In this document: in pieces, positions 1 to 39,129 of the stretch | Numbering within the stretch: position 1 is the first letter of the stretch | Layout of the letters: every line of letters begins with the position of its first letter | Origin: Clostridiales bacterium | GTDB lineage: Bacteria > Bacillota > Clostridia > Oscillospirales > Oscillospiraceae | Assembly (NCBI GenBank): GCA_003533405.1 | Contig: DQDL01000118.1 | Span: 12,251-51,379, forward strand | Reading direction: 5' to 3' | Length of the DNA stretch: 39,129 nt | Notes under the pieces: generated by a model | Told to the model about the DNA's origin: nothing | Database searches by the model: none | What the model saw: only the letters and a program-made list of their open reading frames with translations | Made by a program: the position numbers and the translations under genes

Positions 1-65
1 AGACATGCGAGATTTAGGTTCTCGTGCTGAGAGGCGTGCAGGTTCGACCCCTGTTACCCGCACCA
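1..65 (+). tRNA. 3' portion of tRNA-Leu (anticodon UAG); 5' end lies outside the window
   Basis: Anticodon stem cgaga/tctcg (8-12/20-24) encloses the 7-nt loop tttaggt, with TAG at 15-17. A long variable arm follows. The T-arm is gcagg-ttcgacc-cctgt (38-54), then the acceptor 3' strand tacccgc, discriminator A and encoded CCA ending at 65. This resembles class II Leu tRNAs of Firmicutes (...CACCCGCACCA). Confidence 0.7.
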
Positions 66-70
66 AGCTA

Positions 71-112
71 AAAGCTGCATTTCAGATAAATAACTGAGAT
101 GCGGCTTTTTTG
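71..112 (+). terminator. Rho-independent terminator after the tRNA
   Basis: Imperfect inverted repeat aaagctgcatttcag / ctgagatgcggcttt, followed by a T-run (105-112). Confidence 0.55.
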
Positions 113-220
113 TTAGCCCCCATAATAAACCGATAAACCGCCATCATTTTTATCGCAGAGGTGATTTGTATAATTTTGGTCATCTGCAGCATAGCACACT
201 GCAAATAGCAAGAGCTTTGC

Positions 221-249
221 TTGACTATTTACGAAAAAGCAGGTAGACT
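221..249 (+). promoter_or_regulatory. Candidate sigma-A promoter for malQ
   Basis: TTGACT (221-226), 17-nt spacer, TAGACT (244-249). A short GC hairpin gcgca-gct-tgcgc plus T6 (258-276) lies in the leader. Confidence 0.3.
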
Positions 250-300
250 GTGGTTGCGCAGCTTGCGCTTTTTTACTATTCAAGTTTATGAGGTTTTACC

Positions 301-1791
301 ATGGAAAGAAGCTGCGGCATTTTGCTGCATTTATCGTCGCTGCCCTCCCCCTACGGCCTCGGGACTATGGGCAGGGCTGCATATGAGTTTGTGGATTTTC
401 TTAATAAGGCCGGTCAGAGCCTCTGGCAGCTGCTCCCGCTCGGGCCTACAAGCTGCGGCGACTCGCCGTATCAAAGCTTTTCGAGCTTTGCGGGAAACCC
501 GTATTTCATTGATCTTGACACGCTCGTCGAGGACGGTCTGCTGAAAAAAAGCGAGCTTGACGGTATCGATTGGGGCGCAGATCCCGAGTTTGTGGATTAC
601 GGGAAAATTTACGCAAATCGCTTTAAGGTCTTAAAAATTGCCGCCGAACGTGGGATCGAACGAGATAAGGCGGAGCTTGAAAGGTTCGTGAGCGATAATC
701 GCTCTTGGCTGCCCGACTACGCCCTGTTCATGGCGCTCAAGCGGCATTTCGGCATGAAGGCTTGGTTTGACTGGCCGGACGAGGAGATACGCCTGCACAA
801 GCCCGAGGCGGTCGAACGATACGCCGAGCTTTTGCACGAGGATGTTCGGTTTTTTGAATACATTCAGTTTCTGTTTTTCAAGCAGTGGGACGCTTTACAT
901 AAATACGCAAAGGCACACGGTGTTAAGATAATCGGCGATATGCCCATTTATGTTGCCATGGATTCCGCCGATGTGTGGGCAAGTCCCGAGTTCTTTTTGC
1001 TGGACGAGAAAAATGTCCCCGTCGAGGTCGCAGGCGTGCCGCCGGACTATTTCAGCAAGGACGGGCAGCTTTGGGGCAACCCCTTGTACGATTTTGACGC
1101 CATGCGCCGTGACGGCTACGGCTGGTGGATACGCCGTGTTGACGGTGCGTCAAAGCTCTGCGACATTCTGCGCATTGACCACTTCCGTGGCTTTGAAAGC
1201 TTTTGGGCAGTGCCGTTTGATGCAGAGACCGCCAAGGTCGGGCACTGGGTCAAGGGTCCGGGCATGGATCTTGTCGGCAGGCTCACGAGCTGGTTTTCGG
1301 AGCTTGGATTCATTGCGGAGGATCTCGGGCTTCTCACACCCGAGGTGCACGAGCTTTTGGAGCAGTCAAAATTGCCGGGCATGAAGGTGCTGGAGTTTGC
1401 GTTTGACCCCACCGAGCCGAGCAATTACCTGCCGCATAATTACACGCAAAACTGCGTCTGCTATGTCGGCACACACGATAATGCCCCAGTCATGGCGTGG
1501 CGGGATGAGGCGGATGCGGCGGAGGTCGAGTTTGCCGAGCGCTACCTTGCCCTCGGCGATGCCGAGGGCTTTAACTGGGGCATGATAAGGGGCGGCATGA
1601 GTTCCGTTGCATCGATGTTCATTGCGCAGATGCAGGACTTTCTCGCCCTTGGCGCCGACGCAAGAATGAACACTCCCGGCACGCAGTTCGGCAACTGGCG
1701 CTGGCGATTAAAGTCCAATGAGCTTACCCCTGAGCTTGCGGCAAAGCTTCTTGATATGGCAAAAATGTATGGCAGATATTCTGCCGAATAA
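301..1791 (+). CDS. malQ: 4-alpha-glucanotransferase (amylomaltase, GH77)
   Basis: 496-aa ORF. The N-terminus CGILLHLSSLPSPYGLG and the motifs IGDMPIYV, LRIDHFRGF, IAEDLG and GTHDN are typical GH77 catalytic blocks. A GAGG RBS lies upstream. Confidence 0.9.
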   Translation: MERSCGILLHLSSLPSPYGLGTMGRAAYEFVDFLNKAGQSLWQLLPLGPTSCGDSPYQSFSSFAGNPYFIDLDTLVEDGLLKKSELDGIDWGADPEFVDYGKIYANRFKVLKIAAERGIERDKAELERFVSDNRSWLPDYALFMALKRHFGMKAWFDWPDEEIRLHKPEAVERYAELLHEDVRFFEYIQFLFFKQWDALHKYAKAHGVKIIGDMPIYVAMDSADVWASPEFFLLDEKNVPVEVAGVPPDYFSKDGQLWGNPLYDFDAMRRDGYGWWIRRVDGASKLCDILRIDHFRGFESFWAVPFDAETAKVGHWVKGPGMDLVGRLTSWFSELGFIAEDLGLLTPEVHELLEQSKLPGMKVLEFAFDPTEPSNYLPHNYTQNCVCYVGTHDNAPVMAWRDEADAAEVEFAERYLALGDAEGFNWGMIRGGMSSVASMFIAQMQDFLALGADARMNTPGTQFGNWRWRLKSNELTPELAAKLLDMAKMYGRYSAE

Positions 1792-2422
1792 ATTACGAAA
1801 GGTTTTGTTAGAATTGATACCCAAGTTAAAACCCAAAAGCTGCGCATTTGCACTGCTCGGCAGCGCTATACTCGCCTTTGGGCTTTACAATGTCCACTCG
1901 TTTTCCGGTGTCACCGAGGGCGGTGTGCTGGGTCTGACGCTGCTGCTGCACCACTGGTTCGGCATCTCGCCGTCGGTCTCGGGATTTATTCTCAACGCCG
2001 CCTGCTACATAATCGGCTTTAAGGTGCTGGGCAAGCAGTTTATTGCATATTCCGTCGTTGCCGGAGGCGGATTTTCGCTGTTTTATGCGATATTTGAGCG
2101 CTTTGACCCCATATGGCCGGGGATAGCCAACTACCCGCTCGCCGCTGCGATACTCGGTGCGCTGTTTGTCGGCGTGGGTGTCGGACTGTGCGTCAGAATA
2201 GGCTCTGCCCCCACGGGCGACGATGCGCTTGCAATGTCGGCTGCGGCAAAGTTCAAGATAGGCATTCAGTGGGTGTACCTGACAACGGATTTTATCGTCC
2301 TTGCGCTGTCTGTATCTTACATCCCGCTCAAGCGCCTTGCCTATTCCTTGCTGACGGTTCTGCTCTCAGGGCAGCTCATCGGCTTTATTGAAAAATTTGA
2401 TTTTAAAAAAATCAGGGTCTAG
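1769..2422 (+). CDS. YitT/YczE-like polytopic membrane protein
   Basis: The ORF track gives 1718-2422. I prefer the ATG at 1769 (MADILPN...), which overlaps the malQ end by 23 nt. About 6 hydrophobic segments. The Gly-rich motifs SGVTEGGVLGL and GSAPTGDDALAMS resemble the duplicated YitT-type module. Family call is from memory only. Confidence 0.5.
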   Translation: MADILPNKLRKVLLELIPKLKPKSCAFALLGSAILAFGLYNVHSFSGVTEGGVLGLTLLLHHWFGISPSVSGFILNAACYIIGFKVLGKQFIAYSVVAGGGFSLFYAIFERFDPIWPGIANYPLAAAILGALFVGVGVGLCVRIGSAPTGDDALAMSAAAKFKIGIQWVYLTTDFIVLALSVSYIPLKRLAYSLLTVLLSGQLIGFIEKFDFKKIRV

Positions 2423-2445
2423 CTGAGCTAGATCCTGATTTTTCT
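2405..2445. terminator. Bidirectional terminator shared by convergent genes
   Basis: aaaaaaatcagggtctagc-tg-agctagatcctgattttt. A-run and T-run flanks. Both stop codons (TAG 2420-2422 on +; TAG complement at 2428-2430) sit inside the stem. Confidence 0.55.
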
Positions 2446-2991
2446 TGCCTGTAAAAGCGTTTCATCCTCGGCATCGTGGCTTACGAATACAAGCGTTTTG
2501 CCTTGTGTGTGGCGCTTTATATATTCTATTGTTTTGAGCTTGGTGTCTCGGTCAAGGCCGGTGAAGGGCTCATCGAAAAACACGGTATCTGCATTGCACA
2601 CGACCGCCCTTACTATCGCAACTCTGCGACGCATGCCGCCGGATAACTGCAACACGGGCTTGTTTGCGCTGTCGGCAAGTCCCACCTCGGCAAGGTGACC
2701 TAAAATCGTCTCCTTTGAAACGCCGCGGGGTGCGGTCATTTTCACGCAGACATAGGGTGTGAACTCGCTCGGCAGCCTGTCCTCCTGAAACACGGCGGCT
2801 ATCGACTTGCAGGTGTTAAGCAGCTCGCCGGAATCCGGCGATGTGAGCCCCATCATGATGCGCAGAAGCGTTGTTTTGCCTCTGCCGGAGGCGCCGGTTA
2901 TGAGGACTGTCTCGCCTTTTTCTATCTTGATGCTTACATCGTGCAGAACGGTCTTGCCGTCAAAGCCTTTGCATATGTTTTTAAGCTCCAT
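2428..2991 (-). CDS. ABC transporter ATP-binding protein (compact 187-aa NBD, NitT/TauT-like)
   Basis: Walker A GASGRGKTT, Q-loop VFQEDRL, signature LSGGMRRR, Walker B VFFDEPF, H-loop VFVSHD. Overlaps the permease stop by 1 nt. Confidence 0.85.
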   Translation of the reverse strand: MELKNICKGFDGKTVLHDVSIKIEKGETVLITGASGRGKTTLLRIMMGLTSPDSGELLNTCKSIAAVFQEDRLPSEFTPYVCVKMTAPRGVSKETILGHLAEVGLADSANKPVLQLSGGMRRRVAIVRAVVCNADTVFFDEPFTGLDRDTKLKTIEYIKRHTQGKTLVFVSHDAEDETLLQARKIRI

Positions 2992-3749
2992 CAGCCACGC
3001 TCCAATCTGCCGTACAGCGCTCTGAGTCCAATCATGAACAGCTTTTCAAAAAGGACGCTTATAATTACGATTATGACGGTCCAGCACAAAAGGTCGTCCG
3101 TGTCGAGGTATATCTTCGAGTAGAACAGCTGCTTGCCTATCGACCCATCGGGCGTGCCGATTATCTCCGCCGCTACACCGGCTTTCCACGCCATGCCGAG
3201 CGCTGTTGCGCACGCCGACATCAGAAACGGCTTTAGCTGCGGCAGGTGGATGTACAGCACCTTGCGCAAGGGCGGCATTTTAAACACCGTGCCGACCTCG
3301 AGCATGAGCTTATCCTCGCTTTTGAGCCCTTCGAGCACATTGCCGTAGACGACCGGCAGCACGATGAGGAACGATATGAAAACCGAGAGGTTTTCAGCCG
3401 AGAGCCAGATAAGGCAGATGACGACGAACGACGCCACCGGCACCGTCTTTATCGTGACGAGAAACGGCCACAGCAGCGTTTCGACCCAGCGAAAGCGCCC
3501 AGCCAGCGCAGCAAGCGTGATGCCGAGCGCAAGCGCTATGAAGAAGCCGCCCGCTATGTGGTAAAAGCTGAACCAAATGGACGACCAAAAGCCCTCGGCC
3601 TGCCATATGGTCGTGAGCCTTACGGCGACATCTATAGGCGAGACGAGCAAAATGCGGCTGTTTACGGTCATGGCCGCCATCTGCCAAAGGGCGAGAGCGA
3701 ACACGACCGCAAGAGCCTTGCCTAATTTGCCGACGGGCTTACGCTCCAT
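2991..3749 (-). CDS. ABC transporter permease (NitT/TauT/SsuC-like)
   Basis: 252 aa with about 6 TM segments and a binding-protein-dependent transport signature region (ALGMAWKAGVAAEIIG). Overlaps the SBP gene end by 11 nt. Confidence 0.8.
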   Translation of the reverse strand: MERKPVGKLGKALAVVFALALWQMAAMTVNSRILLVSPIDVAVRLTTIWQAEGFWSSIWFSFYHIAGGFFIALALGITLAALAGRFRWVETLLWPFLVTIKTVPVASFVVICLIWLSAENLSVFISFLIVLPVVYGNVLEGLKSEDKLMLEVGTVFKMPPLRKVLYIHLPQLKPFLMSACATALGMAWKAGVAAEIIGTPDGSIGKQLFYSKIYLDTDDLLCWTVIIVIISVLFEKLFMIGLRALYGRLERG

Positions 3750-4722
3750 AGTAGAAGTCGGCTCCGGGCAGCTTGCCGCCTATTGCCTTGGGGTTCATGT
3801 CATTGAGGACGGAAAGGTAGCTTTCCATGTCGGTCTTCATCTCGGCGCCGGTGATGAAGGTGATGTTGCAGTAAGGCAGCGCCTTCTTGGCGATGGGTGC
3901 TTTGACTATCTCGTAATTGCCGATGAGCGCTGCTGCGTTCTCGGTGTTCTCCTGCACATATTTTACCGAAGCTTCATACTCCTGCATGAACTTTTCAAGC
4001 TGCTGGGGGTACTTCTCGGCAAACTCACTGCGGCAAACGACAACGCCGGTGACCATGGCAGAGCCGTTATCGAGCTTTGCCCACTCATCGTTAAGGCTCA
4101 GTGCGACACGCAGGCCGTTGACCTTTGCCTGTGCTGCGGTGACGAACGGCTGCGGCAGCATTGCGATGGCGTTTTCGTCCGAGGAGATGTAGGACAGAGC
4201 CTCGGTGGTGTCGGCGCACCACTGGATATTAGGTGCATTCTCGCCGTCAAGGCTGTTTTCCTTGAGAAGATAACGGAGCGCATACTCGGGTGCTGCGCCC
4301 TCGCCTGTGGCGTACAGGGTCTTGCCGGAGAGATCGGACAGGCTCTTTACGCTGTCGCCACGCTCGACGATATAGAGAACGCCGAGGGTGTTGATGGCAA
4401 GGAGCTTCACGCCGCCATCGGTATTGTTGTAAATGACCGAAGCAAGGTTTGCCGGGACGGCTGCTATATCTATCTCGCCCTTTGCAAGAGCTGCAACGAA
4501 TGCCGAAGCCTCGCTCTTGAGCTCAAACTCGTACTTGTTGGCGCTGGTGCCCTTGTCGCTGTCGTCCATGAACTTGACCATGCCCATGGCGGTGGGACCC
4601 GTGAGTGCGCCGACCTTTATAGTCGTGACCTCCTCGGTGGGCTGGGGCTCATCAGCCGTGCAGCCTGCGACCACGCACAGCAGCATGCAAACTGCCAGCA
4701 GAAAACATACAAACTTTTTCAT
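3739..4722 (-). CDS. ABC transporter substrate-binding lipoprotein (NMT1/THI5 or SsuA-like)
   Basis: Signal peptide plus lipobox (LLCVVAGC). 327 aa periplasmic-binding-protein-like sequence. First structural gene of the transporter operon. Confidence 0.7.
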   Translation of the reverse strand: MKKFVCFLLAVCMLLCVVAGCTADEPQPTEEVTTIKVGALTGPTAMGMVKFMDDSDKGTSANKYEFELKSEASAFVAALAKGEIDIAAVPANLASVIYNNTDGGVKLLAINTLGVLYIVERGDSVKSLSDLSGKTLYATGEGAAPEYALRYLLKENSLDGENAPNIQWCADTTEALSYISSDENAIAMLPQPFVTAAQAKVNGLRVALSLNDEWAKLDNGSAMVTGVVVCRSEFAEKYPQQLEKFMQEYEASVKYVQENTENAAALIGNYEIVKAPIAKKALPYCNITFITGAEMKTDMESYLSVLNDMNPKAIGGKLPGADFYYGA

Positions 4723-4737
4723 CTTTTTGCCTTCCTT

Positions 4738-5418
4738 TTATAAATTTTTTAATAATTCTGCATTGTTGATGCAGACTAGTTTACCCTGTTTTGAGACCGC
4801 TCCGCTCGCCGTAAGCTCGTCAAAGGCACGGTACAGCGAGGCTCGTGACATGTTGAGCGCATCGGCAAGGCGATGCATGGTCATGGGCATTTCGGAAAAT
4901 TCGCCCACGGCGAGGTTATCCAAAAGAAAGCCCGCCAAACGCTGCTCCGCCGTTCCGGCAGTTAAGAAATATATCTTCCTATTTAAAAACAAAATGCGCT
5001 CGGATAGATAGCGTATATAATTTTCCGCAATTTCCGGCTCACGCTCGATCATGCGCTTAATGAGCCGCTGCGGCAGGAAAAGAACACGGCTGTGCTCAAT
5101 GGCGGTTATCTTCGTTGCATACTCCGGCTCACTGTTAAAAAGTGCCGCTGCGCCGAACATTGCGCCCCTTTGCAGTGTGCTCATGACGATAGACCGCTTA
5201 TCTGCGTTTTCCTTCGTGACCCGAAGTCTGCCCTCGAGCACTATGCCGAGGCTGCGGGAAAAGTTAGTTTTGTCGTAGACGACCTCGTTTTTTTCATACG
5301 CCGCCGCAGTACAGTCGGACACGGCAAGTATCCTCGTGAGCACGCCCGGCGGCGAGCCTCGGAAAAGCTCGGTCTTTAAGACAAGCTCCGTTTCGGTTCC
5401 ATTAAGCTTCATTTTCAC
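4738..5418 (-). CDS. Crp/Fnr family transcriptional regulator
   Basis: 226 aa. N-terminal cNMP-binding beta-barrel pattern (GAMFGAAALF). C-terminal HTH (LADALNMSRASLYRAFDEL). Lies 15 nt upstream of the SBP gene on the same strand. Confidence 0.85.
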   Translation of the reverse strand: MKMKLNGTETELVLKTELFRGSPPGVLTRILAVSDCTAAAYEKNEVVYDKTNFSRSLGIVLEGRLRVTKENADKRSIVMSTLQRGAMFGAAALFNSEPEYATKITAIEHSRVLFLPQRLIKRMIEREPEIAENYIRYLSERILFLNRKIYFLTAGTAEQRLAGFLLDNLAVGEFSEMPMTMHRLADALNMSRASLYRAFDELTASGAVSKQGKLVCINNAELLKNL

Positions 5419-5423
5419 ACCTC

Positions 5424-5447
5424 AAAATGTCTCATGTGAGACATTTT
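5424..5447. promoter_or_regulatory. Perfect 11-bp inverted repeat (2-nt spacer) immediately upstream of the crp/fnr RBS
   Basis: aaaatgtctca-tg-tgagacatttt. Lies 6-29 nt upstream of the ATG at 5418 (minus strand), next to the GAGGTG RBS. Confidence 0.5.
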
Positions 5448-5709
5448 TCTGCTTTTGATTATACTCATCCGGCGTTTAAAGTCAAGCAAATTTTAATTAT
5501 CCGTGAAGTGATTTTTTTAACTATTTTGGCTTGACACTTTTAAGGCGGAGTTCGGTTCATTGAAGTCAACAAATTTTCGTTCAAAATTTAGGCATATCAA
5601 CGATTTTTAATGCATTTGGTTTAGTATTACGGTGCAATTGTGTTTTACCTATCGGAGCATTTTTAACATTTTAGGTATTTCGTATTGTTGGGCAAAAAAA
5701 TAACTTTTC

Positions 5710-5738
5710 TTTACTTCAATAACATTTATCTTTATAAT
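5710..5738 (+). promoter_or_regulatory. Candidate sigma-A promoter of hydCBA
   Basis: TTTACT (5710-5715), 17-nt spacer, TATAAT (5733-5738), inside a 440-nt AT-rich divergent intergenic region. Confidence 0.35.
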
Positions 5739-5778
5739 AAGAAACAGCAAAGTGTGAAAGTGGATCAAAAAGTTAAGC

Positions 5779-5830
5779 TGACGGAAGCCAAGCTCTATCG
5801 TCTGTCGGTGCGCAAGTCCGGCTTCCGTCA
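5779..5830 (+). promoter_or_regulatory. Structured 5' leader hairpin upstream of hydC
   Basis: 11-bp stem tgacggaagcc (5779-5789) / ggcttccgtca (5820-5830) with a 30-nt loop and no U-tract. Ends about 15 nt before the GGAGGG RBS. Confidence 0.4.
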
Positions 5831-5860
5831 ACTCAAAAGTAAAATTGGAGGGATGATTAC

Positions 5861-6340
5861 ATGATTCAGGTCGATTTCAAGCTGATCGACAGCATACTCG
5901 AAAAGTATGAATGTCAAAAAACCAAGGTCATACCGATTATGCAGGACATCCAGAAGGAGTATAAGTTCCTGCCCAAGGATGCGCTGCTGTATGTGGCCGA
6001 CAAGGTTGGAGAGTCCCCTGCCGAGCTTTACGGCATCGCTACCTTCTATGAAAACTTTTCCATGAACGAGAAGGGCAAGTATGTCATAAAGGTCTGCAAC
6101 GGTACCGCCTGCCATGTCAGAAAGTCCGACGATGTGCAGGAGGCTCTTTATGAAGCCACCGGCATGAAGCCCGAGGATCACATGTCCGCCGACGGGCTGT
6201 TTACAATTGAGCGTGTTTCCTGTCTGGGTGCCTGCGGTCTTGCACCGGTCTGCACCGTCAACGATGTCGTTCACCCCAAGATGACGCCGGACAAAATGCG
6301 CCAGCTTATTTCTGATTTGAGGGAGGCCGAGCAATCATGA
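5861..6340 (+). CDS. hydC: [FeFe] hydrogenase subunit HydC (NuoE-like thioredoxin-fold 2Fe-2S protein)
   Basis: 159 aa. Cys pattern VCNGTACHV ... VSCLGACGLAP, typical of NuoE/HydC. GGAGGG RBS. Confidence 0.85.
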   Translation: MIQVDFKLIDSILEKYECQKTKVIPIMQDIQKEYKFLPKDALLYVADKVGESPAELYGIATFYENFSMNEKGKYVIKVCNGTACHVRKSDDVQEALYEATGMKPEDHMSADGLFTIERVSCLGACGLAPVCTVNDVVHPKMTPDKMRQLISDLREAEQS

Positions 6341-8217
6341 AGATAGGTTCAAGACAAGAACTCAGAGACTTCCGTGAAGTGTGCGAAAAGCGCCTTGCCT
6401 GCCAGTCCAAGCAGATACTCGTCTGCGGCGGCTCGGGCTGCGTTGCGGGCGGTTCTCTCGAGATATATGCAAGATTTAAAGAGATCATGGAGAGCAAGGG
6501 TCTCAAGGTCGATGTCGTTTTGCAGGATCATGTAGATCACGGCGATGCCGTCGGTCTTAAAAAGAGCGGATGCCACGGCTTTTGTGAAATGGGTCCTCTG
6601 GTCAGGATCGAGCCTGCCGGTATTCTGTACATAAAATGCAAGGCCGATGACTGCGAAGATATAGTCAACGAGACAATTCTAAACGACAATGTCGTTGACA
6701 GGCTCGTTTACCACGATAACGGCCGTTCCTACAACCGTCAGGAGGATATCCCCTTCTACAAGCAGCAGACCCGTGTTGCTCTTGAGCATTGCGGTCACAT
6801 AAACGCAGAAAGCATCGAGGAGTATATCGCCGTCGGCGGCTACTCGGCTCTCGAAAAGGCGATATTCGACATGACCCCCGATGAGGTCATCAACGAAGTA
6901 TCCGAGTCCGGTCTGCGCGGCCGCGGCGGTGCGGGCTTCCCCACCGGCAAGAAGTGGTCGCAGGTCGCTGCACACAAGGAAGCTCCCGTAAAGTACATCG
7001 TCTGCAACGGTGACGAGGGAGACCCCGGTGCATTCATGGATCGCTCCATTATGGAGGGCGACCCCCACAGGATGATCGAAGGTATGATAATCGCCGCCGT
7101 TGCCTGTGAGGCGACCGAGGGTTATATCTATGTCCGTGCAGAGTACCCTCTGGCAGTCAAGCGTTTGCAGAAGGCCATTGAGGACGCTGAGGCTGTCGGT
7201 ATCCTCGGCGACGATATAATGGGCTCGGGCAAGGCCTTCCACCTGCACATCAACATGGGCGCAGGCGCATTCGTCTGCGGCGAGGGCTCGGCTCTGACCG
7301 CTTCCATCGAAGGTCAGCGCGGCATGCCCCGCACAAAGCCCCCCAGAAGCGTCGATCAGGGTCTGTTTGCAGCTCCCACCTCGCTTAACAATGTCGAGAC
7401 CTTTGCGAATGTCCCCGTCATTATCGACAAGGGTGCAAAGTGGTATAAGTCCATTGGCACGGAGGGCAGCTCCGGCACGAAGGCGTTTGCCCTTACCGGC
7501 AACATAAAGCACACCGGCCTTATCGAGGTGCCCATGGGCACGACCCTGCGTGAGATAGTCTACAACATCGGCGGCGGCGTAAAGAGCGGCAACTTCAAGG
7601 CCGTTCAGATCGGCGGCCCGTCCGGCGGCTGCCTCACCGAGGAACACCTTGACCTGCCCCTCGACTTTGATTCCACCAAGAAGATAGGCGCAATTATCGG
7701 CTCGGGCGGTCTCGTCGTTATGGGCGACGACACCTGCATGGTCGAGATAGCCCGCTTCTTCATGAACTTCACAAAGAAGGAGTCCTGCGGCAAGTGCACC
7801 ACCTGCCGTGAGGGCATCCCCAAGATACAGGCGATACTCGAGCGCATCACCCACGGTCAGGGTACGATGGAGGATCTTGACATGCTGCAGGAGCTGTCGG
7901 CGGTAGTCAAAAGCTGCTCGCTGTGCGGCCTTGGCAAGACCGCAACGAATCCTGTCCTCAGCACCCTTAAATATTTCAAGAATGAATATGTTGCTCATGT
8001 TCAGGACAAAAAGTGCCCTGCCGGCGTTTGCCGCTCACTGTGTACAATGTGGATTGACCCCGAAAAGTGCATCGGCTGCACGAAGTGTGCCCGCAACTGT
8101 CCCGTCGGCGCTATCACCGGTCAGCTCAGAAAGCCGCACACAATCGATCCCGAGAAGTGCATCAAGTGCCGTGAGTGTAAAAACGGCTGCCCGAAGCATG
8201 CGATAAAGGAGGTTTGA
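6337..8217 (+). CDS. hydB: [FeFe] hydrogenase subunit HydB (NuoF-like NAD(H)/FMN-binding flavoprotein with extra Fe-S domains)
   Basis: 626 aa. GRGGAGFPTGKKW and CNGDEGDPGAF (NuoF FMN/NADH site), ESCGKCTTCREG (4Fe-4S), two C-terminal ferredoxin motifs CIGCTKCARNCP and CIKCRECKNGCP, and an N-terminal 2Fe-2S-like Cys cluster. 4-nt overlap with hydC. Confidence 0.9.
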   Translation: MKIGSRQELRDFREVCEKRLACQSKQILVCGGSGCVAGGSLEIYARFKEIMESKGLKVDVVLQDHVDHGDAVGLKKSGCHGFCEMGPLVRIEPAGILYIKCKADDCEDIVNETILNDNVVDRLVYHDNGRSYNRQEDIPFYKQQTRVALEHCGHINAESIEEYIAVGGYSALEKAIFDMTPDEVINEVSESGLRGRGGAGFPTGKKWSQVAAHKEAPVKYIVCNGDEGDPGAFMDRSIMEGDPHRMIEGMIIAAVACEATEGYIYVRAEYPLAVKRLQKAIEDAEAVGILGDDIMGSGKAFHLHINMGAGAFVCGEGSALTASIEGQRGMPRTKPPRSVDQGLFAAPTSLNNVETFANVPVIIDKGAKWYKSIGTEGSSGTKAFALTGNIKHTGLIEVPMGTTLREIVYNIGGGVKSGNFKAVQIGGPSGGCLTEEHLDLPLDFDSTKKIGAIIGSGGLVVMGDDTCMVEIARFFMNFTKKESCGKCTTCREGIPKIQAILERITHGQGTMEDLDMLQELSAVVKSCSLCGLGKTATNPVLSTLKYFKNEYVAHVQDKKCPAGVCRSLCTMWIDPEKCIGCTKCARNCPVGAITGQLRKPHTIDPEKCIKCRECKNGCPKHAIKEV

Positions 8218-8221
8218 AGAT

Positions 8222-9901
8222 ATGAAGCGTATGATTATAGACGGCATTAGCTGCGAATTTGAAAATGCTCGCAATGTCCTTGAAGTTGCTCAGCAAAATC
8301 ACATTGATATCCCCAACCTCTGCTACTGCGAAAGCCTGTCGATATACGGCGGCTGCCGTCTGTGCGTGATCGAAAACGAGCGTGGCGGCATCGAGGCTGC
8401 ATGCACCGTAATTCCCAAGGACGGCATGGTCGTGCGCACGAACACCGCAAAGCTGCGCAAGCACCGCCAGATGATAATTGAGCTTTTGCTTGCAAGCCAC
8501 CGCTCGGAGTGTACCACCTGCGACAAGTCCGGCAAGTGCAAGCTTCAGGAGTACGCCAAGCGCTACAATGTCACCAATGTCCGCTTTGCAAACAACTACT
8601 GCAAGGAGCCTATTGACGACTCGTCCCCGTCCATAGTCCGTGACCCCTCGAAGTGCATCCTCTGCGGCAAGTGCGTGAGAATGTGCGCCGAGGTTCAGAA
8701 CATCCACGCCGTTGACTTCTGCAACCGTGGTATGGAGGCCTTTGTCTCCTGCGGCTTTGACCGCAAGCTTATCGACACCGACTGTGTCGGCTGCGGTCAG
8801 TGTGCGGCAGTCTGCCCCACCGGCGCAATCACCGTCAAAAATGAAGTGTCCGCCATGTGGAAGGCCATCTACGACCCCAGCAAGAAGGTCGCAGTTCAGG
8901 TTGCTCCGGCAGTCCGTGTCGGCGTCGGCGAGGAGTTCGGCATCCCCGCAAATGTCCCCGTGATAGGCAAGATAGTCACTGCGCTTAAAATGATGGGCGT
9001 CGACTATGTGTTCGACACCTCACTCACTGCCGACCTTACCATCATGGAGGAAACGGCGGAGTTTCTTGATAAGCTCAAGACCGGTGCAAAGCTTCCCATG
9101 TTCACCTCCTGCTGCCCGGGCTGGATAAAGCATGTTGAGAACAAGCATCCGCACCTCATGCCTCAGGTCTCCACCTGCGGCTCGCCGATGGAGATGTTCG
9201 GCGCTCTTATCCGTCAGCAGTACGGCGACGAGGAGGTCGTCTCCGTCGCAGTCATGCCCTGTACGGCAAAGAAGGCCGAGGCGGCTCGCCCCGAGTTGGT
9301 CAAGGACGGCGAGCGACTCATCGACCTTGTGCTCACAACTCAGGAGCTCGTGCGCATGATAAATGAAAGCGGCATCGACTTCGCAAACATCCCCGACAGT
9401 CAGCCCGACGCTCCCTTTGCCCCGTACACGGGCGCAGGCGTCATCTTCGGCGTAACCGGCGGCGTTACGGAAGCCGTCATCCGACATGTGCTCGGCGATA
9501 TCTCAACCGAGGCGCTGGCGTCGGTCGCAGAATGCGGCGTTCGTGGTCTTGACGGCATCAAGGCATTCGAGGTCACGGCCGGTGACACCACGCTCAGGAT
9601 CGCCGTTGCAAACGGGCTGGGCAATGCCGACAAGCTCATCGAAAAGATAGAGTCCGGCGAAGAGTTCTTCCACTTTGTCGAGGTCATGGCCTGCCCCGAC
9701 GGCTGCATCGGCGGCGGCGGTCAGCCCCCTGCATGTCAGGCACGCAAGGCAGAACGCTGCGACGGTATCTTTATAGCCGACGAAGCCTGCGAGCTCCGCT
9801 CGTCCGAGCAGAATCCCGCTTTGGATGCGGTGTACGACCTGCTTCGCGGCAGAGCACATGAGCTTCTGCATGTCCACTACCCCGATCATGGCAGAGAGTA
9901 A
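8222..9901 (+). CDS. hydA: [FeFe] hydrogenase catalytic subunit HydA (NADH-dependent / bifurcating type)
   Basis: 559 aa. N-terminal 2Fe-2S and 4Fe-4S ferredoxin domains. H-cluster motifs TSCCPGW, MPCTAKKAE and EVMACPDGCIGGGGQP. Confidence 0.92.
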   Translation: MKRMIIDGISCEFENARNVLEVAQQNHIDIPNLCYCESLSIYGGCRLCVIENERGGIEAACTVIPKDGMVVRTNTAKLRKHRQMIIELLLASHRSECTTCDKSGKCKLQEYAKRYNVTNVRFANNYCKEPIDDSSPSIVRDPSKCILCGKCVRMCAEVQNIHAVDFCNRGMEAFVSCGFDRKLIDTDCVGCGQCAAVCPTGAITVKNEVSAMWKAIYDPSKKVAVQVAPAVRVGVGEEFGIPANVPVIGKIVTALKMMGVDYVFDTSLTADLTIMEETAEFLDKLKTGAKLPMFTSCCPGWIKHVENKHPHLMPQVSTCGSPMEMFGALIRQQYGDEEVVSVAVMPCTAKKAEAARPELVKDGERLIDLVLTTQELVRMINESGIDFANIPDSQPDAPFAPYTGAGVIFGVTGGVTEAVIRHVLGDISTEALASVAECGVRGLDGIKAFEVTAGDTTLRIAVANGLGNADKLIEKIESGEEFFHFVEVMACPDGCIGGGGQPPACQARKAERCDGIFIADEACELRSSEQNPALDAVYDLLRGRAHELLHVHYPDHGRE

Positions 9902-9916
9902 TTAATTCAATACATA

Positions 9917-9956
9917 CTCCCCTTCTCGGTTTTTGACCGAAAAGGGGAGCTTTTTT
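9917..9956 (+). terminator. Rho-independent terminator of hydCBA
   Basis: ctccccttctcggt-ttttg-accgaaaaggggag followed by T6. Confidence 0.8.
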
Positions 9957-10087
9957 AACATATTTTTCTTCAATTGTTTCGGTTTTATTAAGTTTTTCGC
10001 CTTTTGCTGGAATTTTATAATAAACTGTGCTATACTACGCAAGATATAGAAGTTTGGCTGGTTTTTCAGCAGATTGGAGAACTTTTT

Positions 10088-12757
10088 ATGCGTAAAATAG
10101 CTGCCATTTTACTGGCACTTTTACTTGTGCTCGGACTTTGCGCCTGCGGCAAAAAGGCTGAGACCGTCAAGGAGCGTGACTGCGGCGTATATGTCACCGT
10201 TGAGGCCGATGATGTCTACACCGTGTCATACGGAACGGATGCGGGCTCGGAGTCGACAAAGCACGCCGACAACACCCCGCTTGACGCAGGCGAGGTCGTG
10301 CACTTTGACTTTGCAGGCGATGCTGCCAAGGGCAGCGAAAAGGCGATCATCGATTACAGCATCTGCATTTACGACAAGGATCTTAATGTTCTCGCCGTTG
10401 AATCGTTCAGCAGCGATTTTTCAAATATGGCTCGCATCGACATCACCGTCACCGCAGACCACCGCATTATAAACGCAAGCGATAAGCTCGTCTGCGGGGG
10501 CGACACGATAATAGAGATGACCACCTCGAAGCCCGAGACCGGCGTTTCGCTCGTTGTCCCCACCGTAACGATGCCCAACCGCCCTGAGGCCGCAAAGGCA
10601 ATTAACGACAGCATTGCCGCCGTCAACAAGACCTTCACCGGCGAGCAGCTCACGAGCAGCCGCAAGGCGTATGACGACCTTGCCAAGGAGGCAGAGGACG
10701 GCGAGAAGCTCGATGCCTTCAGCCAGAACCGCTATGTGCGTGTCACCCGTGGTGACAGTGCTGTGGTTTCATTTAGAATGTACGACAAGGCAAACCTCGG
10801 CTCTGGCTCGGCAAGCGCCATTACCGGCCACAACTACGATGCCTACAGCGGAGCCGAGCTCAAGCTTGCGGATATAACGAGCAACACCGAGGAGTTTGTA
10901 AACACCTGCTCGGAAGAGATATTCAGCGCACTTACCGATGAGAGCAAATATGCCGACATGCTCTTTGTCGAGGGCTACACCGATAAGGTCAAGGATCTTG
11001 TCTCGGACGGTCACTGGTACATGAACAATGACGGCGTTGTCATCGCCATTAACCCCGGTGAGATAGCCGACTCCTCGGAGGGCGCATTTGAGTTTACCGT
11101 CAAATATGATGTCCTTGCAGGCAAGATAAAGGACGAGTTTGTCCCGGCTGAGCTTGACGGCACGACCGGCGATATCACCGCCGCACTTGCAAAGAATGCA
11201 GACACCTCCTCGCTCACCGTAGTCGGCAGCGGAGCGAGCAAGGACATTAAGTCCGTCCTCGTGTCCGTCTCGGGCAAGATATATAACATCTGCGTCTACA
11301 GCGCAAACTACTACAAGTCCAGCGGCAAGTATTCGCTTGAGACACAGCTTTGGTATTGCAGCGACCTTGCCGAGGGCGCAGCGTTTGCGATAAACAAGGA
11401 GCTCAAGACCAGCCCCAGCATTTTCATCGGCTTCACCCGCCCCGACGGCACGTATGAGCGCCGCCTGCTCTCTGCCGACAGCAGCGGCAAGGTCACCATC
11501 CTTGACCCCGACGGCGGCGAGACAGGAACGCTTATAAGCGGCAAGCTCCCCTACTCTGCCGACATTAACGGCGACGAGACGCAGGAGAAGATAAGCACCG
11601 CGACCAATGCGGAAGGTCTGCTCACCCTCAAGGTCGAGAGCGGCAGCAGCACCCATGAAAAGGCGACGAAGCTCAAAACCGTCTCAAGCATCCGCCTTTA
11701 CGACATTGATGCCGACGGCAAAAGCGAGATCTTCGTCGACGGCAAGACCTCAGACGGCAGCACCGTGACCTATGCATTTAAATTTGACGGCGAGCTTACC
11801 GCCTGCTCCTTCGGTGACAGTGACCACGCTTACGGCGCAGTCAAGGAGTTTACGCACAGTAAGCTCTACCTTAAGCGCTCAGTAAATGTCCTTGGCAGCT
11901 ACACCGCCGAGGTGAGCTACACCTACACAGACGGAAAGTACACAAGAGACTCCTCCGTCCTCAAGCTCAGCGGCACGAGCTATGTCACAACGAAAAAAGA
12001 CATTACCTTGTCCGACGGCAAGACACTCCCCTCCGGCTATAAGCTCAAGTTCACCGAAACAGACGGCAGCTCCTACATGAGCTTCACCACCGACGGCGGC
12101 ATCACCGGCAAGATTAAGATCAAAAAGGGCGAGAGCTCGGAGTACAAGGGCAAAAAGTGCGGCACCTTCGGCAAGCTTGCGGCGCTGTCGTTTAACGGCA
12201 ATAAGATAATCACGACCTCCGGCGGCGGCATGCTGCTGTGCACCGACGAGGCCGATGCCAAGCACGCCTTGAAGCTTGCGACGCAGGCTCGTGAGCCGTT
12301 CCCGTGGTACGAGCACGAGGAGATCGGCTACAACTATCGCATGAGCAACATCACCGCAGGCATCGGCCGTGGCCAGATGCGTGTGCTTGACGAGCGTGTG
12401 CGCCGCAAGTGCGAGATCTTTGCGGCGTATGAGAACGCCTTTGCCGGACTGCCGCTTGAGATGTCGCCCGCACTGCCGGACACGAGGCCGAGCCGCTGGC
12501 TGTCGGTCGCACTGCTCGATGCAGCCTCGCCCGAGACGGTTATAGCCGCCCTGCAGAGCGAGAATATCGAGGCACGCCGGGTATGGAAGCCGATGCACCT
12601 GCAGCCGGTTTTCAAGGCAAATAAATTTGTGAAAACGTCGGCCGAGCCCGTGTCGGACGACCTGTTTGCCCGTGGCGTCTGCCTGCCGAGCGACACGAAG
12701 ATGACCGATGCGGAGCTTGAGAGTGTCATCGAGGTCGTAAAGACGGCGATAAGTTAA
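10088..12757 (+). CDS. Chimeric ORF: a ~685-aa lipoprotein fused in frame to the C-terminal half of a DegT/DnrJ/EryC1-type aminotransferase
   Basis: GGAGA RBS, then ATG at 10088 (the track ORF begins at 10004). Signal peptide with lipobox LGLCAC. The middle region has DUF3298/RsiV-like text (PEAAKAINDSIAAVNK) and an FG-GAP-like DIDADGKSEIF. From about 12145 the sequence becomes aminotransferase-like. Confidence 0.6.
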   Translation: MRKIAAILLALLLVLGLCACGKKAETVKERDCGVYVTVEADDVYTVSYGTDAGSESTKHADNTPLDAGEVVHFDFAGDAAKGSEKAIIDYSICIYDKDLNVLAVESFSSDFSNMARIDITVTADHRIINASDKLVCGGDTIIEMTTSKPETGVSLVVPTVTMPNRPEAAKAINDSIAAVNKTFTGEQLTSSRKAYDDLAKEAEDGEKLDAFSQNRYVRVTRGDSAVVSFRMYDKANLGSGSASAITGHNYDAYSGAELKLADITSNTEEFVNTCSEEIFSALTDESKYADMLFVEGYTDKVKDLVSDGHWYMNNDGVVIAINPGEIADSSEGAFEFTVKYDVLAGKIKDEFVPAELDGTTGDITAALAKNADTSSLTVVGSGASKDIKSVLVSVSGKIYNICVYSANYYKSSGKYSLETQLWYCSDLAEGAAFAINKELKTSPSIFIGFTRPDGTYERRLLSADSSGKVTILDPDGGETGTLISGKLPYSADINGDETQEKISTATNAEGLLTLKVESGSSTHEKATKLKTVSSIRLYDIDADGKSEIFVDGKTSDGSTVTYAFKFDGELTACSFGDSDHAYGAVKEFTHSKLYLKRSVNVLGSYTAEVSYTYTDGKYTRDSSVLKLSGTSYVTTKKDITLSDGKTLPSGYKLKFTETDGSSYMSFTTDGGITGKIKIKKGESSEYKGKKCGTFGKLAALSFNGNKIITTSGGGMLLCTDEADAKHALKLATQAREPFPWYEHEEIGYNYRMSNITAGIGRGQMRVLDERVRRKCEIFAAYENAFAGLPLEMSPALPDTRPSRWLSVALLDAASPETVIAALQSENIEARRVWKPMHLQPVFKANKFVKTSAEPVSDDLFARGVCLPSDTKMTDAELESVIEVVKTAIS
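12145..12757 (+). pseudogene. DegT/DnrJ/EryC1/StrS-family PLP aminotransferase fragment (C-terminal ~200 aa only)
   Basis: GKKCGTFGKLAALSFNGNKIITTSGGGMLLCTDE matches the family block G-x-x-G-x-x-G-x5-SF-x3-K-x3-(GEGG) containing the PLP lysine. It is followed by YNYRMSNITAGIGRGQM and a C-terminal domain. The ~170-aa N-terminal PLP-binding part is absent. Confidence 0.65.
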
Positions 12758-12764
12758 TATTCCG

Positions 12765-12810
12765 AGCACCGCAGACTGAACTTGCCTGCGGTGCTTTTGC
12801 ACAAAAGCAC
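12765..12810 (+). terminator. Terminator after the chimeric ORF, with an overlapping second palindrome
   Basis: agcaccgcag...ctgcggtgct plus TTTT (12765-12798). It overlaps the perfect palindrome gtgcttttg-c-acaaaagcac (12791-12810). Confidence 0.6.
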
Positions 12811-12854
12811 CGGCAAATTCGGCGTAATTTCGGCTAAAAAAACGTTTCATTTTA

Positions 12855-12883
12855 TTGACAAGCCGAAGGAAAATTTGTATAAT
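12855..12883 (+). promoter_or_regulatory. Consensus sigma-A promoter for the giant surface protein operon
   Basis: TTGACA (12855-12860), exact 17-nt spacer, TATAAT (12878-12883). About 105-nt leader with small hairpins (taggg..cccta; ggccggaaacggcc) before the GGAGG RBS. Confidence 0.65.
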
Positions 12884-12995
12884 GTAAATCTGATAATAGG
12901 GTGAGTGTTCCCTATGGCGGACTCGACCCAAATATCGGAAAAATTGGTTCTGTGAAATTTGGCCGGAAACGGCCTTGATCCGGAGGTATCGGAAT

Positions 12996-15900
12996 ATGAG
13001 TAAAACAAGAAGAGGCTTGAGCTTCCTGCTTTGCCTTGTGATGGCGTTCTCGCTGTTTGCGGGCGTACCGTTCAAGGTGCTTGACACGGAAGCAAATGCT
13101 ACGGACACGAACACCAACCCGGGGAACAGCTCCAAGTGGGTGACCGCATGGCACACGAGTATGCTGTATCTTGATGCAGCTTCCGATGTCAACAAGGCGG
13201 TGTCGGTTTTATCCGAACTCAACGAGCGTACTTTCCGTACCGTCATTCCCATGACGATTTCGGGTAATACCGTTCGACTGACATACTCCAACGAGTATGC
13301 CCCCAACGGCGAAACGCTCAAGATCGGTGAGATCACTCTTGCAAAGGGCGATCCTAACGACGCGGCTCGCTGGCTCTCAAGCACGAGCGTTAAGCTTAAA
13401 GACATGAACGCGCTCTTTAAGACTGCAATTGCAAATGGGCAAGCCGATGTTGCCAATTCTTATTATCAGGACAGCGGCATCCTTCGCATAAAGCCGGGTG
13501 AGATCGTTGTTTCCGAGCCTATCGACATTTCTGCATTGGGCTTGAATGCAATGGACTACCTGTCCGTCAGCACATGGGTGTGCGACATGAACTCCAATTA
13601 CACCGGCTTTAAGAACGGCTTCACCGGCGGTCTTATCGGCGGCGAGACCAACTACCTTGGCTTGGCGCTTGGTGGCAGCGGATATAACCATACGGAAGCA
13701 ACTGACCTTGACGGCGTTGGTCTTATACCCTCTGTTCCACTCTCAAACTCAAATGCTACCGGCGACTATAATGTCGTTCCGTTCCTCAACACCGTTGAAG
13801 TTTTGCGCGAAAGCATAACGGGCGTTAAGGACACAAGCAATGCCTATACCACCGTTATCTTCGGCGACTCCACCGTTGCTAACGATATTCCCGTTTACCT
13901 TGCACAGAATCTCAAGTCCGGCGACATTGACGGTGTTGCCGTGACATGGGCGGCTGTCAAGGGCAACGAGGTGCTTCTCAACGGTCAGGACGGCAGCGGA
14001 GACAGCAACGGCAATATAATGGACGAAGCGGCTATCTCCGTCGTTGACGAGGTGAAGAAGCTCAGCGGCGTTAAGAAGGTCATCCTCAAGGTAGGCATTA
14101 ACGACATTCTGCACCCCCAGTGCAGCGATATGGCGGCAAACTTTGCAAGCCGTACTCCTGACCAAATCGCACAGCAGATTATTGCCGGCTATAAGTACAT
14201 AGTCGAGCAGCTGCACAACGAGGGAATAGAGGTTTACTTCTATGAGCTTACCCCGTGGCGCGCCGACGACGGCACCTATTACAGCCGCAACAGTACGATC
14301 TCTGCTTGGACTGGGAGGGTCGACAACATCCGCTTGAAGGTCAACGCATGGCTTGCAAAGTACGGCGCTGACTATGATACCTTCGTGACCGACCGCAAGA
14401 CCGGCTCGGGCGATGGATACAAAGGCAACATCACTCTCGGCAACCAGTACGGCACAAACGGCTATACCAAGGCCTATAAGACCAAGGAAGTCACCGTATC
14501 GCAGGATAAGTTTGACCGCTTTGGCTACATAAGCCTCGAAAGCCTCGGGACTACCTCCGCAGCCTATGCACCGTCGACCCTCAACCCCTTCGGCGAAGAC
14601 TTTACCGGCATGACCGCCATGAAGAAGGCATATACCACCGACGGTATCCACTTCACCGCCGCAGGTCAGTCCAAGCTTGCGAAGATCACTCCCACCTCAA
14701 TATTCTATCAGCGTCAGGACACTTATAACGGCGCAGGTGAAACAGTTACCGTTGAGGGTATCTACTTTGCAACAAAGGCGCTTACTGTCGACCACAATTA
14801 TTTTATCTGCAACACCGATGCGGCAAGTATCAAAGACGGTGCCGACGGAAGCAACCAGTCTCTTAAGGGGCATATTGTTGGAAACCCGGGCAAAGCATCA
14901 AGTGCTAGCGACAGAGAGTCTGATGTAGTTTCCGACCTGGAGAGCAATTCCGTAATTGTGCAGCGTGGTACCTCCGGCGCACCGTATATAGTCAAGAAAA
15001 GTGTTGCCGATAAAAACGAATGGACACTTTTGTACATTCAAGACATGAATAGCTATTATTGGAAGAACGGAAACGACTATCTCGTCTGGTACTATCCCGG
15101 ACCGAGCCTAACTTGGGGTAATTACTTTAAAACAGGCGTTATAGATCAGCAACCATGGCACGCCGGCGTTTCCAAACATTGGTATACATTTGATGAAATC
15201 ACCCCTGCTAGTAATGCTTCCGACAATTATTCGGTTAAACTTTGGTATAATGGGACAGTTACTGATAAGTATTTGGTTTTCGATAACAGCAAATTCAACG
15301 GTAAATTCATTTCCTCAAAGAAAAGCGGCAATATCGCTCTCTACGACAATACTTCCAAGGGCGTCAATATAAAGCTGGATATCAATAAGGATTCAGCAAA
15401 TCTGCTTAATGTAACGACTGATGAAACCGTGGTCAATGCAGCAGGCGGAAAGACGACCCAGCTCCAGTTCCGCCTTGATTCGCAGATGCTCGATTCTAAC
15501 AGTGTACCTACAGGAACAGACTTCCACGACGCTCCTAAGGATAACAACGCAAGAGGTCCTTATTCTCAGTACACCTTCGGCGATAATCAGAAGATCTTTT
15601 GGATGAGCACCGACCCCAATGTCGCAACTGTCAGCCAGTCCGCAGCCAGTGACCTCAAGGCAACCTATACCAATGGCGGCGGTGAAGTAACCTTTACCGG
15701 AAACGGCGGCACTACCGCACTTGTTGCAAACTTCTTCTGGAAAGAGCATGACGGCACGGATTATGTCTTTGACAACAATGTCAAGGATGGACAGGCGCAG
15801 TATTACAGCACTGCCGAGAAGGACGCGGCAATTGCCAACGGTTCAAGAGTCCCCAGCGAGACCACAGAGGGATACCATTGGGTTGAAATCAACAACGGAC

Positions 15901-18263
15901 TCTGGGTCTGGACAAACTACAACTGGCTGACTTCCACCACCAAGGTTACCAACATCAATAGATATGCGTGCGACATTCTCCTCGGCGGACTTACCAACAA
16001 CACCGAAGAAGCAGATAACTTCCTCTTTAACGAAACTCCCACCGGCAAGGATTGCACACTTACCGCAGTAAATGCATCCGACCCCATTGATGCAAAGCTT
16101 CCCGGCACTGCTTGGAAGTGGGAAAGCAGTAATACCAATGTTGCGAAGATTGCATCGTCCGCTGATGAGTTTGCAACTCTTGAGTATAAAGGTACAGGAA
16201 CAACGACCATTACCCTTACAAGAGTAGACGAAAACGGCAATGCCGTTACCAGCGATGTTGACGGAAAGCCCATCACAAGCACCATAACCATTCATGTTAA
16301 CGAAATTCCCACCGTTGATATCAGCTTCAACGGAACAACCGAGGACAACTACTGGCTCAAGGGCGTAACCGCAGGCGATAGCTTCGCGATGAACGGCTTT
16401 GTCAGCAATCAGTCCAATGCAACAATTAATTCGTGGACTTGGGAAGCTTACGGCGAGGACGGAAAGCTCACCAATAAAGTTACCGTTACCCCCGATAATG
16501 TACAGAGCACCACACTGACGCTCAACGATGTCGGCATCAGCTATGTAGTTCTTAAAGTTCACTATACACTGCCTAATGGCGGCGGCGAAGGCGATGTAAC
16601 GACCGCTATTTCCATCAACGCAGAGTACAGCATCGCAACCACCACTAACACAATCATTGACTGCGGACTTCCCGTTAAGCTCGATCTCAACGCAAGCGGC
16701 ATCAGCCGTAAAGCTCCGAGCGTTGAGCTTGTCAAGGGCAGAACCGAGAGCAACGAGTTCGGCACAGCCGATGTTCGCCTCGGCTTCGGTGTTGCAAGTC
16801 TTGATAACGGCACTGTGACCTACACACCGACCGCCATCGCAACCGCAAAAGATACCCTCTACTACTCCGCTGCAGTCGATAACGGCTACAAGTACTCCAA
16901 TGTCAACATCATCCCCGCAAGCTCCATCTACTATGAGGACAGCTTCGTGACCTATAACGGCACCGGCTGGAAGGTCGCAGGCGAATCGAAAACCGGCGTA
17001 TATCAGGACATCAAGGACGATGTATACGGCTACGATGCAGCCTACGGCAGCTACATGACCTACTCCAACGGCAGCGCTCACTATGTGACCGTCAATAACA
17101 AGTACGGCGCAAACCTCCCGACCTATACCGGCGAATACCCCACCGCAACCTTCACCTTCACCGGCACCGGCTTCGCCGTCTACTCCACCTCGGATAAAAC
17201 GGCTGGCTTTGTAAAGGTCAAGTATACCAACAAGGACACCAATGTGACAAAGAAGGTCGTTCTTAACTCGTATGCAGAGGGTGACTATAACCAAACCCCG
17301 ACCATTCAGGCGCTTGGTTTGGACTATGGCACCTACGAAGTGACTATCACGGTCGCATATGATAAGAGCTTTGATGTCGGCAACAAGGGTAGTTACACAT
17401 TCTATCTCGATGCAGTCCGCATCTACGAGCCGCTCAAGGGCAATGACGATGCCAATAAAGCATATGGCGAGGTGGGCGAAGCGAACGCAGAGTACAAGAC
17501 CGTCCGCAGCCTGTTGATAGCCAAAGATGTGTTTGATGCCCTCGATGATGAAACTCCCGGTGCAGTATACATTGAAAGCAAATTGCGCAATGTTTATGAC
17601 GAAGATGGCAATATAACCGAGACGAAGGATGTACTTGGCACGAGTGTTTCGGACTACAAGAACTATGGCCCGAAGAACGAGGTTTACCTCGGCAAGGGCA
17701 ACGGCGTTGCATTCAAGATCGATAACGCAGCACAGCTCACAGATATCCAGCTTGGCATCAAGTGCGCAGGCGCTGCGACTGGCAAGGTTATGATAAACGG
17801 TAATTATATCGATATCACTTCTGCAACCGATATGTACTACAGCATCAAAAAGTACATGACGAATGACACGGTGATCATTGCAAATCCCGACGATGCCATT
17901 ATTTCACTGACCGTTCTTAAGACCACCAAGAACGATGCTCAGGTTCAGGCTGATGTCACCGTTACCTCCGAGCTCGGCAAACTTGCGGCAGAGCAGATCT
18001 TTGCAGCCGTCAAGACCCCCGATCCCGAGCCCGTTGAGCCGACTGTTGAGCCGACTGTTGAGCCGACCGAGGAGCCTCAGCCCAGCAAAGACCCGACACC
18101 GAGCGAAGATCCCGAGCCGACCGTTGAACCCACCGAGGAGCCTCAGCCCAGCGAAGATCCTCAGCCCGATGACGACGATCAAGATCAGGATAATGCACTT
18201 ATGAACATCTTGAAAAAGATCGGCGACTTCTTCAAAAAACTGTTTGGAGGTTGGAAAAAATGA
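12996..18263 (+). CDS. Giant secreted multidomain protein: SGNH/GDSL hydrolase (esterase) domain, several Ig-like (Big_2-type) and beta-sandwich domains, Pro/Glu-rich linker, cationic amphipathic tail
   Basis: ATG at 12996, 9 nt after GGAGG (the track starts at TTG 12975). Signal peptide ...FAGVPFKVLDTEANA. SGNH blocks VIFGDSTVAND, KVGINDILHP and DGIHFTAAG. Big_2-like WMSTDPNVATVSQ and WESSNTNVAKIAS. C-terminus PEPVEPTVEPTVEPTEEPQPS...DDDDQDQD then NALMNILKKIGDFFKKLFGGWKK. Confidence 0.8.
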   Translation: MSKTRRGLSFLLCLVMAFSLFAGVPFKVLDTEANATDTNTNPGNSSKWVTAWHTSMLYLDAASDVNKAVSVLSELNERTFRTVIPMTISGNTVRLTYSNEYAPNGETLKIGEITLAKGDPNDAARWLSSTSVKLKDMNALFKTAIANGQADVANSYYQDSGILRIKPGEIVVSEPIDISALGLNAMDYLSVSTWVCDMNSNYTGFKNGFTGGLIGGETNYLGLALGGSGYNHTEATDLDGVGLIPSVPLSNSNATGDYNVVPFLNTVEVLRESITGVKDTSNAYTTVIFGDSTVANDIPVYLAQNLKSGDIDGVAVTWAAVKGNEVLLNGQDGSGDSNGNIMDEAAISVVDEVKKLSGVKKVILKVGINDILHPQCSDMAANFASRTPDQIAQQIIAGYKYIVEQLHNEGIEVYFYELTPWRADDGTYYSRNSTISAWTGRVDNIRLKVNAWLAKYGADYDTFVTDRKTGSGDGYKGNITLGNQYGTNGYTKAYKTKEVTVSQDKFDRFGYISLESLGTTSAAYAPSTLNPFGEDFTGMTAMKKAYTTDGIHFTAAGQSKLAKITPTSIFYQRQDTYNGAGETVTVEGIYFATKALTVDHNYFICNTDAASIKDGADGSNQSLKGHIVGNPGKASSASDRESDVVSDLESNSVIVQRGTSGAPYIVKKSVADKNEWTLLYIQDMNSYYWKNGNDYLVWYYPGPSLTWGNYFKTGVIDQQPWHAGVSKHWYTFDEITPASNASDNYSVKLWYNGTVTDKYLVFDNSKFNGKFISSKKSGNIALYDNTSKGVNIKLDINKDSANLLNVTTDETVVNAAGGKTTQLQFRLDSQMLDSNSVPTGTDFHDAPKDNNARGPYSQYTFGDNQKIFWMSTDPNVATVSQSAASDLKATYTNGGGEVTFTGNGGTTALVANFFWKEHDGTDYVFDNNVKDGQAQYYSTAEKDAAIANGSRVPSETTEGYHWVEINNGLWVWTNYNWLTSTTKVTNINRYACDILLGGLTNNTEEADNFLFNETPTGKDCTLTAVNASDPIDAKLPGTAWKWESSNTNVAKIASSADEFATLEYKGTGTTTITLTRVDENGNAVTSDVDGKPITSTITIHVNEIPTVDISFNGTTEDNYWLKGVTAGDSFAMNGFVSNQSNATINSWTWEAYGEDGKLTNKVTVTPDNVQSTTLTLNDVGISYVVLKVHYTLPNGGGEGDVTTAISINAEYSIATTTNTIIDCGLPVKLDLNASGISRKAPSVELVKGRTESNEFGTADVRLGFGVASLDNGTVTYTPTAIATAKDTLYYSAAVDNGYKYSNVNIIPASSIYYEDSFVTYNGTGWKVAGESKTGVYQDIKDDVYGYDAAYGSYMTYSNGSAHYVTVNNKYGANLPTYTGEYPTATFTFTGTGFAVYSTSDKTAGFVKVKYTNKDTNVTKKVVLNSYAEGDYNQTPTIQALGLDYGTYEVTITVAYDKSFDVGNKGSYTFYLDAVRIYEPLKGNDDANKAYGEVGEANAEYKTVRSLLIAKDVFDALDDETPGAVYIESKLRNVYDEDGNITETKDVLGTSVSDYKNYGPKNEVYLGKGNGVAFKIDNAAQLTDIQLGIKCAGAATGKVMINGNYIDITSATDMYYSIKKYMTNDTVIIANPDDAIISLTVLKTTKNDAQVQADVTVTSELGKLAAEQIFAAVKTPDPEPVEPTVEPTVEPTEEPQPSKDPTPSEDPEPTVEPTEEPQPSEDPQPDDDDQDQDNALMNILKKIGDFFKKLFGGWKK
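18021..18170 (+). repeat. In-frame tandem/degenerate repeats encoding the P/E/T-rich linker
   Basis: gagccgactgtt occurs twice in tandem. A ~33-nt unit ccgaccgaggagcctcagcccagc(a/g)aaga(c/t) is repeated about 63 nt later. Confidence 0.8.
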
Positions 18264-18514
18264 AAAAAGTATATACTAAACCCGAACTGTTCTACGAAGA
18301 GTATGAGCTGTCTGTTGCAATTGCAGGCAACTGCGGTGCACAATTTAGTGCGTTCAATGTGAATACATCAAGTATAACGACCTGCACATACAGAGATGTT
18401 GACGAATTCATATTCATTCAGGCAAATGCTGCCTGCACAGAGCATCCTGCTTATGATGATGATTTGCTGTGCTATGTGACAGCCACCGAGGGAGCTCTAG
18501 CATTCAGCTCATAA
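18260..18514 (+). CDS. 84-aa Cys-containing peptide; candidate RiPP precursor
   Basis: GGAGG 10 nt upstream. The ATG overlaps the TGA of the upstream gene (ATGA). MKKVYTKPELFYEEYEL... with Cys at residues 25, 42, 59 and 71. Ends ...ALAFSS. No signal peptide. Followed directly by a strong terminator. Confidence 0.6.
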   Translation: MKKVYTKPELFYEEYELSVAIAGNCGAQFSAFNVNTSSITTCTYRDVDEFIFIQANAACTEHPAYDDDLLCYVTATEGALAFSS

Positions 18515-18526
18515 TTCAAAACAAGA

Positions 18527-18556
18527 AACCGGCAGCAAAACGCTGCCGGTTTTTTC
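18527..18556 (+). terminator. Rho-independent terminator/attenuator after the peptide gene
   Basis: Perfect 10-bp stem aaccggcagc / gctgccggtt, 5-nt loop, T6 run. Confidence 0.85.
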
Positions 18557-18605
18557 TGTACAAACAAAATATTATAATGTATAATAGCCGTGCGAGGTGT
18601 TGCAA

Positions 18606-19295
18606 ATGAAAAAGAAAAAGCAGATAATCGCCGCCGTGCTGGTGCTCATCGCCGCCGTCGCAGCGGTGCTGATATTCACCCGAAAAAACGAAACCGAGTC
18701 AAACCCCGAATCAGTCAATGTCGCAGATATCCAAATCGACGCATCCGCAGGCGGCATATCCGTCGTCTCGCTGGAGAACATCTCCGGCATGTATGTCGAG
18801 GACGGCAGCGACGAGGTCATGAGCGGCATTTTCGCTGCGACCTTCCGCAACGACTCAGACAGCGATCTTCAATATGCAAAGCTCGTCCTGACCGTCGGCG
18901 AGGAGGACTATATCTTTGAGCTGTCCACCGTTCCCGCCGGTTCGACCGTCCGTGCGATGGAGATGAACAAGAAAGCGTTTGTATCGTCAAAGGGCGAAGT
19001 GACGCTCAAGCAGGAGAACATTGCATGGTTCGATGAAGCCCCGTCCATGTACAGCAATATGCTCAAAATTATCCAGCGCAATAACGCCATAATCATTGAG
19101 AATATCTCCGGCCAGACCATTACTGCGCCCATCTATGTCTACTACAAAAACTACACCGATGGCATGTACATCGGCGGCATAACCTACCGTGCGGGGACGC
19201 AGGAGAACCTTGCCCCGGGCAAGTCAGTCGCTTTGAGCGCAAAGCACTTTGACCCCGATGCCTCACGGCTCATGTTTGTGACATATGCACATTAA
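18606..19295 (+). CDS. Single-pass membrane protein of unknown function (N-terminal TM, ~200-aa extracytoplasmic domain)
   Basis: MKKKKQIIAAVLVLIAAVAAVLIF TM anchor (the track ORF starts at 18597). No motif I recognise. The 3' end overlaps the next gene by 11 nt. Confidence 0.6.
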   Translation: MKKKKQIIAAVLVLIAAVAAVLIFTRKNETESNPESVNVADIQIDASAGGISVVSLENISGMYVEDGSDEVMSGIFAATFRNDSDSDLQYAKLVLTVGEEDYIFELSTVPAGSTVRAMEMNKKAFVSSKGEVTLKQENIAWFDEAPSMYSNMLKIIQRNNAIIIENISGQTITAPIYVYYKNYTDGMYIGGITYRAGTQENLAPGKSVALSAKHFDPDASRLMFVTYAH

Positions 19296-20097
19296 AACCT
19301 ACGATTTTTCGGGTATTCACCTCGGTATCGAGAGCGAAGAACCGCTTACCGACAATGCCGAGCTGTGCAAGTTTAGTTACAGCGGCACGCCCGATTACAC
19401 GATATCCCTGCACTTTACCGACACCGTGCCCGATACCTCAGACTGTGCCGATTTTTTTGTTAAAACGGCAATACTCGAGGCAAACACGCCGCAGCGCCCG
19501 TTTTCTTGCACCGAGTTTTACGCAGACCACTGCGAAATGCAGGTGCTCGACAGATACGCTGCCGACTTCACGGTCGACTCGGTGCTGCGTCACCTGCCGC
19601 TTAGTCACATGCTGCTGAAATTTGACGCATTTGTGCTGCACGGGGCGTACATTGTCGTAGACGGTGAGGCAATCGTATTCTCCGCACCTAGCGGCACAGG
19701 CAAATCCACGCAGGCTGAGCTGTGGCGAAGGCACCGCAGCGCCGCCGTCATTAATGGCGACAGGGTGCTGGTGCGCAAAAGCGCTGACGGCTTCACCGCA
19801 GGTGGGATATATTTCGCCGGAACATCCGGAATATGCGAAAATGTCACCGCACCGCTGCGTGCGATAATCGTGCTCGGGCAGGCAAAGGAAAACGGCCTGC
19901 ACCGCTGCACGGGCTCGCAGGCGCTGCATTCGCTTTTCGGTCAAAGCGCCTGCTGCAACATTGACGGCGAACCGGTGCGGCTCGTCGGGCTGATATCCGA
20001 ACTCATAAACAGCACCGAAATTCTGAGGCTTGACTGCCTGCCGGATGTGTCGGCGGTCGAGACACTGTCGGATTTCCTCTATGGAGAGAGCAAGTAA
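19285..20097 (+). CDS. HPr-kinase-like P-loop protein (HprK-related / ScmC-like), putative peptide kinase or scaffold
   Basis: 270 aa. LHGAYIVVDGEAIVFSAPSGTGKSTQAELW mirrors the HprK/P C-terminal domain block HG-x-lvdv-x-G-x-GvLi-x-G-x-SG-x-GKS-E-x-AleL. The N-terminal ~110 aa are unassigned. Confidence 0.55.
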   Translation: MHIKTYDFSGIHLGIESEEPLTDNAELCKFSYSGTPDYTISLHFTDTVPDTSDCADFFVKTAILEANTPQRPFSCTEFYADHCEMQVLDRYAADFTVDSVLRHLPLSHMLLKFDAFVLHGAYIVVDGEAIVFSAPSGTGKSTQAELWRRHRSAAVINGDRVLVRKSADGFTAGGIYFAGTSGICENVTAPLRAIIVLGQAKENGLHRCTGSQALHSLFGQSACCNIDGEPVRLVGLISELINSTEILRLDCLPDVSAVETLSDFLYGESK

Positions 20098-21236
20098 TGG
20101 AAAACGAATATGTCGAATCGAGAATAAGCCGCCACCTGCACAGTCGTGCGGCTCGTGTGGGCATTCCGCTGTCCGGCACATTTGAGCTTACGCCCTGCTG
20201 CAATCTTGCATGCAAGATGTGCTATGTGCGCAAGCCGAGAGCGGAGGTCGAGGCCGAGGGCGGACTAATGAGCGCCGAGCAGTGGATCACGCTTGCGCAA
20301 AAATGCCGTGAAAGCGGCATGCTGTACCTGCTGTTGACCGGCGGCGAGCCGCTGACGCACCCGCAGTTTCGTGAAATTTACACCGCCGCAAAGAAGCTGG
20401 GCTTTGTGGTGTCGATAAACACCAACGGCACGCTCATCAACGATGATATGCTGCACTTTTTGGCATCCGACCCACCTGCCAGAGTGAATATGTCGCTGTA
20501 CGGAGCAAGTCGTGAGACCTACAGCGAGCTGTGCGGCGTGCCCGAGGCGTTCGACCGAGCAATGTATGCGCTCAAGGGTATGCGCCGAGAGGGCATAAGG
20601 GTCAAGCTAAATTACAGTGTCACACGGTACAACCGTGGCGACATGGTCGGCATACTCGACACTGCCAAGGAAAACGACTGCAATGTGCAGATAGCAAGCT
20701 ATATGTTCCCGCCGCTTCGGCGTGACGGCTCACAAATCGGCGAAAATGATCGCATGACCGCCGAGGAGGATGCAGCCTTTACTGTAAAAAGCGAGAGGCT
20801 GCGCCTGCCGGCCGAGAAGTTTAAAGAACGCTGCAAGGCACGCATCGCACGCAGCGGCGGCACCATCGACGAGGAGTGCTTAGACGCACCCACGGAGCAT
20901 ATCCGTTGCCGAGCCGGAACCACCGCATTTTGGGTCAACTGGAACGGCGAGATATCGCTGTGCGGCATGATACCCCGCCCATCGGCAAATGTTAAGACCA
21001 CCGGTTTTGCCGAGGCGTGGCAAAGGGTGCGTGAGGACACAGCAAAAATACTCGTGCCGGCAAAGTGCACCGCCTGTCCCGACCGTGAGGTCTGCATGGT
21101 GTGTGCCGCATCCTGCTACTGCGAGACCGGCGGTTTTGAGAAGGCGCCCGAGTATATTTGCCGCAGGACAAGGGCACTTATTAAAGAAAGCGAAAATGCC
21201 ATTGCCGAGGAGAAAGAAAATGAAAACCAACCCTGA
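20097..21236 (+). CDS. Radical SAM enzyme with C-terminal SPASM-type auxiliary Fe-S domain (peptide maturase-like)
   Basis: CNLACKMC (CX3CX2C) near the N-terminus, GGEPL SAM-binding motif, C-terminal Cys clusters CRAGTTAFWVNWNGEISLCG and CTACPDREVCMVCAASCYCETG. The start overlaps the upstream stop (TAATG). Confidence 0.85.
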   Translation: MENEYVESRISRHLHSRAARVGIPLSGTFELTPCCNLACKMCYVRKPRAEVEAEGGLMSAEQWITLAQKCRESGMLYLLLTGGEPLTHPQFREIYTAAKKLGFVVSINTNGTLINDDMLHFLASDPPARVNMSLYGASRETYSELCGVPEAFDRAMYALKGMRREGIRVKLNYSVTRYNRGDMVGILDTAKENDCNVQIASYMFPPLRRDGSQIGENDRMTAEEDAAFTVKSERLRLPAEKFKERCKARIARSGGTIDEECLDAPTEHIRCRAGTTAFWVNWNGEISLCGMIPRPSANVKTTGFAEAWQRVREDTAKILVPAKCTACPDREVCMVCAASCYCETGGFEKAPEYICRRTRALIKESENAIAEEKENENQP

Positions 21237-21483
21237 ATTTATAGCCAGAGACATTGCCGGCGAGCTGGTGCTTGTGCCGGTCGGCACGGCGGCGAAGAGC
21301 TTCGGCGGGCTCGTGACCTGCAACGAGGTCGGTGCGTTCATATGGAAAACGCTCGAAAACGGAGCGACCATGGACGAGCTTGTCGCCGCGATACTCGACG
21401 AGTTTGAGACCGACGAGCAGACCGCACGGAGCGACGCCGAGGAGTTTGTCGCAAAGCTAAAGGAAATAAACGCAGTTATATAA
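21220..21483 (+). CDS. PqqD-family protein (stand-alone RiPP recognition element)
   Basis: 87 aa, MKTNPEFIARDIAGELVLVPVG...LNEVGAFIWKTLENGATMDELVAAILDEF...AEEFVAKLKE, typical PqqD length and pattern. Overlaps the rSAM gene by 17 nt. The track ORF 20989-21483 is an upstream extension. Confidence 0.8.
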   Translation: MKTNPEFIARDIAGELVLVPVGTAAKSFGGLVTCNEVGAFIWKTLENGATMDELVAAILDEFETDEQTARSDAEEFVAKLKEINAVI

Positions 21484-21486
21484 CAG

Positions 21487-21511
21487 AAGCCTCCGGCTCA
21501 GCCGGAGGCTT
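21487..21511. terminator. Hairpin between the convergent PqqD and peptidase genes
   Basis: aagcctccggc-tca-gccggaggctt, a perfect 11-bp stem. The U-tracts are weak on both strands. Confidence 0.55.
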
Positions 21512-21516
21512 ATTAC

Positions 21517-21987
21517 TTATCTATTATAGTATGAGTTGTCACGGTGCAGGACGGTGTACAGCTTTATGAGCCATGGCCTGACGGAGACAAGGTGCCGCCA
21601 CGAACCTGCGTAGAAGCTCCATAGCGCATTGTCCGGCCAAATCTCTTTGCCGTCACGCTCGACATGCGTCACCACGGCGAACACCTGCTCGGGTGCGATT
21701 GGCCCCTCGATGCGCTGCTGGCTGTCGCCGAGCATGTACAGGCCGCTGTCGTCGATTTTGCAGATGCGGTGGAGAATGTACTGCCCGTTAAAGCGCTGGT
21801 AAAACACGATGTCGCCGACACGCAGCTCACGGTCGGGCTTTTTAAAAAAAGCCGTATCCCGTCCGCTGTGCAGGAACGGATACATGCTGTGTCCGCTTAC
21901 CTTGACGCAGACCTCGTGTCCGCTTTCGGCAAGCTCACGCAGCACGGATATGTATTCAAATGTGTCGATCCTGCGCATGGAAAACAC
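21517..21987 (-). CDS. Soluble (TM-less) S26B/SipW-like serine peptidase
   Basis: 156 aa. VSGHSMYPFLHSG...LRVGDIVFY...ILHRICKIDD...YMLGDSQQRIEGP aligns block for block with the neighbouring SipW (SGSMEPTYHVG...VGDPITF...ATHRVVRID...YTKGDANDDPD). No hydrophobic anchor at either end. Confidence 0.65.
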   Translation of the reverse strand: MFSMRRIDTFEYISVLRELAESGHEVCVKVSGHSMYPFLHSGRDTAFFKKPDRELRVGDIVFYQRFNGQYILHRICKIDDSGLYMLGDSQQRIEGPIAPEQVFAVVTHVERDGKEIWPDNALWSFYAGSWRHLVSVRPWLIKLYTVLHRDNSYYNR

Positions 21988-22209
21988 CTCCGTTTAGTAC
22001 TTATTATAATAAAAAAGCCTGTCTCCGTCAACATGATTGTGGTACTTTAAATAATTTAACTATACAAGGTATTTACATTTTTGGCACAAGGGAGCATTTA
22101 CCTAAAAAAGTGAATTAGTTATAGAAAATTATTAAAACTAGTTGAAGCATTCGACAAAACCAGACAAAATATACAGCATAATTAACAAAAAAATAAACCC
22201 ATTTTGACC

Positions 22210-22238
22210 TTGCACTGTGTATTGATATGTGTTAATAT
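22210..22238 (+). promoter_or_regulatory. Candidate promoter of the sipW operon
   Basis: TTGCAC (22210-22215), 17-nt spacer ending in TGt, TAATAT (22233-22238). Lies within a 260-nt AT-rich divergent region. Confidence 0.35.
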
Positions 22239-22252
22239 AGGTTCAACAGGCT

Positions 22253-22789
22253 GTGCTGAAAATAGCGAGAAATCTTATGAGAAAATCTGTAAAGAAAACA
22301 TGGAATGTTATATCCACTGTGCTGGTGGCGATCGTGGTCATCATCGCCCTGCTGCTTGTCGGCGCAAGGGTGTTCGGACTTCAGGTCTATGCGGTGCTGT
22401 CCGGCTCCATGGAGCCGACATATCATGTGGGTTCGATAATATATGTCAAGTCCGTCGACCCGAGTGAGATAAAGGTCGGCGACCCGATAACCTTCGTCAT
22501 GAACGAGCAGCTTACCGTTGCAACGCACCGTGTCGTGCGCATCGATGCGGAAAACAGTGCGTTTTACACCAAGGGCGACGCTAACGACGACCCAGATGCC
22601 GCACCCGTGCATTTTAACAACCTTCTGGGCAAGCCCGTGTTCACCATCCCGTACCTTGGCTACATATCAAGCTATGTGCAGTCACCCCCGGGCATCTACA
22701 TTGCCGTTGGTGTAGGCGTGCTGCTGCTGGCACTTGCGTTTTTGCCGGACATGCTTGACGGCGACAAAAAGGAGAAGCAGAAAAATTAG
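22253..22789 (+). CDS. sipW: Signal peptidase I, SipW (ER/archaeal) type
   Basis: SGSMEP (Ser nucleophile), THRVV (His base rather than Lys), GDAND box, N- and C-terminal TM segments. The track start is GTG 22253; the ATG at 22277 (MRKSVKK) is an equally plausible start. Confidence 0.85.
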   Translation: MLKIARNLMRKSVKKTWNVISTVLVAIVVIIALLLVGARVFGLQVYAVLSGSMEPTYHVGSIIYVKSVDPSEIKVGDPITFVMNEQLTVATHRVVRIDAENSAFYTKGDANDDPDAAPVHFNNLLGKPVFTIPYLGYISSYVQSPPGIYIAVGVGVLLLALAFLPDMLDGDKKEKQKN

Positions 22790-22858
22790 TTCAATATGGG
22801 GCTAAGCCCTTTTTGAAGAATATGTAGGAATTTTGTTTGATCGAAAGGAGACAATCAA

Positions 22859-23461
22859 ATGAAGAAAAAACTCACAACCGTATTGGCGATCGTTTTGGTC
22901 GTCGCCCTGTCCGTGGCAGGTACCTATGCTTACCTGACTGCACAAACCGACACCGTCACAAACACCTTTACCGCAGCCGGTCTTGCATCAAGCTTCAGCC
23001 TTGACGAAAGCAAGGCAAATCAGCAGCCCGACGGCTCCTACACTCTTGATGTTGCAACTAGAGTTCAGGAGAACCAGTACTCTGTCGTTCCCAAGGTGAA
23101 CCTTGCTAAGGATCCTACCGTACATGTAACGCTTGAGGCAAATGTCGGCGCATATGTTTTCCTCGCAGTTGACGACAACCTCGGCGACGGCCTGACCGCA
23201 ACCATCGACAGAGGCAATTGGACTGCACTCAACACCACCTACACCGACGCACAAGGCGTAGCTTGGACCATGTACTACAAGCAGCTCGAAGGCAGCGCAA
23301 CTCCCGCACAGGTCGACATCAATGTTCTTACTGGCCAGCAGATCGTTGTCGGTGATACCGTCGCAGAAGACTGCGGCAACATCGTGTTCAATGCATACCT
23401 GACCCAGTCCGCAGGCTTCACCGACGCACTTGATGCATGGAACAACTCCTGGGGCAAGTAA
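22859..23461 (+). CDS. TasA/CalY-like protein with SipW-dependent-type signal peptide (candidate major fibre subunit)
   Basis: AAAGGAG RBS. N-terminus MKKKLTTVLAIVLVVALSVAGTYAYLTAQTDTVTNTFTAAG parallels TasA/CalY (..GGGTFAFFSDKEVSNNTFAAGTLDL). 200 aa. Followed by a stem-loop. Confidence 0.7.
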   Translation: MKKKLTTVLAIVLVVALSVAGTYAYLTAQTDTVTNTFTAAGLASSFSLDESKANQQPDGSYTLDVATRVQENQYSVVPKVNLAKDPTVHVTLEANVGAYVFLAVDDNLGDGLTATIDRGNWTALNTTYTDAQGVAWTMYYKQLEGSATPAQVDINVLTGQQIVVGDTVAEDCGNIVFNAYLTQSAGFTDALDAWNNSWGK

Positions 23462-23506
23462 TTTTGGCTTGCGTCAGTAAGTAACTGAAAATACACAGAA
23501 ACCCAG

Positions 23507-23533
23507 CCCTGCGGCCGTATTTTGACCGCAGGG
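23507..23533 (+). terminator. Intra-operon stem-loop after the first TasA-like gene (possible attenuator or mRNA stabiliser)
   Basis: ccctgcgg ... ccgcaggg, an 8-bp GC-rich stem with an 11-nt loop and no clear U-tract. Confidence 0.4.
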
Positions 23534-23615
23534 TGTCGGTGGATTTAGAACAATGGGCGCTCCACCGATATTTGCCCGCAATACGCAGTCAATTCTGCGC
23601 ATGGGAGGTTTAAAC

Positions 23616-24185
23616 TTGAAAAATACAAAGACAAAAATTTTGGTTCTGGCTTTGGCGGTCTGCCTTGTTGCCGTTTGCGCAATGGGTACCGCGGCTTACT
23701 TCACCGACCGCAGCACAGCGACGAATGTCATCACGACAGGCGGCGTTGATATCGAGCTGATCGAGACCGCCGAAAAGGACGGCGAGCTCGTCCCGTTCGA
23801 GGATATTTCCGGCGTCATGCCCGGCGATGTAGTATCTAAGATCGTTGAAGTCAAGAATACCGGCAAAAACGATGCCTATGTCCGTGTAAGCGTCGAGAAG
23901 GCGATCACCCTGGCCGAGGGCCTTGAGGGCAAGGTCGACCTGTCCCTCGTCAAGCTGAACATCAACACCGAGAAGTGGACCGAGGCAGACGGATATTACT
24001 ACTACAACGGGGTTCTCAAGCCCGGTGAGACCACCGCACCGCTGTTCACCACCGTCACCTTTGACGGCACGATGGATAATCTCTATCAGAACTGCACCAC
24101 TACCATCAGTGTTGCCGCACAGGCAACTCAGTCGGCCAATAATGGCACGAGCGCACTGACCGCAACCGGTTGGCCGGAGGCATAA
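23616..24185 (+). CDS. TasA/camelysin (Peptidase_M73-like) family protein with SipW-type signal peptide
   Basis: GGGAGG, 7 nt, then TTG at 23616 (the track ORF starts at 23553). MKNTKTKILVLALAVCLVAVCAMGTAAYFTDRSTATNVITTGGVDIEL, then GVMPGDVVSKIVEVKNTGKNDAYVRV as in TasA/CalY. Confidence 0.7.
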   Translation: MKNTKTKILVLALAVCLVAVCAMGTAAYFTDRSTATNVITTGGVDIELIETAEKDGELVPFEDISGVMPGDVVSKIVEVKNTGKNDAYVRVSVEKAITLAEGLEGKVDLSLVKLNINTEKWTEADGYYYYNGVLKPGETTAPLFTTVTFDGTMDNLYQNCTTTISVAAQATQSANNGTSALTATGWPEA

Positions 24186-24200
24186 GAAAGGGGCAAGCGC

Positions 24201-27095
24201 ATGAAGAAAAAGCTATTAGCCCTCGTCCTCGCCGTCATGATGACGGTCGGCTGCTTCGCCGGTCTCGGCGCAGCGGTCGGGCAGGACGCTGATTTTGCCG
24301 CACTGAGTGTGGCAGATCAGTATGCCGCCATTATGGCAGCGGGCAGCGAAGCCGATGCGCAGGCATTGTTTGATACACTCGATGCCGAGCAGCAGGCAGC
24401 TTTGACGGCTTATGCAGACCAGCAGAAGGATACGGACACCGCTAAGGAGACCGACCCCATCCCCGCTGTCAACTACACCAATGTTGCTCCGCTCGTGACC
24501 GCAAATAAGGTGTCGCAGCCTGCAAGGGCACGCCTTATGAGCGCAAGCTCGACGGCACGCCCCATCGAAAAGGGCAAGACCGTCGACGGCCTTGTCATTA
24601 ATAAGACCGCAACGGCAAACGACGACGGCACTTACAACATCAAGCTCGAAGCCTACACCACCGGCTCCGTGAGCACCACCGAATCCACCAAGCCCACGGA
24701 TATCGTTCTCGTCCTCGACCAGTCCGGCTCGATGGATGAGGACATGAAAAGCTACACCTACACTGAGGCGTACCCCGGCAATAACCATAACGGTTCGTAC
24801 TATGTAAAGTCTAGGGACAGCTATGTCAGAGTGTCATGGTGCTCCGATTGCAGAGCATGGACTGACGGCTGCACTGACGGCTGGTTTTGGCAGCACTATT
24901 CCGGCACCAAGTATACGCCGAAAACTTCAGCATCCGACACGGCAAGCGGCCATGTTCAGTTCTATTCCCGTGGCTCTGAAACCAAGGTTAAGCGCCTGAC
25001 GGCACTTAAAAAAGCGGTTACCAGCTTTGCCGATGCCGTTGCCGAAAAGGCAAAGGGAGCTGATGGCGTTCTTGGCACAGATGACGATGTTAACCATCGT
25101 ATCGCTGTTGTAGGATTTGCATCCGGCAACCCGTCGAATAGGCTTTATTACAATTCGGAGATTTTTGTCGGAGCAAATCAGTACCAGTATAATAGACTTA
25201 CTTCGCAGAACTATTTGGATGCAATGCAGAGCATGGACACCAAGACAGGCGTTGATAATATCGGTAAGTCTATTAATGCGCTTGACGCAGAAGGTGCAAC
25301 ATATACCAACCTTGGTATTGAGATGGCAAATGGTATATTTGCAACCAATCCCGTAGAAAACAATTCACGCAACCGTATTGTGGTCGTGTTCACCGACGGT
25401 CAGCCCGGCCGCAGCGGCTATGACTCCAGCATTGCAAATGCTGCCATCAATCAGGCTAACACTACAAAGAACACCTACAATGCAACTGTATACACCGTCG
25501 GTATTTTTGAAAATGCCGATGCAACCTCTGCCGGCAACCAAAACGGTACAAACGCAGAGAAGTCCAATTGGTTTATGCAGAAGCTGTCCAGCAATAACGG
25601 CACTCCTCAGGATCCCAGCTACTATCTGTCTGCTTCCGATTCTGATACCCTCAGCACTATATTCCAGAAGATAAGCAATCAGATCAGCGAAAGCAAGATC
25701 GACCTCGGCAGTCAGACCGTTATCAAGGACACCGTCACGAAGTACTTTGATATGCCGACCGACGCAAGCAAGGTCAGCGTAAAGAGCTACGACTGCACCG
25801 GCGTTGCAGATGGCAAGCCCACATGGAGCGAGACCGGCACCGTTATAAACAATGCCGTTACGCTCGACCCGAAGGATAACTCCGTCAATGTCACGGGCTT
25901 TGACTTTAACGCAAACTATGTCACCGAAAAGGGTCGTGATGAGAACGACCCCAAGAAGGAAGGCGACTTCCACGGCAGAAAGCTCGTTATCGAGTTCACC
26001 GTCACCGCAAAGGACGGCTTTGTCGGCGGCAACAGCGTGCCCACCAACGGTTCGGACTCCGGCGTCTATGACAAGGACGGCAAAGAGGTCGCAACCTTCG
26101 ATGTCCCGCAGGTCAATGTACCCATCGAGCCCGAGCTCACCGTCAACGACAAGGTCATTTACGAGGGCGGCTCTGCCAATGTGAGCGGCCTGTACAATGC
26201 GGCCGACACCTCATCTTGGAAGTATGACTTTGTAAATGTAAGCTATGAGGTCAAAAACGGCAATACCGCAGTCAGCGGCAGCGTCAGCCCCGCAGACTGC
26301 ACCGACTACACCGTGAAGGCCACCTTCAGCCCGAAGTACGACGGCAAGAACGCCGACGGCAAGATCAACGACGATGTTACCGTCGATGGCACCGCCACAG
26401 TCCATGTTCTCAAGCCGACCGTCACCGTGACTGCCAACGATGTTTGGAAGTATTACGGCGAGGACTACAATACGCCCGACGGCAGCACCGTCACGGGCTC
26501 GGTCACTTGGGCAGACGAGCACAGCCATGATGTAAGCGGCATCACCGTTATCGGCTCTGCACCTTACGGCACGGACGATCTTCAGTACAGCTACGACCAC
26601 GGTCAGTTTGTCGTTCCCAATACCGACACGACCATCGCTGTGGTCGCCAAGGTCGGCGGCGTGGAAAAGGCAAGCACGAGCTATGTCGTTCACCCCAAGT
26701 TCTGCACCCTGACCATCAACAAGGAAGTTGCAAAGCTCTACGGCGATAACGACAGCTTTATCTTCAATGTCGTCGGCGAGGGCAACATCAAGTACGAGGC
26801 CAAGGTCGTCATAAACGGCGCAGGCTCCGCAACGCTCACCGGCCTCCCCGTCGGCAGCTACACCGTCACCGAGGACATCGGCTGGTCTTGGAGATACACC
26901 TGCGACAGCAGCACCAAGTCGACCGTCCTGAGCTCCGCTAAGGATAACGACAGCGTGACTATCACCAACAAGCTGGATGACAACAAGTATCTCGGCGACG
27001 AGACCTATGTTATCAACAAGTGCGAAAGCAGGACGATAACGAAGGTAACTTCGACCGTCATCCGGCAGGCCATCGAGTATATACTCGGTAGATAA
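24201..27095 (+). CDS. Large secreted von Willebrand factor A (vWA) domain protein with C-terminal Cna-B/SpaA-like Ig domains; adhesin-like
   Basis: Sec signal peptide. MIDAS DIVLVLDQSGSMDE and VVFTDGQPG. C-terminal LTINKEV...TLTGLPVGSYTVTEDIGWSWRYT is typical of pilin/adhesin stalk domains. No LPXTG-like signal at the C-terminus. Confidence 0.8.
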   Translation: MKKKLLALVLAVMMTVGCFAGLGAAVGQDADFAALSVADQYAAIMAAGSEADAQALFDTLDAEQQAALTAYADQQKDTDTAKETDPIPAVNYTNVAPLVTANKVSQPARARLMSASSTARPIEKGKTVDGLVINKTATANDDGTYNIKLEAYTTGSVSTTESTKPTDIVLVLDQSGSMDEDMKSYTYTEAYPGNNHNGSYYVKSRDSYVRVSWCSDCRAWTDGCTDGWFWQHYSGTKYTPKTSASDTASGHVQFYSRGSETKVKRLTALKKAVTSFADAVAEKAKGADGVLGTDDDVNHRIAVVGFASGNPSNRLYYNSEIFVGANQYQYNRLTSQNYLDAMQSMDTKTGVDNIGKSINALDAEGATYTNLGIEMANGIFATNPVENNSRNRIVVVFTDGQPGRSGYDSSIANAAINQANTTKNTYNATVYTVGIFENADATSAGNQNGTNAEKSNWFMQKLSSNNGTPQDPSYYLSASDSDTLSTIFQKISNQISESKIDLGSQTVIKDTVTKYFDMPTDASKVSVKSYDCTGVADGKPTWSETGTVINNAVTLDPKDNSVNVTGFDFNANYVTEKGRDENDPKKEGDFHGRKLVIEFTVTAKDGFVGGNSVPTNGSDSGVYDKDGKEVATFDVPQVNVPIEPELTVNDKVIYEGGSANVSGLYNAADTSSWKYDFVNVSYEVKNGNTAVSGSVSPADCTDYTVKATFSPKYDGKNADGKINDDVTVDGTATVHVLKPTVTVTANDVWKYYGEDYNTPDGSTVTGSVTWADEHSHDVSGITVIGSAPYGTDDLQYSYDHGQFVVPNTDTTIAVVAKVGGVEKASTSYVVHPKFCTLTINKEVAKLYGDNDSFIFNVVGEGNIKYEAKVVINGAGSATLTGLPVGSYTVTEDIGWSWRYTCDSSTKSTVLSSAKDNDSVTITNKLDDNKYLGDETYVINKCESRTITKVTSTVIRQAIEYILGR

Positions 27096-27109
27096 GGAGG
27101 GGCTGTAAT

Positions 27110-27664
27110 ATGAAATTATTTTCTTCACGCAGCTCCCACGCTGCAAATAACGGCGGCGCAAAGAAGCTGTCCGCCGCAGCAATTGCAATTATCCTCGTGG
27201 TCGTCATGGCGATAGGCGGCACGGTCGCTCTCCTCATGGACAGCACCGACAGCGTCACCAATAAGTTCGCCCCCGCTTCCTCAGGCATCACCATCGAGGA
27301 GGAGGTCAAGGAGAACTGCAAGACCGAGATCGCAGTCAAAAACACCGGCGATACCGGCGTGTATGTCCGTGTGTCGCTCGTTGCCAACTACTACGACGAA
27401 AACGGCAATATCACCGGCGGCGCTGCGGTCCCCGACTTTACGCTCAACTCCGATAAGTGGTTTGTGGGCAACGATGGCTACTATTACTACAAGCAGCCCG
27501 TTGCGGCAGGCGATGTGACCGACAACCTGCTCATCGGCAAGATGCAGCTTGAGGACAATATGCAGGTCACAGTGCTTGCACAGAGCATACAGGCAAGCCC
27601 CACGAGCGTGGTTCACGACAAATGGGGCGTGACCGTCAATTCCGACGGAACGCTTGCGAAGTAA
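27110..27664 (+). CDS. TasA/CalY-like protein with SipW-type signal peptide (minor subunit candidate)
   Basis: AAGGAGG RBS. ...IAIILVVVMAIGGTVALLMDSTDSVTNKFAPASSGITIEE, then VKNTGDTGVYVRVSL, the same blocks as the other two TasA-like genes. Confidence 0.65.
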   Translation: MKLFSSRSSHAANNGGAKKLSAAAIAIILVVVMAIGGTVALLMDSTDSVTNKFAPASSGITIEEEVKENCKTEIAVKNTGDTGVYVRVSLVANYYDENGNITGGAAVPDFTLNSDKWFVGNDGYYYYKQPVAAGDVTDNLLIGKMQLEDNMQVTVLAQSIQASPTSVVHDKWGVTVNSDGTLAK

Positions 27665-27674
27665 GGAGGCTTGA

Positions 27675-28319
27675 ATGATGAAAAAAAGATTTTTAGCTAT
27701 CCTTATGGTTCTGGCGCTGTGCCTGAGCATCGCTCCGGCAGCGTTTGCAGACGCTTCCGTGAGCTACAAGGGCAGTGCGGAGAAATTCGTGTTTGCCCCC
27801 GGCAGCGAGTATTCGCCGACCGACATGTTTGAGAGCTTCAAGGGCGTTATGCCCGGCGATACCCTCACTCAGCAGATCGAGGTCAGAAACGATGTAAAAA
27901 ATGATGTCAAAATCAAGCTTTACATGCGTTCGCTCGGCGCAAACGAGGGCTCGGAGGAGTTCCTCAAGCAGATGACGCTCGGCGTCAAGGCTGCCGACGG
28001 CAGCGAGCTGTTCGCAGCTCCCGCCGATGAGACCGCCCAGCTTACCGATTGGGTGTGCCTCGGCACCTTCTATTCCGGCGCAAAGACCACCCTCGATGTG
28101 ACGCTCAATGTTCCTGTCGAGATGGGCAACGACTTTGCCGAGCAGGTCGGCAGCCTTGACTGGGAATTTGCAGTCGAGGAGCTGCCCGTTGAGCCTACCG
28201 ATCCGGTCGGCCCCAAGACCGGCGACGACACCCCCGTTGCACTGTACGCAGCCATCTGCGCAGTATGTGCCGGTGCGGTAGTGTTCCTGATCGCAACAAG
28301 GAAAAAGAAAGAGCAGTAA
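27675..28319 (+). CDS. Cell-wall-sorted TasA-fold-like protein (Sec signal peptide, GPKTG sorting signal)
   Basis: Signal peptide ...[25 protein letters not shown] parallels GVMPGDVVSKIVEVKNTG of the 23616 gene. C-terminus [38 protein letters not shown] is motif plus TM plus basic tail. Confidence 0.7.
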
Positions 28320-28330
28320 ACCGATAAAGC

Positions 28331-28367
28331 AAAACTGGCACCGTTAAAAGCGGTGTCAGTTTTCTTT
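28331..28367 (+). terminator. Rho-independent terminator of the sipW operon
   Basis: aaaactggcaccg-ttaaaag-cggtgtcagtttt followed by cTTTT. Confidence 0.7.
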
Positions 28368-28539
28368 TAAGCAGCTGCTTGGCAACAGATTGTAAAACAA
28401 TTAGATAAAATTCATGCAAAATTCGCAAATGCTTACAATATTTTCACAGTTTGCGCCTTCCATTTTGCCGAAATAACACTTATAATATCCTCAGAAGTAT
28501 AACCAACACACGAAAGATAAATGATAAGGAGAATGTGCT

Positions 28540-28764
28540 ATGTATTTCGACCAGATGTTCTACAACCAGCAGTATGTAAACCCAAATTATTACGCTCAGC
28601 AGAGGGAACATATCCGCCAATTACAGCAGACATTGAATGTGCAGAAAGCAGAAAAAGCTACCCGTGATTTATGCGAAGCAGTTAGAAACTTAGACGAGTA
28701 CCATCAGCAGCAAGCGTTCCTAGCGTGCCTTGGTGTTATAGCGCTAGAGTTCGGGTGGAACTAA
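28540..28764 (+). CDS. Hypothetical 74-aa protein (Q/Y/N-rich N-terminus) in an AT-rich insert
   Basis: AAGGAGA RBS 7 nt upstream. Low-GC codon usage, unlike the flanking genes. No recognisable motif. Confidence 0.45.
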   Translation: MYFDQMFYNQQYVNPNYYAQQREHIRQLQQTLNVQKAEKATRDLCEAVRNLDEYHQQQAFLACLGVIALEFGWN

Positions 28765-28837
28765 AGTTCTTTGAACCAGAGATATAAAATGCATGAGCTA
28801 AGGATATGTATGTGTTGCATATAAAGGATGTGAAGAA

Positions 28838-29764
28838 TTGGTGAGTGATAATAGTGTTGGCTCAATGAAGGATTTCCTTTTTAGATACAGAGCGTTTAAA
28901 CCATATAATATACAAGCTCTTGCTGAGGGAAAGCTGTTCTTTTCAACACCAAGCGAGTTCAATGATCCGTTTGATTCTGTGGTGTATGTAGATCAGCAAA
29001 AACTGTATGGTTCAATTGAATATGCGTTGAGGGCTAATTTAGATAGTTATTTAGATATTAAGCATATTAATCCAAAAGGTAAAGCACTAAAAAAGGTTCT
29101 AGCTCTCAGTGATAAAAGCGTTTTTGATTTACCGCAGAGCTCAGAATTGATACAGGGGTTTATGGAACATGTGCATAATACTTCAAATAAATTCAAGCAA
29201 CAAATCAACGCTAACTCAAAAGTAGTATGTTTTTCAGAAGATTATTTATCCCCACTTATGTGGGCTCACTACGCAGATGATCATAAGGGGTTTGCCCTTG
29301 GATATGCAAAATCCAATTTATTAACTGCACCGATTTACAACGAAATTGGTGAGAAAATAGGGAACAAGATGATATTGGACAGAGTGAATTACGCAAAAAC
29401 TACTCCTGATAGTGGACAGTTGTTTTATGATATTTTCCCTGAAATTATGAAGGAGAAAGCAATTCACGATACATCAAAATTTTATAAGCAGGTTCTATAT
29501 AATAAAACGAGTGAATGGTGTTATGAAAAAGAATGGAGATTGTGTTCAGTACAGGATACGCTTGAAACAAATAATCCAGCGAGGTATATGCTTGTTGAGC
29601 CTTGTATGATGTTTCTTGGAGCAAAAATGCCAAGTCAAAACCGGGAGACGATGGTGAAAATTGCAAGAGAAAAAGAAATGCCCGTTTTTGAAGTATGGGC
29701 AAATGACAAAGAGGCTGAGTTCAAGCTAAATTTCTGCCTTATCTATCCAAAACAATATGACTAG
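28838..29764 (+). CDS. DUF2971-like protein
   Basis: LFRYRAF...LAEGKLFFSTPSEFNDPFDS and MWAHYADDHKGFALGY resemble the DUF2971 signature (F-x-N-D-P-x-E/D; W-x-x-Y-A). The track start is TTG 28838; GTG 28841 or ATG 28865 are alternatives. About 38% GC by eye. Confidence 0.55.
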   Translation: MVSDNSVGSMKDFLFRYRAFKPYNIQALAEGKLFFSTPSEFNDPFDSVVYVDQQKLYGSIEYALRANLDSYLDIKHINPKGKALKKVLALSDKSVFDLPQSSELIQGFMEHVHNTSNKFKQQINANSKVVCFSEDYLSPLMWAHYADDHKGFALGYAKSNLLTAPIYNEIGEKIGNKMILDRVNYAKTTPDSGQLFYDIFPEIMKEKAIHDTSKFYKQVLYNKTSEWCYEKEWRLCSVQDTLETNNPARYMLVEPCMMFLGAKMPSQNRETMVKIAREKEMPVFEVWANDKEAEFKLNFCLIYPKQYD

Positions 29765-29805
29765 CCTCCACCGAAGACTACAATGCAGATAGTGAAAAGC
29801 TTTAC

Positions 29806-29835
29806 AAAAACCCGTTGCAATGCAGCGGGTTTTTG
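29806..29835 (+). terminator. Rho-independent terminator after the DUF2971 gene
   Basis: aaaaacccgttgca-a-tgcagcgggttttt. Confidence 0.65.
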
Positions 29836-29875
29836 TATTATACTGAGTGCATCAAGTTTCAGAGGGCGAAGAAAA

Positions 29876-30598
29876 ATGCGGAAGGTTATCAGAACGATCG
29901 TGCTCGTTGTGTGCATTGCGGCGTTTTGCATTGCGGCATACAAGCTGTATGACTACTATTCGGAAATGAAAAAGGGCGAGGAAACGGTCGATAAGCTCAA
30001 GGATATAGGTGTGACCGAGATTGAGCAGGGCGAAAAAGCGCCGATAAGCGTCGATTTTGCGGCGCTGCAGGCGGAAAATCCCGACATCATTGCATGGCTG
30101 TATAGCGAAGGCACGCCGATAAACTACCCCGTTGTGCAGTCCGATGACAACCAGTATTACCTGCGCAGACTCACCGACGGCAGCTACAACACTAACGGCA
30201 CACTGTTCATGGACTTCCGTGATGCCGCCGACCTCAGCGGCTTCAACACCGTCATTTACGGCCACCGCATGAAGTCAAAGGCCATGTTCGGCACGCTGCC
30301 GAGCTACCTCGAGCAGGATTATTACAATGAGCATCCGGTGATGTACCTGCTCACGCCCGAGAAAAGCTACAGGCTCGATATCGTGTCAAGCTTCCTGTTG
30401 CGCTCGGACTCGGATATCTACGCTCCGATAAATACAAGCGAGGCGAAAAAGGCATTTTTGGACAAGATAACGACGCAATCGGCATTCAAAACGAATGTCG
30501 AGTTCGGAATCGACGACCGCTTTGTGCTGCTGTCGACCTGCTCATACGATTTTGAAAATGCCCGCCAGTTGGTCATTGCAAAGCTCACCGAGCTATAA
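29876..30598 (+). CDS. srtB: Class B sortase
   Basis: ATG at 29876 after GAGGG (the track ORF 29783 runs through the upstream terminator). N-terminal TM. IAWLYSEGTPINYPVVQSDDNQYYLRR, VIYGHRM (His), LLSTCSY (Cys), RQLVIAKL (Arg): SrtB-type blocks. Confidence 0.85.
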   Translation: MRKVIRTIVLVVCIAAFCIAAYKLYDYYSEMKKGEETVDKLKDIGVTEIEQGEKAPISVDFAALQAENPDIIAWLYSEGTPINYPVVQSDDNQYYLRRLTDGSYNTNGTLFMDFRDAADLSGFNTVIYGHRMKSKAMFGTLPSYLEQDYYNEHPVMYLLTPEKSYRLDIVSSFLLRSDSDIYAPINTSEAKKAFLDKITTQSAFKTNVEFGIDDRFVLLSTCSYDFENARQLVIAKLTEL

Positions 30599-30630
30599 AA
30601 AAATCCCCGATTTAAATCGGGGATTTTTTG
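30597..30630. terminator. Bidirectional terminator between srtB and the aro operon
   Basis: aaaaaaatccccgattt/aaatcggggatttttt, a perfect palindrome with A and T flanks. Confidence 0.8.
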
Positions 30631-30637
30631 CGCCTGT

Positions 30638-31822
30638 TTATAGTCCATATTCCTCGGCAAGTGCCTTGAATGCGGGGAGCGAGCGCTTGATGCGGTCAAA
30701 CGGCACGCAGTAGGCAAGGCGGACATAGCCGGGGCAGCCGAAGGCATCGCCCGGGACAACGAGAATGTCCTTTTCCATCGCCTTGCGGCAGAATGCCTGC
30801 GAGTCGCCGCCCGGAGCCTTGATGAACAGATAAAATGCGCCGTCGGGCTTGACGCAGTTAAAGCCCATGTCGCTGAGCGCCGAGTAGGCAAGCTGACGAT
30901 TATCGTCATATTTCGAGATATCCGCCGTCACACCGAGACACTCGGCAGCTGCCTGCTGGAACATCGTCGATACGCAGACATAGCCCAGCGCCCTGCCTGC
31001 ACCGCACACCGCTGCCCAAGCGTTGTCGTGCTCGGTCATCTTTGGCGAGAGTGCGAGAAAACCTATGCGCTCACCGGGGAGCGAGAGCGACTTGCTGAAC
31101 GAATAGCAATACACGGTGTTGTCGTAGTACGCCGGAATGAACGGCACCTCGACATCGCCGTAGACCAGCTCACGGTACGGCTCGTCGGCGACAATGTAGA
31201 TGGGGTGACCGTACTCGGCAGCCTTCTTATTAAGCAGCTCGGCTATAGCCTTCACACTGTCGGGAGAGAGCACGGCGCCGGAGGGGTTGTTCGGCGAATT
31301 TATGATGATTACGCTCGTTTTCGGGGTGAGCTTTGCCTCCAATGCGGCAAGATCGACCTGAAAATCCTCGTCGCAGGGCACTTCGATAAGCGTGCCGCCG
31401 GCCTGCTCGACATAGATCTTGTACTCGGGAAAGTACGGTGCGAGCACGAGTGCTTCCTCACCCTCGGACATGAGAGCGGCAAGGATGATAGCCAGCGCCG
31501 ACGATGCGCCGTGGGTCATGTAAATGTCGTTGGGGGAATACTGAACGCCGAAGGTCTCGGTCAGATACTTTGCGACCGCCGCTCTGACGCTCTCAAGCCC
31601 TGCCGCCGGAGCGTAGGTGTGAAGCTCAATGGGGGAGACAGTCTTCATGAGCCTGTCGAGAACATCAAAAAACTTTTTGGGCGGCTCGATACTCGGGCTG
31701 CCGATGGTAAAATCATAGACATTTTCGGGACCGACGACCTTTGCACGCTCAGCGCCGTAGGCCGCAAGCTCACGGATGACAGCGCCGGAGCTGCCCCAAG
31801 TGATATACTTTTTCGGTATCAT
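30638..31822 (-). CDS. Class I PLP-dependent aminotransferase (probable aromatic/aspartate aminotransferase)
   Basis: 394 aa. NPSG, DEPY and SFSKSLSLPGERIG (PLP-Lys) motifs. Last gene of the aromatic operon; 4-nt overlap with aroQ. Confidence 0.8.
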   Translation of the reverse strand: MIPKKYITWGSSGAVIRELAAYGAERAKVVGPENVYDFTIGSPSIEPPKKFFDVLDRLMKTVSPIELHTYAPAAGLESVRAAVAKYLTETFGVQYSPNDIYMTHGASSALAIILAALMSEGEEALVLAPYFPEYKIYVEQAGGTLIEVPCDEDFQVDLAALEAKLTPKTSVIIINSPNNPSGAVLSPDSVKAIAELLNKKAAEYGHPIYIVADEPYRELVYGDVEVPFIPAYYDNTVYCYSFSKSLSLPGERIGFLALSPKMTEHDNAWAAVCGAGRALGYVCVSTMFQQAAAECLGVTADISKYDDNRQLAYSALSDMGFNCVKPDGAFYLFIKAPGGDSQAFCRKAMEKDILVVPGDAFGCPGYVRLAYCVPFDRIKRSLPAFKALAEEYGL

Positions 31823-32259
31823 GCTTTTCCCTCCAAATAGTTTTTAAGATAGTTTATCGCCTGCCTGTAGCCCTCGAAGCCGAGCCCCATGTAGGTCTTG
31901 ATGCAGGCCATGCCCGCATACGACACCTGTCGGAACGCCTCACGCTGACTGACATCCGACAGATGCACCTCGACGGCGGGTATCGCCACCGCCTTGAGCG
32001 CATCCAAAATGGCGACGCTCGTGTGGGTGTAGGCTGCTGGGTTAATTACGATGCCGTCGATATTGCCGAAGGCGGCTTGGATGCGGTCGACTATGCTGCC
32101 CTCGTGGTTTGACTGGAAAATTTCACACTCCACACCGGCATCACGGCATGCGTCCGAAACGAACTTCTCAAGATCCGAGTAGGTCTGCCTGCCGTAGATA
32201 TCCGGCTCCCTTATACCGAGCATGTTGAGGTTCGGGCCGTTGATAACTAAAAACTTCAT
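31819..32259 (-). CDS. aroQ: Type II 3-dehydroquinate dehydratase
   Basis: 146 aa. MKFLVINGPNLNMLGIREPDIYG, FQSNHEG and INPAAYTHTSVA are signature blocks. Confidence 0.92.
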   Translation of the reverse strand: MKFLVINGPNLNMLGIREPDIYGRQTYSDLEKFVSDACRDAGVECEIFQSNHEGSIVDRIQAAFGNIDGIVINPAAYTHTSVAILDALKAVAIPAVEVHLSDVSQREAFRQVSYAGMACIKTYMGLGFEGYRQAINYLKNYLEGKA

Positions 32260-33482
32260 TTTATCATCTCCATGATAGCGTTAACCGTGTCGTTAATATC
32301 GCCGTTGTTGTCGGCTTTTATATCCGCAAACCGATCGTAGAGCGGAAGTCTTGCGGCGTAAAGCTCGTTTAGGTCGGAGCTGAGTGAAATGGGTCTGCCG
32401 TCACGGGCAAGCTTATTCGTGTCACGCTCTATCCACACGATGACGCCGTTTTGGTGCAGAAGCTCATAGTTTTCCGCAACGGTGACAACGCCGCCGCCGG
32501 TAGAGATTATATTGCCGCTGAGCTTGCCGACCTCGGCGGTGGCCTCGGTCTCGAGCCTGCGGAAGCCCGCTTCGCCTTGGGCTGCGAAAATTTCGGGAAT
32601 GGTCATGCCCGCATTTTCGGCGACCATCGTGTCCGTGTCAAATATCTTTCTGCCGAGCTTTTCGGCGAGCATGGTCGAGACGGTGGTCTTGCCGCTGCCG
32701 GGCATGCCGATGATGACGATGTTCTGCATCTGATGCGACAGAACACGCTCAATGCGGTCTATCTCGCTGTCGGGGATGCTCTTTCCCGTGAACAGCTCGC
32801 AGCTGCGCTTTGCCTGCGAAACGAGCATATACAGGCCGCCTGCGCAGGGTATGCCGAGCCGCTCCGCCTGCAAAAGCAGGGCAGTTCGTGCGGGGTTATA
32901 GACTACATCGAGCACGCCGCTGAGCTTGGGAAACTGCGTAAGATCAACGGCGGCTTTGCCATTGTTGGGGTACATGCCCACGGGCGTGGTGTTTGCGATT
33001 ATTTCGGTATCGGCGTGCTTTGCAATGTTCTCGTAATTGTCCTCGCCCTTTCGGGAGATGACAACGACCTCGCTTGCACCGAGATTTTTCAGCACCGCCT
33101 GAGCCGTGACGGAAGCACCGCCCGTGCCGAGAACGAGCGCCTTTTTGCCCTTTACCTCAATGCCGTTGTGCACAATGAGGTTTTCAAAGCCGAAAGCGTC
33201 GGTGTTATCGCCGTAGAGACTTCCGTCGGAGCGGCGGACTATAGTGTTCACGCTGCCTATCTGCGCCGCCGTCGGCGACAGCTCTGTGCAGTAGGGCATG
33301 ACCGCTTTTTTGTACGGTATCGTGACATTCAGCCCGTCAAATTCGCCGCTTTTGAGGAACGCCTCAAGCTCCTCGGGCGATTTTTCAAACAGCTCGTACT
33401 CATAATCGGCCAGCATGGAATGTATCTGCGGCGAATAGCTGTGGCCGAGCTTTTCGCCGAGTAACCCGCACTTTAGCATCAT
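32256..33482 (-). CDS. Bifunctional shikimate dehydrogenase / shikimate kinase (AroE-AroK fusion)
   Basis: The N-terminal ~270 aa carry GHSYSPQIHS, NVTIPYK and GTGGAS (AroE). The C-terminal ~140 aa carry IIGMPGSGKTTV, DTD and GGG (AroK). Confidence 0.88.
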   Translation of the reverse strand: MMLKCGLLGEKLGHSYSPQIHSMLADYEYELFEKSPEELEAFLKSGEFDGLNVTIPYKKAVMPYCTELSPTAAQIGSVNTIVRRSDGSLYGDNTDAFGFENLIVHNGIEVKGKKALVLGTGGASVTAQAVLKNLGASEVVVISRKGEDNYENIAKHADTEIIANTTPVGMYPNNGKAAVDLTQFPKLSGVLDVVYNPARTALLLQAERLGIPCAGGLYMLVSQAKRSCELFTGKSIPDSEIDRIERVLSHQMQNIVIIGMPGSGKTTVSTMLAEKLGRKIFDTDTMVAENAGMTIPEIFAAQGEAGFRRLETEATAEVGKLSGNIISTGGGVVTVAENYELLHQNGVIVWIERDTNKLARDGRPISLSSDLNELYAARLPLYDRFADIKADNNGDINDTVNAIMEMIK

Positions 33483-34621
33483 ATCACCTCACTGTAGCTT
33501 CCCAGATACTCGAACTGTTCGCAAATGTCCTGAATTTCGCCCATGAGCTGAACGAAGTTGGGCGAATAGACGGGGACATCGAGGTCAAAGTAGAACATGA
33601 ACTCGAAGTCACGGTCGGGCAGGGGACGGCTTTCAAGCTTGTTGAGATTGATTCCGAGAGCGTAAAATCTCGACAGCGCCTTGTACAGCGAGCCGGGGGT
33701 GTGCGGCAGCACCATCATGAGGCTGGTGCGGTTTGCGCCCGGGTAAATTTCAAGGTTCTTGGAAATGCAGATGAAGCGGGTGTAGTTATTGCCCTTGTCC
33801 TGAACGGACGAGGCAAGGCACTCAAGACCGTAGAGCTTGACACAGGAGAAGCTGGAGATGGCGGCGATATCGTGCCTGCCGGACTCGGCGACCATGCGTG
33901 CTGCCTCGGCGGTGTTCTCGCAGGCAATGACCTTAACGCCGGTAAGCGACTGAAGATATGCGCTGCACTGGCTTATGGCCTGCTCGTGGGAGTAGATTTC
34001 CTTAATGTCGGAAAGCTTAGTGCCTGGGAGGGCGAGCAGGTTGTGGTCTATCTTGATGCGCACACTCTTTATGATGCTGAAGCGGTGCTTCATCATGAGG
34101 TCGTACACCTTGTTGACCGAGCCTGCGGTGCTGTTTTCAAGGGGGATAACGCCGTAGCGGCACAGCCCCTTTTCTATGGCGGTGAACACGGCCTCAAAGT
34201 TCTTGAAATAGAAAATGTTCGGATTGGTGAATACCTTGTCGCAGGCAAGCTGCGAATATGCGCCCTCAACGCCCTGACAGGCGACCAAGGGTGCGTTCGG
34301 CAAAAGCTGCGGCGTGTTCTTGATGGCGCTTTCTATCTCGTCGCAGATAGCCGAATGCGTGCCCAAAAGTCTGTTTTGTCTGCTGCGGCTGAGCTCGAAA
34401 ATGAGCGAATACAGCGAAAAGCCGTACTCCTTGAGGTCGTCGGGTAGCTTTGCGGAAATGTCGGCAAGCTTTTTGCGCTCCCTTGCAGAGTCGTAAACGT
34501 TCATTGCGTTTTCTCTTTTATACTCTGCGACCTCGGCGGCAAGCTCCATGCGCTTGGCAAAAAGCTTGGTCAGCTCGTCGTCAACTGCGTCTATCTCGGT
34601 TCTTATCTCGTCAAGATTCAT
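33479..34621 (-). CDS. pheA: Bifunctional chorismate mutase / prephenate dehydratase
   Basis: N-terminal CM_2 helix (IRTEIDAVDDELTKLFAKRMELA), PDT domain (GAYSQLA, ENSTAGSV) and C-terminal ACT (ESRP). Confidence 0.88.
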   Translation of the reverse strand: MNLDEIRTEIDAVDDELTKLFAKRMELAAEVAEYKRENAMNVYDSARERKKLADISAKLPDDLKEYGFSLYSLIFELSRSRQNRLLGTHSAICDEIESAIKNTPQLLPNAPLVACQGVEGAYSQLACDKVFTNPNIFYFKNFEAVFTAIEKGLCRYGVIPLENSTAGSVNKVYDLMMKHRFSIIKSVRIKIDHNLLALPGTKLSDIKEIYSHEQAISQCSAYLQSLTGVKVIACENTAEAARMVAESGRHDIAAISSFSCVKLYGLECLASSVQDKGNNYTRFICISKNLEIYPGANRTSLMMVLPHTPGSLYKALSRFYALGINLNKLESRPLPDRDFEFMFYFDLDVPVYSPNFVQLMGEIQDICEQFEYLGSYSEVI

Positions 34622-35685
34622 TTTGCGTCCTTTCTCTTTTCAAGCAATGCGTTGTAAACTGCGATGGCGGCCGCTGCCTCGATGCACGGCACGGCTCTCG
34701 GCACGATGCAGGGGTCATGTCTGCCGTGCACGGTGAGCTTCGTGTTCTCCATCGTGCGCAGGTCAACGGTGTCCTGCTCGATGGCGATAGACGGCGTGGG
34801 CTTCACGACCGCTCTGAACACGATGGGCATGCCCGTTGTTATACCGCCGAGGATGCCGCCGCAGTTGTTGGTTTTTGTGATTATCCTGCCGTTTTCCACG
34901 GCGAAGGGGTCGTTGTTTTCGCTGCCGAGCATTTTTGCTGCGCCGAAGCCTGCGCCAAACTCGATGCCCTTAACAGCCGGTATGCCGAATACCAGCGAGG
35001 AAATGCGGTTTTCCATGCCACCGAAGACTGGGTCGCCGATACCGGCGGGGCAGCCTGATACCGCACATTCGATAACGCCGCCGACGGAGTCGCCTTTTTC
35101 TTTGGCACTCAGAATTGCGGCCTTCATTTTTTCGCCGCACTCGTCGTTGACAACGGGGAAGGGCTTGTCGGCAGTGGCGCAAATTTCGCCCTCATCGGCA
35201 ATGCCGCCGAGCTCGGCAATACGGGTCACGACGCTGATGCCCTCGGCACGGAGCAATTGCAGGCACAGGCCGCCGACTATGCAAAGCGGTGCGGTGAGGC
35301 GACCGGAAAAATGTCCGCCGCCGGTGTAATCCTGCGAGTTGTTGTATCTTTCGCCGGCAGTGAAGTCGGCGTGCCCCGGGCGGGGCTTATATTTAAGCTC
35401 GGAGTAGTCGCCCGAGCGGGTGTTCGTGTTTTTAATTATCGCCGTGAGCGGAGTTCCGCAGAGTCTGCCGTCAAACAGACCCGAGATAAACTCGGGAGCA
35501 TCGGCCTCGCTTCTCGGGGTCGAAAATTCGCTGCGGCCGGGGGCTCTGCGCTGCATAAATCGTGCAAGCTCGCTCATATCCGGCTCAAAACCGGCGGGCA
35601 GTCCCTCAACCGTCACGCCGATGGCGGGGGAGTGCGACTGACCGAAGATGGTGAATCTGATATTTCCGTTAAAGCTGCTGCTCAT
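34618..35685 (-). CDS. aroC: Chorismate synthase
   Basis: I prefer the start MSSSFNGNIRFTIFGQSHSPAIG at 35685 (ATGA overlap with the aroA stop); the track ORF extends to 35784. Motifs GRHDPC and GGISNG-like GGILGGIT. Confidence 0.9.
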   Translation of the reverse strand: MSSSFNGNIRFTIFGQSHSPAIGVTVEGLPAGFEPDMSELARFMQRRAPGRSEFSTPRSEADAPEFISGLFDGRLCGTPLTAIIKNTNTRSGDYSELKYKPRPGHADFTAGERYNNSQDYTGGGHFSGRLTAPLCIVGGLCLQLLRAEGISVVTRIAELGGIADEGEICATADKPFPVVNDECGEKMKAAILSAKEKGDSVGGVIECAVSGCPAGIGDPVFGGMENRISSLVFGIPAVKGIEFGAGFGAAKMLGSENNDPFAVENGRIITKTNNCGGILGGITTGMPIVFRAVVKPTPSIAIEQDTVDLRTMENTKLTVHGRHDPCIVPRAVPCIEAAAAIAVYNALLEKRKDAK

Positions 35686-36938
35686 TGTCCGCACTCCAAT
35701 CCGTTGAATTTTTCCCAAAACCGTGGGAACGATTTGTTCACGCACTCGCAGCCCGTGACCGTGACGGGTCCGGTGCAAATGCATGCCGCCACCGCTGCCG
35801 ACATGGCGATGCGGTGATCGTTAAAGCTGTCGATCGTGCCTCCGTGCAGCGGCCTTCCGCCGTGGACTATCAGCCCGTCGGGAAGCTCCTCAACGGAAGC
35901 GCCCAAGCTGCAAAGCAGGGTCGCCGTGGTCATGAGCCTGTCGGATTCCTTGAGCCTCACTCTGGCGGCGTTTATGATATGCGTGTCGCCCTCGGCTGCC
36001 GCCGCCACAACGGACACGACCGGCACGAGGTCGGGTATCTCGGAAGCGTCAACCGTGCAGGCGGTGAGCCTGCCCTTTTTGACGGTCACGCTGTCGCCGC
36101 TGACCGTGACATCTGCACCGAAAAGGCACAGAATGTCGATAATTTTCTTGTCGCCCTGACTTGTGTGCTCGGGAATGTTTTTCACCGTCACGCCCACATC
36201 GGACAAAGCGCCCATGCACAGGAAAAACGCCGCATTTGACAGGTCGCCCTCGACCGTGCAAGCCTCATTCAGGCGGTAGCGCTGATTGCCGGGTATGGTG
36301 TAGACATTACCATTTTTCGCAAACTCGATGCCCGACTGGCGCAGGGCGTTTTCCGTCATGGCGATGTATGCGCTTGATTCAAGCTTACCTGTGACGGTGA
36401 GTGCGCTGTCGGTGTCTAAAAGCGGAAGCGCAAACAGAAGCCCCGAGATAAACTGCGAGGACACATTGCCTGCTATCTCAAATTCTCCGCCCGTGAGCTT
36501 GCCGGAGCAGTGAAGCTCCGTGCCGATGCGCTCAAGCGTCATGCCGTGCTCATGCAGCACCTCGTCAAGCGGGCTGAGGGGGCGCTCGGACAGCCTGCCC
36601 TCCATTTTGAACACGACGCTTTCGCCCAATGCGCCGCACACGGGGATGAGAAAGCGCAGGGTCGAGCCGCTTTCACCGCAGTGCAGGGTCTTGACCCCTT
36701 TGCTCGGCTTTGCGCACGGCTCAACACGCAAAACACCCTCGTGAAGCTCCGTTACATCGGCACACAGCGTTTGCACGCAGCTTGCCGCAGCGGCAATGTC
36801 CTTGGATATATCGCCGCAGTCGAGCGTAACGCCGCTTGCGCCCAGTCCGGCGCAGATAAGAAGCCTTTGGGCGTGTGATTTTGAGCTGGGTGCGGAGGTC
36901 ACGCCGGAGCGCTGTCCGTTTTTGAGGGTGATGTTCAT
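35682..36938 (-). CDS. aroA: 3-phosphoshikimate 1-carboxyvinyltransferase (EPSP synthase)
   Basis: 418 aa. APSSKSHAQR, GESGSTLRF and DHRIAMS motifs. Confidence 0.92.
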   Translation of the reverse strand: MNITLKNGQRSGVTSAPSSKSHAQRLLICAGLGASGVTLDCGDISKDIAAAASCVQTLCADVTELHEGVLRVEPCAKPSKGVKTLHCGESGSTLRFLIPVCGALGESVVFKMEGRLSERPLSPLDEVLHEHGMTLERIGTELHCSGKLTGGEFEIAGNVSSQFISGLLFALPLLDTDSALTVTGKLESSAYIAMTENALRQSGIEFAKNGNVYTIPGNQRYRLNEACTVEGDLSNAAFFLCMGALSDVGVTVKNIPEHTSQGDKKIIDILCLFGADVTVSGDSVTVKKGRLTACTVDASEIPDLVPVVSVVAAAAEGDTHIINAARVRLKESDRLMTTATLLCSLGASVEELPDGLIVHGGRPLHGGTIDSFNDHRIAMSAAVAACICTGPVTVTGCECVNKSFPRFWEKFNGLECGQ

Positions 36939-36947
36939 ACTAACTCC

Positions 36948-37988
36948 TTAAAGCCAGTCCCGCAGAGCGTCAATGTCAACGCTCTCGATGCGGCACGAGC
37001 CTATCTTCTCCGGCACGATAAGATGCATTTTTCCGCCGGAAATTTTTTTGTCCGCCTTTGAGGCTTCAAGAAGCTCATCGGTCGTGAAGCTCGTCTCGGT
37101 CGGCAGGTCGTATTTTTTAAGTATATCTATAATTATATCACGCAAGCTTTCGCTGCAAAAGCCCTTGTCGGCTGCCGCTCGGACTATCATAGCCATGCCG
37201 ACTGCAACTGCGTCGCCGTGGTGCACGGCGTAGCCGCTGCATTTTTCAACGGCGTGACCGATGCTGTGACCGAGGTTCAGAAGCATCCTCGTGCCACGGT
37301 CAAACTCATCCTCGTTGACAATGCGGCTTTTTATTCTCACGCAGCTTGCTATGACCGCTTCCTCGTTCTGCTTTATGCCGCCGGAGAACACCGTGTCAAA
37401 CAGCTCGCCGCCGGCGAGAACGCCGTATTTTACTATCTCTGCGCAGCCGCAGCGGTAGTCGGCATCGGGCAGGGTCTTGAGCGTGTCAGGGTCGCAGAAA
37501 ACGGCAATGGGCTGATAAAAGCAGCCCGCCTGATTTTTGCCGGAGTTTAGGTTTATCGCAGTCTTGCCGCCGACGGAGGAGTCGACCGCCGCAAGCAGCG
37601 TTGTGGGTATCTGCACAAAGCTTATGCCCCGAAGATATGTTGCAGCGGCAAAGCCCGCAAGGTCGCCCGTTACGCCGCCGCCGAGGGCGACGAGTATATC
37701 CGAGCGGCTGACATGACTGTCGCACAGGAAGTTTAAAAGCTTACCGTATGTCTCAAGGCTCTTTGCCGGCTCGCCGCCTTGGTGGATAAAGTGCAGCACC
37801 TCAAAGCCTGCGCTTTTGAGCGTCTCCGTGACGGCTTCACCGTAGAGCGGGTAGGTGTTCGGACCGCTGACGATGACGGCCTTTGCGGGCTTAGTGAGCT
37901 TTGCCGTTTCTTCGCCGACACGAGCGATAAGCCCACGCTCGATGAGTACATTATAATCAGTTGAAGCGGAAACGGGGATGGATATCAT
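36948..37988 (-). CDS. aroB: 3-dehydroquinate synthase
   Basis: 346 aa. GGGVTGDLAGFAAATYLRGI, DSSVGGKT and LNLGHSIGHA motifs. Confidence 0.92.
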   Translation of the reverse strand: MISIPVSASTDYNVLIERGLIARVGEETAKLTKPAKAVIVSGPNTYPLYGEAVTETLKSAGFEVLHFIHQGGEPAKSLETYGKLLNFLCDSHVSRSDILVALGGGVTGDLAGFAAATYLRGISFVQIPTTLLAAVDSSVGGKTAINLNSGKNQAGCFYQPIAVFCDPDTLKTLPDADYRCGCAEIVKYGVLAGGELFDTVFSGGIKQNEEAVIASCVRIKSRIVNEDEFDRGTRMLLNLGHSIGHAVEKCSGYAVHHGDAVAVGMAMIVRAAADKGFCSESLRDIIIDILKKYDLPTETSFTTDELLEASKADKKISGGKMHLIVPEKIGSCRIESVDIDALRDWL

Positions 37989-38818
37989 CTGCCGTCGACC
38001 TCCTCCTTGCGCCGCCTGCCGTCGTCAAGAAGCTTTTCCAGCGTCTCGAAGTCGTCGTTTTTAACGGCGTCACGGTACTGCTCGAGTGCTGCAATGAACC
38101 AGTCGAGCTCGTTTAAAATGCAGTCACGGTTTTCCAAAAACAGCTCCGCCCAAAGCTTGGGGTTGAGCCATGCGACCCTCGTCAGATCCTTGTAGCTGCC
38201 TGCGGAAAAGCCCTTGTGAGCTGCCGCCGTAGGGCTTTTAATGTAGGCGTTCGATATGATGTGCGGCATCTGCGAGGTGAAGGCGATAAGCTCGTCGTGC
38301 TTTTCGGCGGTGGTCACGGAGATGCTGCCGAAGCCCACCGGCGCAAGCAGAGTCTTGACCCGGTCTAATAGCTCAATATCGTCAAAAGACGGCGGCACGA
38401 TCACCATGGGCGCATTGTGGAAAAGGTTTGCCCTTGCGTATTTGAAGCCCGACTTGTGCGTGCCCGCCATTGGGTGGCCGCCGATGTAGGTGAAGCCGTA
38501 TTCCTCGGCGATAGGGAAGCACATGGAGCAGATCTTGCGCTTTGTGCCGCATGCGTCGATGACGACGGGCTTTTTGCCGATGTGCGGAGCCATGCGTCTT
38601 AAAAATGCCTCGGCAGCCTCGGGGAACACGGCGATGATAACAAGATCGCAGCTCCCGATGTTCTCCTCGGTGAGTTCGCCGTCGACTGCACCGCTGAGCA
38701 TTGCAAATTTGAGCGTATCTTCCGTCCTGTTGCATGCGAGGACCGTTTCGCCCGCTTCGCGGTAGGCTTTCGCAAACGAGCCGCCTATAAGTCCCAGTCC
38801 AACTATTCCGACCGTCAT
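37985..38818 (-). CDS. tyrA: Prephenate dehydrogenase
   Basis: 277 aa. Rossmann [19 protein letters not shown] and SHxPH-like SQMPHIIS. Confidence 0.88.
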
Positions 38819-39129
38819 TTCGTCACGACCTCACGAATAGCGTTTACCGCCTTGGCAAGACTGTCGTACTCCTCGGGACGCAGCGACTGCGCACCGTCGC
38901 ACAGTGCGTGCATGGGGTCGTTGTGGACTTCAACTATAAGACCGTCGCAGCCGGCTGCAACGCCCGCCAGCGCCATGGGGCGTACAAGTCTTGCAACACC
39001 CGTTGCGTGGCTCGGATCAACGATGACCGGCAGATGGGTAAGCTCATGCAGCATGGGGACGACCGCAAGGTCGAGAGTGTTTCTCGTGTAGTCGTCGAAG
39101 GTGCGGATGCCCCGCTCGCAGAGGATGAC
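38815..39129 (-). CDS. aroF: 3-deoxy-7-phosphoheptulonate (DAHP) synthase, type I-beta; C-terminal part, with the 5' end outside the window
   Basis: The reading frame is open to the window edge: [44 protein letters not shown]...EVHNDP...DGAQSL, classic KDSA/AroF-type blocks. Confidence 0.88.

Follow-up and report, generated by a model that had tools for sequence, protein, structure and literature searches.

A putative RiPP-type maturation cassette with a four-cysteine precursor-like peptide next to a giant secreted protein in a Clostridiales bacterium

Organization of the locus

The window, i.e., the whole stretch of 39,129 nucleotides analysed here (Clostridiales bacterium, contig DQDL01000118.1 of assembly GCA_003533405.1), contains a gene for a giant secreted protein, directly followed by a gene for an 84-aa peptide with four Cys residues, four modification genes on the same strand and a convergently oriented peptidase gene (Table 1). 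In agreement with the first-pass annotation, all sequence features of which were recovered at the positions given, the peptide gene has its own GGAGG ribosome binding site (RBS) and is followed by a stem with a T6 terminator, and the coordinates of the four modification genes yield overlaps of 11, 1 and 17 nt. Absent from that annotation were the overlap of the giant gene's stop codon with the ATG of the peptide gene (ATGA), the family-wide invariant C-terminal Ser of the peptide, and the S24/S26-type peptidase gene convergent with the PqqD gene.

Table 1 Features of the locus (positions within the window)
Feature	Position	Strand	Remarks
Giant secreted protein	12996..18263	+	ORF from TTG 12975 (1762 aa); likely start MSKTRRGLSF at 12996, about 1755 aa
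GGAGG RBS of peptide gene	18246..18250	+	9 nt before ATG; within the codons for FGGW in the tail of the giant protein
84-aa precursor-type peptide	18260..18514	+	ATG 18260, stop 18514; homologues and alignments
Intrinsic-terminator-like hairpin	18526..18555	+	Directly 3' of peptide gene; GC stem, AAAAC loop, T6
Sigma-70-like promoter match	18557..18585	+	TGTACA, 17 nt, TATAAT; ahead of modification genes; consensus match only
229-aa single-pass membrane protein	18606..19295	+	KKKK-flanked N-terminal helix, then beta-rich domain
270-aa ScmC-family protein	19285..20097	+	PEPCK/HPrK-fold P-loop kinase architecture; alignment, AF2, Foldseek
379-aa radical-SAM/SPASM enzyme	20097..21236	+	No fused RRE; motifs, HMMs, solved relatives
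87-aa stand-alone PqqD-family protein	21220..21483	+	Presumed RiPP recognition element (RRE); PF05402, 64.2 bits (cut-off 23.4)
Bidirectional terminator-like hairpin	21487..21511		11 bp (8 GC); between convergent PqqD and peptidase genes
156-aa S24/S26-type serine peptidase	21517..21987	-	Signal-peptidase-I-like; Pfam Peptidase_S24, 28.7 bits

The giant protein begins with a signal-like sequence, continues with a Pro/Glu-rich linker and ends in an amphipathic tail (NALMNILKKIGDFFKKLFGGWKK); it matched no model of Pfam or NCBIfam. The hydrophobic moment of the tail amounts to 1.93 as compared to 0.62 in shuffled sequences, none out of 2000 of which reached 1.93. Part of the tail's conservation in the window could reflect the embedded RBS.

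The hairpin 3' of the peptide gene consists of CCGGCAGC-AAAAC-GCTGCCGG (18529-18549), with A/T pairs extending the stem, and the T6 stretch (18550-18555). Its fold (-22.7 kcal/mol, z = -7.3) was not equalled by any of 200 shuffled sequences. Strong hairpins (-20 kcal/mol or lower) follow the peptide stop codon in 41 out of 63 loci, as compared to 0 and 7 out of 63 at the two control positions.

The peptide and its family

The Cys residues of the 84-aa peptide are located at positions 25, 42, 59 and 71, the last of which is paired with a Tyr (C71-Y72), and the C-terminal end is F82-S83-S84. A conserved leader of approximately residues 1-22 (MKKVYTKPELFYEEYELSVAIA) precedes a core of approximately residues 23-84. 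Nine close homologue clusters were detected, an exhaustive profile search with the peptide family retrieved 809 cluster representatives, and the leader codons differ from those of locus L004 at 9 synonymous and 2 nonsynonymous sites; the 84-aa ORF is, therefore, a real and conserved member of a gene family. The designation "orphan", if meant as unique to the window, thus does not apply to a family this widespread. The family is large and uncatalogued and belongs to gut Clostridia. None of the NCBIfam and Pfam models matched the peptide, consistent with the initial statement that it represents no named RiPP family, and a literature search for the peptide/radical-SAM/PqqD/ScmC-like system retrieved no paper.

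Among 219 unique sequences, the leader follows the consensus M-K-K-x-Y-x-K-P...E-x-F-x-L...I-A, and four near-invariant Cys, the C-Y pair and a C-terminal F-x-S are common features; exactly four Cys are present in 174 and a terminal Ser in 208 of them. While the leader is near-invariant, the core is hypervariable except for the four fixed Cys, the C-Y pair and the F-x-S end. In the family alignment, none of the Cys is accompanied by a conserved acceptor residue at constant distance. The AF2 model of the 84-aa peptide displays no confident fold (pLDDT 41.6), which, together with the near-invariant leader and the hypervariable core with its fixed Cys, renders the peptide precursor-like. A conserved leader combined with such a core is typical of RiPP precursors.

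Predicted modification proteins

The beta-rich domain of the membrane protein yielded only a weak FxLYD-like match (16 bits, cut-off 23). The ScmC-like protein has weak NCBIfam matches to HprK_rel_B, ScmC and HprK_rel_A, and its homologues carry precomputed PF27840 (ScmC) matches. Invariant in the alignment are H119, the P-loop A-P-S-G-T-G-K-S-T-Q and N-G-D-R at residues 157-160. Top Foldseek matches of its AF2 model (pLDDT 91.7) are ATP-PEPCK (E 2e-7) and HPrK/P (about 1e-5). On the basis of this model, the protein can confidently be predicted to be a P-loop kinase of the PEPCK/HPrK fold, which agrees with its earlier description as HPrK-like.

The radical-SAM enzyme displays the cluster motif CX3CX2C (C35-x3-C39-x2-C42) within CNLACKMC at residues 35-42, close to the N-terminus as previously noted. 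Seven C-terminal Cys (271, 289, 324, 327, 333, 336 and 355), all of them invariant across 20 homologues, belong to a complete SPASM domain. As likewise noted before, the enzyme has no built-in RRE and PqqD is encoded separately; apart from its PF05402 match, the 87-aa protein is also weakly matched by PqqD models of lasso, GeoRSP and ScmD type. Solved relatives of the radical-SAM enzyme are, nearest first, SkfB (4e-22), BlsE (1e-15), SuiB (1e-14) and PqqE (2e-12). SkfB, SuiB and PqqE are peptide maturases, the first being a thioether synthase, and BlsE is a non-peptide enzyme. The top curated HMMs represent the tetrapyrrole enzymes AhbD and NirJ2, yet score far under their cut-offs. Assignment to AhbD, NirJ, MoaA or another NCBIfam model was rejected, all scores being far too low (AhbD, 111 bits against 500). 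Membership in a clade with non-peptide substrates, named by the first-pass annotation as an objection, is not borne out by these low NCBIfam scores and by SkfB as nearest solved relative.

The S24/S26-type peptidase matches NCBIfam sigpep_I_arch under the cut-off (38 bits), and no obvious membrane anchor was recognized on reading its sequence. It was found in loci L001, L004 and L011, and in only 4 out of 48 distant loci, and is regarded as a candidate leader peptidase, i.e., an accessory component mainly of the window's close relatives.

Conservation of the gene neighbourhood

Co-occurrence was assessed in a set of 48 loci for which the radical-SAM enzyme was the sole selection criterion and whose flanks extend over 3.5 kb or more on either side. 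A lack of co-occurring peptide homologues, named by the first-pass annotation as another objection, was not observed: such a homologue is adjacent to the enzyme in 41 of these loci, and a ScmC/HPrK-like protein in 45. PqqD is located within 6 kb in 37, the cassette includes a membrane protein homologue in 32, and in 40 it is bordered by an ORF of 900 aa or more on the same strand. The link between peptide and cassette is retained in two gene orders, pep-TM-ScmC-rSAM-PqqD and PqqD-TM-pep-ScmC-rSAM. Since this co-occurrence extends over dozens of divergent genomes, the arrangement is beyond chance. The typical leader/core pattern, the conserved hairpin and the co-occurring cassette uphold the proposed RiPP layout of precursor, attenuator and maturases.

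Directly upstream of the peptide gene (gap of -33 to +25 nt), the ORF comprises at least 600 aa in 43 out of 67 unique loci, and where the gene order is the alternative one, the radical-SAM gene is immediately followed by that of a protein of 1379-2218 aa. These giant proteins are heterogeneous across loci; many possess a W/F-rich amphipathic C-terminal tail, the tail being aromatic in only about half. In about seven loci with ample flanks, the cassette is present and an adjacent peptide absent; one of these is L011, where the cassette is situated inside an EPS or capsule locus. Most of the other loci lacking a peptide are cut at a contig end. An NTP_transf_5 gene is present within 8 kb in 10 out of 92 sources.

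Comparison with known systems

The same set of an HPrK/ScmC-family P-loop protein, PqqD and a PqqE-like radical-SAM/SPASM enzyme without fused RRE characterizes the SCM (SynChlorMet), GeoRSP and HPr-rel-A systems, defined in silico in NCBIfam/TIGRFAM. According to the TIGRFAM descriptions, no precursor or product is known for them. Their models score far below cut-off with the cassette proteins (score/cut-off: ScmC 17/125, ScmD 23/100, ScmE/F 71-75/400, GeoRSP rSAM 79/400, GeoRSP PqqD 31/100, HprK_rel_A 15/200). In contrast to these systems, the present one has one radical-SAM enzyme rather than two, resides in gut or rumen Clostridia, and includes, in addition, a recognizable precursor family, a membrane protein and a neighbouring giant secreted protein.

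The maturases SkfB, AlbA and RumMC of sactipeptides carry fused N-terminal RREs, whereas PqqD is separate in the window; shared are cores with Cys residues and auxiliary clusters of SPASM or twitch type, and SkfB is the best solved relative. The core in the window is, however, about 60 aa long with widely spaced Cys, exporter and immunity genes are lacking, and sactipeptide models remain far below cut-off (score/cut-off: SkfB 58/300, AlbA 57/850, StsB 53/625). Ruminococcin C likewise originates from gut Firmicutes, and formation of its four Calpha-thioether bonds needs radical-SAM enzymes (PMC8188230).

In quinohemoprotein amine dehydrogenase, which has intraprotein thioethers of the ranthipeptide type, the small subunit QhpC carries four Cys and a leader and is crosslinked by QhpD in the cytoplasm prior to assembly with the large subunits. 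A dedicated serine protease removes the leader, and the much larger secreted proteins to which QhpC contributes its small subunit are products of the same operon (PMC7876137). The window resembles this system in combining a leader-bearing, largely unstructured small four-Cys protein with a radical-SAM/SPASM enzyme; crosslinking, leader removal and a subunit role are proposed here by analogy. Unlike the Qhp system, it lacks homologues of QhpA, B, E, F and G, the Trp-quinone logic and an ABC exporter, and leader recognition presumably proceeds via the separate PqqD. The kinase-like enzyme and the invariant C-terminal Ser have no Qhp counterpart, and the Cys-to-Asp/Glu motif is not conserved in the peptide family.

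In lasso peptides, the C-terminal Ser is phosphorylated by the HPrK-family kinases PadeK and PsmK, after which hexoses are attached by the nucleotidyltransferase PsmN (PMC6993621). Likewise, the cassette combines an HPrK-superfamily P-loop kinase with a precursor ending in Ser, and a PF14907-type nucleotidyltransferase occurs in some loci. Different from lasso clusters, the window contains neither a lasso cyclase nor a B1/B2 protease, and the ScmC-like protein is two-domain and PEPCK-like; its sequence yielded no match to HPrK of known structure.

Proposed function

The peptide is probably the substrate of the radical-SAM, PqqD and kinase-like proteins, because its family is nearly always found beside them and a giant secreted protein. 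On balance, the data favour a conserved RiPP-type maturation system acting on the 84-aa peptide, the product of which most likely cooperates with the giant secreted protein.

A stand-alone diffusible RiPP, such as a bacteriocin or signal similar to sactipeptides or ranthipeptides, with the giant gene being no more than a common companion in surface or accessory islands, appears unlikely. It would agree with the classic order of precursor, hairpin and maturase genes, with SkfB making a killing factor, and with a variable core as expected for an arms-race molecule; but a transporter, an immunity gene and a dedicated export peptidase are absent from the window's cassette and most other loci, the core is long, and the giant ORF is coupled or immediately adjacent to the peptide in most loci, even after rearrangement of the gene order. 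Somewhat less probable still is that the enzymes modify the giant protein's tail, a polysaccharide or another non-peptide, and that the 84-aa ORF is an accessory such as a disulfide-bonded adaptor or chaperone. The cassettes without adjacent peptide, the one in the EPS/capsule locus, the non-peptide SPASM enzymes among the best curated HMMs, and the conserved-looking tails, which could serve as recognition tag, would fit. Against it, PqqD-family proteins bind peptide leaders, the peptide co-occurs as strongly as PqqD itself, and giant proteins with Sec-type signal peptides would exit the cytoplasm, where radical-SAM enzymes act; moreover, the most conserved part of the peptide is leader-like rather than a signal peptide, hard to reconcile with a secreted disulfide protein. 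A small redox cofactor retaining the F-x-S end, made in the manner of PQQ or mycofactocin by a radical-SAM enzyme and PqqD acting on a C-terminal motif, is highly improbable: MftA/B/C and PqqA/D/E come to mind in view of the radical-SAM/SPASM enzyme, stand-alone PqqD and invariant C-terminal motif, and both enzyme families are among the matches, but the mycofactocin and PQQ models score far under cut-off, partner dehydrogenase genes are absent, and a cofactor derived from the C-terminus would have no use for four conserved Cys across a 60-aa hypervariable core.

The favoured reading, maturation of the peptide as a partner of the giant protein, has to contend with the amply flanked peptide-less cassettes, the lack of a conserved acceptor offset, the heterogeneity of the giant proteins, the tetrapyrrole enzymes as highest-scoring, albeit sub-threshold, HMMs, and the lack of an exporter in the cassette, which would keep a peptide modified in the cytoplasm apart from a secreted protein.

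From the observed gene anatomy, family conservation, co-occurrence, folds and motifs, we infer the substrate, the two types of modification, the site of leader cleavage and the association with the giant protein as follows. The giant and peptide genes would be co-transcribed and translationally coupled via the ATGA overlap, and the hairpin would attenuate read-through, with expression of the maturation genes being lower or driven by a separate promoter. PqqD may bind the N-terminal segment Y5-x-K7-P8...E13-x-Y15-x-L17...I21-A22 and present the disordered core to the radical-SAM/SPASM enzyme, which, with three [4Fe-4S] clusters, would form intrapeptide crosslinks at the four invariant Cys; by analogy to known maturases, these are most likely thioethers, either of the sacti or of the ranthionine type. 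The ScmC-like kinase would act on the invariant C-terminal Ser, most likely by O-phosphorylation as HPrK-like kinases do on lasso peptides. In the window's clade, the soluble S24/S26-type peptidase may cut off the leader at the conserved small-x-Ala site V19-A20-I21-A22/G23, although the putative P3 residue is often Asn and the peptidase is rare in distant loci. The crosslinked peptide would then serve the giant protein as a small partner, i.e., as a subunit, an anchor or an adaptor, resembling QhpC.

Peptide gene and its family

The 84-codon peptide gene, its GGAGG ribosome binding site, the following hairpin with T6 and the overlaps of 11, 1 and 17 nt between the four plus-strand genes of the downstream cassette were all found as described in the first-pass annotation. 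Two further features came to light, namely the overlap of the peptide start codon with the stop codon of a gene for a giant secreted protein and a convergently oriented gene for an S24/S26-type peptidase. The coordinates of all features are compiled in the table.

Features of the window and of homologous loci in other genomes (locus named where it is not the window)
Feature	Position	Strand	Remarks
Three [FeFe]-hydrogenase-like genes	5861-9901	+	
917-aa ORF	10004-12757	+	DUF3298 lipoprotein/aminotransferase fusion
Giant secreted protein, 1762 aa	12975/12996-18263	+	stop overlaps peptide ATG (ATGA)
W/F-rich tail of giant protein	18240-18263		
GGAGG	9 nt 5' of peptide ATG	+	ribosome binding site of peptide gene
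Peptide ORF, 84 codons	18260-18514	+	product MKKVYTKPELFYEEYELSVAIAGNCGAQFSAFNVNTSSITTCTYRDVDEFIFIQANAACTEHPAYDDDLLCYVTATEGALAFSS; Cys 25, 42, 59, 71
GC-rich hairpin with T6	~18526-18555	+	directly 3' of peptide stop; terminator-like
Promoter match	18557-18585	+	consensus-like; 3' of hairpin
Single-pass membrane protein, 229 aa	18606-19295	+	
ScmC/HPrK-like protein, 270 aa	19285-20097	+	
Radical SAM/SPASM enzyme, 379 aa	20097-21236	+	
PqqD protein, 87 aa	21220-21483	+	stand-alone; PF05402 64.2 bits, cut-off 23.4
Bidirectional terminator	21487-21511		between PqqD and S24/S26-type peptidase genes
S24/S26-type peptidase	21517-21987	convergent to cassette	Peptidase_S24 28.7 bits; sigpep_I_arch 38 bits
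SipW-type signal peptidase	22253-22789	+	
TasA/camelysin-like proteins	22859-23461; 23553-24185	+	SipW-dependent signals
VWA protein, 964 aa	24201-27095	+	
BsaA-like matrix protein	27110-27664	+	
LPXTG protein	27675-28319	+	
Sortase	29783-30598	+	
Second peptide family, L007	15094-15480		
Second peptide family, L030	13443-13820		
Second peptide family, L023	9915-10313		
Second peptide family, L089	4919-5374		
Cassette without peptide, L011	6463-9867		

The hairpin downstream of the peptide gene folds at -22.7 kcal/mol (z = -7.3), a value that none of 200 shuffled sequences equalled. In 41 of 63 loci, a hairpin of -20 kcal/mol or stronger was located within 110 nt downstream of the peptide stop, as compared to 0 and 7 loci of this set at the two positions used as controls.

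A word-indexed search retrieved peptide relatives forming nine clusters (45-96 % identity), all of them 82-85 aa in length. Their alignment displays an invariant N-terminal block, M-K-x-x-Y-x-K-P-x-L-F-x-E-E-Y-E-L-x-x-x-I-A-G-N-C, with Lys or Arg at position 3, as well as four invariant Cys, C-Y and a C-terminal F-x-S. Between the window and locus L004 from another genome, the first 26 codons differ by nine synonymous and only two nonsynonymous exchanges. The first-pass annotation had called the cassette an orphan; in the sense of being unique to the window, this did not hold for the peptide. When 1.84 billion cluster representatives were searched exhaustively with a HMMER profile, 809 family proteins were retrieved at E ≤ 1e-3. 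Among the 150 matches listed, almost all are 70-95 aa long and match end to end.

Conservation was determined for 219 unique peptides, pooled from the profile search and from genomic loci. In the leader, Tyr (1.00), Lys (0.93) and Pro (1.00) of the Y-x-K-P motif are accompanied by Glu (0.91), Phe (0.82) and Leu (0.83), and Ile-Ala precedes the first Cys (0.81/0.94). The four Cys are conserved at 1.00, 0.97, 1.00 and 0.99, followed by Tyr after the fourth Cys (0.95), Phe at -3 from the C-terminus (0.92) and the alignment column of the C-terminal Ser (0.97). Ser is the last residue of 208 and exactly four Cys occur in 174 of the 219 peptides. Between the Cys, both sequence and length are variable; acidic residues stand near two Cys of the window peptide (C42-x3-D46 and C59-x-E61), and no acidic position is kept across the family. 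AlphaFold2 predicted no confident fold (pLDDT 41.6), which fits a flexible precursor, though the underlying alignment was shallow (10 sequences). Four family members scanned against NCBIfam and Pfam had no match up to E = 10. The 84-aa ORF is a real, conserved gene of an uncatalogued family.

We take the leader to resemble the N-terminus of PqqA. The first-pass annotation had likened the Y-x-K-P-x-L motif of the peptide to leaders of ranthipeptide/sactipeptide-type precursors; for this comparison, the passages found in a paper on ranthipeptides contained no leader sequences (PMC9413430).

Two large, T/G/A-rich proteins from the profile search, P0262 (1473 aa, 8 matching stretches) and P0271 (1928 aa, 12 matching stretches), aligned with profile positions 22-69. 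Both were set aside as repeat-rich and compositionally biased, their matches probably being driven by composition; the region of P0262 examined contains ...VSC[DN]DGNSTGN...VTCTFTN... repeats. Neither set of matches appears to reflect kinship to the peptide family.

A second family of longer peptides (125-151 aa) was also observed, in which a leader of this type (M-K-[KR]-x-[YW]-x-x-P, then A-x-C-W) recurs and the last residue is likewise Ser (...NAS, ...ATS, ...NRS). Its members adjoin further PqqD, ScmC and radical SAM (rSAM) genes, sometimes sharing a locus with the 80-aa type, and together with these enzymes appear to constitute a paralogous system.

Co-occurrence of peptide and enzyme genes

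By alignment of the rSAM enzyme alone, 80 loci were fetched from GTDB species representatives. According to the record titles, nearly all hosts belong to the Clostridia (among others, Oscillospiraceae, Faecousia, Lachnospiraceae, Acutalibacteraceae and Christensenellaceae), and many were sampled from gut or rumen; a few bins are labelled otherwise (L016 as Coriobacteriaceae, L025 as Bacteroidaceae and L038 as Bulleidia). In the 48 of these loci in which the rSAM gene is flanked by 3.5 kb or more on either side, the peptide was encoded nearby in 41, ScmC in 45, PqqD in 37, the membrane protein in 32 and the S24 peptidase in 4. The co-occurrence of peptide homologues with the rSAM enzyme, which the first-pass annotation had proposed as a check, is thus borne out. 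With an iterated peptide HMM, the family was detected in 73 of 92 sources.

Gene order is the same as in the window in the contigs of L001 and L004, the peptides of which are 47-52 % identical to that of the window. In Bariatricus (L007) and Dysosmobacter (L009), where the rSAM enzyme is ~47 % identical, an 87-aa ORF of the same family lies directly 5' of ScmC and rSAM. Overall, two arrangements were recognized, pep-(TM)-ScmC-rSAM-(TM)-PqqD and PqqD-TM-pep-ScmC-rSAM, indicating that the association of peptide and enzymes survives rearrangement. About seven well-flanked loci, L011 included, have no adjacent peptide gene; the other peptide-less loci mostly end upstream at a contig border, one of them retaining the C-terminal half of the peptide at the contig edge.

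In L011, genes for the membrane protein, ScmC, PqqD, an S24 peptidase and an rSAM enzyme (62 % identical) are embedded in an EPS/capsule locus (glycosyltransferases, pyruvyl transferase, NTP_transf_5, ABC exporter, CpsB and Wzz), with neither the peptide nor a giant gene adjacent. A PF14907-type nucleotidyltransferase (NTP_transf_5) accompanies the cassette in only 10 of 92 sources and is absent from the window, and was therefore dropped as a core component.

Enzymes of the cassette and relation to known systems

The rSAM enzyme carries the cluster motif C35-x3-C39-x2-C42 and Cys at 271, 289, 324, 327, 333, 336 and 355, none of which varies among 20 homologues with identities as low as 45 %; these seven further Cys make up a complete SPASM signature. 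PF04055 was matched with 78.5 bits and PF13186 (SPASM) with 18.1 bits, below its cut-off of 21.5, while homologues carry recorded SPASM matches. As only ~30 residues precede the cluster motif, the protein lacks a fused RRE, in agreement with the first-pass annotation; the presumed RiPP recognition element is the stand-alone PqqD-like protein. Relatives from the genome contigs searched share at most 48 % identity, and a 74 %-identical protein was found in an unclassified Bacillota MAG.

All NCBIfam models scored below their cut-offs, the highest being AhbD (111 versus 500), NirJ2 (92 versus 500), GeoRSP (79 versus 400) and ScmE/F (71-75 versus 400); the sactisynthase models AlbA (56.5 versus 850 bits), SkfB (57.6 versus 300) and StsB (52.5 versus 625) remained likewise distant. 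Compared with solved structures, the family profile was closest to the thioether synthase SkfB (4e-22), followed by BlsE (1e-15), SuiB (1e-14, full length) and PqqE (2e-12), with anSME far behind (E 1.6e-8). On these scores and profile distances, the enzyme appears to represent a distinct SPASM clade, for which a tetrapyrrole or sulfatase function is not demonstrable. Its possible placement among enzymes with non-peptide substrates, a concern of the first-pass annotation, thus found no support from AhbD/NirJ or anSME. Moreover, the neighbouring genes encode surface proteins and not a tetrapyrrole pathway, and the window contains no sulfatase gene.

The ScmC-like protein yielded weak HMM matches to HprK_rel_B, ScmC and HprK_rel_A, and its homologues have precomputed PF27840 (ScmC) assignments. 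An alignment of 27 sequences revealed invariant H119, a P-loop A-P-S-G-T-G-K-S-T-Q-A-E-L-W (comprising G-x-G-K-S/T) and a downstream acidic N-G-D-R motif. By sequence, neither the single protein nor its profile had a meaningful match in the PDB; fold comparison alone succeeded. The AlphaFold2 model is confident (pLDDT 91.7, pTM 0.88), and Foldseek related it to ATP-dependent PEP carboxykinases (E 2e-7, TM ~0.5) and HPr kinase/phosphorylases (~1e-5), all with probability 1.0. The modelled fold assigns the protein to the PEPCK/HPrK P-loop kinase superfamily, so that the earlier designation HPrK-like is correct at the level of fold and superfamily.

For the S24/S26-type peptidase, found mainly in close relatives of the window, a membrane anchor was not obvious on reading of the sequence.

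Cassettes of rSAM/SPASM, PqqD and HPrK-like ScmC proteins have been catalogued for years and, going by the TIGRFAM descriptions, we know of none with a known substrate or product. At the component level, the present cassette groups with these ScmC-type systems (SynChlorMet, GeoRSP and HPr-rel-A in NCBIfam/TIGRFAM), from which its hosts differ. SynChlorMet possesses two rSAM enzymes instead of one, and its ScmC, ScmD, ScmE and ScmF models all remained below cut-off, leaving only Pfam-level membership in the ScmC family. The equivalog cut-offs of GeoRSP were reached neither by the rSAM enzyme nor by PqqD (geo_PqqD_fam, 31 versus 100 bits). Neither a lasso cyclase nor a B1/B2 protease was found in the window. 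By the membership tests run, the cassette could not be assigned to the sactipeptide, ranthipeptide, lasso, mycofactocin, PQQ, AhbD/NirJ or anSME systems; the view of the first-pass annotation that no named RiPP family applies agrees with these tests and with the lack of NCBIfam and Pfam matches to the peptide. In a literature search possibly not covering subscription journals, no description of this system was found.

Giant secreted proteins

An ORF ending between -33 and +25 nt from the peptide start encodes at least 600 aa in 43 of 67 unique loci, most of these ORFs being 1000-2300 aa long. At loci with the alternative gene order, an ORF of 1379-2218 aa begins directly 3' of the rSAM gene. 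Same-strand flanking ORFs of at least 900 aa were observed in 40 of the 48 rSAM-selected loci, and in 34 of these 40 they reach at least 1400 aa. Proteins of this length make up ~1 % or less of a Firmicute proteome and, judged against this generally known share, giant ORFs appear strongly enriched beside the cassette.

Domain content differs by locus, e.g., VWA and a GBS104-like Ig domain in L007 and GH20 in L009; the giant protein of the window had no Pfam match. The N-termini read (window, L001, L004 and L007) are signal-peptide-like. The C-terminus of many giant proteins is a short, basic and amphipathic tail rich in W/F (...KKIGDFFKKLFGGWKK; ...WLNKLFSRWF; ...NIWNNFFGKWF; ...FIKDFLNKLFGW; ...TDFFKSLFRW). 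In the window, the helical hydrophobic moment of this tail is 1.93 versus 0.62 for shuffled sequences, none of 2000 shuffles reaching 1.93, and its FGGW codons double as the GGAGG of the peptide gene. No NCBIfam sorting-domain model matched; a known sorting signal was rejected, the only match being a sub-threshold one to phenol-soluble modulin epsilon that reflects amphipathicity. Such tails, seen also in giant ORFs of L001, L004, L007 and L013-L087, are common to otherwise unrelated large secreted proteins and come after a Pro/Glu-rich linker or Ig-like repeats.

Genomic surroundings

The cassette is located within a surface-protein island (~10-30.6 kb), flanked by housekeeping genes, those of an [FeFe]-hydrogenase on the left and of the shikimate pathway on the right. 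The hydrogenase genes resemble those of an electron-bifurcating enzyme (2Fe-2S thioredoxin-like subunit, Nuo51-type flavoprotein and Fe-only hydrogenase large subunit) and point to a strictly anaerobic host. In the 917-aa ORF, a DUF3298 lipoprotein is fused in frame to the C-terminal half of a DegT/DnrJ/EryC1 aminotransferase (profile 152-359 of 360), while syntenic L001 has separate genes (519 aa and 371 aa); the fusion is probably a deletion/pseudogene or an assembly artefact. A second surface-structure cluster (22253-30598, plus strand) 3' of the cassette is syntenic with it only in close relatives; its SipW/TasA-like genes are absent from distant loci with listed genes and were rejected as parts of the system.

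Proposed maturation and function

The best-supported reading of the cassette is RiPP-type maturation of the peptide: as expected of a precursor, a small gene with conserved leader and variable core lies beside a maturase. PqqD would bind the conserved leader, and the SPASM enzyme would crosslink the core at the four invariant Cys. By analogy, thioethers are favoured, since SkfB is the nearest relative and Cys the sole conserved core chemistry. The P-loop kinase may act on the invariant C-terminal Ser in the manner of lasso kinases; in lasso peptides, the C-terminal Ser is exactly the residue that the HPrK-family kinases PadeK and PsmK phosphorylate, whereupon the nucleotidyltransferase PsmN adds hexoses (PMC6993621). 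Directly before the first Cys, small-x-Ala (S/N/A-I-A family-wide; A20-I21-A22 in the window) forms a signal-peptidase-like -3/-1 site, at which the S24/S26 peptidase could cut; this is weakly suggested, as the peptidase is rare outside the clade of the window and Asn is common at -3.

The mature product would work together with the giant protein, as suggested by translational coupling and family-wide adjacency. The closest worked example of such a partnership is QhpC, a leader-bearing, mostly unstructured four-Cys subunit, which is crosslinked by QhpD in the cytoplasm, freed of its leader by a serine protease and assembled with large subunits (PMC7876137). Tentatively, we envisage a hitherto unrecognized two-part surface system of gut Clostridia, in which the giant protein and a small protein, rSAM-crosslinked and with a modified C-terminal Ser, would be produced together, the latter as dedicated subunit, anchor or attachment handle of the former. 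The small protein may, for example, pair with the conserved W/F-rich amphipathic tail, or the modified Ser may link the giant protein to envelope or polysaccharide. Weak points of peptide maturation and partnership are that the cassette has no exporter, that the peptides share no conserved acceptor residue, that about seven loci with ample flanks have no adjacent peptide and that the giant proteins are heterogeneous.

That the product is instead a stand-alone bacteriocin or signal peptide would match the gene layout and the relationship to SkfB. We consider this improbable: in line with the first-pass annotation, no transporter or immunity candidate was detected near the cassette, and neither the missing genes nor the link to giant proteins would be explained. 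Less probable still is a modification of the giant-protein tail or of a non-peptide, with the 84-aa ORF as accessory protein; this agrees with the peptide-less loci, but is countered by the peptide being conserved in the manner of a leader, by PqqD being present and by the giant proteins carrying a Sec signal. A precursor of a PQQ- or mycofactocin-like cofactor is unlikely in view of four conserved Cys spread across a hypervariable 60-aa core.

Implications

New aspects are a large precursor family outside curated libraries, the pairing of an invariant C-terminal Ser with a PEPCK/HPrK-fold kinase and the systematic pairing with giant secreted proteins. The locus provides a family of candidate substrates that is open to testing, comprises at least 809 sequence clusters and has two chemical handles, the four invariant Cys and the invariant C-terminal Ser. 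The system would also supply new tools in the form of a crosslinking enzyme and a peptide kinase. The hosts, among them Oscillospiraceae, Faecousia, Lachnospiraceae and Acutalibacteraceae, are abundant though little-studied Clostridia of gut and rumen. A tight coupling with giant secreted proteins is uncommon among RiPPs and suggests a role in building or anchoring surface structures for interaction with host, glycan or phage; if so, peptide-maturase logic would reach from natural products into surface-protein biogenesis. Should the two-part surface system prove true, it would represent a new kind of system for sorting or attaching proteins and not a pathway to natural products, and the peptides would be the first substrate class for ScmC-type (HPrK-like, PqqD and rSAM) cassettes.

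Follow-up and report, generated by a model that had tools for sequence, protein, structure and literature searches.

The operon described here, found in the window (the whole 39,129-nucleotide stretch of DNA that was analysed), corresponds part for part to the known bsa biofilm-fibre operon of C. perfringens, and sequence comparison strongly supports its identification as the gut-Clostridia version of that operon: P3 matches BsaA, P5 matches BsaB2, P6 matches BsaB1, and SipW and SrtB both have counterparts. The initial annotation had regarded the combination as undescribed. Its parts list is right as to SipW, the SipW-type TasA-like subunits, the vWA protein that lacks a sorting signal, the sorted TasA-like protein and the class B sortase, and so is the idea that these work together. 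However, the same parts are present in C. perfringens bsa (Obana 2020, PMC7395162; Kivimaki 2025, PMC11580942). We consider it probable that the operon is of the Bsa type and directs a SipW-dependent surface fibre, assembled by donor-strand exchange, begun by the tail of the adhesin and ended by the sortase-anchored P6.

A check of the sequence placed all six open reading frames on the + strand where the initial annotation had them, apart from one revised start. The features are listed below, with model scores given against their cutoffs.

22253 to 22789, + strand: sipW, archaeal/ER-type signal peptidase I (TIGR02228, 114.9 bits against a cutoff of 51.85)
22859 to 23461, + strand: P2, 200-aa SipW-type subunit with donor strand YLTAQTDTVTNTF and N35/E50/K84 (TIGR04088, 22.1 against 19)
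23506 to 23534, + strand: GC-rich hairpin in the P2-P3 spacer (dG -21.7 kcal/mol, z -3.45)
23616 to 24185, + strand: P3, 189-aa BsaA-family subunit with N37/E50/K75 (TIGR04090, 63.3 against 60; PF12389, 28.1 against 22.5)
24201 to 27095, + strand: P4, 964-aa adhesin-like protein (VWA_2, E 2e-9; VWA, E 7e-7)
24717 to 24731, + strand: MIDAS D-Q-S-G-S of P4, aa 173-177, with T368 and D399 (read from the sequence)
26709 to 26972, + strand: prealbumin-like DUF5979 domain of P4, aa 837-924 (LPVGSYTVTE...WSWRY...VTITNK; 28.4 bits against 25)
26985 to 27023, + strand: P4 tail K-Y-L-G-D-E-T-Y-V-I-N-K-C, candidate donor-strand mimic (motif match)
27110 to 27664, + strand: P5, 184-aa SipW-type subunit, BsaB2-like, with N51/E64/K71 (30% identity to BsaB2, E 1e-15)
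27675 to 28319, + strand: P6, sorted BsaB1-like protein with an ordinary AFA/D signal peptide (TIGR01167, 17 against 15.9)
28209 to 28223, + strand: sortase motif G-P-K-T-G at the P6 C-terminus, followed by D, a hydrophobic segment and RKKKEQ
28331 to 28367, + strand: intrinsic terminator at the operon end (dG -22.8 kcal/mol, z -5.3), followed by UUUUCUUUU
29876 to 30598, + strand: srtB, class B sortase, a separate transcription unit (TIGR03064, 195.8 against 153.75)

The TIGR02228 score bears out the identity first given to SipW; gene callers start sipW at ATG 22277 rather than at the ORF start, 22253. The start previously assigned to P3, 23553, is replaced by TTG 23616, which lies behind a GGGAGG ribosome-binding site and is most likely the start used. 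The spacers between P3, P4, P5 and P6 are 10 to 15 nt long, with good ribosome-binding sites, and co-transcription of sipW, P2, P3, P4, P5 and P6 as one tightly coupled + strand operon is strongly supported. The upstream neighbourhood is a radical-SAM cassette; 3' of P6 come, in order, the terminator, a DUF2971 insertion, srtB and an aminotransferase.

In the sequence fetched for comparison, the C. perfringens locus reads srtB / sipW-bsaA-bsaB1(sorted)-bsaB2-bsaC(vWA)-bsaRS. Like the window operon, it has a subunit with an N-E-K triad, a vWA protein lacking a sorting signal, a class B sortase gene alongside, and a hairpin or terminator downstream of its first subunit gene. The two SipW proteins are 36% identical (E 6e-27) and the two SrtB proteins 31% identical (E 1e-26), whereas the resemblance of P4 to BsaC is confined to the vWA domain and the C-terminal tail (overall E 2e-3). 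The loci also differ in arrangement. Here the adhesin gene precedes P5 and P6, while the vWA gene is last in bsa; an additional, divergent subunit, P2, is present; the adhesin has 964 residues, with pilin-like stalk domains, against the 618 of BsaC; srtB lies downstream on the same strand rather than upstream and divergent; and no bsaR/bsaS two-component regulator was found beside the operon among the window ORFs on both flanks. Experimentally, the Bsa system is characterized by an SDS-resistant extracellular polymer, SipW-dependent export and a vWA protein whose secretion depends on type IV pili. BsaA-family genes often lie beside LPxTG, SpaA-domain, signal-peptidase and sortase genes, and it has already been speculated that SrtB anchors BsaA fibres via a sorted BsaB homologue (Kivimaki 2025, PMC11580942).

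By sequence, P3 rather than P2 is the BsaA orthologue, which makes the earlier view of P2 as the major subunit doubtful. BLASTP aligns BsaA with P3 at 32% identity over 193 aa (E 4e-24), and the BsaA triad N35, E56 and K74, the subject of published mutagenesis (PMC11580942), falls on N37, E50 and K75 of P3, residues that are 100% conserved in the P3 family. P3 also has a SipW-type signal (TIGR04088, 34.2 against 19), and its PF12389 match covers the N-terminal part only. Relatives of P3 make up 5662 representative clusters at E<=1e-3; compared with PDB sequences, the family profile matches AbpX best, at a non-significant E of 0.03. P2, judged from profile comparison, is an extra, divergent member of the BsaA/TasA superfamily. 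The P2 and P3 families are linked at 99.7% probability (E 3e-25), and N35, E50 and K84 are at least 95% conserved among 107 P2-like proteins. The similarity of P2 to BsaA is confined to the N-terminal 41 aa, and TIGR04088 is its only curated-model match, with PF12389 at 15.7, below the 22.5 cutoff. P5 is tied by the same kind of comparison to the P3 family at 99.7% and to BsaB2 at 99.2%. The three paralogous TasA-like proteins (P2, P3 and P5) of the initial annotation stand. P5 scores 43.6 bits with TIGR04090, below the cutoff of 60, and gave no PF12389 match; its Lys sits one residue off the BsaA Lys column in the alignment. We regard P5 as a candidate adaptor for the adhesin tail. The SipW-type N-terminal motif said to be shared by these proteins survives as an approximate consensus, but no single protein fits it exactly; the Y-to-N spacing, for example, is 9 in P3 and 10 in P2.

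P2 occupies the gene position of bsaA, and a hairpin follows P2 as one follows bsaA. The stem-loop that had been noted after P2 is real (z -3.45) and conserved in a related species, although it spans 23506 to 23534 rather than 23507 to 23533; in the related species L005 the stem is kept and the loop altered. It has no Rfam match and, because it lacks a U tract, it is not a canonical terminator. We consider it a candidate attenuator or mRNA-stability element. In C. perfringens, a predicted terminator after bsaA yields a sipW-bsaA transcript plus read-through.

With its AFA/D signal peptide, GPKTGD and RKKKEQ, P6 does combine an ordinary Sec signal with a sorting signal, as had been proposed, and this is the only sorting signal anywhere in the window. 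The substrate motif of clostridial class B sortases is (S/P)PxTG, about 17 to 45 aa from the C-terminus, with a hydrophobic segment, a basic tail and an N-terminal signal peptide (PMC4155245). GPKTGD has Gly at position 1 instead of S/P and fits the rest of this pattern, making P6 a predicted substrate. P6 orthologues have PPQTG, PPKTG, SPKTG or [IL]xTGQ as sorting motifs, and all 61 of 61 retain the hydrophobic segment and basic tail. Profile comparison relates P6 to BsaB1 at 99.0% probability (BLASTP E 5e-11) and to the P3 family at 97.1%; aligned with the subunits, P6 lacks the donor Asn and has Gln at the acceptor-Lys column, and it gave no PF12389 match. Its AlphaFold model (pLDDT 78) is an eight-strand beta-sandwich. 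The description of P6 as TasA-fold-like is tentative, backed by the profile link and the eight strands but not by Foldseek, which gave no match to the model at E<=1e-3 and left TasA outside the top 50; the best match was a weak one, to the archaeal bundling pilin 7ueg (TM-score 0.42).

The class B sortase gene, srtB, adjoins the operon but lies outside it, beyond both the terminator and a low-GC 1.47-kb insertion (28335 to 29809); the related contig L002 is without this insertion and has srtB directly after P6. Some class B-like sortases polymerise streptococcal pili. The adjoining gene could then indicate a true sortase pilus, in which SrtB would join the P6 sorting motif to a Lys of a subunit or of the adhesin, and the stalks of the large proteins do resemble sortase-pilus proteins (GBS104-like Ig, SpaA, "pilus ancillary protein 1"). 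We find this highly improbable: one protein only has a sorting signal, srtB is within 10 kb of the locus in 6 of 40 loci and absent from the neighbourhood in the other 34, BsaA ladders form without SrtB, and the characterised clostridial SrtB is a wall-anchoring enzyme.

P4 is laid out as a signal peptide, a helical N-region, a vWA domain with a long insertion, an Ig-like stalk, the DUF5979 domain and the C-terminal tail. The VWA and VWA_2 matches, together with DQSGS, T368 and D399, confirm the initial reading of a vWA protein with a MIDAS, and the MIDAS is invariant among 30 homologues. As first read, P4 has no sorting signal. The GBS104-like Ig match in the stalk (E 0.009) is below cutoff, and the AlphaFold model is unusable (pLDDT 43). 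Across loci, modules of the VWA, Flg_new, MucBP or DUF7601 type occur in the large proteins, and 7 of 10 scanned large proteins from other loci match DUF5979 or SpaA; a C-terminal sorting signal was found in 0 of 63. Whatever their adhesin domains, the large proteins share a C-terminal prealbumin-like DUF5979/SpaA-like domain and the tail, as an alignment of 63 C-termini shows.

The tail motif, [YW][LFI]x[DGNS]x5-6Nx[FIYLVC], was sought in the last 45 aa, where 48 of the 63 large proteins have it, compared with 6 of 1867 background ORFs. The consensus tail, W/Y-L-x-G-x5-6-N-x-F, resembles the N-terminal donor strand of the subunits: the same motif is found at the N-terminus of SipW-type subunits, and the aromatic-to-Asn spacing of 9 or 10 is the same in both. 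BsaC carries it as well (KYFYDNKEKINDF). Scored with a matrix built from donor strands only, the tails have a median of -4.2 against -17.9 for background C-termini (p 6e-32), although stretches inside the large proteins also reach rather high scores and the P4 tail of the window reaches only the 95th percentile of background. This tail has Cys where others have Phe, and its motif is followed by 23 lineage-specific residues, an unexplained extension.

The comparison covered 60 genomes, with 40 species-level genomes with full flanks as the gene-order set. The order SipW, subunits, large protein, P5, P6 is kept in 40/40 loci with full flanks. SipW, P5, exactly one P6 and a large protein are present in all 40, exactly one large protein in 38, and P5 always lies between the large protein and P6. 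The synteny survey suggested in the initial annotation thus found the operon composition conserved, and conservation of the gene set across many gut Clostridia is strongly supported. This bears on a reading in which P2, P3 and P5 form a secreted matrix polymer while P4, free or loosely bound, and P6, an ordinary anchored protein, are co-expressed with it but not joined to it. C. perfringens BsaA indeed polymerises without BsaB, BsaC or SrtB, and also alone in E. coli; BsaC of strain 13 is recovered free in the supernatant at about 70 kDa; and bsaB and bsaC mutants merely have a weakened pellicle. An srtB mutant of strain 13 has no biofilm phenotype. However, strain 13 is atypical, its BsaB being a recombinant without the BsaB2 N-terminal half and the sorting signal, and it lacks a sorted subunit; recombinant BsaB together with free BsaC is consistent with a tail-initiated, P6-ended fibre. 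Moreover, the large protein, P5 and P6 co-occur in strict order at all 40 loci, adhesins whose domains are unrelated have one C-terminal module in common, all of them without a sorting signal, changes in the tail go along with changes in P5, and P6 belongs to the fold superfamily of the subunits. We consider the unjoined arrangement unlikely.

The covariation is as follows. The 6 of 6 loci with an Asn-less tail are the six whose P5 lacks Lys or Glu, and all 56 other loci are intact (Fisher 1.6e-8, with no correction for phylogeny; the six loci belong to one clade). P3-type subunits are intact in every locus with a scored P3 orthologue, but one P2-like paralogue in the covarying clade has also lost its Asn, so the covariation may mark loss of a whole sub-complex rather than a direct tail-P5 bond. 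That the isopeptide residues of the tail, P5 and the P2-like protein are lost together while P3-type subunits stay intact suggests two sub-modules, as would be expected if the P4 tail occupied a groove in wall-anchored P6, or in a P5-P6 pair, to display the adhesin at the wall, and the P2/P3 polymer were a separate product. Such docking would suit the constant adjacency and tight coupling of P4, P5 and P6, and the groove-type fold of P6, which has no donor Asn. Against this, P6 offers no acceptor Lys even though the Asn of the tail hardly varies; in most genomes, P5 retains an Asn-bearing donor strand of its own, implying a further partner downstream; and the free end of the polymer is left unexplained. 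We judge direct docking on P6 to be improbable.

In the donor-strand-exchange fibre that we favour, the inter-subunit contacts are all ones that we infer. Several findings weigh against it: BsaA forms polymers in C. perfringens in the absence of BsaB, BsaC or SrtB, strain 13 shows no biofilm phenotype on loss of srtB, srtB is near only 6 of 40 loci, the Lys of P5 is offset, and the P6 model has weak structural matches. By analogy with the published BsaA/TasA mechanisms, Sec would export the subunits, the uncleaved SipW-type signal would hold them in the membrane, and the freed N-terminal strand of the previous subunit would enter the incomplete beta-sandwich of the next. A Glu-catalysed Asn-Lys isopeptide bond would lock the strand; the triad is present in P2 and P3, and in P5 with the Lys shifted by one position. 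P4, with neither a groove nor a sorting signal, would start the chain, its donor-strand-like tail with the conserved Asn filling the groove of an adaptor, most likely P5, and would thereby come to lie at the distal tip. In the published BsaA model, the fibre likewise lengthens at its membrane-proximal end. P6, with a groove but neither donor Asn nor acceptor Lys, would take the last donor strand and stop growth. In place of a SipW tether it has its C-terminal sorting signal, through which the neighbouring class B sortase would transfer P6 to the cell wall. One donor-only and one acceptor-only protein per locus would provide the two ends of a linear polymer. With no acceptor Lys in P6, the innermost, wall-side link would be non-covalent. 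For a position of the vWA protein at the tip, there is indirect support in the conserved donor-strand-like tail and its covariation with P5.

The scheme shares features with several known systems. In B. subtilis tapA-sipW-tasA, subunits are likewise processed by SipW and joined by N-terminal donor-strand exchange (Bohning 2022, PMC9674648; Roske 2023, PMC10151520), and the accessory protein TapA, which has a complete Ig fold, starts the TasA filament with one of its termini, donated in imitation of the subunit strand (PMC10151520). This starter role resembles the one proposed for the P4 tail, but TapA is no adhesin and has its mimic at the N-terminus. Unlike P2 and P3, TasA lacks the N-E-K triad and an isopeptide lock, and unlike the window operon, the B. 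subtilis system has no vWA protein, sorted subunit or sortase.

Sortase pili have tip adhesins with vWA domains, of the RrgA, GBS104 and SpaC types. P4 is like these in carrying a vWA domain with a MIDAS and inserted arms on an Ig-/prealbumin-like stalk (weak GBS104-like Ig and SpaA matches; a DUF5979 match). The initial comparison with class C sortase pili is sound for this resemblance of adhesin domains and for nothing beyond it: P4 has no LPXTG, P6 alone has a sorting signal, no class C pilin polymerase sortase was found among the window ORFs scanned against Pfam (the sole sortase match was class B), and the shaft subunits are TasA/BsaA-like rather than Cna-B. Joining is proposed here as strand insertion, not transpeptidation. 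Chaperone-usher pili (Fim/Pap) use donor-strand exchange, with the tip adhesin first, then adaptors, and an anchoring terminator that ends growth (PapH). Their assembly logic is like that of our model, and the P6 model has weak Foldseek matches to FimG with a donor-strand peptide. However, there is no chaperone or usher here, the envelope is different, gatekeeping would fall to a signal peptidase and anchoring to a sortase, and no sequence relationship is detectable. Finally, archaeal bundling pili, AbpX and threads consist of TasA-like beta-sandwiches joined by donor strands, some with isopeptide bonds; unlike the fibre proposed here, they are structures of the archaeal envelope, with no adhesin, sortase or SipW operon context shown, and the 7ueg and AbpX matches are non-significant.

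What is new, besides the C-terminal module common to the large proteins, its donor-strand-like tail and the link between tail and P5 losses, is that the 60-genome comparison leads to a testable idea of how adhesins without a sortase signal are attached to a fibre. Tentatively, and with less confidence than in the assembly model itself, we suggest that gut Clostridia and C. perfringens may possess a third kind of Gram-positive pilus. In such a pilus, a modular adhesin (vWA, InlB-repeat, MucBP or other) would be isopeptide-locked through a C-terminal donor-strand mimic into P5/BsaB2, growth would proceed tip-first under SipW, and the fibre would be ended by an acceptor-only P6/BsaB1 fixed to the wall by a class B sortase. 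If this is true, the tail would serve in place of LPXTG as a portable tag that says "attach me to the fibre".

All six open reading frames of the initial annotation are found on the plus strand as described: sipW, three genes for SipW-type subunits of the BsaA/TasA superfamily (P2, P3 and P5), the gene for a 964-aa vWA adhesin-like protein (P4) and that for a protein with a sorting signal (P6). These genes and their surroundings are laid out as follows.

Features of the operon and its neighbourhood
12975-18263: gene for a 1762-aa giant secreted protein
18251-21987: RiPP-type peptide-maturation cassette, directly upstream of sipW
18251-18514: 87-aa Cys-containing ORF, candidate precursor of the cassette
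21517-21987, minus strand: S24/S26-type peptidase of the cassette
22253-28319, plus strand: operon sipW-P2-P3-P4-P5-P6
23506-23534: hairpin after P2, dG -21.7
23616: TTG, most likely the P3 start, with GGGAGG upstream
24468-24491: VNYTNVAP motif in the P4 N-terminal region (aa 90-97)
27024-27092: extension of P4 past its tail motif (aa 942-964)
28331-28367: strong intrinsic terminator after P6, dG -22.8, z -5.3
28335-29809: low-GC insertion between P6 and srtB (1.47 kb, GC 0.38) with a 74-aa ORF and a DUF2971 gene
29876: beginning of srtB (TIGR03064, 195.8 bits)

SipW is clearly a signal peptidase I of the archaeal/ER type (TIGR02228, 114.9 bits). P3 lies over the cutoff of the curated BsaA-family model TIGR04090 (63.3 versus 60) and also matches Pfam Peptidase_M73; P5 scores under the TIGR04090 cutoff, and P2 is matched by the SipW-cognate signal model and by no other. 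P4 has Pfam VWA matches with a complete MIDAS (DQSGS, T368 and D399), a weak match to the GBS104 tip-pilin Ig domain, and a DUF5979 prealbumin-like domain at residues 837 to 924; no sorting signal was found in it. A lipoprotein reading of P4 was ruled out, as the Cys of MTVGC is retained in its closest relatives only. The sole sorting signal within the window is that of P6, which has a signal peptide ending in AFA, followed by D, and a C-terminal GPKTGD, then a hydrophobic segment and RKKKEQ. The genes from P3 to P6 are 10 to 15 nt apart and have good ribosome-binding sites. The stem-loop that had been noted after P2 is real and is kept, with an altered loop, in a related species; it has no U tract, and no Rfam family matches it. 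Downstream, the low-GC insertion is positioned exactly at the native terminator and supplies a terminator of its own; on the related contig L002, which lacks it, srtB directly follows P6.

The cassette upstream of sipW also encodes a 232-aa membrane-anchored protein, an ScmC/HPr-kinase-like protein, a radical SAM enzyme and a PqqD protein. Among the related loci, L005 is the only one in which radical SAM and peptidase genes were likewise detected next to sipW. The 1762-aa protein has no Pfam match, and its C-terminus is a Pro/Glu-rich linker followed by a short, basic amphipathic tail with no sorting signal; its homologue on L002 shows weak SGNH-lipase and Ig matches.

The initial annotation took this combination of components to be undescribed, which fails against the published biofilm-fibre system of Clostridium perfringens, bsa (PMC7395162, PMC11580942). 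The sipW-bsaABCRSD operon was defined by Obana et al. 2020 (PMC7395162): BsaA forms an SDS-resistant, SipW-dependent polymer, a predicted terminator downstream of bsaA yields both a sipW-bsaA transcript and read-through, and strain 13 can do without the adjoining srtB. According to Kivimaki et al. 2025 (PMC11580942), BsaA polymerises by donor-strand exchange with an N35-K74 isopeptide bond as the lock, for which E56 is required. They further described BsaC as a vWA protein whose secretion is aided by type IV pilus proteins, listed LPxTG, SpaA-domain, signal-peptidase and sortase genes as frequent neighbours of BsaA-family genes, and speculated that SrtB anchors the fibre via a sorted BsaB homologue. 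We recovered a C. perfringens bsa locus (L088) by scanning metagenome contigs with the back-translated published BsaC antibody peptide; its BsaA numbering gives V33, N35, F37, E56 and K74 exactly.

Matches of the window proteins to their C. perfringens counterparts
P3 and BsaA: 32% over 193 aa, E 4e-24
P5 and BsaB2: 30%, E 1e-15
P6 and sorted BsaB1: 26% over 168 aa, E 5e-11; profile comparison 99.0%
SipW and SipW: 36%, E 6e-27
SrtB and SrtB: 31%, E 1e-26
P4 and BsaC: vWA domain only, E 2e-3
P2 and BsaA: similarity limited to the N-terminal 41 aa

In profile comparison with the P3 family, the P2 family reaches 99.7% probability and the P6 family 97.1%. From these pairwise and profile matches, the window carries the same kit as bsa, reordered, with one extra subunit class (P2). 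The residues of the isopeptide lock align as well: BsaA N35/E56/K74 corresponds to P3 N37/E50/K75 and P2 N35/E50/K84, with 95 to 100% conservation within families, and the P5 triad is N51/E64/K71, its Lys offset by one position. P6 and BsaB1 have neither the triad Asn nor the triad Lys.

The P3 family comprises 5662 representative clusters (50% identity, E<=1e-3). A scan of one genome per species with a 12-sequence alignment as query, a 50-sequence alignment being too divergent, gave 80 loci in Oscillospiraceae, Christensenellales, Lachnospiraceae and relatives. Cultured carriers of the operon include Laedolimicola ammoniilytica (L045), Brotocaccenecus cirricatena CLA-AA-H272 (L047) and Pseudoflavonifractor sp. 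MSJ-30 (L073). SipW, P5 and exactly one P6 are present in all 40 loci with full flanks, and 38 of the 40 have exactly one large protein, placed between the P3 orthologue and P5 as P4 is. SipW-type subunits number three to eight in these 40 loci (mode five), the window's three being the minimum, and only 6/40 have srtB within 10 kb. On the sequence evidence, then, the operon is real, well conserved and a member of the Bsa-type SipW-dependent fibre systems. The initial parts list and the general idea of a joint fibre system stand; taken alone, the window operon is ordinary, since a related system was already published for C. perfringens.

The window species' version of the operon was found again in many metagenome assemblies. 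First homologue searches with P4 and P6 returned near-identical sequences of this same abundant species only, and the P6 profile was then built from other species. Among the best 120 homologue matches in this gut species, P6 is 95-100% identical and P4 falls to 87%; the lower identity of P4 would fit faster evolution of an exposed adhesin.

The large proteins at the P4 position range from 287 to 2460 aa and vary in their adhesin modules (VWA, Listeria-Bacteroides repeats [Flg_new], MucBP, DUF7601), and none carries a sorting signal. All share a C-terminal module that consists of a DUF5979/SpaA-like domain (LPxGxYTVTE...WSWRY...VTFTN) and, beyond the domain boundary given by Pfam, a short tail. 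Alignment of the C-termini gives the tail consensus W/Y-L-x-G-x5-6-N-x-F. In BsaC the tail reads KYFYDNKEKINDF, and in P4 it reads KYLGDETYVINKC, followed by 23 lineage-specific residues; the putative tail strand of P4 covers aa 930-941, and its Asn is N939. Within the last 45 aa, the corresponding regular expression matches 48/63 large proteins versus 6/1867 other ORFs, and zero P6 proteins. The same expression fits the N-termini of the SipW-type subunits, with an aromatic-to-Asn spacing of 9 or 10 in both. When a score matrix derived from donor strands only was applied to C-termini, the tails had a median of -4.2 versus -17.9 for background C-termini (p 6e-32), with BsaC at the 99.5th percentile and the window tail only at the 95th. 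The matrix supports putative donor-strand mimicry for the tails as a group, and weakly for the window's own tail. Two other readings of the tail were ruled out: as a WxL cell-wall-binding domain, since the motif is W-L-x-G within a tail of about 20 aa and the WxL family is a large double-WxL domain; and as a SipW cleavage site, since small residues are missing at -1 and -3. Neither the tail nor the P6 family is represented by an NCBIfam model.

Adhesins extended by about 21-23 residues past the tail motif (ESRTITKVTSTVIRQAIEYILGR) occur only in the window lineage and L005, and in P4 this extension is part helical in a low-confidence model. The VNYTNVAP motif of P4 also ends a separate 211-342-aa protein with a SipW-like signal (..VNYTNVAPFGEPVTGG), encoded just upstream of the large adhesin in genomes that include L037, L047, L049, L050, L057, L071 and L074 (10574-11257 in L047 and L074). 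The module thus occurs either as part of the adhesin or as the product of its own gene.

The tail Asn is absent in six loci (L042, L051, L056, L063, L060 and L065), and these are exactly the loci with an incomplete P5 triad. The acceptor Lys of P5 is Ser in L042, L051 and L056, the last also having Glu changed to Gln; its region is deleted in L063; and L060 and L065 have Glu changed to Gly beside a 5-aa deletion. The P5 triad is intact in the other 56 loci (Fisher's exact test 1.6e-8, uncorrected for phylogeny). Two points call for caution. The six loci belong to one clade, of which the members L045 and L059 retain both Asn and Lys. Of the five P2-like proteins without the donor Asn, four are located in those six loci. 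N/E/K is intact in every scored P3 orthologue, the columns being 100% conserved in P3-like paralogues. With losses shared and P3 intact, the tail, P5 and the P2-like protein evolve as a unit apart from the P3-type subunits. Rather than direct tail-P5 contact, the covariation may point to the loss of a sub-complex.

At the other end of the operon, all 61 complete P6 orthologues have a C-terminal hydrophobic segment and a basic tail, preceded by xPxTG (27), [IL]xTGQ (30) or another variant (4). The xPxTG forms PPQTG, PPKTG and SPKTG are of the type cleaved by C. difficile SrtB (PMC4155245). About half of the orthologues (L029, L035, L037, L042, L045, L047 and others) have some 200 aa extra, for a total of about 400-520 aa, and end in the sorting motif L-I-Q-T-G-Q-L-N-W-P. 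This resembles NVQTG of C. difficile CbpA, which SrtB did not cleave in vitro; the longer orthologues may depend on another sortase or be anchored in another way. AlphaFold models mature P6 as an eight-strand beta-sandwich (pLDDT 78, pTM 0.71), for which Foldseek gave weak, generic beta-sandwich matches, the best to an archaeal bundling pilin (TM-score 0.42) and another to FimG with its donor-strand peptide. Because these matches are weak, the putative TasA-like fold of P6 rests on profile comparison. For P4 the model was unusable (mean pLDDT 43), its admissible homologues all being 87-100% identical. Searching the PDB by sequence with P4, the four small proteins and the family profiles of P3 and P6 gave no significant match (best AbpX, E 0.03).

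Donor-strand exchange in TasA and fibre growth at the membrane-proximal end are established in published work, and TapA starts TasA filaments by donating a terminal mimic of the TasA strand (PMC10151520). By our model, the adhesin tail would be a donor-only initiator that fills an adaptor's groove, most likely that of P5, and is perhaps covalently locked there. Initiation by the tail would place the adhesin at the distal tip, and the chain would then be lengthened by SipW-released N-strands. P6, tethered by a sorting signal in place of the SipW signal, would be acceptor-only, taking the last strand and being fixed to the wall by the class B sortase. Having one protein of each kind per locus would suit a linear polymer with its two ends. 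In C. perfringens strain 13, BsaB is a recombinant that is missing both a sorting signal and BsaB2's N-terminal half, and BsaC is free in the medium (PMC11580942), which fits the tip-and-anchor model. Against the model stand the missing acceptor Lys of P6, the one-position offset of the P5 Lys and the atypical window tail. We infer the tip and anchor roles from sequence patterns; the tail hypothesis is the most interesting outcome, unproven and testable.

The Bsa-type operon is very widespread, with thousands of P3-type clusters and the full set in 40/40 species-level gut genomes. The shared tail on unrelated adhesins, the pairing of a donor-only with an acceptor-only protein and the co-loss of tail and P5 features lead to specific yes/no experiments on the roles of the vWA protein, BsaB and the sortase. 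If the model is true, the tail would offer a simple and portable means of displaying large proteins on a covalently locked fibre, with relevance to the adhesion of gut commensals and possibly to protein engineering.
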